Below are positions 1 to 64,000 of a stretch of DNA of 64,000 nucleotides, piece by piece (positions within the stretch are counted from its first letter, which is position 1; every line of letters begins with the position of its first letter). The stretch is taken from contig CM068757.1 of NCBI GenBank assembly GCA_035084275.1, forward strand, positions 7,750,001 through 7,814,000, read 5' to 3'. The DNA comes from Hydrolagus colliei (lineage: Eukaryota). The translations under genes and the position numbers were made by a program. The notes below the pieces were generated by a model. That model saw only the letters and a program-made list of their open reading frames with translations, was not told where the DNA came from and searched no databases.

Positions 1-780
1 TTTATATTATCTTTTATTGCACTATTAAGAATGTGGATTGAACACAAGGACAAAATGAGCAAAGAAAGAAAGACCCAGTAAGCTTTAACATGTCACCCGG
101 CACAGCTTTGCAAAGCATTACAGTATTAGTGACAAGTCAGCTAAAAGTGAGTATAATACTGTACTTGGGTATCTTTCAATAGACATTAAAAAGGATATGT
201 TAAAAAAAAGGACATTAAATTGGATATTGCTCCACTATCTCTTCCCCAGTGTTTAGTTTGATCAACTTAAATCATTGTGGACTGTACGCGGACACGGACA
301 CATAAGCATTATTGGGATATATTTGTTCAATTAAATAACCATTATTAATCTGAATTAATAGACCTTCATTAATTGCACAACATTTGTGTCAGTCCTCACT
401 TCACCGCAGGATCACGAATTTAACAAACTCTTACATTCCTTTTAATGAATCTCATAAATACACAGAATAGTAAATGCAAGGTAAAGTTGGTCTTATTCTT
501 TGCACACAAATACACAGTGAATCCACTTTACAGTATAACCCGTGAAGCGCTTCCTCCATGACGTGAAAGGGGCTGTATCGATAATGTGAGGATTACTATT
601 ATTATTTTCATCCAATGTAGATTATGACCAACTGATGAAAGAGCGAGAGGCAAGGTGAGGAGTCACTGGGAATATGTCAGCAAGAAAACCAACTCAACAG
701 GAAATTACAATTGGTAAAGTAACAAACATATACACCTCCCTTCTCCACCACCACCATCTTTTCCATTTAACTAATAAAAA

Positions 781-1112
781 TAATAATCATCCTTGCATTT
801 GATATAGCGCTGTTCCCATCTTATCGACGTCTCAAAGCGCTTCACAGAATATACTGTAAAGTGAACTGACTGTGTATTTGTGTGTGAAATGTGGCAGCCA
901 ATTGCACACAGCTGTGTCCCACAAACAGTCGTGGTTTGAAATGACCAATTTTTATCTTTTTTTTTTGGGGGGGGGGGGGGGGGGACGCATTATTATTAGG
1001 CGTGTGTGCGGAGTAAAGGAAACTTGCCCGAGGTTTCGCCCTGACCTGCCTGGATTGGAACACAAATCTCACGCGTGTAAGGCGGGTGCTCTGACCACTG
1101 AGCTACAGGAGC
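781..1112 (-). mobile_element. tRNA-derived SINE, near full length (family A)
   Basis: Reverse complement reads tRNA-like head (tcctgtagctcagtggtcagagca...), then gggcaagtttccttactcc core, then tail ending gcgctatatcaaatgcaaggat(tat)n. Confidence 0.85.
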
Positions 1113-1639
1113 TCCCCCGAGCAGATGTCAGAGGTTTATTAAAAATGACACCATCAACCAACCCTCTCCCTCCCCCTCCCCACCAGCCTCCCCAGCAACA
1201 ACAACAACTGAGGGACAAGCTGGCCCTTTCCTTCACCAAAATAAAATCAACTCAACCAAGTGGGACTGACATCCTTGGAGCAGATATCAATTGAAAGGAT
1301 TATTATGGTTATTATTAATATGATTATTACAGTACTGCTATATATAGTACTGTATTACAGCACTACTATAATGTCCTTCGCAAATAGTTCTGTTTTGGAA
1401 AACTCGTGGAAATCAAGGGCGAATGACTTTTTCATTACCTTGATTTTTTTTTTGGGGGGGGGCAGAGGAGGGAGGGAGGGAGTTGGGGGGAGGGTAGGGG
1501 GGGGGGGAGAGAGAGAGAAAGAGAGAGGAAAAGGGAGAGAGGAGGGTTGAAGAATGCAAAAATATGATTCCCTCAACCCCCCCTTCTTCTGTGTTTCTCT
1601 CTCTCTCTCTCTCTCTCCCTCCCTCCCTCTCCTACCTCC

Positions 1640-1810
1640 CTCAGACCTGAATAGCGTCATTGCCAATTGATGCTGTCACGTCTCATCGCAGATACCCATC
1701 GGCAGCTGTATTTTATTTTGTACGTCACAGGCGACAGTTTCAGCCCCCCCATCTCATTAGCTAACGTCACGCCCTGTTGATAGGTAAAGGACCATTGATT
1801 GTGGCAGTGA
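1640..1810 (+). promoter_or_regulatory. Putative proximal promoter of TRIM66: three CGTCA (CRE/ATF half) sites plus a CCAAT box
   Basis: CGTCA at 1655-1659, 1723-1727 and 1765-1769; CCAAT at 1663-1667; locally CpG-retaining, non-repeat sequence about 0.7-0.85 kb upstream of the ATG. Confidence 0.5.
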
Positions 1811-2034
1811 AGAGAGAGAGATATATATCTGTGAGTGTGGGTGAGTGCAATCTCACCAACGAAAACCCTTGTAAAGTCAGTGTTTACTTACACTTGGGGG
1901 GTGGCAGCTTCCACACTTCTCTCTCTGTTGTTTTTTTTATTTATAAAATATATATATATATACACACATAATTCTCTCGGGGCAATGAGGTCATTGAAAT
2001 GAGTAATAATTTCGAGTAAGCTGCTGCGATTCAA

Positions 2035-2400
2035 CAGAGAGATTGAGATTGGGACAGAGACTGAGAGAGAGAAACAGAGACTGGGAGAGACACTGAGAGA
2101 GAGAAACAGACACTGGGAGAGACACTGAGAGAGACACAGAGACTGAGAGAGAGAGAGAGACACACACACACAGAGAGAGTGAGAGAGAGAGAGATTGAGA
2201 GAGAGAAACTGAGACTGGGAGAGAGAAACTGAGAAAGACAGAGACCGAGAGAGACAAGACAAGACAGACACACAGACACACACACAGGGAGAGATTAAGA
2301 AAGACAGAGACCGAGTGAGACACACACACAGAGAGAGAGAGAGCCAAGCAGTGTTTGGAAGCAAGAGAGAGAGATTTGAGAGTGAGTGAGTGAGTGAGTT
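2035..2400. repeat. Complex (GA)n/(CA)n microsatellite upstream of the ATG, probably in the 5'UTR
   Basis: Degenerate gagaga/gagact/gagaca/cacaca runs; this explains the low-complexity ORFs at 1888-2364. Confidence 0.9.
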
Positions 2401-2506
2401 ATCAGGGTAGGAACAAAAAAAAAAGAGAGAAAAACAAGAAGTCCAGCTACCCCTTCACTGGGCAAAGGAGGGGAGTGGAGGGGAGTGGATAAACAACAAC
2501 AACAAC

Positions 2507-2753
2507 ATGGACCAAAGCGCTGTAGACCTGGACCACACGGTTTCCAATGGACTGGAGGACGAGCGGCTGAGTGACTCCAGCGAGGAGATGTGCAACCTGC
2601 TCAGGAACTGCGTCGTGTGTCAACAGGAGCTGTCTGACCGCGAGCCCCGGCTACTGCCCTGTCTGCACACCTTCTGTAAAGACTGTCTGCCTCTCGGCAT
2701 CCTCAGCCCCCGCCCCGGCCCCGCGGGCTGCGAACCCGACCCCGGCGAGGAAG
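2507..2753 (+). CDS. TRIM66: TRIM66 coding exon 1: start and N-terminal part of the RING (CVVC...CLHTFCKDC)
   Basis: ATG at 2507 in aacATGg context; donor AAG|gtaagg after 2753; phase 1. Matches the TIF1-type RING pattern CxxC...[12 protein letters not shown]. Confidence 0.9.
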
Positions 2754-3876
2754 GTAAGGGGGGAGGGGGGGGAGAGGGAGAGGGGTGGGGGGGTTAGCAA
2801 ATCATTTCATACACACACACACACACACAACACATACACACATACACGAAGATTACACCTGCCTTCCCCCAACCCCACCCACCCATCCATCCACTCACAC
2901 ACTAATGCAATGAAACACAGTCAAAGTTTTTATTGTTACCCCCCCCCCCCCCACACACACACACCACACCACCCACTCCAAGCAAATGAGTGAGATATCT
3001 TAGATATATTGCAAAGCACTGGCCACACTGACAGTTTGCTGAGTTTTATCCCATGTATTTGTTGTTGCGTTTATTTGAACGGAAAGTAGCAGCATTGTTT
3101 ACAGTCGAAGTACTGTACAGTCCCCTCTCTCTCTATATATATATATATAATAAATAATCCTTGCATTTGATATAGTGCTTTTCAGATCTTCTAGTCGTCC
3201 CAAAGCGCTTCACACAATATACATGTGCTGTAAAGTGAGTTGACTGTGTATATGTGGGCGATAAGTCCCTGGTTGAAGCCACTTGCAATGTATTTTCCTT
3301 CCAACAAACCTCTATTTTTCCTCTTCGCTGTGGGGGAATGGAACGTTGTTTCCACTCTTTCCAAATGGGAAGCTCGGACTTGGATTAAACCAGACGTTTA
3401 ACCAGATACAAAACTACTGTACAGTAGAGCCTCACATGACAGAGCTCTCTCTCTCACTCTCTGTCAGGGGAGATCCTACAAGATCCTACACAAGTCACAA
3501 GATCCGACAGCGAACTCTGTTTCAATGTCTGAAATGTTTCTTTGCCCTCGACTTGATCTCTGAGATCAGTTGGCGTCTTTTCTCCTCATACAACCCAGGG
3601 TTGAAGGAGGCACGAAGCTGCCTTCAACTTTTATTCCAGCCACCAGTTGACTTCCATAAGGTATATTTGGTGCTCACCGCCGGTTTGTGACAAAGGAGTA
3701 TTTCTAGTTACCACGACGAAACATTGGTAGTACATCCGCCATGTGTACCAAGTAGGACTTTGGCTTCAATGTTGAGAACAAACCAAGTCTCTTCGAAAAG
3801 CAATCAACCCTGGTTCACTATCAACCATGTCTTGGTTTCTTGGTTTACTGCTTGAATAAACCTGCCTGATAACTAC

Positions 3877-4208
3877 AATAATCCTTGCATTTGATATAGC
3901 GCGTTTCACATCTTATCGACGTCCCAAAGCGCTTCACAGAATATACTGTAAAGTGAATTGACCGTATATATTTGTGGGCAAATCACGTCAGCCAATTGTG
4001 CACAGCAGTGTCCCACAAACAGTCGTGGAATGAAATGACCAATTTTATTATTGTGGTTTTTTGGGGGTGGATTATTATTAGATGTGTGGAGTAAAGAAAC
4101 TTGCCCAAGGTTTGGCCCTGACCTGCCTGGATTCGAACGCAGGTCTCCCCAGCTTGGTCTCCTCAGCTAGCAAGACAAGTGCTCTAACCACTAAGACACA
4201 GGAGCTCC
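3877..4208 (-). mobile_element. tRNA-derived SINE family A, full length
   Basis: Same head/core/tail order as 781-1112. Confidence 0.85.
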
Positions 4209-7200
4209 ACAAACTATACGTCTCCTTGAAATCAGTTTGCTACAAAGAGATGCCCTCCAGGTCTTACTAAGTGGAATTTAGTTTCATACATGCTGCCCTG
4301 TCACCCGCCAAAAAATGTGAGTCACGAAAGGGGATTTGATGGGATTCCAACTCAAAACCTTCTTGTCTTAATTCTGGTCAATTCTCAACTAACCTGTGCT
4401 ACCAAGGATATCATTGAAAACCAGATGTGTTAGTTGGAGAGGGAGAGTGTGCTTACTGCTGGTAACTGTGATCCACTGAAGTTCATCGTGTTTATAACAC
4501 AATTTAATATCTTTAACAACAACAACAACAACATTACATTGGTAGAGTGCCTTTCACGTTGGGGGGACGTGAGAAAGCTAATATTGGACAAATAACCAGA
4601 GAAAATCACAATGATGTGTTTGTTATCTTGAATTTGTATATACTGTACAGTATAGATTAATATTATATATGCTGTACAGAGTAATTTACTTTTAAAAAAA
4701 CATTGTATGTAGACTACCCCTTGCCACATGAATGTCTCGGTAGGAACATTCAGCATGTTCTGACGGTTTATTGGATGATGGTAGAAATCTTCTGAGTAAA
4801 CTTTTAAATTTACTGCTTGGTCTCCATAGCTGTGACTCAGCTAACCTCTAACAGTGCTTGCTACTTGCTCTGTTACAGGAAGTGTGCTTATGCAAAAAAA
4901 TTTGGTAAACATTCCCTTATCTTGGTATCATCAGGCAGAAAAGTGTGGTTAGCTATAAATTCAAATGTCAGCTCCGAATGTGGGTTTTAAATGGTGAAAC
5001 AGCAAGAAAATCCCAACCTACTTAGATAGTTGAGCATTTCTTGGCAGAGTTAAATGTTTAAAATCATATCTAGAATATATCCAGACTCTAGGATCTATTA
5101 AATGATGAACCAGGTTTTGGCCAACTAGATCTGGAAGATGGAAACAGTGAAACTGACAGAACTAGTTTCCTAACCTAGATTCTCTTTATATTAATTAAGA
5201 TGTGTACAGTGTAGTACAACATTCACGGGAGTGTTCGAGCAGCAGAAGCACAGATTTACTTGTCTGATCACTTAAATCGGCGTTGATTTATTGAACTCTA
5301 TGGGGGGCATGAATGAACTATTCCCATTGTGTCTGTAGCATATTTTGATTCCTCATTGATTATTGTGATTTATCATAATGGCTCTACTGTATTTTTTGTG
5401 TGGTAGGATTTTTCATAATGGCAGCAAATTGAAAATCAATATCAAATGGATCAATATACTCTAGTAATTAGGTTGTCTGCTGTTATCTCAACACCATTGC
5501 TTAATATATACTAGTGTGATCTAACTGCTCAGATCAGTTTTGGGGCCACTCAGCCTAACAGTAAGTCAAACGAAGGCTTTGCAGATGACAGTGAGTCTGT
5601 TGATTTGCAAACATTCACAGATTTTCTGGGTCCGAAATGAAAGCCTCGATCTTACCATCTTTATAAATGTCAATTCAGTCATTGACTTGAAACTAATTAC
5701 AGTACTGTATAAACCTTTTGAAAGCTACGGGCCTCAGTTGCTCATCAATTTGTTAGTGACAGAATTGGATCACATTGTGCCTGCACATCAAATGTACAAA
5801 TCGAGTCCGAACGAGTAGCCTACTCCAGAGAGTTCCGGCCACAGGATGACATGTTTAAGACTGATTATTGTACGACAACTTATTTATTTTGTATGCAAGA
5901 TTTTTGCAGGTTTTTTTCATAGGCAGATATATAAACACTGTTGAAATGTTCATTTTGCTGCTCCCCTGAAGAATTGCATCTAACTTCCCTTTTTCTCTGA
6001 AATCTGGGTTCAAAACTAACTCCCCGCTCCTCCATCACAGTTGCAACAGTGCTCTGTATGTATTTACAGTTGGGGCCGTCGCAACCCAAACGGTTCTTGC
6101 TGGATGTGGATCAACGACACATAAAACAACAACAAAATTGCAGTTATTATAGCACCTTTCACCAAATGTACAACTTTGCATAAATGGGCAGTTGTAATCA
6201 GTGTTACAGATGTGGGGAATATAGTGGAGTGATGAGGGTTTACTTCTAAGGACTATTTTTGTCCAGAAATGTCCAGCCTGTACTGCACCTGACCAGCAGG
6301 TGTTTGGTGCTGGCTTTCCATTCCGTTCCAATCATTGACACTATTTTGAGCACAAAACATATTTGCTTATGAATGCAGATGTTCTCAGAAGGGTGCTAAG
6401 GTACGGTGGTTGTGAAACTATCCGCCAAAGGGTGGCTTTATCAATCAAATCAGTCAATCCAAACTTACATTTATATAGCGCCTTTATGTCGAGTGGACAT
6501 CCCAAGGCGCTGTACAGTTAGGTAGGGACAAGAGCAGGTAGGGAGGGGTTGGGGCAGGATGAAGAAGAGTAGGAAAATTGACTGTATATTTGTGGCCCCT
6601 AAAGCCCGTTCGGCTACCTATAAGATCACAGCTGATACCAATCAGCTGTGATTGGTATCAGCTCAACTCCAACACCTCAACTCCAATTACCTGCCTTTGC
6701 CTCATATTCGACCTAACCATTATCTATCCACCTCAGTGAGGTGATCTGAGGGCTACCAATGCAGCTACGTAGCTAGCAGTCCACAGATTAATCCTGTGTC
6801 ACGTGTGGAAATAGTAGGCAATAGTAACACTGCTTTGTTTTTTTTTCCATTTTGCTCACTATACCAACTTCAATATTACTCAGGGATGTTCTAACATGAA
6901 AGGTGTTTTAACACCTCCCACATATTTACACCAGAGAACGTTTGTTCTCCTTCCCTGAGAGAGATGTGTGCCCTGGGATTAAATTTAGAAATTGTGAGAG
7001 AGCAGGTGCTGCCTCAGCCAGCAGTATATTTTAATCTTGTGCCAAGGACCTTGTTTATGTTTCTGGCTCCTTGATATTGTCAAACGCATATGAATAAATG
7101 CTTTTCTTATCAGTGCATGCTGCTGCCTTGCCACTAACCACCGCTGCAGTTTCCTGAACTGCTGGTTGATGAACTCAGTACCAATGAGTCACAAAGACCA

Positions 7201-10200
7201 AATAATTAGAACTTGCTATTTTGGGAGTTTAACTGCGATACTTTAGGGGACTGAGTGGGCAGGAAATGAGTTTTCCTCCCCTCCATGCTTCCCAATATGT
7301 TATGCAAATGACTGACCACGTGAAAAAGGAATCCATGGTTAACGGGTATGTTTGTCAGATCCATTATAATTGAGGGGTTGTGAGCTCACAGTATAGACAT
7401 TTATATGCTGCAAATAGAATGTGTGTGAAAACCCCCCCAAAAAACATGGTCAAGTATTTCTACAGACAGAGAACTTAAATTGCAATTGGTGGGATGAATA
7501 ACTAGTACTTGCATTTTATGCAAAGACTGCACTTGTTGACAGTTAATGACTGATAATAAGGCAAATGCAGCAGCTGAAATGAGTCAATAAACTCATTCTT
7601 TTTTGAATGCGGAAGGAATGTTGGCCAGGATGCCATACACTCTCTTACTTCCCTGCCATGGGATCTTGCCACCAGGACAGGCAGATGAGGCGTCAGTTTA
7701 TCATCTGTTCTGAAGGATCGTGTGTGTCTCTGACAAAACAGCACTTCTTTGAGCATTAGCCTAATTATTAGTTCAGATCCGTCCTGTGGGCTGCAAACCC
7801 ACGACTTCCTGATCCAGAGCTGAAGGGCTGTTGGTGTAATGTCGATGCCATAGAGGAAACCACATTATGCACTAACACGAAATGCCAGTAAGATGGCATC
7901 ACTTCTTTACCCTCATTACTGTGACTTGTTCAAAGCCTTTCCTGTGATGTTTCGGTCTAGCCTTCGACAATTCATTTATCGTAATAATAATTTATCAAAT
8001 TTGCCTTTGATCTTGGACCTTTCAAGTGGGAGGGTGTCTCAAAGTGTAAAGTAACATTTTTGTTACAAGGCGGGAAATGTTGCAGCTTGTCAGTCACTTA
8101 AAAACAAAATCTACTGGTTTCGTTTGAATTATTTTAGGAAACCTTGTTTGCTTATTAATTTGCATGCTTAAAGGGAAGTAAGACAGATACCAGGTGCTTG
8201 TTATTTTAGCTCAGCTTTTAGTCACCATGAACACCAGGCAAGCATTTTGAGATGTTCTCGGGTTGTTCTCAGATGTTCTCATGTTTCCAATCCCAATGTT
8301 TTTTCAAATTGCCAAAAAATCACAAGATGTTGAATTTACCAACAAACTGAGTAGCTACGCCCTCTGTGGTTGGCTGAACTGTGTTTTAGCATGACTTCGA
8401 GCGCCCTATCTACACCCAAAGCAGGCTGGTTCCCAAACCAATGATGGTTTCTAATAAAATGAATTCATTGGTGTGAAGCCTTGTGTAAAGTTGCTCATTG
8501 AGTCAGTCGATGGTTGTAGCTGTTATCACAAGGACGTGTGTGCAGGGCTGATGTGTTATCTTGACGGAAGCCAGGATTGAAGTCCTGTCTCATTTTGGGT
8601 TATAATTTAATACACGCTTCCTGTTGCTGAACTTGACTTTTAAAAAGCTGAGATATTGTTCATGGTCTCATGTCAGTGCAGTTCTTGGAAGGCAAAAGTT
8701 TTTAGTATAACTTCCTGGCTGGTTTAGTGGGAACCCGACAAATAATGGCAAAGATATTCCTAGGATAAGGAACCCATTCATCCGGACCAGAACAAAATGT
8801 TTTTCACCACACCTGGTGCTCAGTTCAGTTTCATTGTTCTTCTCATTCTCCCCTCAGTCCCTTATCTCACCTGCACCAACTAACCTGAAGGTTTGAACTA
8901 CTGACTATAATAAGAATGTTACAATAATAGTGATCTAATTATTATTACTAGTTATTCATGCTTGTCTTAGAAAAAGCACCTGCGATGTCAAGAATTCAGA
9001 GTGCTTCATAGAGAATTGATAAGAAGTGCAGTGAGTGTGCATTTGTAGGTAAATATGGTCATCAGTTTTCACACAGCGAGGCCTTAGAAGCAGCCAATGT
9101 AGTTGGTGGGTTGTTGGCTGTCTTCCCTTTTCAAATTATGCATTGGGTTCTTTAACATCTACTCGACAAACAGATAGCACATTGGTTTAGCATCTCATCC
9201 AAAAGATGGAATTGTTCAAACATTACTTTTCCTTTATTTCCTACTCCACTGCCTGTTGGATGCATCTGGTTTGTTGCAAGCATCGTGCCAGTGACTTGTT
9301 TCAGATTGTGGACTGAGCTTACGTTGCACTGGTGAGATAAGCAAGGTGAGTCCCTCCGGGGTGAGAATGTGTACTCCATTTGAGACACAGGGAAACTCCC
9401 TTGTGTTGGTGTCTTACATTTTTCTCAGCCTGTCTTGGATACTCTTAAACCCGATAATGATGATGGATTTTCAAAACGTGTCAGACCAGAAAAACATACA
9501 CCTTCCAAAAGGTCCACCTTGATCCTACTTGTTTGGTTGCGCTTCTGACTGTGCAGACTGATTGAAAACACTGGATTTTATTTCTAGTGTGATGGGGTGT
9601 GAAAACATTTCTGCTCAACAGGCCTGGAACTGTTGCTAAAATAAGCCAATTGTCCTCCAGCCTTTGCAATCTGAGATACAAGGTAACCAGCAATATTTCC
9701 CACAATCAGTAGATCCTCAAGTGCAGAAACGTGGGAAGCGATGAGATGAATCAGTAGCATTTGCTAACCTTTCTAAGCTTCACACATTTGAAGTCATCCT
9801 CATTTTGTCACAACAAATTGTTGCCTAATTTACTTACTATGTTGATCTGGTTGGTAAGTGCCGGGAAAGCTTTTATTGCCTTACTCTTAAAAACTCAGTT
9901 TCTCAGGGAATTGATTTAATGGCCACCGTTGAGCTCCTTGATGTTAAGACTCATTCTCCCAGTTGTGGAAGCTGTGCAGTGTATCTATTAGAGTGCAATT
10001 CACAGTCTTGTGCTTGATAACGGGGTTATGCTCCAGGTGGAATTGGAGCCCTAGGCCACCCGTCAGTTGTAAGGATCGGTTTTGGAAGATTATATAACAG
10101 ATGGAATAATAATAATGATAATAATAATCCTTTCAGCGCCTTGAGACATCCTCCTGGCATGAAGGGCGCTCTATAAATGTAATTTGTTGTTGTCACATTC

Positions 10201-13200
10201 AATGCACCCTCCCTCATCCCTCCGTCTTGCCCCCTCTCTCCCCTTTTTCAAGTCCTGCCTAAAAGACTTCCTCTTTTGCCCTGTTTCATCTCCCTCTCCC
10301 CTGCCACCCCCCCACAATGCCCTGGCTCGGAGTCAGACTCCAACACTAATAAGTGCTCTGAGACGCTACCCAGCATTGAGGATGCTATACAAGTGCAACT
10401 TGTTGTTGATAAAGTGCCTTATCATATCGTTAAGATGCCTTAAAGTGCTTCACAGAATATATTGTAAAATTAATTTACTGTGGATTTTGTGAACGAAATG
10501 TGAAGTGCAAACAGCCCCTTGCTCCCTCCATAGAAGAGGGAATAAGAAATTAAAATTAAGCCCGGAAGGACCTGTCTGCTGGGCTAGGAGGGTGTGGCAT
10601 TGCTTTACCGCGATCCCTATTTTACTCGCTGTTTGAGAGTGTGTGTAGACTCTCAGAAGAAATAGGGATTGCCTGTCAGCTGAATGGGTGATATACTTCA
10701 CTCCCAAATAGGCTTCATGTGAGCTTGACCGTTGAATCTTACCTTTATGTTTCTAAGCAGAAAAATGGAAGTTCGCTTAACAAACAAAAAAATCAATCAG
10801 TGCAACTTAAAGATTCGCTGGAGAATTCCAACTTAGTTGCACATAACCACAATTCCCAGTCGTCTTCAATGACTCTCTGTTTTTTTCAAACTATTCAAGA
10901 GACTGTACATTATTTATCACACCATTTCCATTGGACCAAGATGATGTTAGATTGAAATTAATCCTGAAAAATCTCAGACTTACCCAAAATTAGATATAGA
11001 GGAATGTGCATGTATGCAAACTGAATGCGTAAATTCTGAAACAAAAAAAATCATAACTGGGTGATATGACAGCAGAACATGTGTGTTAATAAAAATAAGT
11101 TAGAAAATTGACAAATGCATGCAAATATTTGGTGGTTAATGCCCGTGTTGAATATATGGATCACCCAACAGGGCCATTTCTCTCCTGAAAGATGACTGTC
11201 TGTGGGCAGCATCTGTCAAACCTCATCCTGTCATTACAAGGAACTGGAACTTTTCATTGATTTGGCCCGAGCAGCTCAGAGTGTAGACTTGTGGAAAATT
11301 GTTCATTTGAGGTCCTTCAAAGGATAGCAAAAAATTGGATTTCAAAATGAGAGTGAATACTGTATGAGAATTTTCCAAACTACAATTTGATCTGAATTGT
11401 TCATGTCCATGTTCCACAACGAGTTAGTGGATATTCATGGAGTGAGCTGTCCACCCCCTCCCGGTTTTATTAAGCATTAATAAGCATTGCAGTTAGTGCA
11501 AGCACTGATTATATGCTAATTCTTGTGGCACATTCTTGTGATGCGAAAAAATGACAGTGTACCTCATCGGCATGGCCAGTGGCTGTTGCCACTAAAAATC
11601 TACCGCAAAAGTTGCTCGGCAACGGGTGGTTTCCGACTGCGAATGTATCGCCTGATAAAATCGTGTTTTATTTTATAAATGCTTCAGTAGTTTGACCGTT
11701 GTGCATATCCATCCATGATGTACACTTCTGCAAATGCACCCATGATGCAGATGTGACCGGTGTCAGCAGGTGTTAGCTTGGCTAGGATGGGTGTGGGTTG
11801 AAGTCTCACATTGGTCCTTCAAGCTCACCATCTTGGCTGACACTCCAATGTCAATGGCAGTCATAGTGCATTTCCAAGCGAGCTCAAATCCTGAGCAAGT
11901 TTTCTCCTGATGGAGATGCCCATTTCTTCATGCCAATTTGTGAGACCTGCTGCTGTAATCCATTGGCTGCTGCCTTTGCCCAGACATGTGCAGTCACTCC
12001 ACTACATAGCAAATACCTGTGAAGCACTTTTAATGTTGCAGGCCCTGTATTTCAAATATATGGATTGTTATTGCCCCGTTCTTCCCCATCTATCTAACAA
12101 AAAACCCTGACAGTCCAGCACCCTGGGAAGTCCTTCTGTTATGAAGGGCGATAGACAAGTGTAACTTGTTGTTGTTCATGTTGTGCCTGATGACCTTCCT
12201 ATTTGGCTGTGCCTACAGTCACCTCCCCTCCCCCCAGCTTGGCGTTGTTCTCTGCCACTGTCAACGCTCTGGGATACTACCCTGCGTGAGGGGTGCTGTA
12301 TAAGTGCAAGTTGTTGCTTATGTTAGCAATCTCCCTATCTGTCTCATGTTTCCCTGTGTTTTTTTTCCCACCACCCCCCACCCCTCCTCCACCAGGCTGA
12401 ATCGCAAATTTCAATTGTAAAGGAATCCCTTGGGGGAATTGTGCAAAAATCCACATTATTCCAATCTTACGATTGATTCTTGACCCTGTGAGTTAGGCAC
12501 TGAGGGTCCAGATAAGAACATTAATCCTTGCGTTTGATTTAGCGCCTTATCATGGTCTTTAAGATGTCTGAAAGCGCCTCACAGAACGTACCGTAAAGTG
12601 AATTGACTGTGTGTATTTTGTAGGCGAAACGCGACACCCAATTGCGCACAGCAGTGCCCTATAAGATCCCGCTGCCCCTGATCACAGCCCGACAGGCCAC
12701 TACCGGGTTATTTTTCCTGCAAAACACTGCGACTGACCTCCACTTCATTTCATGCTGTCAAAAAAAATTGACCAGTGACCTATATAATAATAATACTAAT
12801 CCTTGCATTTGGTATAGCGCCTTACCACGTCGTTAGGACATCTCAAAGCACTTGACAGAAATATACTGTGAAATGAAATAACTCTACATATTGTAGGAAA
12901 ATTGCACGGATTACCATTAGTGGTTTAACCTAGTTTTTAATGCTTGGCAGGTATCACAGTGTTAGTGGTAGAGGCAGTCTCAGTCTCTCTCACACACAGT
13001 CCTGATCCATTTTTAGATTGCAACTCACTGGAGTGCTGCCGTCATCCTTAAGTACAGGTGCAACAAACAAAACGCTCTTTTCCCATCAATTCCTTCCAGC
13101 TGAACGCTGTCTGGCAATCATTGCAATCTGGTGTGTGTGTGTATTGGGTTTCAGACCGCAGAGGTCACCCCCACATACACACACACACAGGAGTCACAAT

Positions 13201-16133
13201 TGCAGGAAACGTTTTAGCCTCAAGGTAAGTGAGTTAGTGACCTGCACACATCCTTACTAACTAATTAACTAACTATAACTAACTAAGCAGAGGGATGTGA
13301 CTAGATGAGTTTTTTTGGTGAAGGGGGAGGGCTCAGATTTTTGTAGCTGTAGGGGAATGTGAGATTCTACACAGTAATTGAGATTGTGTATGTAACATTG
13401 CAAACTGGGGCTGGCTGTGGTGACTTACTAGATAAAAGGCACCTCTGAAGTCTTCTCCTCCTTCCTTTCCTCAGTGAGTGAGTGAATAAGGTAAGGCATT
13501 TTTTAAAACCTGTATTATATTCTCTCTCTCTCCCCCCCCCCCCCCCCCCCCACCTACTACACACACACACATACTTCCCACCCTTGCGTATTATCGCAGT
13601 GTTTGGCTGCTATTTATAGAAGTGTTTCAAATGAAAAGGAATGAAACTCCATCCTTAGCAGATTCAGGCAGATGATGAAACTTGTATTTAACGAGGAGGG
13701 GAAGAAAGTGAAGGTTATATAAAGAGAGAGAATAGGAACAAACCAGTTCACAAGGGTGTAATGGTGTGTATGTCTATCTGTGTGTGTGGATATTTTTCAT
13801 ACAGTTATGTAAAGTCCCAATGCAGTAGAGACAGTAGAGTTTTCCTATGTTTCTACTTGATGGTGATGTGGCTAGATGATGATTTGCAGTGTGTTTGTGC
13901 CAGTCAGTGTGTAAAAAAAAATTAAACTAAAAAAATGTATGTTTTGAAAGAAAAGTCGGTGACTAGGACAAGCTTCAAGGACATTGCGATGCTTCCTATC
14001 TCTCTCCCCCTGGGCAACATACGTAAGTCAGTCAGTCAGTCAGCTCGGGATATTAGGCTGGAAACTGCAGTGGGATGTGAGAGCTGATATGATCAATCAG
14101 TGCTAGACTGTGTAACTCTCCCTCTCTCTCTGTCCCGCTGTTACATTTGCTCATGATTGCGACAAATGGATTTATAGAAATATAGACAGTATATTTATTC
14201 AACAAGATAAAGATGTAACACATTTTTTTTGGGGGGGTGGGAGGAGAAATCATTTTATTCCAGATCAGTGTTTCTACCTTGACAGAGGACGCCAGAAAGG
14301 TCTTTTTAGTGATGTAGGCACATTTAACTACGTGTGTGTGTGTATATATGTGTTTGTGTGTGTGTGTGTGTATATACAGGAGGCAGGTCTAATCAGCTTG
14401 TGTTGGTATTGACTGAAGGTGGCGCTGAAGAGTTGTAGTGGTTGGGGGGGTGGGGAGAGGTACTTACAGTAAACCTCACATAAAACTCTGTGTCAGTTAG
14501 GACCATACATTTAATATGACTTATGCAAAGAATGAGTTATGTGAAACGTGAAGAGAATATCAACTCTGGAACAGTACTTGGCCGGATGTAATTATAATAC
14601 TACTACTAATCCTTGCATTTGATACAGTGCCTTATCACGTTTTGAAGACCTTTCAAAGCGCTTCTCGGAATATACTGTAAAGAGAATTGACTGTACAATT
14701 TGTGAGCAAATTATTCAGCATTTATACAGATCAGACCTGGGTGAGTTTGGCGCCTTGGGACGCCCCCCCCCCGACGTGAAACACACTACACGTATGTAAT
14801 GTTGTTGTTGTTTTTGCTGTATTGACAGTGGAAGTTGACAAAACAATGCGCGATAAATAACGCAAGAGTAAATGATATATGAAACGATGATAAAGACCTT
14901 CAAACTCTGACGTTATTTCATCTTATGAGCTGTGTGACAACTTAGAAACTCGCTAAAATTTTAGCTGCTGGACAGTCTTGTATAATATCTGAGTGGTTGA
15001 GCTTGTGACAAATCTTAAGTTTAAAAATCTCAGTGGATCTGCTTGTTACCCTGAACAATTATTGCATGGGTTGCCCTGTCCTGACCTTTAAAGGCAGATA
15101 ATAATCCTGGCATCTGATATAGTGTCCTATCGTGCCGTTAAGGATGTCTCAAAGTGTTTGGTAGTATATCCTGCAAAGTGGATTGCCTGGGTATTGTGTG
15201 GGCGACGGGTCAAAAGAGATAACTAGGCATTAGGCGCCATTAGCCCTGTAGGCAAGCATCTTGGAAGGTGCTTATTGACTGCGAAAGAGATTAGCCGGGA
15301 GCAGGGTTGGTGGTGGCCAGACAGAAAGTAAATCTTTGACTGAAACGTGATCCTCAAAACCTGTGTAGAAAGGTGGAAGTTTAAAAAAAATTTAGATTAT
15401 ACTTCTGATGGCTTAGGTTAGCGTATTACACAACAGTTTTATGCAGCTCATCATTCAGTAAAATATAAAAAAAACTACTTTATTAGAAAAAAGATTCAGA
15501 AACAAAATGTCACTTTGTAAAGCTACGGTGTACTGTACTTGAAAAATGAGATTACTCAAGATGTAGCAATAATAGCTCTAGAATGAATGAAAGAGATATC
15601 AGTGGTACCGACACAATGGACTCCTGTATTGAAAAAGTGTTGCTTCTAGAACGGACAATATAGAAGCATTATATTGAGACCTTCCATCCCCTCAATTGGA
15701 CCCAGGAATATGGGAGCCTCAGAGAAGCTTTTTTTTGAAACTGTATGAAATGAGCAGCATAGCAAGCTTCACAAAGGAGCACTGTGGAAATGCTTAAAAC
15801 TAAATGTCCTTTGAAACACATTCTCTGGAGGTGAAGTCCAGATAATTACTGAGCATCAGCCGTCCTTATTTGCCATTGCTTGATTGCTGTTAAACCCAGG
15901 AATGAAATTAGAATAAAACAATGTTAGGGTTTCTAGGCACCACTGATATTTTGTAACCTGTTAGCGGGTGTGATGACTATTTTACTGCTTTTGGATATTA
16001 CATGTCCCTTCCCCCCTACACCCCCTGGATCCTGTTGGCTTTGTCCTCAACGCTCCAAAATTGATTTCCTCTTGTCTCAATTCCTCACAAACTGTGCCTG
16101 TTCTTGTCGAATTGCGGTTTTTATTTGCATCCT

Positions 16134-16386
16134 AATAATAATCCTTGCATTCACATCTTTGAGACGTCTCAAAGCACTTCACAGGATATACTGTGAAGTG
16201 AATTAACTGTACATTTGTGGGTGAAATGCAGCAGCCAATTGTGCACAGCAGTGCCCACAAACAGGCGGGATTATTATCAGGTGTGTGGAGTAAGGAAACT
16301 TGCCCTAGGTTTCGCCCTGCCGGGAATCGAACCCAGGGTCTCTTGCTTGTAAGGCGAGTGCTCTAACCACTGATCTACAGGACTCC
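16134..16386 (-). mobile_element. tRNA-derived SINE family A, full length
   Basis: Reverse-complemented head has an intact B box (ggttcgattcc); shared core and tail. Confidence 0.85.
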
Positions 16387-18519
16387 AAAGGTAGATTTGA
16401 GGCCAGACGCTCCTAGTCCTCACAGTGGGTGCTTTTGACACACCTGGATTTTCTTATCTGAAATGTGGCCTCCAGCATTGGGTCTCCTGTGGATTGCCCC
16501 AGCCAATCGGCAAACCTCTGAGTAAAACAATGCTAATTAGAACTGATTTGCATTCACAGATGAGGTTAATTGGAAAAATCTTTTTCCCCTGCAACACTGA
16601 ACCTGTCTTCATTATAAAAGCAATTTTACCTGTAGAATTTTATACCATTTGTTTCGGCACCACTGAGACTCGTGCTCAGTCTCCTCAGTTGGAGTTTCAA
16701 TTTTCCCCAGTTTGTCCTTTTCTCCACTACAGATCTTGTGTGTGTGTCTCTCTCCCTCTCTCTCATCATATTGACAGATTATATACATGCTTTAGAGCAC
16801 TTCAGGGTGCCGTGCCCTTTGTGTTCCTCCGCACCCTCCCCCATATCCTGCAATAGCATGGCAGAACTCACCATGGATTCTGCTCCCTGTCGTGCCCACT
16901 ATATCTCCTCCGATCATCTCTTAATTGCACCATTTTATTCTAGGAAAAATCTGTCGCCGCTTTGGAATTGACCTTAGACCCAATCAAGATGTACAAGATG
17001 AAAGATGATGTGAGAATAATTCAAAATACATCTGGGGGAGGTCATTGGATTAGGAGAAAGAAAATGAGGGAGAATCTAAGAATATCTCTTATTTGAAAGA
17101 AATACTGTATATACATGCGTTTGATCAGCCACAGTGAAGCCTTTAATTTTGTGTGTGTTAATTGAAATGCATCACTGAGTTTAAAGAGCTCTGCCTGAGT
17201 TTGATCCCTGGTGTGTGATGAGGAGGTATAATAATCCTTGCATTTAAAATAAGGCCTTATCGCATCATTGAGACATCTCAAAGCCCTTCACAGGATGGTT
17301 GTGATGCACACAGCTGCGACTCCTGACTGTTTTAAAGGGAGCGTCCACGGAAAAATGTGTGCACATCCTGTGTGTGTGTGGGTGGGGGGTGGTGGGGGGG
17401 GTGGGGGTGGAATGTTCCATGAACAAAGGAATGGTATTGTTTGGTATTGGAAAAAGAAGATATTGTATTTTGTTTGTATTGTTACCACAAATATATTTAT
17501 AAATATATACAGTTTAAAAGAAAGGATTTACTGTAAAGTGTAATGACTGTGTGTTTGTGGATAAAAGCATCAGCATCCCAAAAGCATCCCATAGTGTAAA
17601 GGCAGAATAGGTGATTTACCCACTTAATTTAATGAAGCCCATCTCCATGGATCCTGTTTGCTCGTGCAAGTCACAATGTGTGACAACACTTTGCAGCCCA
17701 TTTCTGCAAAACTATATTTGCTGTAAGCTTCTGGCTTTTCTCACTGTAAGACATTGCTGTCAACTTCTTGTTCTTTTCATCTCCCAAGGTTTAAGCCTCT
17801 TCCACCTCCACGCCCCCGCTTAGATGTGTTAGTTTCGATCTCCTATAGTAGACTATAGATCACAGTTTGCTGACCAGCCTGGGTACATGAACAATGTAAC
17901 CGATACAACAACGTACATTTATATAGCGCCTTCCACGCCAGGCGGTGTTTCAGTGCACTTAACAGTAGCGGAGCCTGAGGCCGAGCCAGGGGGATATGAG
18001 TGTAATAGTACAATAGTATTGTATTACAACAACAAAATTACATTTGCATCACCCATGGGAATGGATTTTAAGTCAGGTCTTTATTAAAAATGCCAGCCAT
18101 CCGAAACCGTTACAAACTGTGAGGCTCAGGCAGGCAGCGGCAGCTTAGTCGTAAGCCTTCTCAGGCTTTATTGATAAAAGTTCATGAATTTAAACTCTCC
18201 CTTGGGCAAGAGTGAGTAAATTATATTAATTTATGGAGTTTCTGGCTTTGTGATCTGAGCTGGGAGCAGGGATATTTCTCCCCCCACCCCCACCGACTAT
18301 TACAAGGGGTTTGCGGGGGTGGGGGAACTGCCAAGATTTTTTTAAAACCAGTGACCAGTACTGCAGAGCAAATATGTTGATTGATTGGGAAATTCCTGGA
18401 TATGGGCTTGGTGGTGTTTTTAAATCAAACAATCTTCCAATGCTCACTGTCTACCTTTTTAATCTAACATGGTTCTAAGATTAACGACCAGTTTAATGAC
18501 TGATTCATGTAAATTACAT

Positions 18520-18655
18520 CAATGTATGTAACTTGATGCATGGATCAGACAGGTATGGGGGAAGGGATTCAGAGGGAGCGATGGGAGTTCATGTGGGGTA
18601 TAACCACCTGTATGGACTAGTTGGGCTAGGTGCCCTGTTTTGGTGCCCTATGTAT
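18520..18655 (+). mobile_element. CR1 3'UTR remnant
   Basis: atggactagttgggctaggtgccctgttttggtgccctatg resembles a CR1 terminal stem-loop region. Confidence 0.5.
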
Positions 18656-20194
18656 GAAGACTACTCTTTGGTCGAGGTCCTGGAGGGGTGCCAGTGTTCA
18701 AGGAACTGCAACTGCAGTGCAGGTACTTCAGTCCAGAACCCCAGTTGCTATCATGGCAGCCAGAAAAAATATTTATGAAATAATTGCCCTGGAGTGCTGT
18801 TTCTAAGCAGTGAATTGTATTCAGCTTTGAAACCGTCACACTCTTGATTCATCTATCTCGTAGATGCCAATTAAAGGTTGTTTATCAGGGGCTGGCTTCA
18901 GAAATTGCTGGCAATGTGCTCCGCCTGGTCCTTGGTGTGTGTATTCCTTGTAGACTGGATTAACAGTTAATGTTTTATCTTCTCCACACCGATGTGTTGT
19001 CAGCAAGACTTTTTCTCCTTTGTTTTAATCTGTTTTGCTCACAGAATACACACTTTTAATTCACTTTGCAGAATATTCTGTGGAGCGCTTTGAGATGTCT
19101 CACTGACTGAATTAGCTACTGTGTCTAATGCAAGGATTATTATATTTCTAATTTGGATGCTATGGGGTATTTCAAGGAAAGGCAAATCTCCGTTTCTTGA
19201 AGCGCTTTCTTTTAATGGTGTCCGCGGAACCTGAAGCAACTGGTTTTAACTCAAAGTTCATAAAACCTTGTTCTTAAAATCTTGTCAGTAACTTTGTATT
19301 CATTTGCTTGGGCTTGCTGCAGATCCCCAGCCCTAACTGTGCCAACTTGGATGGCAGAGCATTCAGATTGTATGCCTCTACTCTCTGGAACTCCTTCCAT
19401 TGCACTGGATCCTCTCCCCCCACCCACCTCCCTTTCTGTGTTCACTTCCTACCTCAACACCTACCTCTTCGACTGTACCTATGGTCACCTTCCCTCCTCC
19501 CCTGCTCAGTGTCTGACCCCATCTCTATAAAACGCTGGGGCGTTATCCTAGATGAAAAATACTATATAAATGCAAGTTGTTGGAAGAGAAAGTATTTAGT
19601 CTATTAATATGTCACATATAGGGCACTGAAATGTGGATGCTGTACACAATGTATCTGAGCCTATAGAATAACTGTTCTAAATTACTTTTTTTTAAAGTAG
19701 TTAATTTGAATCTTCTTTTCAGTTTTCTGTTTTTTCTCCTTCGCCATCCCAGTATGCGCGGCTTCCCACTCAACCAATGATGTCGTCTGTTTCTCTCTCT
19801 AAAACGATTTCTAATTTTTTGGGATGAAGGATATTTTAAGTACAAACCTAATTCTGCAATTGTTTGCATTCTGAGAGACGACCTTAATGGGATTCCCAGC
19901 TTCAAACGAGATTCCAATGTTGGATCTCAAGAGTTGGAACAGGGAGACGTCCTTTGATCCAGGTAAACAACTCAACATGTTAAATGATCTACAATAAAGT
20001 GCAGTACGTGACAAACTATTTTTATGGCAAGGATGCTTCAGCATTTCCTGTAGCAAGAGATTATTTCAAAGGGTGTCATTCTCACCTCCTTATTCTCACC
20101 AATAAGGAGGTCTTATTTCCTTCCCTTCTCTACCTGAAAGGGCCTTTATTGGGTACTATTACTTCTACTAAGTGTCCTCTACCATTCCAAACTC

Positions 20195-20450
20195 TGTGAC
20201 CCCATCTCGCCCGACTCTATTAGCTCCCCATCATCCAGAGGATCCAATTCAAGTTCCTGGTCCTCTCATTTGAAACTCTCCATAACCTCGCCCCACCCTA
20301 CATCTGTGACCTCCTATCCCCTTACCAACATGCCCGCCCCCTCCGCTCAGCAGGCTCTGGCCTGCTCCACATGCCCCGACCCACCCGCCCCACTATTGGC
20401 AGGCGGGCCTTCAGCAACTCGGCCTCCAACCTCTGGAACTCCATCCCGCA
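20195..20450 (+). mobile_element. Degenerate L2 3' fragment
   Basis: Similar to the reverse complement of 61050-61300 (aattcaag.tcct.gtcctc, ctcgccccaccctac, ctctggaactccatccc). Confidence 0.7.
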
Positions 20451-21070
20451 GTGGGGCAGGAATGAGATTTTAATAATGATCCTTATTTATTATAGTGCCT
20501 GGTAATGTTGTTGAGGCCTCTCAATGTGCTTCATCGGAAATAACGTAAAGTGGAGTGACCGTGTATTTAACGTCTCATATGTTTGAATTTCAGTGATCCC
20601 TGCTATTTATCAGCAATTCTGTGCTCTGCCAACTCTTAGGTTCTGGCCCCAACTCAGTTCTTGTGCTTGTGTTCCGTGCCAGTTCTTCTCAAAAAAGCAG
20701 TTTTTCTTGGACTCTCCCTCTTAAAAGCCATTTGGTTTCAGCTGGCATTCTGTGGTACCAGTTGCTCAGCAAATCCTAATAACTTTTTATTCTTGTGGGA
20801 AATGAACCTTTCTTCTTTCCTATAATTTGTTTTCGTACAACAAGATGACTCTTCCAAGAAAAACTGCAGAGGGTGAAACCCATTGTTTAATGGATAAACT
20901 GTCTGCATCAATCTAATGGAGTTTTTAATGGCTTATTACACACCTCCTCAGCCAACTCATCCCTAATGGTATTGCTCATTGTTCCCAATGACGCAGTTAA
21001 AAGAAAATGAGTCGATCTATAATTCCTGAAGCAAAGTGTTCAGTACACTGGATTCATAAATAACCTAGAA

Positions 21071-21281
21071 CACAGTGATCCAACCTTTTGGCTGATGAGG
21101 GCCCGATGCCCTACTTGAAAAATGTCTGCAGGCTCCATCAACAATATTTTGGGGTTTCCCTTCCAGAGAAACATAGCAATGTTTATGGGTTGTGGAGGGA
21201 ATGGATGAGATTAATCCAGATGAAATGGATGGTGGGAGGGGGCAATCAAATTGTCTGGATGTGACTCGCAGGACTACCTTG
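21071..21281. mobile_element. Putative hAT (Charlie-like) MITE
   Basis: Flanked by the direct repeat acctagaa (21063-21070 and 21282-21289), which resembles the NTCTAGAN Charlie target; CA...TG ends with degenerate TIRs. Confidence 0.55.
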
Positions 21282-21295
21282 ACCTAGAACAACAT

Positions 21296-21601
21296 GGCCC
21301 AGATTCTGTGCCAGATGAACCACAATTTAACCACAAACCATATAAATTTTCATGACATTAACAAATTTGCTGTCAGATATTTTACTCGACTACATCGCTG
21401 GTATTTTTATGAATTCAAAGCTGACGTGGCATTTGATCTTTCAACTACCAGCTTGCATGTAGGTAGCTGCATCAAAATCTGGAGAATATTTTTGTGGTTA
21501 AAATGTGGTTCCGTTTCAGTGGAAAGTTTGATCGCAAGCCCGATTCTGGAGCTGAGCTCATTTTAGATATCTAAAAACTGTGCGGTCAGAAATTCAGGTC
21601 C
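21296..21601. mobile_element. Putative Harbinger-like MITE
   Basis: Imperfect TIRs tggcccagattctg ... cagaaattcaggtcca; no clear TSD. Confidence 0.35.
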
Positions 21602-23606
21602 ATTATATTAAAAAAAAAAGCCAAGAAGTGAGTGAAGTGGCAGCAGCTCAAATGTATTAACATTTTAGTCCATAAGATTTCTGATTTACTGCGTGGGTGG
21701 CAGTGGGTGGGGGGAACCGTGCTGATCAGCTGGTGTCCACATGGACACCAATCTTATTTCCAGCTGTGTTATTATAGTATTCCATGTGTTTTATATAGCA
21801 CCTTTTACGTCTGTTTTACACGCAGGTTTTTAACATCCCCTGGACCCAATCCCTGTCCATGTCAACTTGACCTACAATTCGGAGCTCGTGATATATCACC
21901 TAACAGCTTTTATATTATTGTCGAGTCTTTGAGTTGTGTGCTGATGTGAAAAATGGATTGAACTCTGATGCAAAGCAATTGTATGCTCTTCACTCCTAAA
22001 CTCAGTCAGAAACAACAATAATTTTTGCTATTGACCCTTCCACTTTGGGATAACGTCTTCAATTGGTTCACAAGATATAGCTAAAGTGTAGGGGCAGGGT
22101 TAATTAGCTGTGTGCCTATTGTATAAATTTCAATCATTGCCTGAGACCTGCCCTTCAGTAGCTGATGTTGTCGTGACATGTTTAAGGTCAAGGTTTCTTT
22201 GCCACAATCAGAGTTTGTGTCCGTCACTCCTGCTGTGTGTTCAGCCTCTAAAAGTGGGGAGGCGACTAACCTGCAGAGTTGGTCATTCTGCATTTATGAT
22301 ATTAAAAAAAAACCTTGTGTTTGATATAGCACCTTATCACAGAATTGAGAATTCTCCAAGCGCTTCACAGAATATACTGTAAGGTTAATTGGCTTTTGTG
22401 GGCAAAACTATGGCAGCCACTTGCCCACAGCAGTGTCCCACAAACAGTCCATTTAGTGACTCAATATTAAATGAGGTTGAGTGGCACTGTAGGTTTTTAC
22501 AGAATGGTACTCATTTTAGAAATTTGCAGAAAACTATTTTAAAAGCAGATTTATTCATTGAAACCAGCTCAGCAATTAATCAACAACAGCAACCAAATTA
22601 CATTTGTATAGCGCCTTTCACGTCGGAAGGATGTCCCAAGGCGCTGGACAGCCAGTTTTCTGGACCCGAGCTGGGGGTAGAGATTGAGGAGGGTGGACGG
22701 CAGCGAGGGAAGGAGGTTGATCGAAAGCCGGGTCAAAGAGTAGGTGCTTGAGGTGCGTCTTGAAGGAGGCGAGGGATGGGGCAAGGCGAAGGGAATGTGG
22801 GATGCATAGCTTTATACTACATTGTTGCTGTTATCAACAGCAATGACATTATTAGGTTAATAAATGCAAATACTTTGAAGGTTTAGTATCTTTTAAGATC
22901 CATGCGCTGCTATGTGCAATTGGTTGCCACATTTCACCCACAAATATACAGTCAATTCACTCTGCAATATATTCTGTGAAGAGCTTCTGTGAGGCATCTA
23001 GAATTCATGAAAAGTTGTACATCAAATGTAAGAATTATTATTATTATAGATTACCAGATGTCACTTAAAGCATCCATTATGGATGTCAGTTGGAAGCTCT
23101 ACTAATTAGGCTGTTGTATTTCTGCATTGCAGCAGAAACACTATGTCCATTGCAGAAAGGTTCAAGTCGTTGCTCACCCGAGCACTAAGTAATGTTACGT
23201 AAGAAAATTACCTGTGGGTTGGTGAGATTCCTTAATTATTCCTCTTGTGACGTCTTGACCCAGAGTGGGTCCTCTGCCACCTGTGTGTGATGTGTTTCCC
23301 ACGCTTGGAATCCTTGAGACGCTTGCCGAGAAGTTGTGGGACATGGGCTTGCACTCATTGGAAGCTAAGCTGAGACTGCCCAGCCTCAAACAACAACAGA
23401 TTACATTTGGATAGCACGTTTCTCGTCAGGAGGAAGTCCCAAGGCGCTGGGCAGTCACCACCTGATATTGGTGTCTGGCACAGAGGAGACCTGCATTCGT
23501 CTGGACTGCATTAAAATCCAGGTGCTAGAGAGGAAAGACCAGTGTGCAAGCAGATGAAAGGTCCTGAGTTTGATTCCCGGGCAGGGCGAAACCTTAGACA
23601 TGTTTA

Positions 23607-25202
23607 TAGAATCATAGAATCTTAACAGCGCAAAAGGAGGCCATTCGGCCCATCCAGTCTATGCCGGCTCTTTGAAAAGAGCTATTCAATCCCACTCTCC
23701 AAATCTCTCCCCATAGCCTCGCAAACCCGTCCTCCCCAAATAAATGTCTACCTCTCTTTTAAAAGTTGTTATCGAATCGGCCTCCACCACCTTTTTAAGT
23801 AATGCATTCCAGATTTGAACAACTCGCTAAGTGAAAACATTTCTCCTCACCTCCCCTCTGCTTCTTTTTAAAACTATTTTAAATCTGTGACCACGAGTCA
23901 TTGATACACCCACCAGTAGAAACAGTTTTTCCTTGTTTATTCTGTCGAATCCTCTTATGATCTTGAAAACCTGTATTAGGTCTCCTCGTAACCTTCTCTG
24001 TTCCAATGAGAATAAACCTAGCCTCTCTAGATTTTCCTCAAAACTGAACTCTCTCATTCCTGGTACCATCCTGGTAAATCTCCTCTGCACCCTTTCCAAT
24101 GCCTTAACATCTTTTCTAAAGTGTCGTGACCAGAATTGAACACTACTCTAGCTGAGGTTAGAGTAACTAAAGTTTTATAGAGGTTAGTCAGAACTTCCTG
24201 ACTTTTATACTCTATGCCCCTATTTATAAAACCTAGTATCCCATATGCTATTGTTAACAGCCTTGTCTGCTTGTCCTGCCACCTTCAAAGAATTACTTAC
24301 ACAAACCCCCAGGTCTCTCTGTTCCTTCACACTCCTTAAAATTGTACTATCTAGCCTATATTGCCTCCCCTCTTTTCTCCTCCCAAAATGCATCACCTCA
24401 CGTTTCTCTACATTAAATTTAATCTGCCATGTGTCTGCCCATTTTACCGTTCTGTCTATATCTTCTTGCAGATGACTACTATCCTCCTCACTATTTACTA
24501 TTTTTCCTTACCTTGTGTCATCTGCAAACTTGGAAATGGTACTCCCTATACCCAAGTCCAGATTATTAATATAAATTAAAAAGAGCAATAGTCCCAATAC
24601 CGATCCCTGGGAAACGCCATTGTACACTTCACTCAAGTCAGAAAATCAGCTGTTCACCACAACTCTATGCTTTCTGTCTCCCAGTGAGTTCTGGATCCAC
24701 GCTGCCACTGTCCATTTAACGCTGTGGGCTTCTATTTTCCTTATAAGCCTTTTATGTGGTACTTTGTCAAAAGCCTTTTGAAAGTCCATCTAAACTACAT
24801 CAACTGCACTACCCTCATCCACCCATTCCATTACCTCATCCAAAAATGCTATCAGATTTGTTAGGCAAGATTTGCCTTTAACAAATCCGTGCTGCCTGTC
24901 CTTTATTAACTGATATATTTCTAAGTGAAGATCTATCGTGTCCCTGATTATAGTCTCTAGAAGTTTCCCTACTACTGATGTTAGACTGACTGGCCTGTAG
25001 TTCCCAGGTTTCACCTTCTGCCCCTTTTTGTACAGGGGAGTAACGTTAGCAACCTTCCAGTCCTCTGGCACCACCCCTGTATCCAAGGATGGTTGAAAGA
25101 TTGTGGCCAGAGCCTCTGCTATTTGCACCCGTACTTCCCTTACTAACCCAGGATGCATCCCATCTGGACTGGGCGACTTATCTACCTTGAGTGCCATCAC
25201 TT
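23607..25202 (-). mobile_element. 5'-truncated CR1 LINE: RT region of ORF2 and 3'UTR, disrupted
   Basis: ORF pieces DKSPSPDGMHP...PEDWKVANVTPLYKKG...PGNYRPVSLTSVVGKLLE...QHGFVKGKSCLTNL and ERVQRRFTRMVPGM...LGLFSLEQRRLRGDLIQVFK; terminal tagaatcatagaat repeat typical of CR1. Confidence 0.95.
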
Positions 25203-26009
25203 CATGTTTACTGCCTCCATATGCCCTGTTTACCTAACAGTAAGTGGGAACCCCAGTTGTTGTGGACCCCCTGATTGGTGGATTGCTTTCCAGTGTAACA
25301 ATCCCTCCCCCCAAAATATGGTCACTCAGTCCACATCTGTTTGTGGGACACCGCAGTAAACAATTGGCTGCCCTAATTCTTTACAATATATCTACTTTAC
25401 AATATATTCTGTGAATTGCATCTCAATGATGTGATAAGGTGTTACATCAAATGCAAGTACTGTATTTCTATTAACACCATACCACACAATTCCATTCAAG
25501 CTGATAGATTTAAAACTCACTAGTTATAAACCAAAGATTTTATTTGGTTAAGTAGTTGGTGTTCAAGTGAGTTGACAATCAAAACCCTCTCTACAGTGGA
25601 CAAATTGTTTCTACTTGAATGCAAAAATACAGCAGACTGATTCCTGAACACAAGCAAATGTTGAAATATAATGCTTCACTGATCCTGTTTGTTTTGCTCT
25701 CTTGTGCTGAAACTGCCATGATGGCTGATGGCATTGAAGCAGAACTAGAGGAGGTGGTTCCAAGTGAATGCAGTTGCACAAAGTGGGCCAATATGTGGAC
25801 CAGACACAGGGAGGAGGAGAAAGACTATGTCTGCAAGTTTAAGAGGGAATATTGTATTTTGGCAGCTGGATATCTGACGCATGCAGAAACCCCATTGCCA
25901 TACTTAAGAGTATCCGAATACAGACTTTTTTTTTGGTGTAGTGACCATAGTGTTTCCATTTGAATGCAGAACAACAAATTACATTTGCATTGACAGTCAA
26001 GGATTTGAG

Positions 26010-26250
26010 GCTGTGCAGGGGGTTAGGATTAGGAGGGTTGGAGGGTGGGGAGGATGAGGGTTGGAGGGTGACCCGAAAGCGTGGTCAAAGAGGAGGATCT
26101 TGGGATGAGCCTTGAAGGAGGCGACAGAGGGGGCAAGGTGAAGGGACTATGGGATGGAATTCCGAAGGGTGGGGGCAGCAAGGCTGAAGGCCCGACCACC
26201 GAGGGTGAGGAAGGCAGTGTGGGGGATGTGGAGGGGGTCAGAGTCTGCTG
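26010..26250 (-). mobile_element. Degenerate L2 3' fragment
   Basis: ggtcaaagaggaggatcttgggatgagccttgaaggagg...gggatggaattcc matches 60980-61070. Similar remnants at about 10185-10410, 19300-19580, 22580-22800, 32110-32430 and 60360-60570. Confidence 0.7.
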
Positions 26251-29200
26251 AGTTGACAAATGTCCAAGGAAACTTCCAAGGGAATTATGGCTAGTGATTT
26301 TGAGCAGTAACCCTGCCTTTCTCCTTCCCCCACCTCACGTCCAGCTATTAGGAAAGTATTACATTTAAAGCATTGCCTCATACTTTGGCTGCCTCTTGAA
26401 GATCACAATACCTGTATAAGTATTTTACTTCCAATTCCTTTTGTTCCACATTAATTTCAATCGAAGTACAAACTTTGTGTTCTTACATTGAATTGTTGAA
26501 AGGGAGAATAAATCCACTGGATAATAAATTCTGTAACTTTCTCTGGCACAGTAGCTTGGGGAAACAGGCCCAAACGATATTTTGGGAATTGTATATTTAG
26601 ATTTTGATGATGACAATTTACACTTGAAGATGAATGGGTCTGAGTAGAAACAGGATCTGAAAGCTTTGTGCTCAGAATCCCTGATTTTTTATTTTATTTT
26701 ACAGATAAAACTCAGTAATATTTCCTGAAATAGTGACACTTTTGAGATTGTAAATGACTTTTTGTCTTTTTGGAGTTTGTTTAGAAAGTACAGCTGCAGC
26801 GAGTCCAAAAAGGAGATCAGCTTTCTTGCCAAATATGGCTCGAACAGCTTTGTAGAAACCTGAAAAAGTTTTTTAAGTAAATGAGCAGTCTCCTGAGGAA
26901 TCCGCCCCGTACCCACTCCATTGAATAACGTTTTGTGCATTTCAAATTTACATTGGTACAGTGTCTTTGACTTTGGGAGGGTGTCCCAAGGCACTTAACA
27001 ATCCCAACTTGACTGGTTTTGAGAGATTTCTGTGTTGAACTCTTCTCTAGGAAATAATGAATCCTTCAATTTGTGTTGTGTGTGTGTGTACACTTCTGCA
27101 TAAGGATACACTTGTACTTTAACTTGTACATGTTATTCCATATGTGCATGGAGAGGATATGGGTAGTGCTTTTTCTATGAAGCTGTCAACTTCCCAATGT
27201 ATTTCTTTTTTTTGTCTCTGCTGGTAACCCTTAACATTCCTTGGAGTATTTCTTACTCTGTTTAAAGTGTGTGCAATAGTTTTGTTTTTAGTACATTTTC
27301 CACCTCGTGGGAGCTTGGGTTTTACAGTGTGGGATTTCACTGCCTCATAAGTGGAGTCGTACTTTCATCACTATTTATTTATTAACACTTCTGTTATCAA
27401 TCATCGGTCCCTACCCTTCAAGTTTGAAAAGCGCTATATCAAATGCAAGTATTGTTATTATTATTCATTTGTCTTAACACAAGCTGCATCTCCCCTTTAC
27501 TGTATTTGGATGTCACGATCCAACCACAAAACGTCCAACTGCCTGATAGTCCACCTGTAATGGGGGTTAACCAAGCTCCGCACAGAAGCCAGCTTACAAT
27601 TAGCTGTAATTGTAAGGTGGGCACTTAAGAGTTTGGGTTTGGAAGATTGCAGTCACGACAATACGTGTGCACTGTTCTACTCCACAGGGTACATCAAGTG
27701 AGTAGCAAAAGGCACAGCATGACCCAGGTGATTGTTTGCGCACCATCAGACAGAACAAACAGTTGCTTTTAAAAGGTCAGCTCCACCTACATATGTGAAT
27801 CCAACTTCGAGCAGTATGTGCCAGTAAATAGCAAACTGAGAATTCTGAAGGAGCATTTTGATGTGGTTATAAATTTGCGTTTCCTTTTGAATTCAGACAT
27901 AGGTGTCTTTTAATGTAACATTATAATAACTTTTATGTGTCATAGTGCCTTATCACGTAATCAGAAGGTTGCGAGTTTTCTATGAAGTGCAGTGCATTTT
28001 GTAGGCTAAAGTGGCAACCAATTTGTGCACCTCAATGACCCATAAACAGCCGTCAAGTGATTATTTCTGTTTGCACCTGACTAGAGTGAGAGAGAAAAAT
28101 GCTTGTAGGTTTATTTAACTACAGTAGACCACGTTGGTATGATACTGGAAGACGCTCTCTTCTGTTTACAACAGGCCAACACAACCTTGGCTTATTGTCA
28201 CTTCTGAAGGATAGTAGCTTGGTATTATAATATGGCAGGGGTGGGGTGGAGGTCAAATAGGTTTTCTGAAGGAATGAGATTAGATGAGCTTTCTTCATCC
28301 AAATTGATCTTGTGAAAGAGAAGAAAAAAAAATTGGTCATTTCAATCCTCAACTGTTTGTGCGACACCACAGTGCACAATTGCCTGCCGGGTTTCATCCA
28401 TAAATATATAGTGAATTCACTTTACAGTATATTTAGCGAAGCACTTTGAGAGTTCAGAAGACGTGAAAAGTGTCTATCTGACATTGCAGCGCTTCCCCGA
28501 GCACTACACTAGTGTGTCAGCCTTAGACTGTGAGTTTATAAATCCAATTTAACCCTGCGGTGAACTAAAGACTGTCACAAATCCTGTACAGTTAATCTAG
28601 GTTTATTAATTCAGATTAGTAATGGTTATAGATAGAATTTCCTTCTTTAGAACCTGGTATGAATGGTTTGCGATGCCAAGTTCCAACTCCCTGTCTCTTC
28701 TGATTCTCTTCCCGAATCGATCTCTCTTTATCCAGTTGGAAGATGACTTTTCACATAATCCCATTTTATATAAGATACTGTAATGTCTTTTTTTCCCCTC
28801 TAGTTTTCCCTCTGAAGGAGAATGGATTAAACCCCATCCTTTTCAAGCTGCAAATGAACGTGAATTCTTTTCACATGGGAAAATAACTGATAAGGAGAAA
28901 GCGAAATGGACAGCTATTTGGGAGGATTTCTGTTTCTTAGTCTTGGGATAAACAAACGTCCAGGGCCGTGCTTCTCTCTCTGAGCCTCCTTCCTTGTTTT
29001 CACATCTGTGCTCAAGGACATGATTACTCCACGTTAACGTTGTTGTTGTACTCAATTCTTAGATGGGAGGATGGCAATAGGACGAGGGAAAGTTATCAGA
29101 ACCTAACCTCAGCCAGGGTCAAGCCAATATATCTTCAACTTTGCTAACTCCGATTGGCACAAGTACCTACTCAAGGTCCCTAAGTTAGTCATTTAAAACA

Positions 29201-32200
29201 AACAATCCTATGGGACGGGTGGTATTCTAGAAGTGTACACAGGTTTATTAAAAACCGTATTAAAAAGCCTGGCATCACAATTCTACTTTCACGTAATATC
29301 TAATGCATTCATTACAGAATTCTTACAAGCTCAAGCTTACAATTTGGAACTTTAACCAACAATCTTCTTTAGCCAGAGTCTAGAGTGCCACCAGCTGTGT
29401 CAGGCTGACACCTAATAATGGATTTGCTATGGGTTAAGTGCTGTCTGATTTTTCTTTGTGTACGTTTGACTTTCTCCAGCTGGAAGCGACTGCTTTGTTG
29501 TCCACCTTTTTTAAGCAACATTAAATTACACATTTAAAAAATGGGAAAAGTTATAAGCTCGCCGGGACACACTTGCAGCAGGGGAGTAGAATAATGCTTA
29601 GCTTAACCCACGGTGGCAAATTTACTACATGGGGCATGCAGAGCAGACCAGCCCACTCCAATCTTTATTACCTACTCGCCCAGGTCAGCATGCCTGCCTC
29701 GGAATCATTAAAGCAAAATGTAATTGCTATTTAAAAAGCACTGCAATCTGCCAAATAACCCATTACGCCAGTAATCGTTCTACTTTGGCTTCCTCCTGAT
29801 GGTGAACTATTTGACTTAACTGTGGCTTTAGACTGCCATTACCCTGCATGTTTACTCTGGAAGGCCAAAGGGCCTTCATTCCTCATCCAAACCAATCTTG
29901 CGATGCGCTGAATGGTATCGGTGTGGTACATTAGATTTCTTTACTGGATTATTCCACTTGGCTGCTTAACAGACTGTGGTTTCAACAACTGTTTTAATAA
30001 TCCTCGCTTTCACTATAGTATTTTTTTACGTTGAGAGAGCCACTAAAGTGCTTCACAGGGTTTACTGTAAGGTGTAGTGATTGCATTTTTGTAGGCGAAT
30101 ACGACAGCCAATTTCCACACGAGCATTACCCAACAAACGGAAGGGAGGTGCTATAAGATGCAGTGACTGCATATTTTGTTGTCTGCATAAATGCAAGCAA
30201 ATGCAAGTTTAAAAAAAAATATATTGTACTCAATGTAAATACTGTGCCTATAATTGTTTTATCCCCAACCCCCTCCCCTCAATGGATTATTTCTTTAGGC
30301 TGGGGGAGTCTGAGAGTGCTCCAGTGTGGCAGTGAACTTCTTCATTTGTAGACAGACTTGAATGCCTCTGTTGGCTTGCTGGGAATCTGTTTCAGGGCAC
30401 TGATCTTGAAGTGAGTGAATAAGATGACGGCCTCTTTGTGAGTAAGCTGACAAGTCACAAATGCGATACAGTGTGATAAATGTGCTTTCAGCTGACTGGT
30501 AATGTACGTACAGTTCCTACCTTTGCCACAAGTGAGCTGGTACGACCAGTACACATGAAGGTGCAGGACACCACCTGGACAGCTGTCTTTGTAAACCGAT
30601 CTGCAAACATGTTGTACAAGCTTAAGGAAGGGAAAAATATATGCTCGTTGTGATTTGTCTGCGCTGTATGCGACTAGAGGTATAAATTGTTATTGTTGTT
30701 GAGTCTAGTGATGTGCACTTATAATGGGAAAGGGCTTCTGTAGAACACTACAAAAACCTGGGTTTACTCTCACCTCGAGGAGATTTGCTGCTGGTCCAGA
30801 AGTCCGCCTCCCACCACCTTCATCTAATTACTCAATAAATAAGATCTTAACAATGGTTACACTCTTGTCCTGAGTTGACAAGAGATTCTCTTGTTCTGAG
30901 TTGCTTTGAGTCCAAGTAATGGAGGTTTTCCAATCCTGGAATGCTGCCGATTGTAATAATATTCAGAAGCCTGAGGGCGATCTGCTTGACTTGCCAGGAA
31001 CTTTCCACCAACATTTCAAAAAAACCTTTAACTAGTTGGCTTTTACGTGGGCCGCAGTAACACCAGAGTTCCAGCGGCAGTCATGTGAATATGGTTTGTG
31101 GTGAGAAAGATTAGGGTTCAGCCAATGTTGGCCAATGGATCTTGCAGTGACTCAGCGGAATTTGTACAGGTCTGCGTACGCAGGAGATCTTTGATCGCAG
31201 AATATGTAGGTCAATCAGGGGATGAGGCTGTTCTCGACTTTCTGGCCTCTCTGATATCTGCCCAACAGGACTGGAGGTGGAGGCTCCTTACAAAATAAGT
31301 TCCTAAGGAGGCAAATGTGGTGGCTAATTTGGGTTAGCAGTGCCCTGGCCACAAACAATGAGCTGAGCATTCGAGTCAGTTGAACCTTCTTGGGTGAGGA
31401 TTATTTATTGTTATGTACTCCATTTCCAAACCTCAGCTCCGTGCCTTTTCTTTAGATACGTCGACCTTGCAAAAACTTCTGTCAACCAACTCCACAAAAC
31501 CATCTTTTTGTCAATCATATCGACATGAAAGGCACTCTATAAATGTAATTTTGTTGTTGTTGTCTCCTCTTCTTACCAATATTCAATAATCATCAACATT
31601 TCCTCACCTTTATCAAGGTTCCAGCAAGTTAGTTTTAAACAAGCCTGAGAGAGTCGATTTTCTGGCCAACAACAATGTCTTATCAACAATATTGAAACTT
31701 TATGTTCTCTTAACATGCTTCACAGTTCCCAGCTGCAGTATTTTCGAAGCAAACAGGTCTAGGAAAGGTGGTGGAGATTAGACCCTAGACTTGTTTAAAA
31801 AGCAGCTGATGCAGTGTTGGGGGTGGTGGTGGGTTGGGGGGTGGGGTGGGGAGTATGGCGGAATGGTACGTTGGGTATTCTGGAGGGATGAAATCTGAAA
31901 GATCTTTCAGGATTATTATGATCCTGTGAAGTGATCGCCATCACATCTTTTCCAGCACTAGCTAGCCTGCAACATATCGCCACCTCCTGCTTAAACTAAT
32001 GCATTGCGTATCCATCCAATACAATTTCCATTTACTATATACTGTACTGTATATAGTAAATGGAATCTACGTCGGGAGGAAGTCTCACAGTACTGGATGG
32101 ACATCTGTAGGTGGAATCTATGGGGAACAGGGGTCAGGAGAGGACAGGTGACCGAAAAGCAAGGTGAAAAAGGTACCCTTTGAGATGTGCCTTGAAAGAG

Positions 32201-33687
32201 GGGAGGGATGGAGTGAGCGAGTTGGAGGGATGCTGTGATGAATTTGCAGAGAGCAGGGGCTGAATGGATGGTAGTTTGCACTATGGTGGGGCAGATAGCG
32301 GGTGGGGGGCAGAAGACAGGATATGAAGCAGGCCAGTTCGCTGAGCTAAGGGAGTGGCTGGGAAGGTGGGGTTGGAAGAAGTCACAGAGACCATGGAAGG
32401 ATTTGCATGTAACAAAATAAACACTGTTTGGGGACACGGACTTCACCTGTACCATCTCTGTGGAGTTATGTCAGTAAAAGAACATTATTTGTATATTTTA
32501 TCTTGAGTGACTAATTTTTTTTAAGCAACTTGGTAACAGATTTGCAGACATTTTACTCTGTACTACTCTTCTTAAAAACTGTCACCTCACCAGGCTGATC
32601 TGTTATCTTGAACACATCTACATAATATAAATTACAAAGTGCAGTCTGACCTGCGTAATTGTACTTGTCCTACATGAAGGACATTATATTCACTCAGTGC
32701 AAGTTGTTCTTGTTGTTCGTTTAAGACTGTCACAATGTTGGCTTTAGACCTTAGTCTGCCTCCCTTCTGATAGTAATCATAATATGTGCATGTTGTCCAG
32801 CCATTCAGAACCTCTCAGCACCTTTCCCAGTGAGCTACTTTAAGCTGCGTTCCTCACATGGTTGGTAGGGTTATTAGACTGTATAGTGGTGGGTAAGGCA
32901 GCAATTTCAGCAACGGATTTCTCACAAACCAAGCAATTGTTTGCTACTTCTGCCTACCGCATAAACAATAGCCACAGTTTATAATATCCTGTGAATTGCC
33001 CTGAGATGTTCTGCTCACAAGGTGCTATATCAAATTTAAGGATGATTATCAATAATATTCAGCAAACTGAGCAATAATCCCACAAACTGGACAGATTGCC
33101 CGATTTAACATTTTACCGATTGGGATGAGGAAGGAGGACTGATCTGGATGCCAGGAGAAATCTTTGATGCCCACCTCAATAAGCAGATGGGACATTAACT
33201 ACTACTGTACCATCTGTGTAGGTATATGTGGAACAACATTATTTGTATATTTTAGCAACTAATTTTCTGCCTATTTGTTAACCTTACCCATGCACAACCT
33301 TCCTCGCACTGTGGCCTTTTGCATGTGTGTGACACCTCATACTTCACCCATTTGCATTGCATCACCCAGTGGATGTTTTGCGAATTGGTTAACTTGGCTT
33401 GAACCCTCGTTTTAAGGTACAGTATTTATTTTCCAGAATCGCTGTCTTTTCCCGCCCAAACACATCTTGTTTTTGTAGAATACATGAACCTGAGGGGTTT
33501 CCCCACCTAACTGTGTGCTTGTGATATTTACTCAAAGTTTCTTTAAATAGCTTCTTTAACTGTTCGTATTTCCTTCTTGATATGCCTGACCAAATCCTTG
33601 GACCACAGAATTAATATTCATGTAAATTTATTCTGCATGGATTCCAGTCCATACTTTTTTTTTAAATCCTGAGTTCTAGATGGTGAT

Positions 33688-33900
33688 ACAAAAACAGAAA
33701 TCACTGGGAACACTCAATAGGTCAGGCAGCATCTATGGAGAAAGGAAAGTGAGTCAATATTTCGGGTCATTAACCCTTTGTCAAAAAAACGGTGACTCAC
33801 TTTCCCTCTTCCATAGATGCTGCCTAACCTGTTGAGTGTTCTCATTTTGTGGGAAATATTTCTGTTTTTGTTTCAGAATTCCAGCAATGCAGTATTTAAC
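33688..33900. mobile_element. Palindromic (foldback) element, Penelope-like terminal-repeat type
   Basis: Arms of about 70 bp (acaaaaacagaaat...ggcagcatctatggag...gtgagtca / tgactcac...ccatagatgctgcc...atttctgtttttgt); second copy at 39843-40032. Confidence 0.75.
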
Positions 33901-34306
33901 ATTTTTGTTCTGAACGGTGAGTCCTGTTTGTAACTAAATTTTAGTCATGTGGACTGACTGATGGGAATTCTGCTCTGACATGATCCACATTGGTGATGTC
34001 CCTCCTGTTACTGAACAAATGCTAGTCACAGAAGTGCTCAGAAGCTTTATTGTGTAGTAAAAGAGTTAAGAGATGATTATATCTGGTGTACTTTATTTGA
34101 ACTCTTATTTACTAAGCTAGCGTGGTAGCCCCAGATGTCCCTTTTTGCTTTGACTCGAGAAGCATTATTTCTTCTGTCATTGACCAATTCCAGCCCATTT
34201 TTGATGCTAGGGGACAATGCCTTATGGATAACACCATAATCTACTTAAGCATGTAGAAGGATGAATAGGTCATAGAAGAGGAAAGTCTAACAATTGCTGA
34301 TCATTT

Positions 34307-34677
34307 GATAATAATTCTTGTATTTGATATAGTGCCGTATCACATTTTTGAGTCGACTCCAAGCGCTTCACGGAATATATTGTAACATGAATTGACTCTA
34401 TTTTTGTAGGCTAAACATGGTTAGCCAAATGTGCACAGCCATGTCCCACAAACAGTTGTGGATTGAGTGACCATTTAAAAAAAATTGGTGTTTTTGAAGG
34501 GATTATTACCCCTGGGAAAAATTATCCGCCAATCGACTAAAAGTAGGTTTCCCACTTACTGCGAGGTAAACAGGCGAATGAGGTAAGGAAACTTGCCTAG
34601 GGTTTCACCTTGCTAGGGAATTGATCAGGTTCTCTTGCTTGCAATGCAAGAGTGCTGTAAACCAATATGCTACAGCC
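34307..34677 (-). mobile_element. tRNA-derived SINE family A, longer older variant
   Basis: Tail ataattcttgtatttgatatag at 34307; head ...gggaattgatcaggttctcttgcttgcaatgcaagagtgct...tgctaca. Confidence 0.8.
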
Positions 34678-36541
34678 ATTTTCAGGTTAAGCTAATAATG
34701 TCTCCTCCTCATGGAGAATCTTGAAATCAGACCTCTTTTACTTATTGTACTGCTATTTCCAATGGTTCAAAGAGAACATGTGTTACCAGGACATCCTAGT
34801 CAGCTCCAGGTTTGCTGGGTTGCTGACCTGAAAAATATATTTTTGGAACATCTAAGAACATCTAAGAATATGCATCCATCCTCCCATCTCCACTAGTGAA
34901 TGATGGTTAACTTCTGTTTGCACATCCCTATTCCATCAGGACAGAAACCACTATGCAGTATTTATTTAGTCTTTACACCAAGCCTAGAGTCCACTAACAC
35001 TCTCCTCAAGTAAACACTGTTCCAGTAGAAGTTAATGGACTTGGCACCATCTACTTTCATTGACTTCATTTTGCATGTTTTGGGGAGGGCGGACTCAATT
35101 CTTCTAATCTCAAGTCCTGCTCATTTGTAAAGTTATGTTCTTTTTGTTGTGGTTGGAAGTATTTCCTTTCACACTTCTCTACGATCTTCAGTAACACAGA
35201 AGGCTTGTTTCGTTTTTCATTGGTCTTCTTGTGTTGCCTTGACCCTACTCGCTAAAAGGTGGTGTGCAGGTTTATTTGGCTGTGCTCTGATGTTTTTTCT
35301 CTCTCCCTATACCATCAGTAATTCACAATTATTAATTTGCATAAATCATTTGAACTTTGCACTGGACACCTTTCTTGCAATCTCTATGTTTGCGCAAGAA
35401 TGTGGCAAAAGACTTTCATTCTACAGTTCAGAAAGCAACCATGTGCATGAGATTAGCGCAGAGCCGCTGACAAAATAGCCCTTTCACGCCCACACGCAGA
35501 TGAATCCAGCCGCAAACCTTTTAAATGCAAACTTTTGAAAATGTAAGAGAAATGCATGACTTATCTTCTTTAATCAGCCCCCAAAAGAGGAAATTCTATA
35601 TTTCACGGAACCCTTTTATAAGAACTCTTTTATAAGAAGTGGTGAACCTTTTGTTTTGTAAAATAAAATTATTCTGATCTCGATCTTTGGACCAACAATA
35701 ACAAATACAACTTGGATTTATATTGGCACCTATCATACAGGATAGCTGCCCAGTGGCAGGGTTGGAAGCCAGGGAAGGGAGTAAGGAGATTGTCTCTGCT
35801 TGCTTTCCCACTCCATTTTTCACTGGTCACTGTGGACCTTTGTTGTTTTCCAGGGACCCTATTATTGGAGTTCATCCTTGAAATGGACAATACAGAAACT
35901 AACATAAGAGGAAACCCAAGCAGGACATTCAGTCTCTGCATGACTTGAAAGACGAGCTTGTAGCTGTTCCCTTATCAGTGAGTGAGTGAATGAGTACCAA
36001 TGAATACCACTCACTAATGAAGTCAATCTGACAGTCATTAAAACTAGTTTGCATGATCCTCACCCTGGCCAGGCTCCCTCACAATGTAAACCATATTATT
36101 TATTTTTAAGTGTATGACTTTTTTAACCGTCAGAGTTGTTGATCAGCAAAGTAATTTCTTATTAATTGAAATGAAATTCAATATTCACCTTGCTGTGGAG
36201 GACAGGGTTTAATACTTGAAAAAAAATGTTCAACGGTACAGTTGAAATAGCTACTAGCACAAAGGTGAAGATATCAATGAAGATGTGGGATCGATTTCAT
36301 GGTGACTACGTTTAAAGTACAACTTAGGAAGTCTCAGTCGTAAGGCATATTTCCCTGGTGCTTGGCCAAGCTAGGGAATGAATAGCTATGTGTTGTAGTA
36401 CTTTTTAAAAGAGAGGAAATGTATTTCTTTTTAATCGGGAAATCAAACTGAATATGTTGATGCTGTATGTGTGGTTAATCTCATTTCCTGCTGTTGATTT
36501 TGATGTGTGTGTTTTTTTTCTTGCTGCTCTGGCTACCTCAG

Positions 36542-36645
36542 GTGTTATCTGTTGCCCTGCTTGCAGGCAGACGTGTTTCACAGGAGATGTAGTGGAAAAC
36601 GTGTTCATCCGAGACTATCCCCGAGCCGTAGAGAAGATGGAAAAT
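36542..36645 (+). CDS. TRIM66: TRIM66 exon 2: C-terminal RING ligands (GVICCPACRQTC...VVENVF...KMEN)
   Basis: Pyrimidine tract then ctcag|; donor AAT|gtaagt; phase 1 in, phase 0 out; completes the C3HC4 RING. Confidence 0.92.
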
Positions 36646-39600
36646 GTAAGTGCAAATCTTCTCTCTCTTTCCTCCCCCCCCACACCCACCATCCCTGTTC
36701 CCACGTGCCATGCTGAATAATGTGCGTTCTTTTTTGTTAATGTGACTCAAGTTGGGCTTTGATGTGTAGCGAAGAACAGATGGACTGTAAGAGGCTTGTT
36801 AAATCAAAATACCTTGTGTGTAAATGGAGCTCGCATGGACGCACTTGCCATTGGATTGTGGAGTGAGTACACAAATAACTTCAGGGATATTGACACGTTA
36901 CAACCTTTTAATGTCGCACATTGGTTGCTTTTGGTTTTGTACTTTGCCTAAGTTGAAGAGCGGACTGGGTTTGCTTATTGATGACCAGTGTCATTGATCC
37001 GTATCAGAACTGGAGGTTAGTTTATGCAATTTACTGCTAATGTTGCAGGAGATTAGGTGCTTTTCTGTTTTTATTTTGAAATGAGCAGCGATTCCCTGTC
37101 CTTGTTTTAATGGTCCGTAGCGCTCATTTGTCTTCCATTGTGAGTGGGAGCAAAGCGAAGTTTTCCCCCTTGATCAGATGAATGTTGCAAACGAGTGTCG
37201 TGCATATGCAATTGTAGAACTGTTTCCATTTCCTTATCTGAGGAGATACCTGGCAATAAATGCTCTGGCATAGTGATGTGGTTGCTGAGAGTTAGTTGAT
37301 ATCACCTTGGTTTCTGTGCGTGCTAAACACTGCGTGCGATGTACTCATAGTATCACCTGCTCCAGACCCTCTGCCTCTAACAATGCATGGAAGACATTGA
37401 ACCTTTATTGATTTTAGTGGGGAAGTGGAGAGTGTATCCTTTGGTAGAAAGATTTCTGAAGCTGGCATAGAGGAAGGAAGACCAGCGTCGCCATTGACTG
37501 ATGTGCCGCATGATATGGCACAGACTGGTAGTTAACTGTTTATTCTTGTGCACTAAATAAAATGAGGACCTATATCACAAGGACATGTTGTACGTCGCAA
37601 TACGTTTATCACAAGACAGGTGACTCTGCGCTTACGGTTTTAAATATCTTATGTTGCCTTCTTGATGAATACGGACCAACCACAACAAACAGAACTTGGA
37701 TTTATATTAGCAGCCATTGTACAGCATAGCATCTCCAAAGAAGGAGGGTGGCATTGATGGCAACACACACCTGCTGTAATCCCAGGTGTATGTAGATTTA
37801 CACAGAAGCCATTCAGCCCAACTAGTCTGTGTAATATTGTGGCACAGGTCAGTCAGTTCCAATGCTGGTCTTCCTTCTCCACCCTGTAGCCCACTCCAGA
37901 AATGTGTCTTGGGTGTTCAGAATTGTACCAAAACGAATGAAGAGATAAGGAAGGTGCAGATGGATTTATTCTGGGAGCTCAATGTTTGCAATCTGAACAT
38001 ATTGGTTAGTGAGGGGAGATATTGGTTTATTTACAACAGGATTGTAAATGTGGGAGGTGAATGGTGGCATTATGTGGGACCTTGGCCAATGAGTATAGGA
38101 TGTAGCTCTTGACTTGTCTACGTTTTAGGAAAAGGAAAGTTTCAGTGTATTTGCTGCCCACCAATTCCATTTGTAGTTGTTATAAGAAAAGGCTGGAGGC
38201 TGCCTGCTGCTGCAAAACTGAAGGGAAATCTCTCGTTAGAAGTCTTGCCTCACTGGAGAGGAGAGGCTAGTGTGTGAGTCGCAGTAGCACAGAAACAGCT
38301 TGTACGTATAAGGCTGAATTTCTCTATTCTGTGCGCCGCCCACATTATCATTCCTTGACTCTCATCAGTCCTCGAGCTCCATCATTATCTCTCTCTTTGG
38401 TACCTATTATTTATTCCCTCTTAACCCCCTGTATCCCATTCCGATGCCTAAATTCCAGCTTCCGCCTGTCATTATTACTGCCTCCCCTCTCTCTATCTCA
38501 GCCTCTCTATCGCAAGTATACTTTTGCTGCACTCTTTGCCATCAGCCTCTTTATTCCAAGTCCTCATCCCCATTCACAAATTCCAAATACTGTACCAACT
38601 TCCAGTCTATAGTAAAATAAAACACTGTTCAGAGTCTGCTTTCATGCTGGGATATTGGCATGGATCCAGGTTGCAACAAAAATGTGCACTTGTTTTATTA
38701 GTCCGACTAATTATTTTGCGAATTATTACTATTATTAGACTATTAAAAACAAATTCACATCCAATGATCCATTATGTTAAAGGCAGCACTGCTCCTCCTA
38801 CTTCCTAATTCTGCAAACCTTGTTAATTCTACAATTTAACACCAGGTTGTAGGTGTTAGATGCTGAACATGACTTTCTGTGGCTTTTGTGCACTTACAAA
38901 GCTTCACTGCTCCTTTTCTACAAGCAAAGCTGTTCCCTTGACTGTAGCTGATGAACCTTCAGCTTGTTTTCTTCTTCATGCCCTGATCTCTCACTTTGAT
39001 CTCGAAACATTGCGTCCAAGTGATTGCATCTAATAGGATCATACATTGGTTTGGTGGTTGGAAGCCAAAGCGGCAACAATATTCACACTTCTGCTTGAGA
39101 GAAGGATGTTTGATTGTAGCCTGAGGTCAAAACTTCTTTAGCTTTGTAAAACTGTTAGTGTGTATGTGGTTCAGCTGGGGACATTTAAAAGAAGTCACAA
39201 AGTGCTTACATACAGTTTTGTTGCAAAACTAGAACTGCCTTTATTGAGCTCCAAGATGATGTCCAGCATGAAGAGCGCTATGTAAATGCAACTTGTTGTT
39301 ATTGCGAGAAAAAAAAGGGATAACACATTTTCTAGGTAGGTCAGCTCACAAGAGCAAAAAAGCAAGTTTTCTTTGTTTGTTGTGAGCGCGGATGGGGATA
39401 AAATGATAGATGTGGTTTTGCGGAAGTTGTGCTGTAGCCTTCCTGTGATACATTGCTTTGTATGCTGCAGCAATTGTACACCATCACTTAGTGTATCGGG
39501 GTAGCACAAGTATTGCAAATCACAAGTTAATACCGTATTGATAGAGAATGTGCTTGTTTGTCTCCTGCTCTGCTAGTCAGTTTTCGTCAGTCTCCACTGG

Positions 39601-39842
39601 CTTTATATCTTCCCAGCTGTTCAATTTTCAAGATGCCCATTCTCACCCCCAAACACCATCCACTCAATAATACTGTGTGACATTTTATTGCTAATGGTCT
39701 GACAAATCAAAAGCCTTTGAAACTGCATTTGAAACTCCGACACCCTGAGATATGATGGTGTTGGGGATGGTGGTAGTGGGATGGTGGCAGGATGATGCAT
39801 TCACATCTATTTGAGGTTCTAAACAAACTATTAACAATTTAG

Positions 39843-40032
39843 AATAGAAACAGAAATCTCTGAGGACACCCAACATTTCAGTTCAGTGATCTTTCATCAG
39901 AAGTCTGATGAAACGTCATCGCCCTGAAATGTTAACTCACTTTCCTCTCTCCATAGATGCTGCCCGACCTGCTGAGTATTCCCAGTGACTTCTGTTTTTA
40001 TTTCAGATTTCTGCAGTATTTCTGCAGTATTT
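39843..40032. mobile_element. Second copy of the palindromic Penelope-like element, left arm partly deleted, central hammerhead-like motifs retained
   Basis: Shares ccatagatgctgcc.gacctg.tgagt.ttc and ttctgttttt.tttcaga with the 33688 copy; centre tttcatcagaagtctgatgaaa is palindromic. Confidence 0.75.
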
Positions 40033-41649
40033 CTGTTGGACCTTTGAGGATTGAAGCTGGCTCTCAAAAGGCTCTCTGTGTGTGTACCACTCATTGCTGT
40101 GGTTTCCTATAACTTGTGCGAAAAGCTGTGTTAGGATGTAGCATGTCTCAATGTTAGGATTTTTTGTGGTGAGTACGAGCGCCACTGTTCATACTTGATC
40201 GCCACTTGATCAGCCGTGCTAAAAATAATTCTATTAATAGTCCAGGGTGTCTGCTCTCTCAAAATGCAGCTTCTGATTCAAGCTTTTGGGTTTGCAATTA
40301 GTGAGAAATGTGAGAATTAAGGTCCAGTCATCTCACTCCGTTGCTGGTTTATAGTACTAACTCACTGGTTTATTTAAACAGAGGGCCTTGTTAGGGCCTT
40401 GCTTAAAGATCTCAATGGCTCGTTGCATACGTTCTAATGATCTGCCAGAGTTTCGCCCTAACCCTATCTCTGCAATCTTTCTATCCCGGCTGCTTTGGCA
40501 TGTCTTTTCCCCCCCCCCCCCCCCCCCCCCCCGCCCAACTTTCAATCTACCATCGGTGTATGAGCTTTCAGCCATCCTGTGCCTCACTTTAAACTATCCT
40601 CCTGACTTGAAAGACGCGATGTAGATTATTGTTATTGCCCCACAGGGTGATGGGTGTAACTCCCTCCCCACACTCAGGTTCTGACTTTATTCATGGCCCT
40701 GGGAGCCAGTTGTCAAGTGGAGGTCATGAACTATCCGAAAGTGAGGGGAAAAATATTGTGGTTTTATTTTAGTGGGGTGGGGGCTGGAGGTGGGTTCTTT
40801 TCATTTGTTCTAGGAATCCTGCCTACTAATGGCAGTTACATACCCTTTGCACATAAAGGTAATCTGCGGGCAATTTACCTCTTTGACTGCGTCTGTGGTC
40901 ACCCCTGCCCTCCCCACCCTGCTCGATACCTGTCCTCGCCACCGTAAATTGCTTTGAGTTGTTATTGTCACTGAGGTGAGTTGTGCAAATGCAAATTGTT
41001 GTTATCAATAGACAATTCAGATTGCCAACTGAGGACATCTGCCTCCCAAATACTCCACTATCTCTATAACTCTTCTACGGCCGTTTTTGTAGCTTGTTTC
41101 TCATTCTGTGTTTTGCACTTGTTCCTTTGTGAGTTCTTTGTTTTTCTGAAAGTAACATTTATTGTGGTGCGGGTGTTTCCTGTGAGTCAGCTACCCAGCA
41201 TAACACGCTGCAAGCTCACAAATCATCCTGCTTCACACGTTAGTTTTTTATTGGCCCCTGGAAGCCCACAGTTCCTGCAGATAACCTAAGGTTCAAGCGA
41301 TTGTCTTTCCAAAGAAACAAGAGACTGCACTATTCTGTGGCCACCTTTAAATCACTGAGCAAACCTAACTTGACATGGACTGTCTTTGCAATGACATAGC
41401 TCTGTCAATGCAGGATGACACTTGAATCCACAGCAAATATCGACCATCTCATTCAGACAAACTGTAAGGGTATCGTCAGATTAGTCTACTGCATAACAAG
41501 TAGGAATGCATTTGAACGAACAATAATTAAGATCTTGCAGTTCAGTATAAAGGTTGTCAAGGGCAGCACTGCAACCTTTTGACCTAGATTGAGCTTCATG
41601 TGGTGTTTTGCTTTCAGCTGATTTCTTACGGGTTCTGTTTATTCCTCAG

Positions 41650-41794
41650 TTCTGCTCAGACTGTGAAGAAAAGAAGCAAGCTTTCAGTTTCTGCTCGGAC
41701 TGCACCAAGTGGCTGTGCAATACCTGCCTGGTTGTACATACGCGTGGGAAGGAAACTAAACACCACATGCTATCTGCCCAAGAGAATACCACAG
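41650..41794 (+). CDS. TRIM66: TRIM66 exon 3: B-box 1 (FCSDCEEKKQAFSFCSDCTKWLCNTCLVVH...H)
   Basis: ctcag| acceptor, CAG|gtaact donor, phase 0 to 1; Cys/His spacing of B-box type 1. Confidence 0.93.
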
Positions 41795-41872
41795 GTAACT
41801 TCAGTGCAGAGCTCTTCAAAGCAGCACAAGGGGTTTGATTGACCGCAGTTACTCAGAGGATGCACAAACTAG

Positions 41873-42335
41873 ACTCCCTCAGCATAGCGGTTAGCGCACT
41901 CGCCTTGCAAATGAGTAATTCACAGAATCATAAAATTATACAGCACAGAAGGAGGCCATTCGGCCCATCGTGCCTGTGCTAGCTCTTGTAAAAGAGCTGC
42001 CTAAATCAATCCCACTCTCTCCCCAAAGCCCTGCAAACTTGTTCTCCCAAAATAATTGTCTACTTCTCTCTTAAAAGTTGCTATCAAATCAACTTGGGTT
42101 TGATTCCCGGGTGGGGCGAAACCTTAGGCAAGTTTTCCTTACTCCACACGCCTCTGTTTACCAAGCAGTAAGTAGAAACATGGGTGTTAGTGATTGGCAG
42201 AACAATCCAGGGGTAAGAATTAAAAAAAATTGGTTTTGTAATGCACAACTGTTAGTGGGACCCTGCTATGTACAATTGGCTGCCGCATTTCACCCTCAAA
42301 ATACAAAGTTCATCCACTTTACAGTACAACATTTA
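41873..42335 (+). mobile_element. SINE family A with its head interrupted by a CR1 3' fragment
   Basis: A-box half at 41873-41920; B-box half resumes at 42091. Confidence 0.8.
41921..42090 (-). mobile_element. 5'-truncated CR1 LINE, 3' end only
   Basis: cacagaatcataaaattatacagcacagaaggaggccattcggcccatc... is closely similar to the terminus of the CR1 at 23607. Confidence 0.85.
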
Positions 42336-42946
42336 TAGTACAAAAGCTGGGTGACTGGATACATAGCTGTTTAGTTAAATTCCATTAATTGGTTAAACTT
42401 TTGAAAGGGAAGTTCTCCCAGTATCCTGGATAACAGAAGACTGGACAGTCTTCAAATCCACTACTGGGACGCTGCTGTGTGCAATTGACTGCTGCTTTTC
42501 GTCCCCCAAAATGGTGAATTCACTTTACAGTACATTTGGTGAAGCACTTTGGGATGTCTCCAAGAGGGTAAAAAGTGCTATATCAAATGCAAGGATTATT
42601 ATTAACAAATCCCTCTCCCTCTGAAGAATTTTTTTTGTGGGATATTGCTGTGCACACCTTTGCGGTTGCGTTACCTATAAATGTACAGTTGCAGTGAAAC
42701 CTGTGAAGCTCCTTGAGACATCCTCCCGATGTGATATGGTGCTATGACCAAATGCAAGGATATTTATTCTTATTATGAGTGGGGCAAATGGGAATGTCTC
42801 AATGACGCAGAGGTTGGGAGCATAATAAGCCCAATTGATAGAAAGTCCAGACATGAAATGGACTGTCCAGTGTTGAAAGCGTGCAATACTGGTTTTCTTC
42901 CTGCTTTGATTCTTATCCTGAGCTTGTCGCTCTGCTCCGTGTTCAG

Positions 42947-43079
42947 GTGATGGCTGCGACTCCGACGAATTCCCACTGTACTGTCCTCTTCATAACAAGC
43001 AGCCGCTGAAGCTCTTTTGTGAGACCTGTGACATGCTGGCCTGCTGGAACTGCCAGCTAACAGAACACAAAGAGCACAG
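42947..43079 (+). CDS. TRIM66: TRIM66 exon 4: B-box 2 ([33 protein letters not shown])
   Basis: ttcag| acceptor, CAG|gtaaag donor, phase 1 to 2; canonical TIF1 B-box 2. Confidence 0.95.
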
Positions 43080-43278
43080 GTAAAGGAAGGGCACACACCA
43101 TGGGGGGTGGGGGGGGTGGCGAGAGACCCAGCTCCATCAACTCTGTCTGGGATACGACCGAAATATTTTTTTCTTTGGTCAGCCGAGTGTCTGACACTTG
43201 TGGAAACCCATCACCATGTTTCAGAGTATCCAGACCAAGCTGGGAATTCCATGCAATGAACCCCATGGTAATTTAAAT

Positions 43279-43470
43279 GGGTGTCAGCCTGGCTCAGTTG
43301 CTGGCACTCCCCGCCTCAGAAGGTTGTGGGTTCAAGCCGTCAAGTCGGACTTCGAACTCACAATTTTGGTCCCAACATTCCAAAGCGAGTGCTGCGTTAT
43401 TGGAGGTGCTGTCCTCCGGATGAGACATGAAACCGAGGTCCCATCTACCTGTTCAGCTGCACGTTAAATG
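43279..43470 (+). mobile_element. Older DeuSINE/SacSINE1-like element (family B)
   Basis: gggtgtcagcctggctcagt...agaaggttgtgggttcaag head, then ggaggtgctgtcctccggatgagacatgaaaccgaggtcccatct, which resembles the recalled Deu domain. Weaker relics at about 7620-7830, 11759-11890 and 29340-29412. Confidence 0.6.
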
Positions 43471-43586
43471 ATTTCGTAGCATGATATGAAAGGCTTAGTC
43501 ATTTCAGCAGTTTGTGTCTTGAAAATAGTGTTTTTGTGCGAATGTAATGAGCCCTAAGTATTTCAAACTCTTTGGGTATTTTTCAG

Positions 43587-43703
43587 TTTCAAGTACCTGG
43601 ACGATGCTCTACAGAACCAGAAGAATGTTTTGGAAGAACTGACTGTGAAAGTGGAGGAGAAGAAAGTCAGTATCCAGAACTCCGCCAAGCAAGTGCAGGA
43701 CAG
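43587..43703 (+). CDS. TRIM66: TRIM66 exon 5: coiled coil (FKYLDDALQNQKNVLEELTVKVEEKKVSIQNSAKQVQD)
   Basis: tttcag| acceptor, CAG|gtgatg donor, phase 2 to 2. Confidence 0.93.
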
Positions 43704-44094
43704 GTGATGTGTTCCATTCACTACAAAAGAGGGAGAGCAGTGTTTGGGGCTAACCTCACAGGTTAACTGGTGTAACCTGTACTGTAGCTTGTATGAGAGG
43801 TGGTTCTTTACTTGGAGAGGGGTTTTCCTCTTCTCCTTTACCCATTTACCATGAAAGAATGACTCCCCTAAATCTCGAAGTGCTTAGATTCTGACCTGAC
43901 AATGGAGCTGGTCTTTAATATTTCTTTATAGTTGGATAGTGGAGGAGTGGGTGGGAGTGAGGGAGGGAGAGAGAAGGTAAACAGAACATGATCCTTGAAG
44001 CTCCTACGAAATCCACTCTGAAACGAATTAGTGTTGTAAGTTCCGCTAATGACTGTGTTGAGGTACTGACACTGGGTTTCAATCTGTCTTCCAG

Positions 44095-44209
44095 ACTGAA
44101 TGAAGTGAAGCAGATGCAGAAGAAGGTGGAAAATCAGATCAAAATGGCCAAGATGATTGTGATCAACGAGCTGAACAAGCGTGTGAATGTTCTGATGGAC
44201 CAGCTGGAG
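44095..44209 (+). CDS. TRIM66: TRIM66 exon 6: coiled coil (LNEVKQMQKKVENQIKMAKMIVINELNKRVNVLMDQLE)
   Basis: ttccag| acceptor, GAG|gtagac donor, phase 2 to 0. Confidence 0.94.
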
Positions 44210-45384
44210 GTAGACACTGAGCTGACTGATTCTGCCAACACTTGAGATCTATCACACGCTAGTCACTACACCATGCAGTAAATTTGTGAAGCGCTTTGGA
44301 ACATTTCGATGACATGATAAACTGCCATATTAAATCAAATTCTAGTCACCATTGTACGATAGACCTGGGTTGTACAAGGCAGTACGTTTCACCATGGTTA
44401 TTTATTGGGTTGAAAAATAAGAGAAAACGGGAGCAACATCTAAGAGTAATGGCATGCCTGTGTTACAGTATAATGACACACTGATATTTTTTCCTGTAAC
44501 AGATGAGTGGTTTAATAGGTGCACTGCCCCATGCAGGACATTTGATTCTTTTTTGTTCATGTTTTCTTTTCTAATTGCTTTACTTCATCTCTAAGCCACC
44601 TCCCTCGCACCTTGCCTAGTGTGAGAATTAATTGCTTTGTACGTCTCAGTAATCGCGCACACCGACTTCTACCTTTCTCCCATGCACTAGGACTTAGCCA
44701 AAGCATTAGCCAAAGGCATCCAGGAGGTGGGTAGGAGTTGTAGAAACAAAATGCTCTTAAAATGCAATGGCAGTAATGATAACCCTCAGTAGTTGAGTGC
44801 TGAGACCATTTGACTGATGACAAAATATTCGCTGCAAAGAGGTTGCCTGTCTGTATGACATGTTGTAATTGACTTACAGCTGTAACATTTCTCCTCTTGA
44901 GAGATGTTTAACAGCCACAAATACATTACGTCTGACAAACAGTGTGCAAGGCTGGGAATACATATACAGTAGTTCGGAAAAAAAAATCAATGCCACTGGA
45001 TTTCCTACAGATTCAGTCACCACACATGACAGTGATTGCTGCAAAGTGTTTTGAGACATAATGCCTGTAACAACAACAACAAGTTTGATTTATATAGCGC
45101 CCCCCACGCCGGACGGCGTCTCAGAGCGTTTCTCAATAACTGATCCCGGGCCATCAAATGAAGGCTTAGCATTGCTGTACTGTAATGGGCTACAGACCCT
45201 GATTCTGTAAGAAGAAAACTGTCTGCTTAAGTGTCTGAATAAACTCTGTCTATAGCAGAGGAGCCAGAGTAGAATTACACCAGGCTTTGTCCAGTCTACT
45301 TCTGATGTGTGTGTATGTGGGAGGGGGGCATGGGGAGCAGCCTCACCCTCTGTGCTGACATTGGGTGTCCCTTTCCTTACGTAG

Positions 45385-45531
45385 CTGGTCACCAACGAGC
45401 GGAGTCGGAAGCTGGACCATCAGCTTCAGGCGGTGGTGGGCGTGTGTCGACATTTGGAGCACGTGCTCAATTTCATCAACTGGGCCGTCTCCAAGAAGAA
45501 CAGCATCCCCTTCCTGTTCAGCAAAGAGCTG
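45385..45531 (+). CDS. TRIM66: TRIM66 exon 7: coiled coil (LVTNERSRKLDHQLQ...NFINWAVSKKNSIPFLFSKEL)
   Basis: cgtag| acceptor, CTG|gtgagt donor, phase 0 to 0. Confidence 0.94.
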
Positions 45532-46211
45532 GTGAGTGTGCCTGGTAGCGAATGTCACGCATACATACACACACACTGGCGAGTGAGCTTGGCAAGGGTG
45601 CATCAGTCTAGAAACAACGTTTAGGCTGTGAAAAGGGTATTAATGTCACACGGCACTGTAAATGTATTGATGATTGTACATTTTTTGGAGTACAGAGTAT
45701 GTTGACCATCAGAACAGGCACTTTTAACAACTGATTGACTCCCCTGAAGGGCTTAGCTCTTTTTAGGTGCATTTGCTATTGAGTTAGTGATGCAGATGCT
45801 ACTGCTATTATCCAGCAGTAGATTAGGATTGCGGTTCACTCCCCGTTTGAGGTGACTATCTGGTGAGAACCGCAGCGAGGGGAAATCATGAGATGCAGTG
45901 AATTTTTCTTCCAGATGCTCTTCTGTGATGCCTCCCTGCCATGTAAACAAAGAATGCTATTGCTTTAAGATTACCGACGGCAACATTTGTAGAGAGTCAC
46001 GTATTTTGAAAAGGCCATGGATTATTACATTGGGATTCACTAGCAGCGACTCGGAGTTGCTAACTAGCTGGTGATGGGCAGTCACTGCTCGAAGCCTTGT
46101 GGGATGGGTGCTTAGGAGTGTTTGATATTGATGGGGTTGTGGGTTAATTTGGAGCTGGTCCGCTCGACGTCTGGTTATTTCCTGATGGTTTGTTTCTCGC
46201 ATTATTTGCAG

Positions 46212-46326
46212 ATCCTCTTTCAAACGCGAAGATTGCTGGAGACGCAGTGCAACGTGGACCTGGGTCCGTCCAAGATTCAGTTTCGCTGGGACTCTGACAC
46301 ATGGTCCAAACAGCTGTCTAATTTAG
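46212..46326 (+). CDS. TRIM66: TRIM66 exon 8 (ILFQTRRLLETQCNVDLGPSKIQFRWDSDTWSKQLSNL)
   Basis: ttgcag| acceptor, TAG|gtagga donor, phase 0 to 1; end of the TIF1 signature region. Confidence 0.93.
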
Positions 46327-46506
46327 GTAGGAAAATCTGCAAGTTACTGCGCGTTTGGTCCCCTGCCCCCCATTCCCTCCTGATCCCACGCCCCAGCTCG
46401 GGAGCAAAATCCTTGATTGTCCAGCGCTTTGGGACATCCTCCCAACCGTGAGAGCCTCTATCAAAATCTAATTTGCTGTTGTGTGTCTGCCTCCCTCCCT
46501 CCTTAG

Positions 46507-47420
46507 GCTATTTGTCAGCCGATTGTGAAAACCCAGTGTACCAAGAATGCCAGCCTCTGTTCCACCCAGGACCGGGGCCTTGTGACCTGACAAATCACGG
46601 ACAAGCGTTGCAGCCATCTCTCCTGCACCAGACTGCCGTGCAGCAGCAATTCTCCGTGTGCGGCAGCCACTACTTGAATGTCGATCCCGTGCCGCGTGAG
46701 CCCGTGAACTGCGCGCAGCACCCGGCCCATTTGCCCGAACACCTGCAACGCCAACTGCAGCTGCATTTTGGCGGGTTGCACCAGGGCCTCTCGCAGCCCG
46801 TGGCCCTGCAGGCGTCACCCAGCCTGCAGCGCTGGCACACCGTCAGCCCTCACCCCGGGCGTGAGCGCGGCACGCTGGTGGAGCACATGTCAGCTGCGCT
46901 GTACTCGGTGCAGGCACAAATGCACACGGCTCCCGTGCAGCAGCAGCAGCAGCTGAAGCAACAGAGAGTGCTGCAGCCCAAACCGAAGCATCCCAAACTG
47001 CAGCTCCCACAGCAGCTGCAGAGGCCGTTGTCGCTCTGCCAAGCGCAAGCCGGGAAGCAGCCCTCTCCCCCGCCGCCCCAGCCGCCGTGCAGAGAGGAGC
47101 ACAAAGGGTCCCTCGCCGAGCAGCGCAGCCCGGAGGTGAAACAGCGGCGAGAGCCACAGCACCCTGACCGAGGGCCGAGCAGCCTTAAGCAGCTTCTGGA
47201 GGAACCACCACAACAGAGCAGCAGTCAGGGCCCACAGGGTGAGGAGCGAGTCACCGGAGGCCAGCGCGACCGCCTGGTTGGGCAGCAAGAAGCGGCGATG
47301 GAACCCCAATTCCCAGGGCCCCCGAGAGAGACCGCCAGCGACCACAGCTGGCACCCAGGCCTGGAGCAGCCGAAGGAATCCCAGAAGATGTCGTCCCTTG
47401 CCGTGGCCGAGCGAGACGCC
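46507..47420 (+). CDS. TRIM66: TRIM66 exon 9: large GC-rich exon encoding the Q/P-rich linker
   Basis: ccttag| acceptor, GCC|gtaagt donor, 914 nt open in frame (ORF 46473..47507), phase 1 to 0. Confidence 0.88.
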
Positions 47421-47996
47421 GTAAGTGGCGAGCCTGTGACCTGCGCCTTGCACCCACAGCTTTTTCTCGCAACGTACACAGTTGACCCACTTTACAGGAC
47501 ATTTTGAGAAAGTGTTTTGAGGCATCTCAAGGCGCTACATCAGATGAAAGTATTATTCCACACCAAAGGTGTCTGAACGGTTTGATTTGTCTCAAAGGGA
47601 ACAGCTAGTTAGCTCGCTGGCAGAGGAGAGGAACAAAGAGGTTTGGTGGGGTGGTGGGGGGTGGGGGTGAGGGGTGGGGGAGAGACAGGAGAGTTTGAAA
47701 TGTCGGCGTCAATACGAAGCGCAGCATTGACACATCTGCATTGGCCTTGGGGAGGAAACTGCGAGTTTGGTGGTTTTATGCAGCTGGGAATTCAAGATCC
47801 TCGAGATCGTACACGAGCTGATGGGGTTTCTCTTCAAAGCAACACGTTCTTCCCATATCTACAATTGGGCTGTGCCATTGGCGCCGGTTACTGCGACTGT
47901 CTGGCGTGCGGTCCACCGGCTGCTAAATTTCGGTTGAACCAGAAAGGTCGCGACCTTGCGTTAACCCTCATCTGCCTTCTCCATCCTCTTCTCCAG

Positions 47997-48179
47997 TTGC
48001 CCAATTCCCAAAGTGCTGAGGAAGACCAACGCCCAGCGTGCCGTGGACAAAGCGACATCCCTCTTCAGTCCCTGGACTTAACAGCGCCTCACAGAGCTGA
48101 TGGGGAATCAGTGCCGAAGTCCAAGGAGCCCTCGGCATGCTTGTTGCTCTCGTGTCCTGTGAAGAAAGGAAGAATAAAG
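47997..48179 (+). CDS. TRIM66: TRIM66 exon 10 (LPNSQSAEED...SLDLT...CPVKKGRIK)
   Basis: Long pyrimidine tract then ctccag|; AAG|gtaaac donor; 183 nt, phase 0 to 0. Low-conservation linker, so support is splice signals and frame only. Confidence 0.75.
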
Positions 48180-50014
48180 GTAAACGGCTTTCTGGACAAA
48201 TGGCGTTCGATTAGTTGGTGCCAATGTTTGGTCTCAAAACTGATTGGGGGACTGGTTGCAATGTACGGTCTCTTTTATTCACAGAAAGAGGAGGCAAAGA
48301 GCGCCTGAGAACTGTTGAAAAAATGTAAAACTTGTTTACGCGGATGGAAACATGCTGATAAGTGACCACAACTACAGTGCTTTGTAAAAGGGGTAGCATC
48401 TCGGAGCATTTAAAAGGGGCTCCGCCTGACACTGAGCTGGGGTGGTAGTGGGGAGATGATAGTGAGGAGGGTCAAGGATGGTCTGGACCCCATGGATGTG
48501 ATTGTGTGCTTTCCCCTGTGATATTAAAAGTGATGTACTCAAATATCTGCTTTTTAGGGAGATGGAGGGGTGGGGGAGTGAGGGAGGGAGGCGATCTCCT
48601 TGGAGCTCACTTAGCTTCATGAGCTTGGTTATGGAGTGAAGGCCTCAGTGGTTCGGTTCCTTAGCCAGGCTGGTCTCCAATACTCCAGGGGTGGGGCAGC
48701 TGGGGATAACATTGCATCAGGTTACGAGACCCATGGTCCCACCGCACACCATCTCTCAGTATCTCACCCCATCAACACAGCCTGTTCCCAGCCCTAATCC
48801 CAGCTGCTGATGCTCTCCTAGGCTAACAAATATCTTTCCCAGCCCAGATCCCAATTTAGCAGCTACTCCAGCTGAGGGTTTACTTAGAAGCCGAAGCAGG
48901 CAGGGACCACCCACTATTTGTGCAAAATAGAAATGTGTTAACCCTTAAGTTGACGAATCCTACCATGGTTTCTATCTTAATTCGCGTCTGTGATACAGAA
49001 ATACCCGAACTCCACCCATTTCTATATTTGTCCATTGCTCAGACCCACACCCAGCACTGCGAAGCGCTTTGAGACATCCTCTTAACACGAAAGATGTTGC
49101 ATGCATGTAAATTGTGTTGCGATTGCCACACGACGAGTTCCTGTAGTTAGCTGGCCTGATAGCAGGAGCAATTCAGACTGCATTCATACACTCGATAAAT
49201 AAGCCTTAGGGATTCCTTGGTGATGATTTCAGTAATTGGGTAGGGGGGCTGTGTTGAATAATTTCTCCTCCAACAGTCCTTTGGGTGTGTATTGTTTTGC
49301 TAATCTCCGTGGAAGCTGCTGCTGTACTAGTAAAACTAATACGTTTGAGGAGGTACCTGCAAAATGTGGCTGACATGAAGGGTTGAGATCTGTCCTTGTG
49401 TTCAGTGCCCATGTATATGTTTTGTGAGATGTTTCAAACTCGGTGTGATTATCTCATACTCTGCTGACTCAGTGAGTGTCTGGCACTTGTCGGGTTCACT
49501 CAGTTGATCGGAATGAGGGACCTGGAAAGTGACTGCCCCGCTGATGTTGGCTCTTTTGGCCTGAGCATCAGATTGCTTCACTGTAATCTGCACTTTCTTG
49601 GACATTTGGAAATGTGACTGAGCCCGGTTTGAGCTCCCCTCTCTGGGTTATTCACAGCTCCCAGCTGCGAAACCGGCCAGTGCAGCTCATCAACCACAAA
49701 ATAGTCACTCCAATTTACAGTAAACCTTATGAAGTGCTTTGACGTCTCGATGATGTGATTCGGGTGCTTTATCAAGCATTATTATTATTATTGCCGACCT
49801 CTGTTAAATGGAATCTGAAGTTGAGTGCTCAGAAGACCATTTCGACCATTGTACTCGAGCCGGCTCTCTCTAAGACATATTGTTTCGTACCGGTTTGAGA
49901 GTGACTGGTGTAATTGCTTTGGATTAATTTGCCTTGTGTTCAAGTGGATTGGCTTTCACTGTGTTGCATTGTTCAACGTTACCCAGTACTGATTTATCCT
50001 TGTTTCCATTGCAG

Positions 50015-50164
50015 CGCTCTGCTACAGGCAGCTTCAAACACACATCCCCTAGAGAGGTCGATGTCGCCCCGGTTGCTAACTCACCCAGGGTCGGCAGCCC
50101 TGTCGAAGGGGTCCCAGCAGAGAAGCTGGACGTGACCTGGGTACCAGGCATCACAGTGTATAAA
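50015..50164 (+). CDS. TRIM66: TRIM66 exon 11 (RSATGSFKHTSPREVD...PGITVYK)
   Basis: ttgcag| acceptor, AAA|gtgaga donor (alternative in-frame donor TGG|gtacca at 50140); 150 nt, phase 0 to 0. Confidence 0.72.
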
Positions 50165-50431
50165 GTGAGATTCTGTTAAATAATTAGCCGTGTGACCTCT
50201 GCTGTTCTGTTAGCTTAAGGTTTCCTGTTCGCCCCAGTCTTGCAAAGAGTTGAGGGCCCTGAAGTCCACCTCACCTTAGCCGGCAAGATCATTTGTCTTC
50301 AATTTGGGACATTTCAGGGATCCTGTGATCACTGCACAAATGATTGGAACAAACGGGGTGTAATTTCTGCAATGTGTGTGGGTTTAAGATTGAAAGCTGG
50401 CTGTGAAAAACAATTATTATTCTTTTTATAG

Positions 50432-50627
50432 AGCGAGGAAACAGATGCCAGGTCACCCACCGATTCCCCAGGAAGTGAGCCGAATCCTGTCGAAAACAAC
50501 GGCTTCAAAGAACCCATGAATCTCTCCGTTAACTTTGGCTGTAAACTCTCGCTCCTGTCGCCAGGGTCAGTGAGCAGCACTCCTCCTCTGGACTCCACTT
50601 CTGCCTCCGAGCACGGGGAAATGCCAG
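50432..50627 (+). CDS. TRIM66: TRIM66 exon 12 (SEETDARSP...KEPMNLSV...EHGEMP)
   Basis: ttttatag| acceptor, CAG|gtaaag donor, phase 0 to 1; EPMNLSV resembles recalled human TRIM66 EPINLSV. Confidence 0.82.
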
Positions 50628-50944
50628 GTAAAGCCACCCTCCTTGAATCTGGGCTCTGGATGCAAACTTCTGTTCTGTTAATCCTTGGTATCTTGCCCTC
50701 ACATCAACTTACACAAGTCCATGTTCACTCCAATAAGGGGGAAAAAAAATGAATGGGACAATGCACTGAAAATTCCCAGTAGCTTCTGCATTGCTGTAGA
50801 GACGCACTGAATCCAGGAGAATTGTCTTCAGAGCAGCCAGTCAATTTCAGCACATCTCATGCTGTGTCTGACTCGTTAGTACCTATGTACTGTGTAGCGA
50901 ATGCTTGATGTACTAATGACCACTCTCTCATCATGCTCAACTAG

Positions 50945-51023
50945 ATCCCGGTGTTAGTGATTCACACGATATGCCCTCGGATTCCCCAGAGTCACCGCAA
51001 CCCCCTGACAACCAAAACACCAG
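50945..51023 (+). CDS. TRIM66: TRIM66 exon 13 (DPGVSDSHDMPSDSPESPQPPDNQNT)
   Basis: tactaat branch point, ctag| acceptor, CAG|gtaaca donor; needed to convert phase 1 (exon 12) to phase 2 (exon 14). Confidence 0.8.
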
Positions 51024-51564
51024 GTAACAGGATTTTAAACAACTTGCGAACCAGATGGAATCAAAGGGTTAAAATGACATTGGCCCTGTTTTGCAGGGGC
51101 CGTTGGAATTGTCAGGGATCTGTTTTTTCCCCCCCTCGGGTTTACACTTGTTGCGTTTGCCTGCCTCGATATTAATATTTTTTATTCTTGTATTGATGGA
51201 ACAATCCGGTCAGAAAGCCTCACTCTTGGCAGGATTTACTTTGATTGTCTAAGCTAGTAAAATTGGCAATTCAACGCGTTGAATGCAACCACAATGGCTG
51301 AAACCAGTTAACGATAATAATCCTTACATTTAATATAACACCTGATCATGTGGTTGAGATGTCTCGAAGCGTCAACAGGATTGAGTTTGTATTCTGTGGC
51401 CAAATTTTACCTAATTGGCAGCACAGAATGTTTCCAACGACGACTTCAGTGCAGCTCACGATTTTCAAATCTCAGTATTACGAGCTGCTGATGGGGGTTG
51501 TGGATTGTGATAACACACAGAGCTTTGCTGATGCTCACAGTGCAAGTCGTGCTTCTGTTTACAG

Positions 51565-51733
51565 GGCCCAGGCGGAGGCTGTGAAGGTTCCTTACGTGCG
51601 GCTGGAACGGCTCCAAATCTGTGCCCTGGTGACTGGACCACTGCCGGTCTTTAAAGTGCAGCCGGACGCCAATGAAGAGGAAGGAAGCTTCGTGATCACG
51701 ATGAAAAAGAAGACCTCAGAACCTCCAACAAAA
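51565..51733 (+). CDS. TRIM66: TRIM66 exon 14: HP1-binding PxVxL (KVPYVRLERLQIC...PVFKVQP)
   Basis: ttacag| acceptor, AAA|gtgagc donor, phase 2 to 0; PYVRL at 51590-51604. Confidence 0.92.
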
Positions 51734-51796
51734 GTGAGCAGTAATGGACCTCAATTCTTTCTTTCTCCCTCTCTCGCCCCCACGCTCCCAATAATC

Positions 51797-52150
51797 TCAA
51801 TCCTTGCATTTGATATAGCGCCAAATCACGTAACTGAGATGTCTCAAAACACTTCACAGAATATATTGTAAAGTAAATTGGCCGTGTATTTTGTGGGTGA
51901 AACACGGCAACCAATTGTGCACAGCAGTGCCGATAAACTATCGTGGATTGAATGCCCCCTCATTTTGGGGGGCGGTGGGATTATTACCTCTCAAAAGTGA
52001 TTCACCAATCGACTAACAGCTGGGTTCCTAGTTATTGCTGGGTAAACTGAGGTGTGGGGTAAGGAAACATGCCTTAAGTCTCTTCCCACCTGGGAATCGA
52101 TCTGGGGTCTATTTACTTGCAACATGAGCATGCTAATCATTACTCTATGT
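51797..52150 (-). mobile_element. tRNA-derived SINE family A in intron 14
   Basis: aatccttgcatttgatatagcgcc tail and gggaatcgatctggggtct head on the - strand. Confidence 0.8.
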
Positions 52151-52258
52151 GGCTGTGATAGTCCTTTGTTTGCAAGATTGAAAATTCTTGAATAATCGAG
52201 ACACTTAGTCTTGGATCCCATAATCTTTGATTCTGTCCTCTTTCTCTCCTTGTTGAAG

Positions 52259-52578
52259 AACATCTCACTGGACAACCCACTGACCCCCCCAAACTCCAAC
52301 TCTCCGCCCCCACTGAAGGATACCGAGGACCTCACAGCCGCTCCTACCCTGTCACCTGACAAAGGCAGCCCCCCACCCACCCAGGACAAGAAACCTTTTG
52401 ACATCAGTGAGATCGGGACCCGTCCTCACAAGGCTCCTGCAGTACTGGGCATCCCGGCCTTTGAGAATGAGGACTGGTGCGCAGTGTGTCTGAACGGTGG
52501 AGAGCTCCTGTGCTGTGATCGCTGCCCCAAGGTCTATCACCTGGGCTGCCACGTGCCAGCTCTGCTCAGCTTCCCAAT
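52259..52578 (+). CDS. TRIM66: TRIM66 exon 15: Pro-rich segment and N-terminal PHD finger ([38 protein letters not shown])
   Basis: Pyrimidine tract then ttgaag|; AAT|gtaagt donor; phase 0 to 2; C4HC3 PHD pattern. Confidence 0.93.
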
Positions 52579-53299
52579 GTAAGTCTATCTGCAGTCGCCT
52601 GACCTTTCAGCCTTGCTTGAGTCACCCTCCCCCCTGACAGAGCAGCTTGGTTTATTGTACGTTGCCACAATGGCCTAGAGAGGATCTGGAGGACTTGAGC
52701 TGTCTAGGAGCTGTCCAGATATAACGGTTGTCCAGTTTGTGTGTGGGATTGAAGCTATTGTCAGTTGAACAGTCTCTTACCCTGAGTAAAGCAGCAAACC
52801 TGGCTGTATAATTGTATGTAAATCTCATGCCAGCTCCACCAGTTTATTTTCCCGTTAATTCTGGGATAAACATTTGGAGTTTAATTTTGTACCTACTCTT
52901 GTGTTATTGATTGTTTTTTTTTACCCTTTGTTGAGGGGCTTGCAGTTTCTCTGCAGCGGCAATGAGAGCCAGGAGCAAATATCCAGCAACAAAAAGAATT
53001 TGAGTTCACAGTAGAAACAATGCATATTTAAGAAGAATAAAAGTGAAGTGCAATGGAACAGAGTGAGAAATAGATGGAATAGCTGAGCAAAATTAATTTA
53101 TTTTGCGTTAACTTGTATTTTTAAACTTATTTTGCATTGTTGGAAGTTTCTCTTGACTGTTGAGGAGTGTTCGGCCTCGCAGTGTGCGAAGTGACAACCG
53201 GTCGAGCCAGGGAGACCGAGGTTGTTTCCCTGCCTCTGCGGGCTGTGCGAGAACGTGTTTCTCTGCTGGGCTGTGCGTTCAACATGGGCTGTGTTGCAG

Positions 53300-53432
53300 G
53301 GGGGAGTGGCTGTGTATGCTGTGCCGTAGTGTGGTGATGCCGGAGGTGGACTATGACTGTGAAAACACCCGACACATTAACGAGCACCGGGGGAAGAGGA
53401 CATTACAGGGTCTGTCCATCAGCGACCAGCGG
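53300..53432 (+). CDS. TRIM66: TRIM66 exon 16: PHD C-terminus and linker (GEWLCMLCRSVVMPEVDYDCEN...GLSISDQR)
   Basis: ttgcag| acceptor, CGG|gtgagt donor, phase 2 to 0. Confidence 0.95.
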
Positions 53433-53705
53433 GTGAGTAACAACCACAGCAAAACTACGTTTATACATCGCCTTTCATGTCGATAGGATGTCGGAAGTTG
53501 CTGGACAGTTAAGGGTTGCACCCGAGCCAGGTGTTGGAATCGAGAGGAGTTCATCACGCGCATTTAAGCGCTCTGAGACGCCGTCCGGCGTGGAGGGCGC
53601 TATCTACATCGAAGTTGTTGTTGTCATCATTGCTTTGTAGTGACCGGGGATGTAACGTAATGTTGATATGTTATGTGATTGACGGTGGCTTTATGTCATT
53701 TGCAG

Positions 53706-53780
53706 AAATGTGAGAAACTGACCTTGTACCTTCACTGCCACCAACTGAGCATGCCCTTCCACGAGCCGGTCAGCCCTCTG
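53706..53780 (+). CDS. TRIM66: TRIM66 exon 17: bromodomain helix Z (KCEKLTLYLHCHQLSMPFHEPVSPL)
   Basis: ttgcag| acceptor, CTG|gtgagt donor, 75 nt, phase 0 to 0. Confidence 0.95.
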
Positions 53781-54538
53781 GTGAGTAAAGCTGGTTCCCG
53801 TGTCCGTGTAACCATGTGGCCAGTGAGGGATGGGAAGGGTCGCAGTGTACGTAGTGTGTGGTAGGCGTGTGACTCTCGTGCACATAGTGTACAGTCAATG
53901 CATGAGTACAATGCTGTTAAACAACTAGCTGTTTCTGATATGAAACGCAGATAAAGGCGTTGTGTTGTTGCAATGTCTACACAATCTGCGAAAGCACCGT
54001 GTGAGAGGAGATGGGATTGTCACACTAGTAAATACCAAGTCTTGTTCATGTTGTGTGAAGAAACAGCAAAGCGTTTCAGGTGTAAAGGGTGGGGGAAGAA
54101 TGAAAAGAGGCAAAGTTTTTTCTCCCTTTTTCTTCCCTCTCGCGAGTTTATGAGTGCGGTCAGGCTGACACCGCCCTCACCAAACATCCGCACAGGAGAA
54201 TTTCACTTACAAAATACACAGTCAGTCCACTTTGCAGTATACTGTGTGTGATGGGCATTGAGACGTCTCGATGACGAGAAAAGGCGGTCCATCAAATGCA
54301 TGTATTATTAATTTTAGGGCAGGAGTCTGAGGTATTGTTTGCTGATGTTAGTTGTATCCTCCCAATTATCATTCTCCTCTCTGAGATTCAGTTCAGATCC
54401 ATTTTGCGAAGCAGAAACCAGGGACAGGACGTGAGAATTCCTGGTGTCTGTAGTTCCATTTCGCCATGGGGTGACGGCTTCACCACCGAGGGTGGAGAAA
54501 GGTAATAATATTTCTCAAAGTGGACTCTTTTTGTTCAG

Positions 54539-54691
54539 GCTCGCCATTACTACCAGATCATTAAGAGGCCAATGGATCTCTCTGCCATCCGGGCAAAGCT
54601 TCAGAAGAAGAATTCCCTGCATTACTACACTCCTGAGGAGTTTGTGTCTGACGTCCGACTCATGTTCATGAACTGCGCCAAGTTCAATTAC
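54539..54691 (+). CDS. TRIM66: TRIM66 exon 18: bromodomain core ([21 protein letters not shown]...[13 protein letters not shown])
   Basis: ttcag| acceptor, TAC|gtaagt donor; conserved acetyl-lysine-anchoring Asn (KFN) present. Confidence 0.96.
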
Positions 54692-55163
54692 GTAAGTCTC
54701 CAGGTCTCTGCGATGTCTCTGCTGTGTATTGTTTCCCTCGGGTATGCTCCAGTGTTTGCGTGCAGTGAGTGAGGACAGCGCTGTGAGTACATAAGAATTT
54801 TATGGATACGGTGTCTTTCAAAACGGGAGGTTCAGCACTTTGCTGCCCAAGATCCTGAGCTGGGGAGAATGCCTGTAAGCTGTTTTGGCTTTCCAGATCA
54901 ATATGTTTAAAAATAAAACTCCAGCATCTAATGTTATCAACGCACCTCCAAAATATATCGTCACTAGTTCTCAGTGAAGTGCTTTGAGACATCCTCCCAG
55001 CACAAAAGGTGCTTATGTGGAATGCAAGGATTATTAGAATTGTCAATTCAACAGACGCAAGTTACAGACAATAACTTGTGGTGAGTGTGTGTGGACGGAT
55101 GTGTGTGTGGACGGAGCTAAAATCCCTGATATTTGTTTCAAACTGTGTCCTTATCACCTGCAG

Positions 55164-55418
55164 GCGGATTCGGAGGTGGCTCAAGCTGGGAAGAGCCTGG
55201 AAATATATTTCGAGGAGAAACTGAAAGAAGTTTATGTGAACTTGTCGGTCACTGCACAGGAAGATTCTGACTTCGAAGAGATCGACAACGTGAACGGCTC
55301 TGTCACGGTCAATGGCTTCACTTGGCCTTCGGAGGAGAAGGAGTCAGTGAAACGCAAGAGGAAACGTCGGTACGGTTCGAGCCACAGAGACGGCCACAGG
55401 AAGGGGAGTCGCTCCTGA
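55164..55418 (+). CDS. TRIM66: TRIM66 exon 19: bromodomain helix C, acidic stretch, basic NLS-like KRKRKRR, stop
   Basis: ctgcag| acceptor, phase 0; ADSEVAQAGKSLEIYFEEKLKEVY; TGA at 55416-55418. Confidence 0.92.
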   Translation, partial: ADSEVAQAGKSLEIYFEEKLKEVYVNLSVTAQEDSDFEEIDNVNGSVTVNGFTWPSEEKESVKRKRKRRYGSSHRDGHRKGSRS

Positions 55419-56231
55419 ATGTGGACCATGTGGATCACAAATCCTCCTGTCCCTGTTGGCACATTCTGCTCTGTTCGGTTTTCATCCAAAAACCTGAATG
55501 TAAGAATTGCCTTTTTTTTTTTCGCCCCCCTCGTTGATGATTGATACCAGAAGCAGCTGAGAATCGGAAAAGATCCACATGACTTTTTTTACTCCATGAT
55601 TTGCCGTACAGCACAGGCAGCCTCCGCACTATATTACTGACACCCAGTGATCGTGTTCGCGTCAACTGCTGAGTGCAGGAATGGGGAGGGGAGCAGGGCA
55701 GGTGTCTCCAGGACACCCGACGCAGTTTGTCCTGATTGGCATGGAATCTGTTCTTTGTTGGAATGCGGACGGAATGATGATTCATTCAAGCGTCTTATTC
55801 CCCCCACCACGCACGCACGCACTGACGCAAACTGATGATTGTCTGGGCAATGAAACTGCTGTTCAGCCCCATGAAATGTGAGCTGTGTTTCCTTATGGAA
55901 GGTTCATTAAGATATCAGGTAGTCCTCTTGCGTCTTTGCTTCCTGTACTCTACGGAGCCGAGGACTTGCGGACCATTTTACAGAGCTAACAGATCATCAC
56001 TGCATTTGATTGTTGGCTCTCGCCCGCGCCCCAACCACCTGAATGTGGCAGTGTTTAGAATAGCTGTTGATTTAGCTTTGGATTATTTTATTTTTATATA
56101 TTTGTTAACGAACAGAGTGACAGTTAGTCATTCGTGGATTCTTAACTTGGTAAACTCGTTTATATTGAGTTTGATTGTAAAGCCTTTTGGAGCTGTGGAT
56201 TTTTCTGTTGCCCCCCCCACCTCCCCCCCAT

Positions 56232-56535
56232 GGAGTCCTGTAGCTCAGTGGTTAGAGCACTCGCCTCGCAAGTGAAACACCTGGGTTCGATTCCCAGCAG
56301 GGCAAATTGTTGGGCAACTTTCCTTACGACACCCGACTAATGATAATCATTCAAGAAAAAAAAAATTGGTCACGCAATCCATGACTGTTTGTGGGACACT
56401 CTATGCACCATTGGCTATCACATTTCGCCCAAAGCTACAGAGTCAATTCACTTTACAGTATATTGTGTGAAGCCCTCGAGACGTCTCAAAGATGTGAAAA
56501 GGGCAATATCAAATGCAAAGATGATTTTTATTATT
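56232..56535 (+). mobile_element. tRNA-derived SINE family A, full length, in the putative TRIM66 3'UTR
   Basis: A box tagctcagtgg, B box ggttcgattcc, core and tail to caaatgcaaagatgattttt. Confidence 0.88.
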
Positions 56536-57208
56536 ACCCCCACACAGATCATATTCCATTGCCTCCAACACTATGATACACTCCAGGTAGCTACGACAAC
56601 TTTCGTCTTTCTACCTTTTTAATTGCTTTTATTTCCAGTTTGGAGGGGAAAATGGAAGGTAAGATGCCAGGATAAGAGGAAGCATTTCCTGAGAGCACTT
56701 GCTGTAGGTAATAGATTGGCAAACTCCGACTAAACCAGCTATGGTTACCTTAAGTTTCTGCCCAGGATGCAGTGTGTGAGCGCCTCCTGCTGGCTATGGT
56801 GAGAATTTCATTTAGCAGATTGCTATCACTGGGGAGAGAGACCTGGGAGTGCCACACAAAGCCTAGGTTGATCGCTGTGGATGACCGAAAATAGAGGTGT
56901 ACGCCTTCATTGTCTGAATGTATAGGCTTTTTCTTAGATTATAGTAACTTGTTAAATAGCAAAGAGTTTCTATTATTCAATCGGCTTTCTTTGTTATCTG
57001 TCAGAATAGAATAGAAACCGCTTCACCTCCATATGTTCGCCTGTTGGCAGACTCTGTTTCTAATAAGGAGAGCTACACTTGATAGCAATGTCTGACCTAG
57101 TACAGTAGATGGCTATAGATTCCTAAATGCCAGAGGCTATAATGATATTGAAGTTACACAGAGCTGTCGGACAGTTGTCTATTTAATGCAATTGTACCAT
57201 GACTGATG

Positions 57209-57214
57209 AATAAA
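57209..57214 (+). terminator. Candidate polyadenylation signal AATAAA for TRIM66 (3'UTR about 1.8 kb)
   Basis: First AATAAA I noticed downstream of the stop, with a TGTA motif about 15 nt upstream. Confidence 0.5.
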
Positions 57215-59050
57215 ATTTGAAAGAAAGCTTGATTTCTACACATCTTAGGTGTTCACCTGCAAAATACAGTCACTACACCGTTATCGTAAATCCCGTGAAG
57301 CATGCTATGAGATGTCCTCCTGATGTGAAGAGGACTGATTGAAATGGAAGGATTGTTATTGCATTCCCTCCATCCAGGGTGTCGCTAACTTCTAAGGCTC
57401 TGTTATTTTGGCAGCTGTGGGAATTACCTCTGTTCTCATCAGTGGACTATTCCACACATGCTTCCACCAGCTCCATCTGCTCCTCCAGTTGCTTTGTTGC
57501 ATTTTCAAGATCATCTCCCTCAAGGGGTTCTACAATATTTCATGCCCATTCCTAGCCAGTCAGTCTCGTTCTCTAAGGGAGTGTGGATGGTGGGACTGCC
57601 TCTTTGAACGTGGGTGGTGGTTCTGCCTTTTTAAGGTAGTGCTGATGCCTTTAAGGATTTGTGGACAGATTCCTGGTGTGTATGTGTGTATGGAAATATT
57701 AGAGTAGAAGTTTTGTTGATCAAGAAGAAGAACGAGAAAGCGATCCACAAACAATAGATAACCTTCTAAGTTTTTTTTCGGAAAACCTGTAACTGACCAA
57801 GGAGGTGGAAGAAATTCACCTCTGAGCCATTTTTGGTCAAGATCCAATGTCATCTTCAGTGGAACATTTGGATTCCCCCAATTCTCTTTATTAACGGTTT
57901 ATTCCATGTCCTCATAGTTGCCAATATAAGCCATTTGCTTTTAATTTCTGTGCAGCCAAGCCGGCATAGAAAGTGGTGGAGTTTAATTCAAACTCATGGT
58001 TCAGACCACAATAGATTTTATTTCCAGTCAGTGATTTTCAGCTCCAGCCAGTGTCGATGTGCCAAACTTCCATTCGCTTGTCCAGCAGAAGTCATGTGGC
58101 ATTGATCTGTAAACAAAACTCCATGAGTCAAACCAACCTTCCTACTGAATAATATTAATTGAGTTGTTTGGCTGCTGTGAGTTTATGAAAACCACATGGT
58201 TGATCTCATTAGCTGCTGTGTTATTTCAGACCAGGCGAACTACCTGGAGCCAAAATAATCATTCTTCTTCACTCAGTCCATGACTGTTTGTGGGACATTG
58301 CTGTGTGCAATTGGCTGCCACGTTTTGTCCGCAAAATATACAATCAATTCACTTTACAGTATATTCTGTGGAGGTTTGAGAAGTCTTGAAGACGTGATAA
58401 CACACTATCAAATGCAAGATTTATTATTATTCTTGTTATTAAAACACTAGAGCGTCAAGGACACATGAGTCCAGCAGCTACAGTTGCTGCCTCACAATTA
58501 GCTGGAGGTTTGAGTCTGTAAGGACACTGGGTGCTACACTGAGTTATATTGCCCTTCACCCTCTCATACCTGCTTTCACCCGAATTGCTGATGGGGGATG
58601 TATCCTCTCTCTCTCTCCCCCTGCTGGCTGTAAGGTTCCTGAATAAAATTAAATTAACATTTGCAATCTGTGGGTCATTGCCCAATACTGTCAATCTAGC
58701 TCAATTGGTTCAAACCTGATTTGGGAATCAGGTTCTATGTGTCTTATAAAACAGTGTAACACTGCACTCTACAGCAAATGGTGTGAAGTGCTTTGAGACG
58801 CTTTCCTGGTGTGAAAGACACTATGTCAAATACAAGGATTATTATTTGAAACTTCTCTTTTTGTCACATATTTAGGCAAGGTTTAATATAAGCATTTCTA
58901 AAAAAAAATGAGCTTTATGCTGGCTGAAAGTGATGACAAATCTGCTGTATATAGTGATATTCACTGAATTGATTATTCTTCCTAAAGTTTCCAAAGAGAG
59001 GTGTGAGTTTGTTTCAAGATAATCATGTGCATGTCCAATGCCTCCGTCGT

Positions 59051-59355
59051 GGAGTCCTGTAGCTCAGTGGTTAAGAGCGCTCGCCTTGTAAGCGAGAGAC
59101 CTAGGTTTGATTCCCAGCAGAGCAAAACCATGGGCAAGTTTCCTTACTCCACACGCCTGATAATAATCCTTCAAGAAAATAATAATAAATTGCTCACTGC
59201 AATCACAACTATTTGTGGGACGCTGCTGCGTGCAATTGGCTCGCGCATTTTGCTCACAAATATACAGTCAATTCACTTTACAGTGTATTCTGTGAGATGC
59301 TTTGAGACATCTAGAAAATGTGAAAAGCACTACAACAAATGCAAGCATTATTATC
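59051..59355 (+). mobile_element. tRNA-derived SINE family A, full length
   Basis: ggagtcctgtagctcagtggttaagagcgctcgccttgtaagcgagagacctaggtttgattccc head; gggcaagtttccttactccacacgcc core; tail. Confidence 0.88.
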
Positions 59356-60904
59356 CTTGTCATCTGGAAAGCTTTACAAGGTCTTTATAAATCCAGATTG
59401 CTGCATTTGGCTCCCACTGGAACAGTAGCAGAGAATCTGAAGTGAGGATGAGAGTTGGAATTGAGGTGAATGAACAAAACTCCAGCTTCCCAACCAGTTC
59501 TCGGGGAAGAAAAGTGTGAAGAGCGATGGGGGAAGAGGGCCAGGTAATGAGCGAAATCATCCAACGCAAAGATACAGTTCCCTACTCCCCCGTTGGCTGT
59601 TTCACTGCTTCCCTCTGTTGGCCTTTGTACCTCACTGCATCTTCCCATTGATATTGATGATAATAATAATAATCCATTTTATATACATTTTATATAGTGC
59701 CTTATCAAGTCTTAGAGACCTCAATGCGCTTCACAGAATATGAATGTGGAAGCTTCGCACTGGATAATCACACACCTTTCTTCAGAGGTTTACTTCAAAT
59801 GATTTACACACTTTATATTTGAAGTTGGAAAGTTGGTGTTGCTTCCCAATAAGTTCAATTGAATTATTTAAACTTGCGCTGATGTGAAAATACCCTGGAC
59901 TTTACTATCATGAATAACCAGTAATATTTTGGGTTTGACAGTCTGTATATACAGTGTGTGTATATGTATATATATATATATGTTACACATACACATCAAT
60001 ATAATATCAGCTTTAAAGTCAGGAGGATATCTCAAAGTCCAACAGAGGATATATTGTAACATGTGACTTTTTTCTATAGATGGCGCTTGGTGGGGGATGG
60101 TAGTGGTGGGCAGGATGTTGTGGGGACTATGAGACTGAAACCCGCCCAGGTTAGTCCTAGAGTTAGTCACATCAATCTTCTCTTCAACTTGGTGTCTCAC
60201 CCGATCTGAGGCACACAGAATATACTGTTCAATGTTGTGTTTGAATGTACTCCTTTGAGTTTTGAGACCAGGAATGTAAGTGGGAGCGGTTATTATGTTG
60301 GACAGTAACATATTGAATGCAGGCTCTAGTCTTGCCAGCAAGACGGCACATTCTAGCACAGCCCAAAGTTCTCACTTCCTCAACCCCTCCATCTTGCCCC
60401 CTCCCTAGCTCCCTAATTTCAAATCCCACTGAAAGACAGACCTTCCATTTGATCATCGATATGGTCACCCTCCCTCTCCCCCTGGTTTGGAGACAGACAC
60501 CACTGTCAAGCACTTCAGGACGTTACACTGTGTGAAGGGTGCTACATAAATGCAGGTTATTGTTGTCTAGTTCATGGTTAGTGAGATGCTTTTGTTACTT
60601 GTGATAGTTTACATGCTCAGGAATGAATTCTTCCCTCCTCACTGCCCATCTGAAATTCTGGTATTCTGAAGATTTCATCTGAGCAGCATCCTCAAGATCA
60701 GCCTTGGACAGCAAAACAGATCTAACATCAGTGGGGAATGTGCTGGTGTTTCTGGCTGGAATTTGTGCGTACGTCTGTGGAGGTCAGGTTTAATCAACGA
60801 GAGAATACATTGCCAAAGCAATCATCACCAGCGGTTGCAAAGTAACAAGTGTGTGAAGAAAATGGCAATTAAAGATCTGGGGGCCTGGAAATTACTTGAG
60901 TTAA

Positions 60905-61540
60905 CTAGGGGTGGGGGGTGTTTCAGGGTAGGGGGAAGGAGAGTAGTAAAGTGGGGAGAGTTAGGAGGGGAGCAGAAGGCACGGTCGAAAAGGCAGGCCT
61001 TGAGACCGGCCTTGAAGGAGGAAAGGGAGGAAGCGAGGCGAAGGGATTGCGGGATGGAGTTCCAGAGTGTGGGGGAAGAGAGGCTGAATGCCTAGCCACT
61101 GATGGTTGGGCGGTTCGGGTAGGGGACGTAGAGCAGGGTAGAGCCTGCTGAACAGAGGGCAGGCTGATAGGGAGACAGCATGTCAGAGAGATAGGCGGGG
61201 GCAAGGCCATGTACAGCCTTGTAAGTGAGGACAAGGATCTTGAATTCGACCCTCTGGGGGATGGGGAGACAGTGCAGATGGGCGAGGGTGGGAGTGATGT
61301 GGTCGTGGAGCCTATTGCGGGAGAGCACACGAGCTGCAGCGTTCTGAATAATCTGCAGCTTGCGAAGGGAGGAGCTGTGAAGGCCGACGAGGAGAGAGTC
61401 CCTGTAGTCAAGCCTCAATGTGATGAACGTGTGGATGAGTGTTTTGGCAGCAAGGGGGGTGACGTAGTGGCGGAGTCTGGCAATGCTGCGGAGGTGGTGG
61501 AAGGCTGTACTGGTCATGGCGCGGATTTGCGAGAGGAACA
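60905..61540 (-). mobile_element. L2-clade LINE fragment, ORF2 C-terminus
   Basis: AFHHLRSIARLR...AAKTLIHTFITLRLDY...KLQIIQNAAARVL...HITPTLAHLHCLPIPQRVEFKILVLTYKAVHGLAPAYLSD is a typical L2 ORF2 end. Confidence 0.92.
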
Positions 61541-61924
61541 AAGTAAAATACATCGTCGAGGTTGCTCTATGTTTGGCATTGTTGAGTACATGACTGAATA
61601 TTCCATGTTGATTTAGTACTGCTGCTGTTGCCTGGATAACCGTAGTTGAGGTGGGACTGGGTGATCAAAGGTAGCACAGGTGGTTAGTTTTCCTTCTAAC
61701 TCAAGGGATTTGTGACAGATATCAAGCCTGGAGAAGAGGCTCTGACTCACAATACACTCACTTGGAACCTGGTTGTTAGTCGATTGGTGAATTATTTTTC
61801 TGGGGATAATAATTCCTTCCAAATTTTGTTCAAAAAATAATAATTGGTCACTCAATCCACGACTGCTGTGGCTATTGTGTTTTGCCCACAAAATATAGAG
61901 TCTATTCACTTTACAGTATATTCG

Positions 61925-62746
61925 GTGAGTGGGGGACACGGTGTGGGGGGGGGTAAGCATACCCCTGGGGATACTTCAAAGGGTCATAGGATGATTCAGG
62001 GAATGCAAAAATAGGAATGAAAGTAAAATAATGATCTCTAATTGTTTTTTTAATGGTACATTTTATCTCTAAATCGTTATGCATCAATATTTCATTTTTG
62101 TTTAGCAGCTGAAAGTTCACACTCTGACTATCATTGTATCAGAATTATCATCCATAATAATAATAATTCTTGAATTTGATATAGCGCTTTTCATATCTTC
62201 TGAATGTCTCAAAGTATTTCACAGAAAATACTGTACTGTAAAGTGAATTGACTATATATTTTGTGGGTGAAATGCGGCAGCCAATTGCGCACATTATAAT
62301 AATAAGAATTTGGTCACTTGATCCAAGACTGTTTGTGTGACACTGCTGTGCACTGCCGTGTTTCACCCACAAAATATGCAGTCAATTCACTTGACAGTTT
62401 GCTCTGTGAAGCACTATGAGATGTCTTAAGGATATTATATGATGTTATATCAAATCATGGATAATTAAAATCCAATGTATGTATCTTTTGATTCTGTACA
62501 TAAACAGATTTGTACTGAAAAGTTTTAAGCATTACTGTTTGGTATTCTGTCGTTAAACCAGCAGTTTGTCTGTCCCAAACTGTTGTGACATATAGTGTAT
62601 TATATAATAAATAACCAAAAAAAATTACATTTGTTAATCAGGTTATTCTGTCATTTAATGCAACTGTAGTAACAGTCAGTAGAATGAAAATCGCAAAAGG
62701 GTAACTTGAGCAGAAACCTTCAGACAGAAGAGTTTGAAAACCACTG
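61925..62746. mobile_element. Putative non-autonomous hAT/Charlie-like element interrupted by SINE pieces
   Basis: Right end aagagtttgaaaaccactg resembles a Charlie-type TIR; left subterminal gggggtaagcatacccctgggg; left TIR not visible. Confidence 0.4.
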
Positions 62747-62859
62747 CTTTAATGGAATCAACGTATACACAGTAAAGATGAAACCAAAAACACTGGTAAG
62801 AGTTTTAAAACCGTGTGAGGTGCCACATTTCCTGTAGTGTGCTACATTTCCTGCCGAAA

Positions 62860-63200
62860 TGACAGAAGATGTCTTTAGGATTCTAAAGGGGCAAGATTAC
62901 ATAGACCATGACAGGCTGTTTCAATTTATCCAGTTTAGTAAAACCAGAGGACATGGCCTGAGATTGAAGGGGGCTAAATTCAGAACAAATCTACACCAAC
63001 ACTACTTCAGTGAGCAAAAAGTAAACCCGTGGAATACGCTGCCTAGCGAGACGGTTGAAGCAGGAAGTGTTGATTCTTTCAAATACAGATTGGAAAGTTT
63101 TGTTTGACATTATGGAATGTAATACATGGGTAGTTTGGGACACGTGTGCATGCGATCGCCAGGAAGGTGGAAGGCGACCTAGATGGACTTTTTTCATCCA
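62860..63200 (+). mobile_element. CR1 LINE 3' fragment, different subfamily
   Basis: VFRILKGQDYID...KTRGHGLRLKGAKFRTNL...YFSEQKVNPWNTLPSETVEAGSVDSFKYRLE is a CR1 ORF2 C-terminus. Confidence 0.85.
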
Positions 63201-64000
63201 GCATTTCTTACGTTACAATACACCAAAATACACACTCATTCCACTTTACAATATATTCTGCGAAGTGCTTTGAGAGATGGAATCACTCAGTGAACACCTA
63301 TATTCAAAACTTGAGAACATCTGGTCTCGATAGCTTATTGCTGTGGCAAGCAATGTTGTTACCAATTTGACCATTTGGAGGAGCTAAGTGTCAGGCTCAG
63401 TTTTATTTCCAAATCGTCTCTCTCTTGAATGGCAACAGACGTAAGAATCAAATTGAACAATTTTCACTCACAAGCTTTACAGGCCTGGAAACTATTTTAC
63501 AAGCTCCATTTCCCTCTACAAAGAATTCTTTTGAAATAACGAAACGTCTGTTGTAGGACAAAATACTCTTCAAATTATTCAATTAAAAACATCCCTCTCG
63601 TTTCAAGATGTTCAAGATGAAAATGGAAAATCTTACATTGTTTTTTTTTAACATGGCTATAATTTGCTCATTATATCCATTTCTAACCCAATTTCAAATC
63701 TCTTTAAAGTACATTTACTTTATGATGGATTTTCCATTCATACCCTCAGGCTGAAAATGAATGCGTTTAACACTGAATTTCCTGGATGTGTTAATTTGTA
63801 CATTAGCAATTCGATGAATGCAAAGAAAATTGTTCATTTTTTAAAAGCCAAATTGCAATTCCAGAATATAAATTGTACTTGATTCTTGCATAACAAATGC
63901 GTATAAAATTGACTTTAAAGCATATCCAAAATGTACTCTATCAATGATTCCCAAGTTTTACTTCTGTAAGATAATTTCTCAAATCCCCTGACAGTTCTCA

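Follow-up and report, generated by a model that had tools for sequence, protein, structure and literature searches.

The ATG at position 36637 of the window, the whole 64,000-nt stretch of Hydrolagus colliei DNA analysed here, is, on our reading, orthologous to the codon at which the short, RING-less form of TRIM66 begins, and it is likely to be a working start in this chimaera, where it would be used by transcripts predicted to arise from a second promoter in intron 1. On comparative sequence evidence it is a real and old alternative start, with a functional switch no more than hypothetical, and the dispensable part of the protein appears to be the RING, not the short form. Alternative promoters that yield RING-bearing and RING-less isoforms are not new, having been published for mouse Trim66 (PMC11077763, accessible text); since mouse already provides the basic arrangement, what is added here is depth in evolutionary time and a question that can be tested, and no new mechanism. 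No comparative account of the two-start arrangement, or of its age, was found in the literature searched, most subscription journals lying outside it, and the original TIF1-delta paper may already describe the isoform starts.

The gene was identified through its closest match, the TRIM66 of C. milii (84%), with which its exons were colinear in tblastn searches. In a phylogeny built with FastTree only, in which the C. milii protein stood in for the window protein, 16 named TRIM66 sequences formed one group with an SH-like support of 100, apart from the other TIF1 proteins. The top PDB matches were TRIM66 PHD-bromodomains, and Pfam searches of the C. milii orthologue returned the TRIM66 domain set, including PF25287, the corresponding exons of which are present in the window; B-box 1, B-box 2, coiled coil, PHD, bromodomain and a PxVxL motif (PYVRL in the window), all features of TRIM66, were found. 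Exon 1 scored above the Pfam cut-off for RING models and matched residues 1-71 of C. milii TRIM66 at 66% (tblastn), while exon 2, bounded by tcag/GT and AAT/gtaagt (slashes mark splice sites), was 100% identical over 35 residues. All eight RING zinc ligands are spread over these two exons with the frame open. Among the open reading frames listed for the 10 kb upstream, no gene was identified. A search of sequencing runs listed one run carrying this DNA and none on record as RNA. Exon 2 was identical in the contigs of that DNA-like run, possibly not from an independent individual; these contigs cover the introns evenly, and the joints listed in them are repeat-derived.

Table 1. Coordinates of TRIM66 features in the Hydrolagus colliei window
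Feature	Position	Strand	Remarks
Exon 1, coding part	2507..2753	+	Start aacATGg (strong context); 6 of 8 RING zinc ligands (CVVC, C-x-H, CKDC); phase-1 donor
Out-of-frame ATG in exon 1	2547..2570	+	Closed by TGA after 7 codons
Intron 1 (33.8 kb)	2754..36541	+	Predicted seat of internal promoter and non-coding first exon, from mouse (PMC11077763) and shark models
Exon 2 (104 nt)	36542..36645	+	Last RING CxxC, RING C-terminal segment, linker, internal Met
ATG-TAG start-stop element, out of frame	36587..36592	+	44 nt 5' of internal ATG; by-product of Asp-Val-Val codons
Internal ATG (36637)	36634..36640	+	A at -3, G at +4; Met115 of long form, predicted Met1 of RING-less form
Exon 3, B-box 1	41650..41794	+	Acceptor tcag/TTC
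Remaining exons: B-box 2, coiled coil, low-complexity middle, PxVxL-type motif, PHD, bromodomain, stop	42940..55418	+	Colinear tblastn matches, 55-98% to C. milii TRIM66
PYVRL (PxVxL-type motif)	exon near 51563-51733	+	From ORF list; motif label from PMC11077763

The description of the site given by the sequence-only reading was borne out in its particulars: an in-frame ATG in strong context (aagATGg, ATG at 36637-36639) lies near the end of exon 2, it reads MEN/FCSDC across a phase-0 exon 2/3 junction in a frame open from the exon-1 ATG, exon 2 has no other in-frame ATG, and an out-of-frame gagATGt is followed directly by TAG. Another ATG, at 36644, straddles the exon 2 donor and is gone after splicing. 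The internal Met sits four residues before B-box 1, and position 1 of the PF25287 profile coincides with it. The spacing proposed to match that of the mammalian short start was recovered in mouse isoform 2 and in several whale, bat, rabbit and rodent records, which begin MARNCSEC with the same Met-x3-C spacing; the human protein, on which the proposal had drawn, was not among the matches.

A protein begun at 36637 would be without a RING, all eight zinc ligands being encoded upstream, and would keep B-box 1, B-box 2, the coiled coil, the PxVxL motif, the PHD and the bromodomain. It might be a product of the full-length mRNA, reached by leaky scanning or re-initiation under a single promoter, and the strong context of the internal ATG would suit such a route; we regard this as very improbable, however, because the exon-1 ATG is equally strong and three further ATGs precede 36637 in the long mRNA, making leaky scanning unlikely, and because mouse uses an internal promoter (PMC11077763, accessible text). 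If a second promoter is used, as we prefer, a different first exon would splice to the exon-2 acceptor, as mouse and the shark gene models suggest, and the ribosome would pass the ATG-TAG element or re-initiate after it before starting at the internal ATG. In intron 1 a CpG scan for the internal promoter picked out nothing beyond one weak window (22501-22900), and a motif scan of introns 1 and 2, run with no chance control, gave one ATF4/5-type site, no CRE, no X-box and 30 TATA-like sites, with no trusted cluster.

The nearest described system is mouse Trim66 (TIF1-delta), in which, in the accessible text of the published account, Trim66-203 carries the RING, Trim66-201, -202 and -205 are RING-less products of the internal promoter, and 5'RACE on testis recovered RING-less forms only (PMC11077763). 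The two genes are orthologous and have the same Met four residues before B-box 1 and the same 28-residue linker, and both forms, the short one being a predicted form in the chimaera, retain the B-boxes, coiled coil and PHD-bromodomain; promoters and transcripts have been mapped in mouse, whereas the chimaera is known here from DNA alone. The short form would be the main chromatin reader or repressor, probably in germ cells.

Of the 28 columns of the RING-to-B-box linker, that of the internal Met alone was invariant (68/68 records bearing exon 2), with no parsimony changes, compared with 4-18 in nine flanking columns and 2-7 in RING-proximal columns. In the full tally it was present in all 154 records with an intact exon 2 and was never Leu or Ile; the tally left out 61 stored non-paralogue proteins without the B-box 1 N-terminus, and each of the 29 stored non-paralogue proteins without the Met also lacked an intact exon 2, being partial models, intron read-through or models with another entry to exon 3. 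The ancient switch proposed by the sequence-only reading had been tied to conservation of this residue, and alignment found it kept in cartilaginous fish, ray-finned fish, coelacanth, lungfish, amphibians, turtles, crocodilians, a gecko, birds, marsupials and placentals. Since the Met is kept in every jawed-vertebrate lineage sampled, the short and long forms have likely coexisted from early in jawed-vertebrate history, and the two-start design would date to the common ancestor of the group. An equivalent Met was found in one of 70 non-TRIM66 TIF1 relatives, which mostly have Ser, Thr, Glu or Lys there, and in none of the three paralogues in this genome, which share the exon junction.

The same conservation might be explained by packing of the Met on B-box 1, the residue having been co-opted as a start several times independently (in ray-finned fish, mammals and others) each time a promoter appeared within the long intron 1, with no start in H. 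colliei. AlphaFold placed the five residues preceding the Met in a low-confidence linker (segment 104-108, pLDDT<50), with the Met itself (Met109 in AlphaFold numbering) outside that segment, at the linker's edge and not inside it, so a packing role is conceivable; the motif M-E/D-K is also common to sharks and teleosts. The test of Kozak retention was suggestive and not decisive (P from 0.0015 to 0.19 according to the null). In favour of a start, the residue preceding the Met belonged to the purine-first codon class in 154/154 records, across seven residue types; coelacanth and bichirs, on the other side, have lost the G at +4. Against packing stand the absence of any Leu or Ile substitution among the 154 records, the residues found in the paralogues, and the annotation of Met starts on either side of each major split, and we consider this explanation unlikely.

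Gene models of other vertebrates, which outside mouse are automated annotation throughout, are consistent with the preferred reading of an old alternative start. Among 96 ray-finned fish records none had a RING, as judged from proteins, and 87 began at the Met, as did records of bichir, reedfish, lungfish and, in its current version, coelacanth. Models starting at the Met occurred in 6 of 14 cartilaginous fish species. Entry into exon 2 from another first exon, which the sequence-only reading had envisaged, was supported by these automated models of related species: 8/14 species had a model in which exon 2 is entered with exon 1 absent, and 6/14 had none. In three models Ser replaces Gly at the phase-1 junction, which points to a different upstream exon and not to intron read-through. 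The alternative leaders were unlike between genera, so the internal promoters may not be homologous, a circumstance that also favours independent co-option. Both a full-RING and a Met-start record were present in 11 of 12 hand-picked species. A Met-start model can also come from an overlooked distant exon 1: this happened in the earlier C. milii model, which has since been replaced by one with the RING. Placental long forms keep 8/8 zinc ligands and a RING-bearing transcript is described in the accessible text of the mouse study (PMC11077763), and the RING-less form is therefore no mammalian loss, as had been supposed from the window. The RING would be an optional N-terminal module, retained in cartilaginous fish, a caecilian, turtles, crocodilians, birds and placentals and probably lost in ray-finned fishes.

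The RING encoded in the window has a basic linchpin, CPAC being followed by Arg; the linchpin, which we take to be the position after the last CxxC, was R in 15, K in 39 and Q in 2 of 56 complete TRIM66 RINGs (Arg or Lys in 54/56), and the chimaera-type RING, in its sequence as well as its Arg, is nearer the TIF1 consensus than the rodent RING. The E2-contact position, the residue following the second Cys, was aligned with TRIM28 R69, a numbering taken from construct length, and held K, R, G, S or Q in 56/56 RINGs, with Q in the window. In the accessible text of a study of TRIM RINGs, active RINGs have a hydrophobic residue there (TRIM25 L17, TRIM32 M24), and those of TRIM24, TRIM28 and TRIM33 are monomeric and inactive in vitro (PMC6487577); no such hydrophobic residue was found in TRIM66, which in this resembles the inactive RING of TRIM28. 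TRIM24, TRIM28 and TRIM33 share with TRIM66 the RING-B1-B2-CC and PHD-bromodomain layout and the exon 2/3 junction but have no Met at the TRIM66 position and a linker of variable length.

These residues bear on the suggestion of a regulated switch in which the long form is an active ubiquitin ligase and the short form, dimerising with the long one or with TRIM24/28/33, acts as a scaffold or dominant-negative partner. From chimaera to rodents all eight ligands and a basic linchpin persist, both forms share the coiled coil, and RING-less TRIMs have been proposed as regulators of orthodox TRIMs (PMC2533329, accessible text). The non-hydrophobic E2-contact residue and the inactivity of the related RINGs leave the ligase claim unsupported, however; moreover, mouse testis yielded no long form in the accessible text of the mouse study (PMC11077763), so the two forms may not meet in one cell, and fishes seem to manage with the short form alone. 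We therefore hold this switch to be quite unlikely.

Reviews up to 2026 present TRIM66 as a TIF1 member without a RING (PMC13204414, accessible text), and an earlier list of RING-less TRIM-like proteins places it with TRIM14, 16, 29 and 44 (PMC2533329, accessible text). The short form has the B1-B2-CC layout there listed for human TRIM66; unlike the others, the TRIM66 locus retains a complete RING in many lineages, placentals included, and the lack of a RING would be a matter of isoform choice, old and bound to a single invariant Met. A single mutation of the ATG or of a promoter would be a precise, cheap handle for separating the forms, and fish models can report on the short form only. The forms could be so separated in the contexts in which TRIM66 is important, namely spermatids and paternal effects on offspring weight (PMC11077763, accessible text), olfactory receptor choice (PMC12700886) and the DNA damage response (PMC6753139).

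A wider scheme is offered tentatively, as one that may well be wrong: a two-start switch built in since the origin of jawed vertebrates and unique among TIF1 proteins, in which the RING-less form would be an indispensable repressor (the sole form in ray-finned fishes), the complete RING would have been kept for >400 million years in a separate long form that has a tissue and a partner-dependent, ubiquitin-related role of its own, and sharks and rays would add a second RING-removing route, with exon 2 skipped and exon 1 read in another frame. One reading of the N-termini shared by four shark or ray models, that intron 2 contains a new first exon, was rejected because tblastn placed these N-termini in exon 1 in the +1 frame. 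This frame, that of the out-of-frame exon-1 ATG in Table 1, is the one read in some shark and ray models that skip exon 2.

The window contains a complete TRIM66 gene (2507 to 55418, + strand), the PHD exon of which is closest to that of Callorhinchus milii TRIM66 (84%), and C. milii TRIM66 aligns to the window in 19 colinear exon matches at 55-100% identity. In a FastTree phylogeny, the 16 named TRIM66 proteins formed one group separate from 23 other TIF1-like proteins (SH-like support 100).

Features at the 5' end of the window TRIM66 gene
Feature	Position	Strand	Content
Exon 1, coding part	2507-2753	+	six RING zinc ligands
Intron 1	between exon 1 and exon 2	+	length 33.8 kb
Exon 2	36542-36645	+	final two RING zinc ligands
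Exon 3	41650-41794	+	B-box 1

The sequence-only reading had proposed that an ATG at 36637 corresponds to the start of RING-less mammalian TRIM66, and its description of the site was borne out. This ATG is in frame, encodes Met115 of the long protein, and has a strong context (A at -3, G at +4); the sole ATG upstream of it in exon 2 is out of frame and followed immediately by TAG (36587). The exon 2/3 junction translates as MEN|FCSDC. The same spacing is found in mouse isoform 2 and numerous further mammalian records, which start MARNCSEC, in support of the positional equivalence.

Alignment across cartilaginous fish, coelacanth, tetrapods, and ray-finned fish showed the Met to be conserved, with its presence in all 154 collected records with an intact exon 2; none of the 29 records without it has an intact exon 2, and a further 61 records do not include the region. 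The linker was analyzed in 68 records that still have exon 2, and for groups other than birds each genus contributed a single record; the set comprised 17 cartilaginous fish, 1 coelacanth, 2 amphibians, 2 turtles, 1 crocodilian, 38 birds, and 7 placentals. Measured between B-box 1 and the final CxxC of the RING, it is 28 residues long in 67 of the 68, giving a gap-free alignment in which the Met is the only unchanged column by parsimony, against 4-18 changes in the nine neighboring columns and 2-7 in the RING-proximal columns. A Met occupies the equivalent position in one of 70 non-TRIM66 TIF1 relatives, and the three paralogues in the same genome have the exon junction in common with TRIM66 and no Met. 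The first position of Pfam model PF25287 is this residue. Two pairs of skate isoforms (P0088/P0150 and P0145/P0149) differ by one residue, reading either MDT|C or MDT|QC where exon 2 meets exon 3; a tandem acceptor pair spaced by three bases would produce this difference.

The residue preceding the Met belongs to the purine-first codon class in 154/154 records, and its 11 changes on the tree are all among such residues, an outcome with a chance of 0.0015-0.18 under neighbor-column nulls and 0.08-0.19 under a neutral codon model. The residue following is mostly Glu, Ala, or Asp (G at +4), with Lys in coelacanth and Asn in bichirs. This pattern is compatible with a maintained Kozak context without proving maintenance. 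In an AlphaFold model of a skate TRIM66 N-terminus (mean pLDDT 79), the Met, at 109, lies just beyond the segment below 50 (104-108), and so it may have a structural role.

Among the best 120 of 452 matches in a fish-weighted profile search, 96 records were from ray-finned fish (95 named and one unnamed record assigned by its sequence); the RING is missing from all of them, 92 have the Met, and 87 start at it. Records beginning at the Met also come from bichir, reedfish, lungfish, opossum, wallaby, newts, gecko, and coelacanth (current models). Where the RING is kept, 12 species were picked by hand, and 11 of them (six cartilaginous fish, two turtles, two birds, and one rodent) have both a full-RING and a Met-starting record. 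Across 14 cartilaginous fish species, six have a model whose first residue is the Met, eight have a model with entry into exon 2 without exon 1, and six have neither; in three cartilaginous fish models Ser replaces Gly at the junction, which would require a different upstream exon because acceptor read-through would yield Gly. These starts come from automated annotation, in which a distant exon 1 can go unannotated; the old C. milii model begins at the Met and the newer one includes the RING. Five passerine records (P0077, P0042, P0091, P0039, and P0481) have similar alternative leaders preceding exon 2, which points to a single internal first exon kept within the group.

In mouse, according to the available text of PMC11077763, one transcript encodes the RING, an internal promoter gives rise to RING-less transcripts, and testis 5'RACE recovered RING-less forms only; that of PMC12700886 describes two further isoforms in olfactory epithelium and does not mention the RING. 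The predicted window arrangement would be the orthologue of the mouse arrangement. The mouse isoforms are already published, and what is new is how old the alternative start is, along with the short form having probably become fixed in ray-finned fishes; the literature searched contained no cross-species comparison of the internal start, and the available portions of PMC6753139, PMC3137616, PMC3503706, and PMC11992055 add nothing on this Met.

Reviews, in their available parts, describe TRIM66 as lacking a canonical RING (PMC13204414, PMC2533329). We found all eight zinc ligands in placental long forms and the full RING pattern in 56 of 68 records, with the last CxxC followed by Arg or Lys in 54 of the 56; the RING has therefore been maintained, and a mammalian loss, which the sequence-only reading had doubted, is wrong. 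The interpretation in that reading was supported in part, since its view of the start as old is probably right too. Its proposed ligase-versus-dominant-negative switch found no support: the position after the second Cys, aligned with TRIM28 Arg69 (numbering inferred from construct limits), is hydrophobic in none of the 56 TRIM66 RINGs and is likewise non-hydrophobic in TRIM28. The RINGs of TRIM24, TRIM28, and TRIM33 are monomeric and inactive alone according to the available text of PMC6487577, a study that did not include TRIM66. Such a switch is possible only with partners. The RING appears to be absent from ray-finned fish, through loss or missed annotation, as judged from protein records. 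Of the sequence before the Met, a gar model retains just a remnant of the exon 2 end. Records from lungfish, coelacanth, salamander, gecko, and marsupials are likewise missing the part of the RING encoded by exon 1, again through loss or missed annotation, although coelacanth and salamanders retain exon 2 with its CxxC.

Taken together, we consider it fairly probable that ATG 36637 is a real and deeply conserved alternative start. Leaky scanning on the long mRNA is an unlikely route to it because the first ATG also has a strong context and is followed by three more before this one. The likely route would be a second promoter inside intron 1, which CpG and motif scans did not locate, with transcripts that join a non-coding first exon to exon 2 at 36542 and are translated from the ATG at 36637, downstream of the start-stop element. 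No part of the RING would be present in the predicted product, which would retain the dimerizing and chromatin-reading parts. The Met is never lost, whereas no ray-finned fish record has the RING, and the short form therefore looks to be the core product, with the RING as an optional module.

Zebrafish has an annotated trim66 (P0504, P0505); in the available text of PMC3137616, from 2011, trim66 was found in pufferfish only, and that of PMC11603059 contrasts ray-finned TRIM33, with its well-conserved domain structure, with TRIM24 and TRIM66, without detail. Seven records that cluster or rank with TRIM66 (P0129, P0126, P0121, P0382, P0392, P0406, and P0452) are labelled 'E3 ubiquitin-protein ligase TRIM33' at source, probably naming errors. 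Four elasmobranch gene models (Scyliorhinus canicula X2, Narcine X4, Chiloscyllium punctatum X2, and Hemiscyllium X2; protein records P0144, P0159, P0164, and P0165) skip the 104-nt exon 2 and take as their start an exon 1 ATG in the +1 frame, and the resulting product has no RING and a different leader of 64-71 residues; in the window, a TGA closes this frame after 7 codons (2547-2570). A long GA/CA-rich simple repeat lies immediately upstream of exon 1 (1990-2400), and high-copy short repeats occur near 31540, 42570, and 49070. Fragments at 23800-25250 (-), 60900-61700 (-), and 62800-63100 (+) have translations that resemble LINE-type retrotransposon reverse transcriptases.
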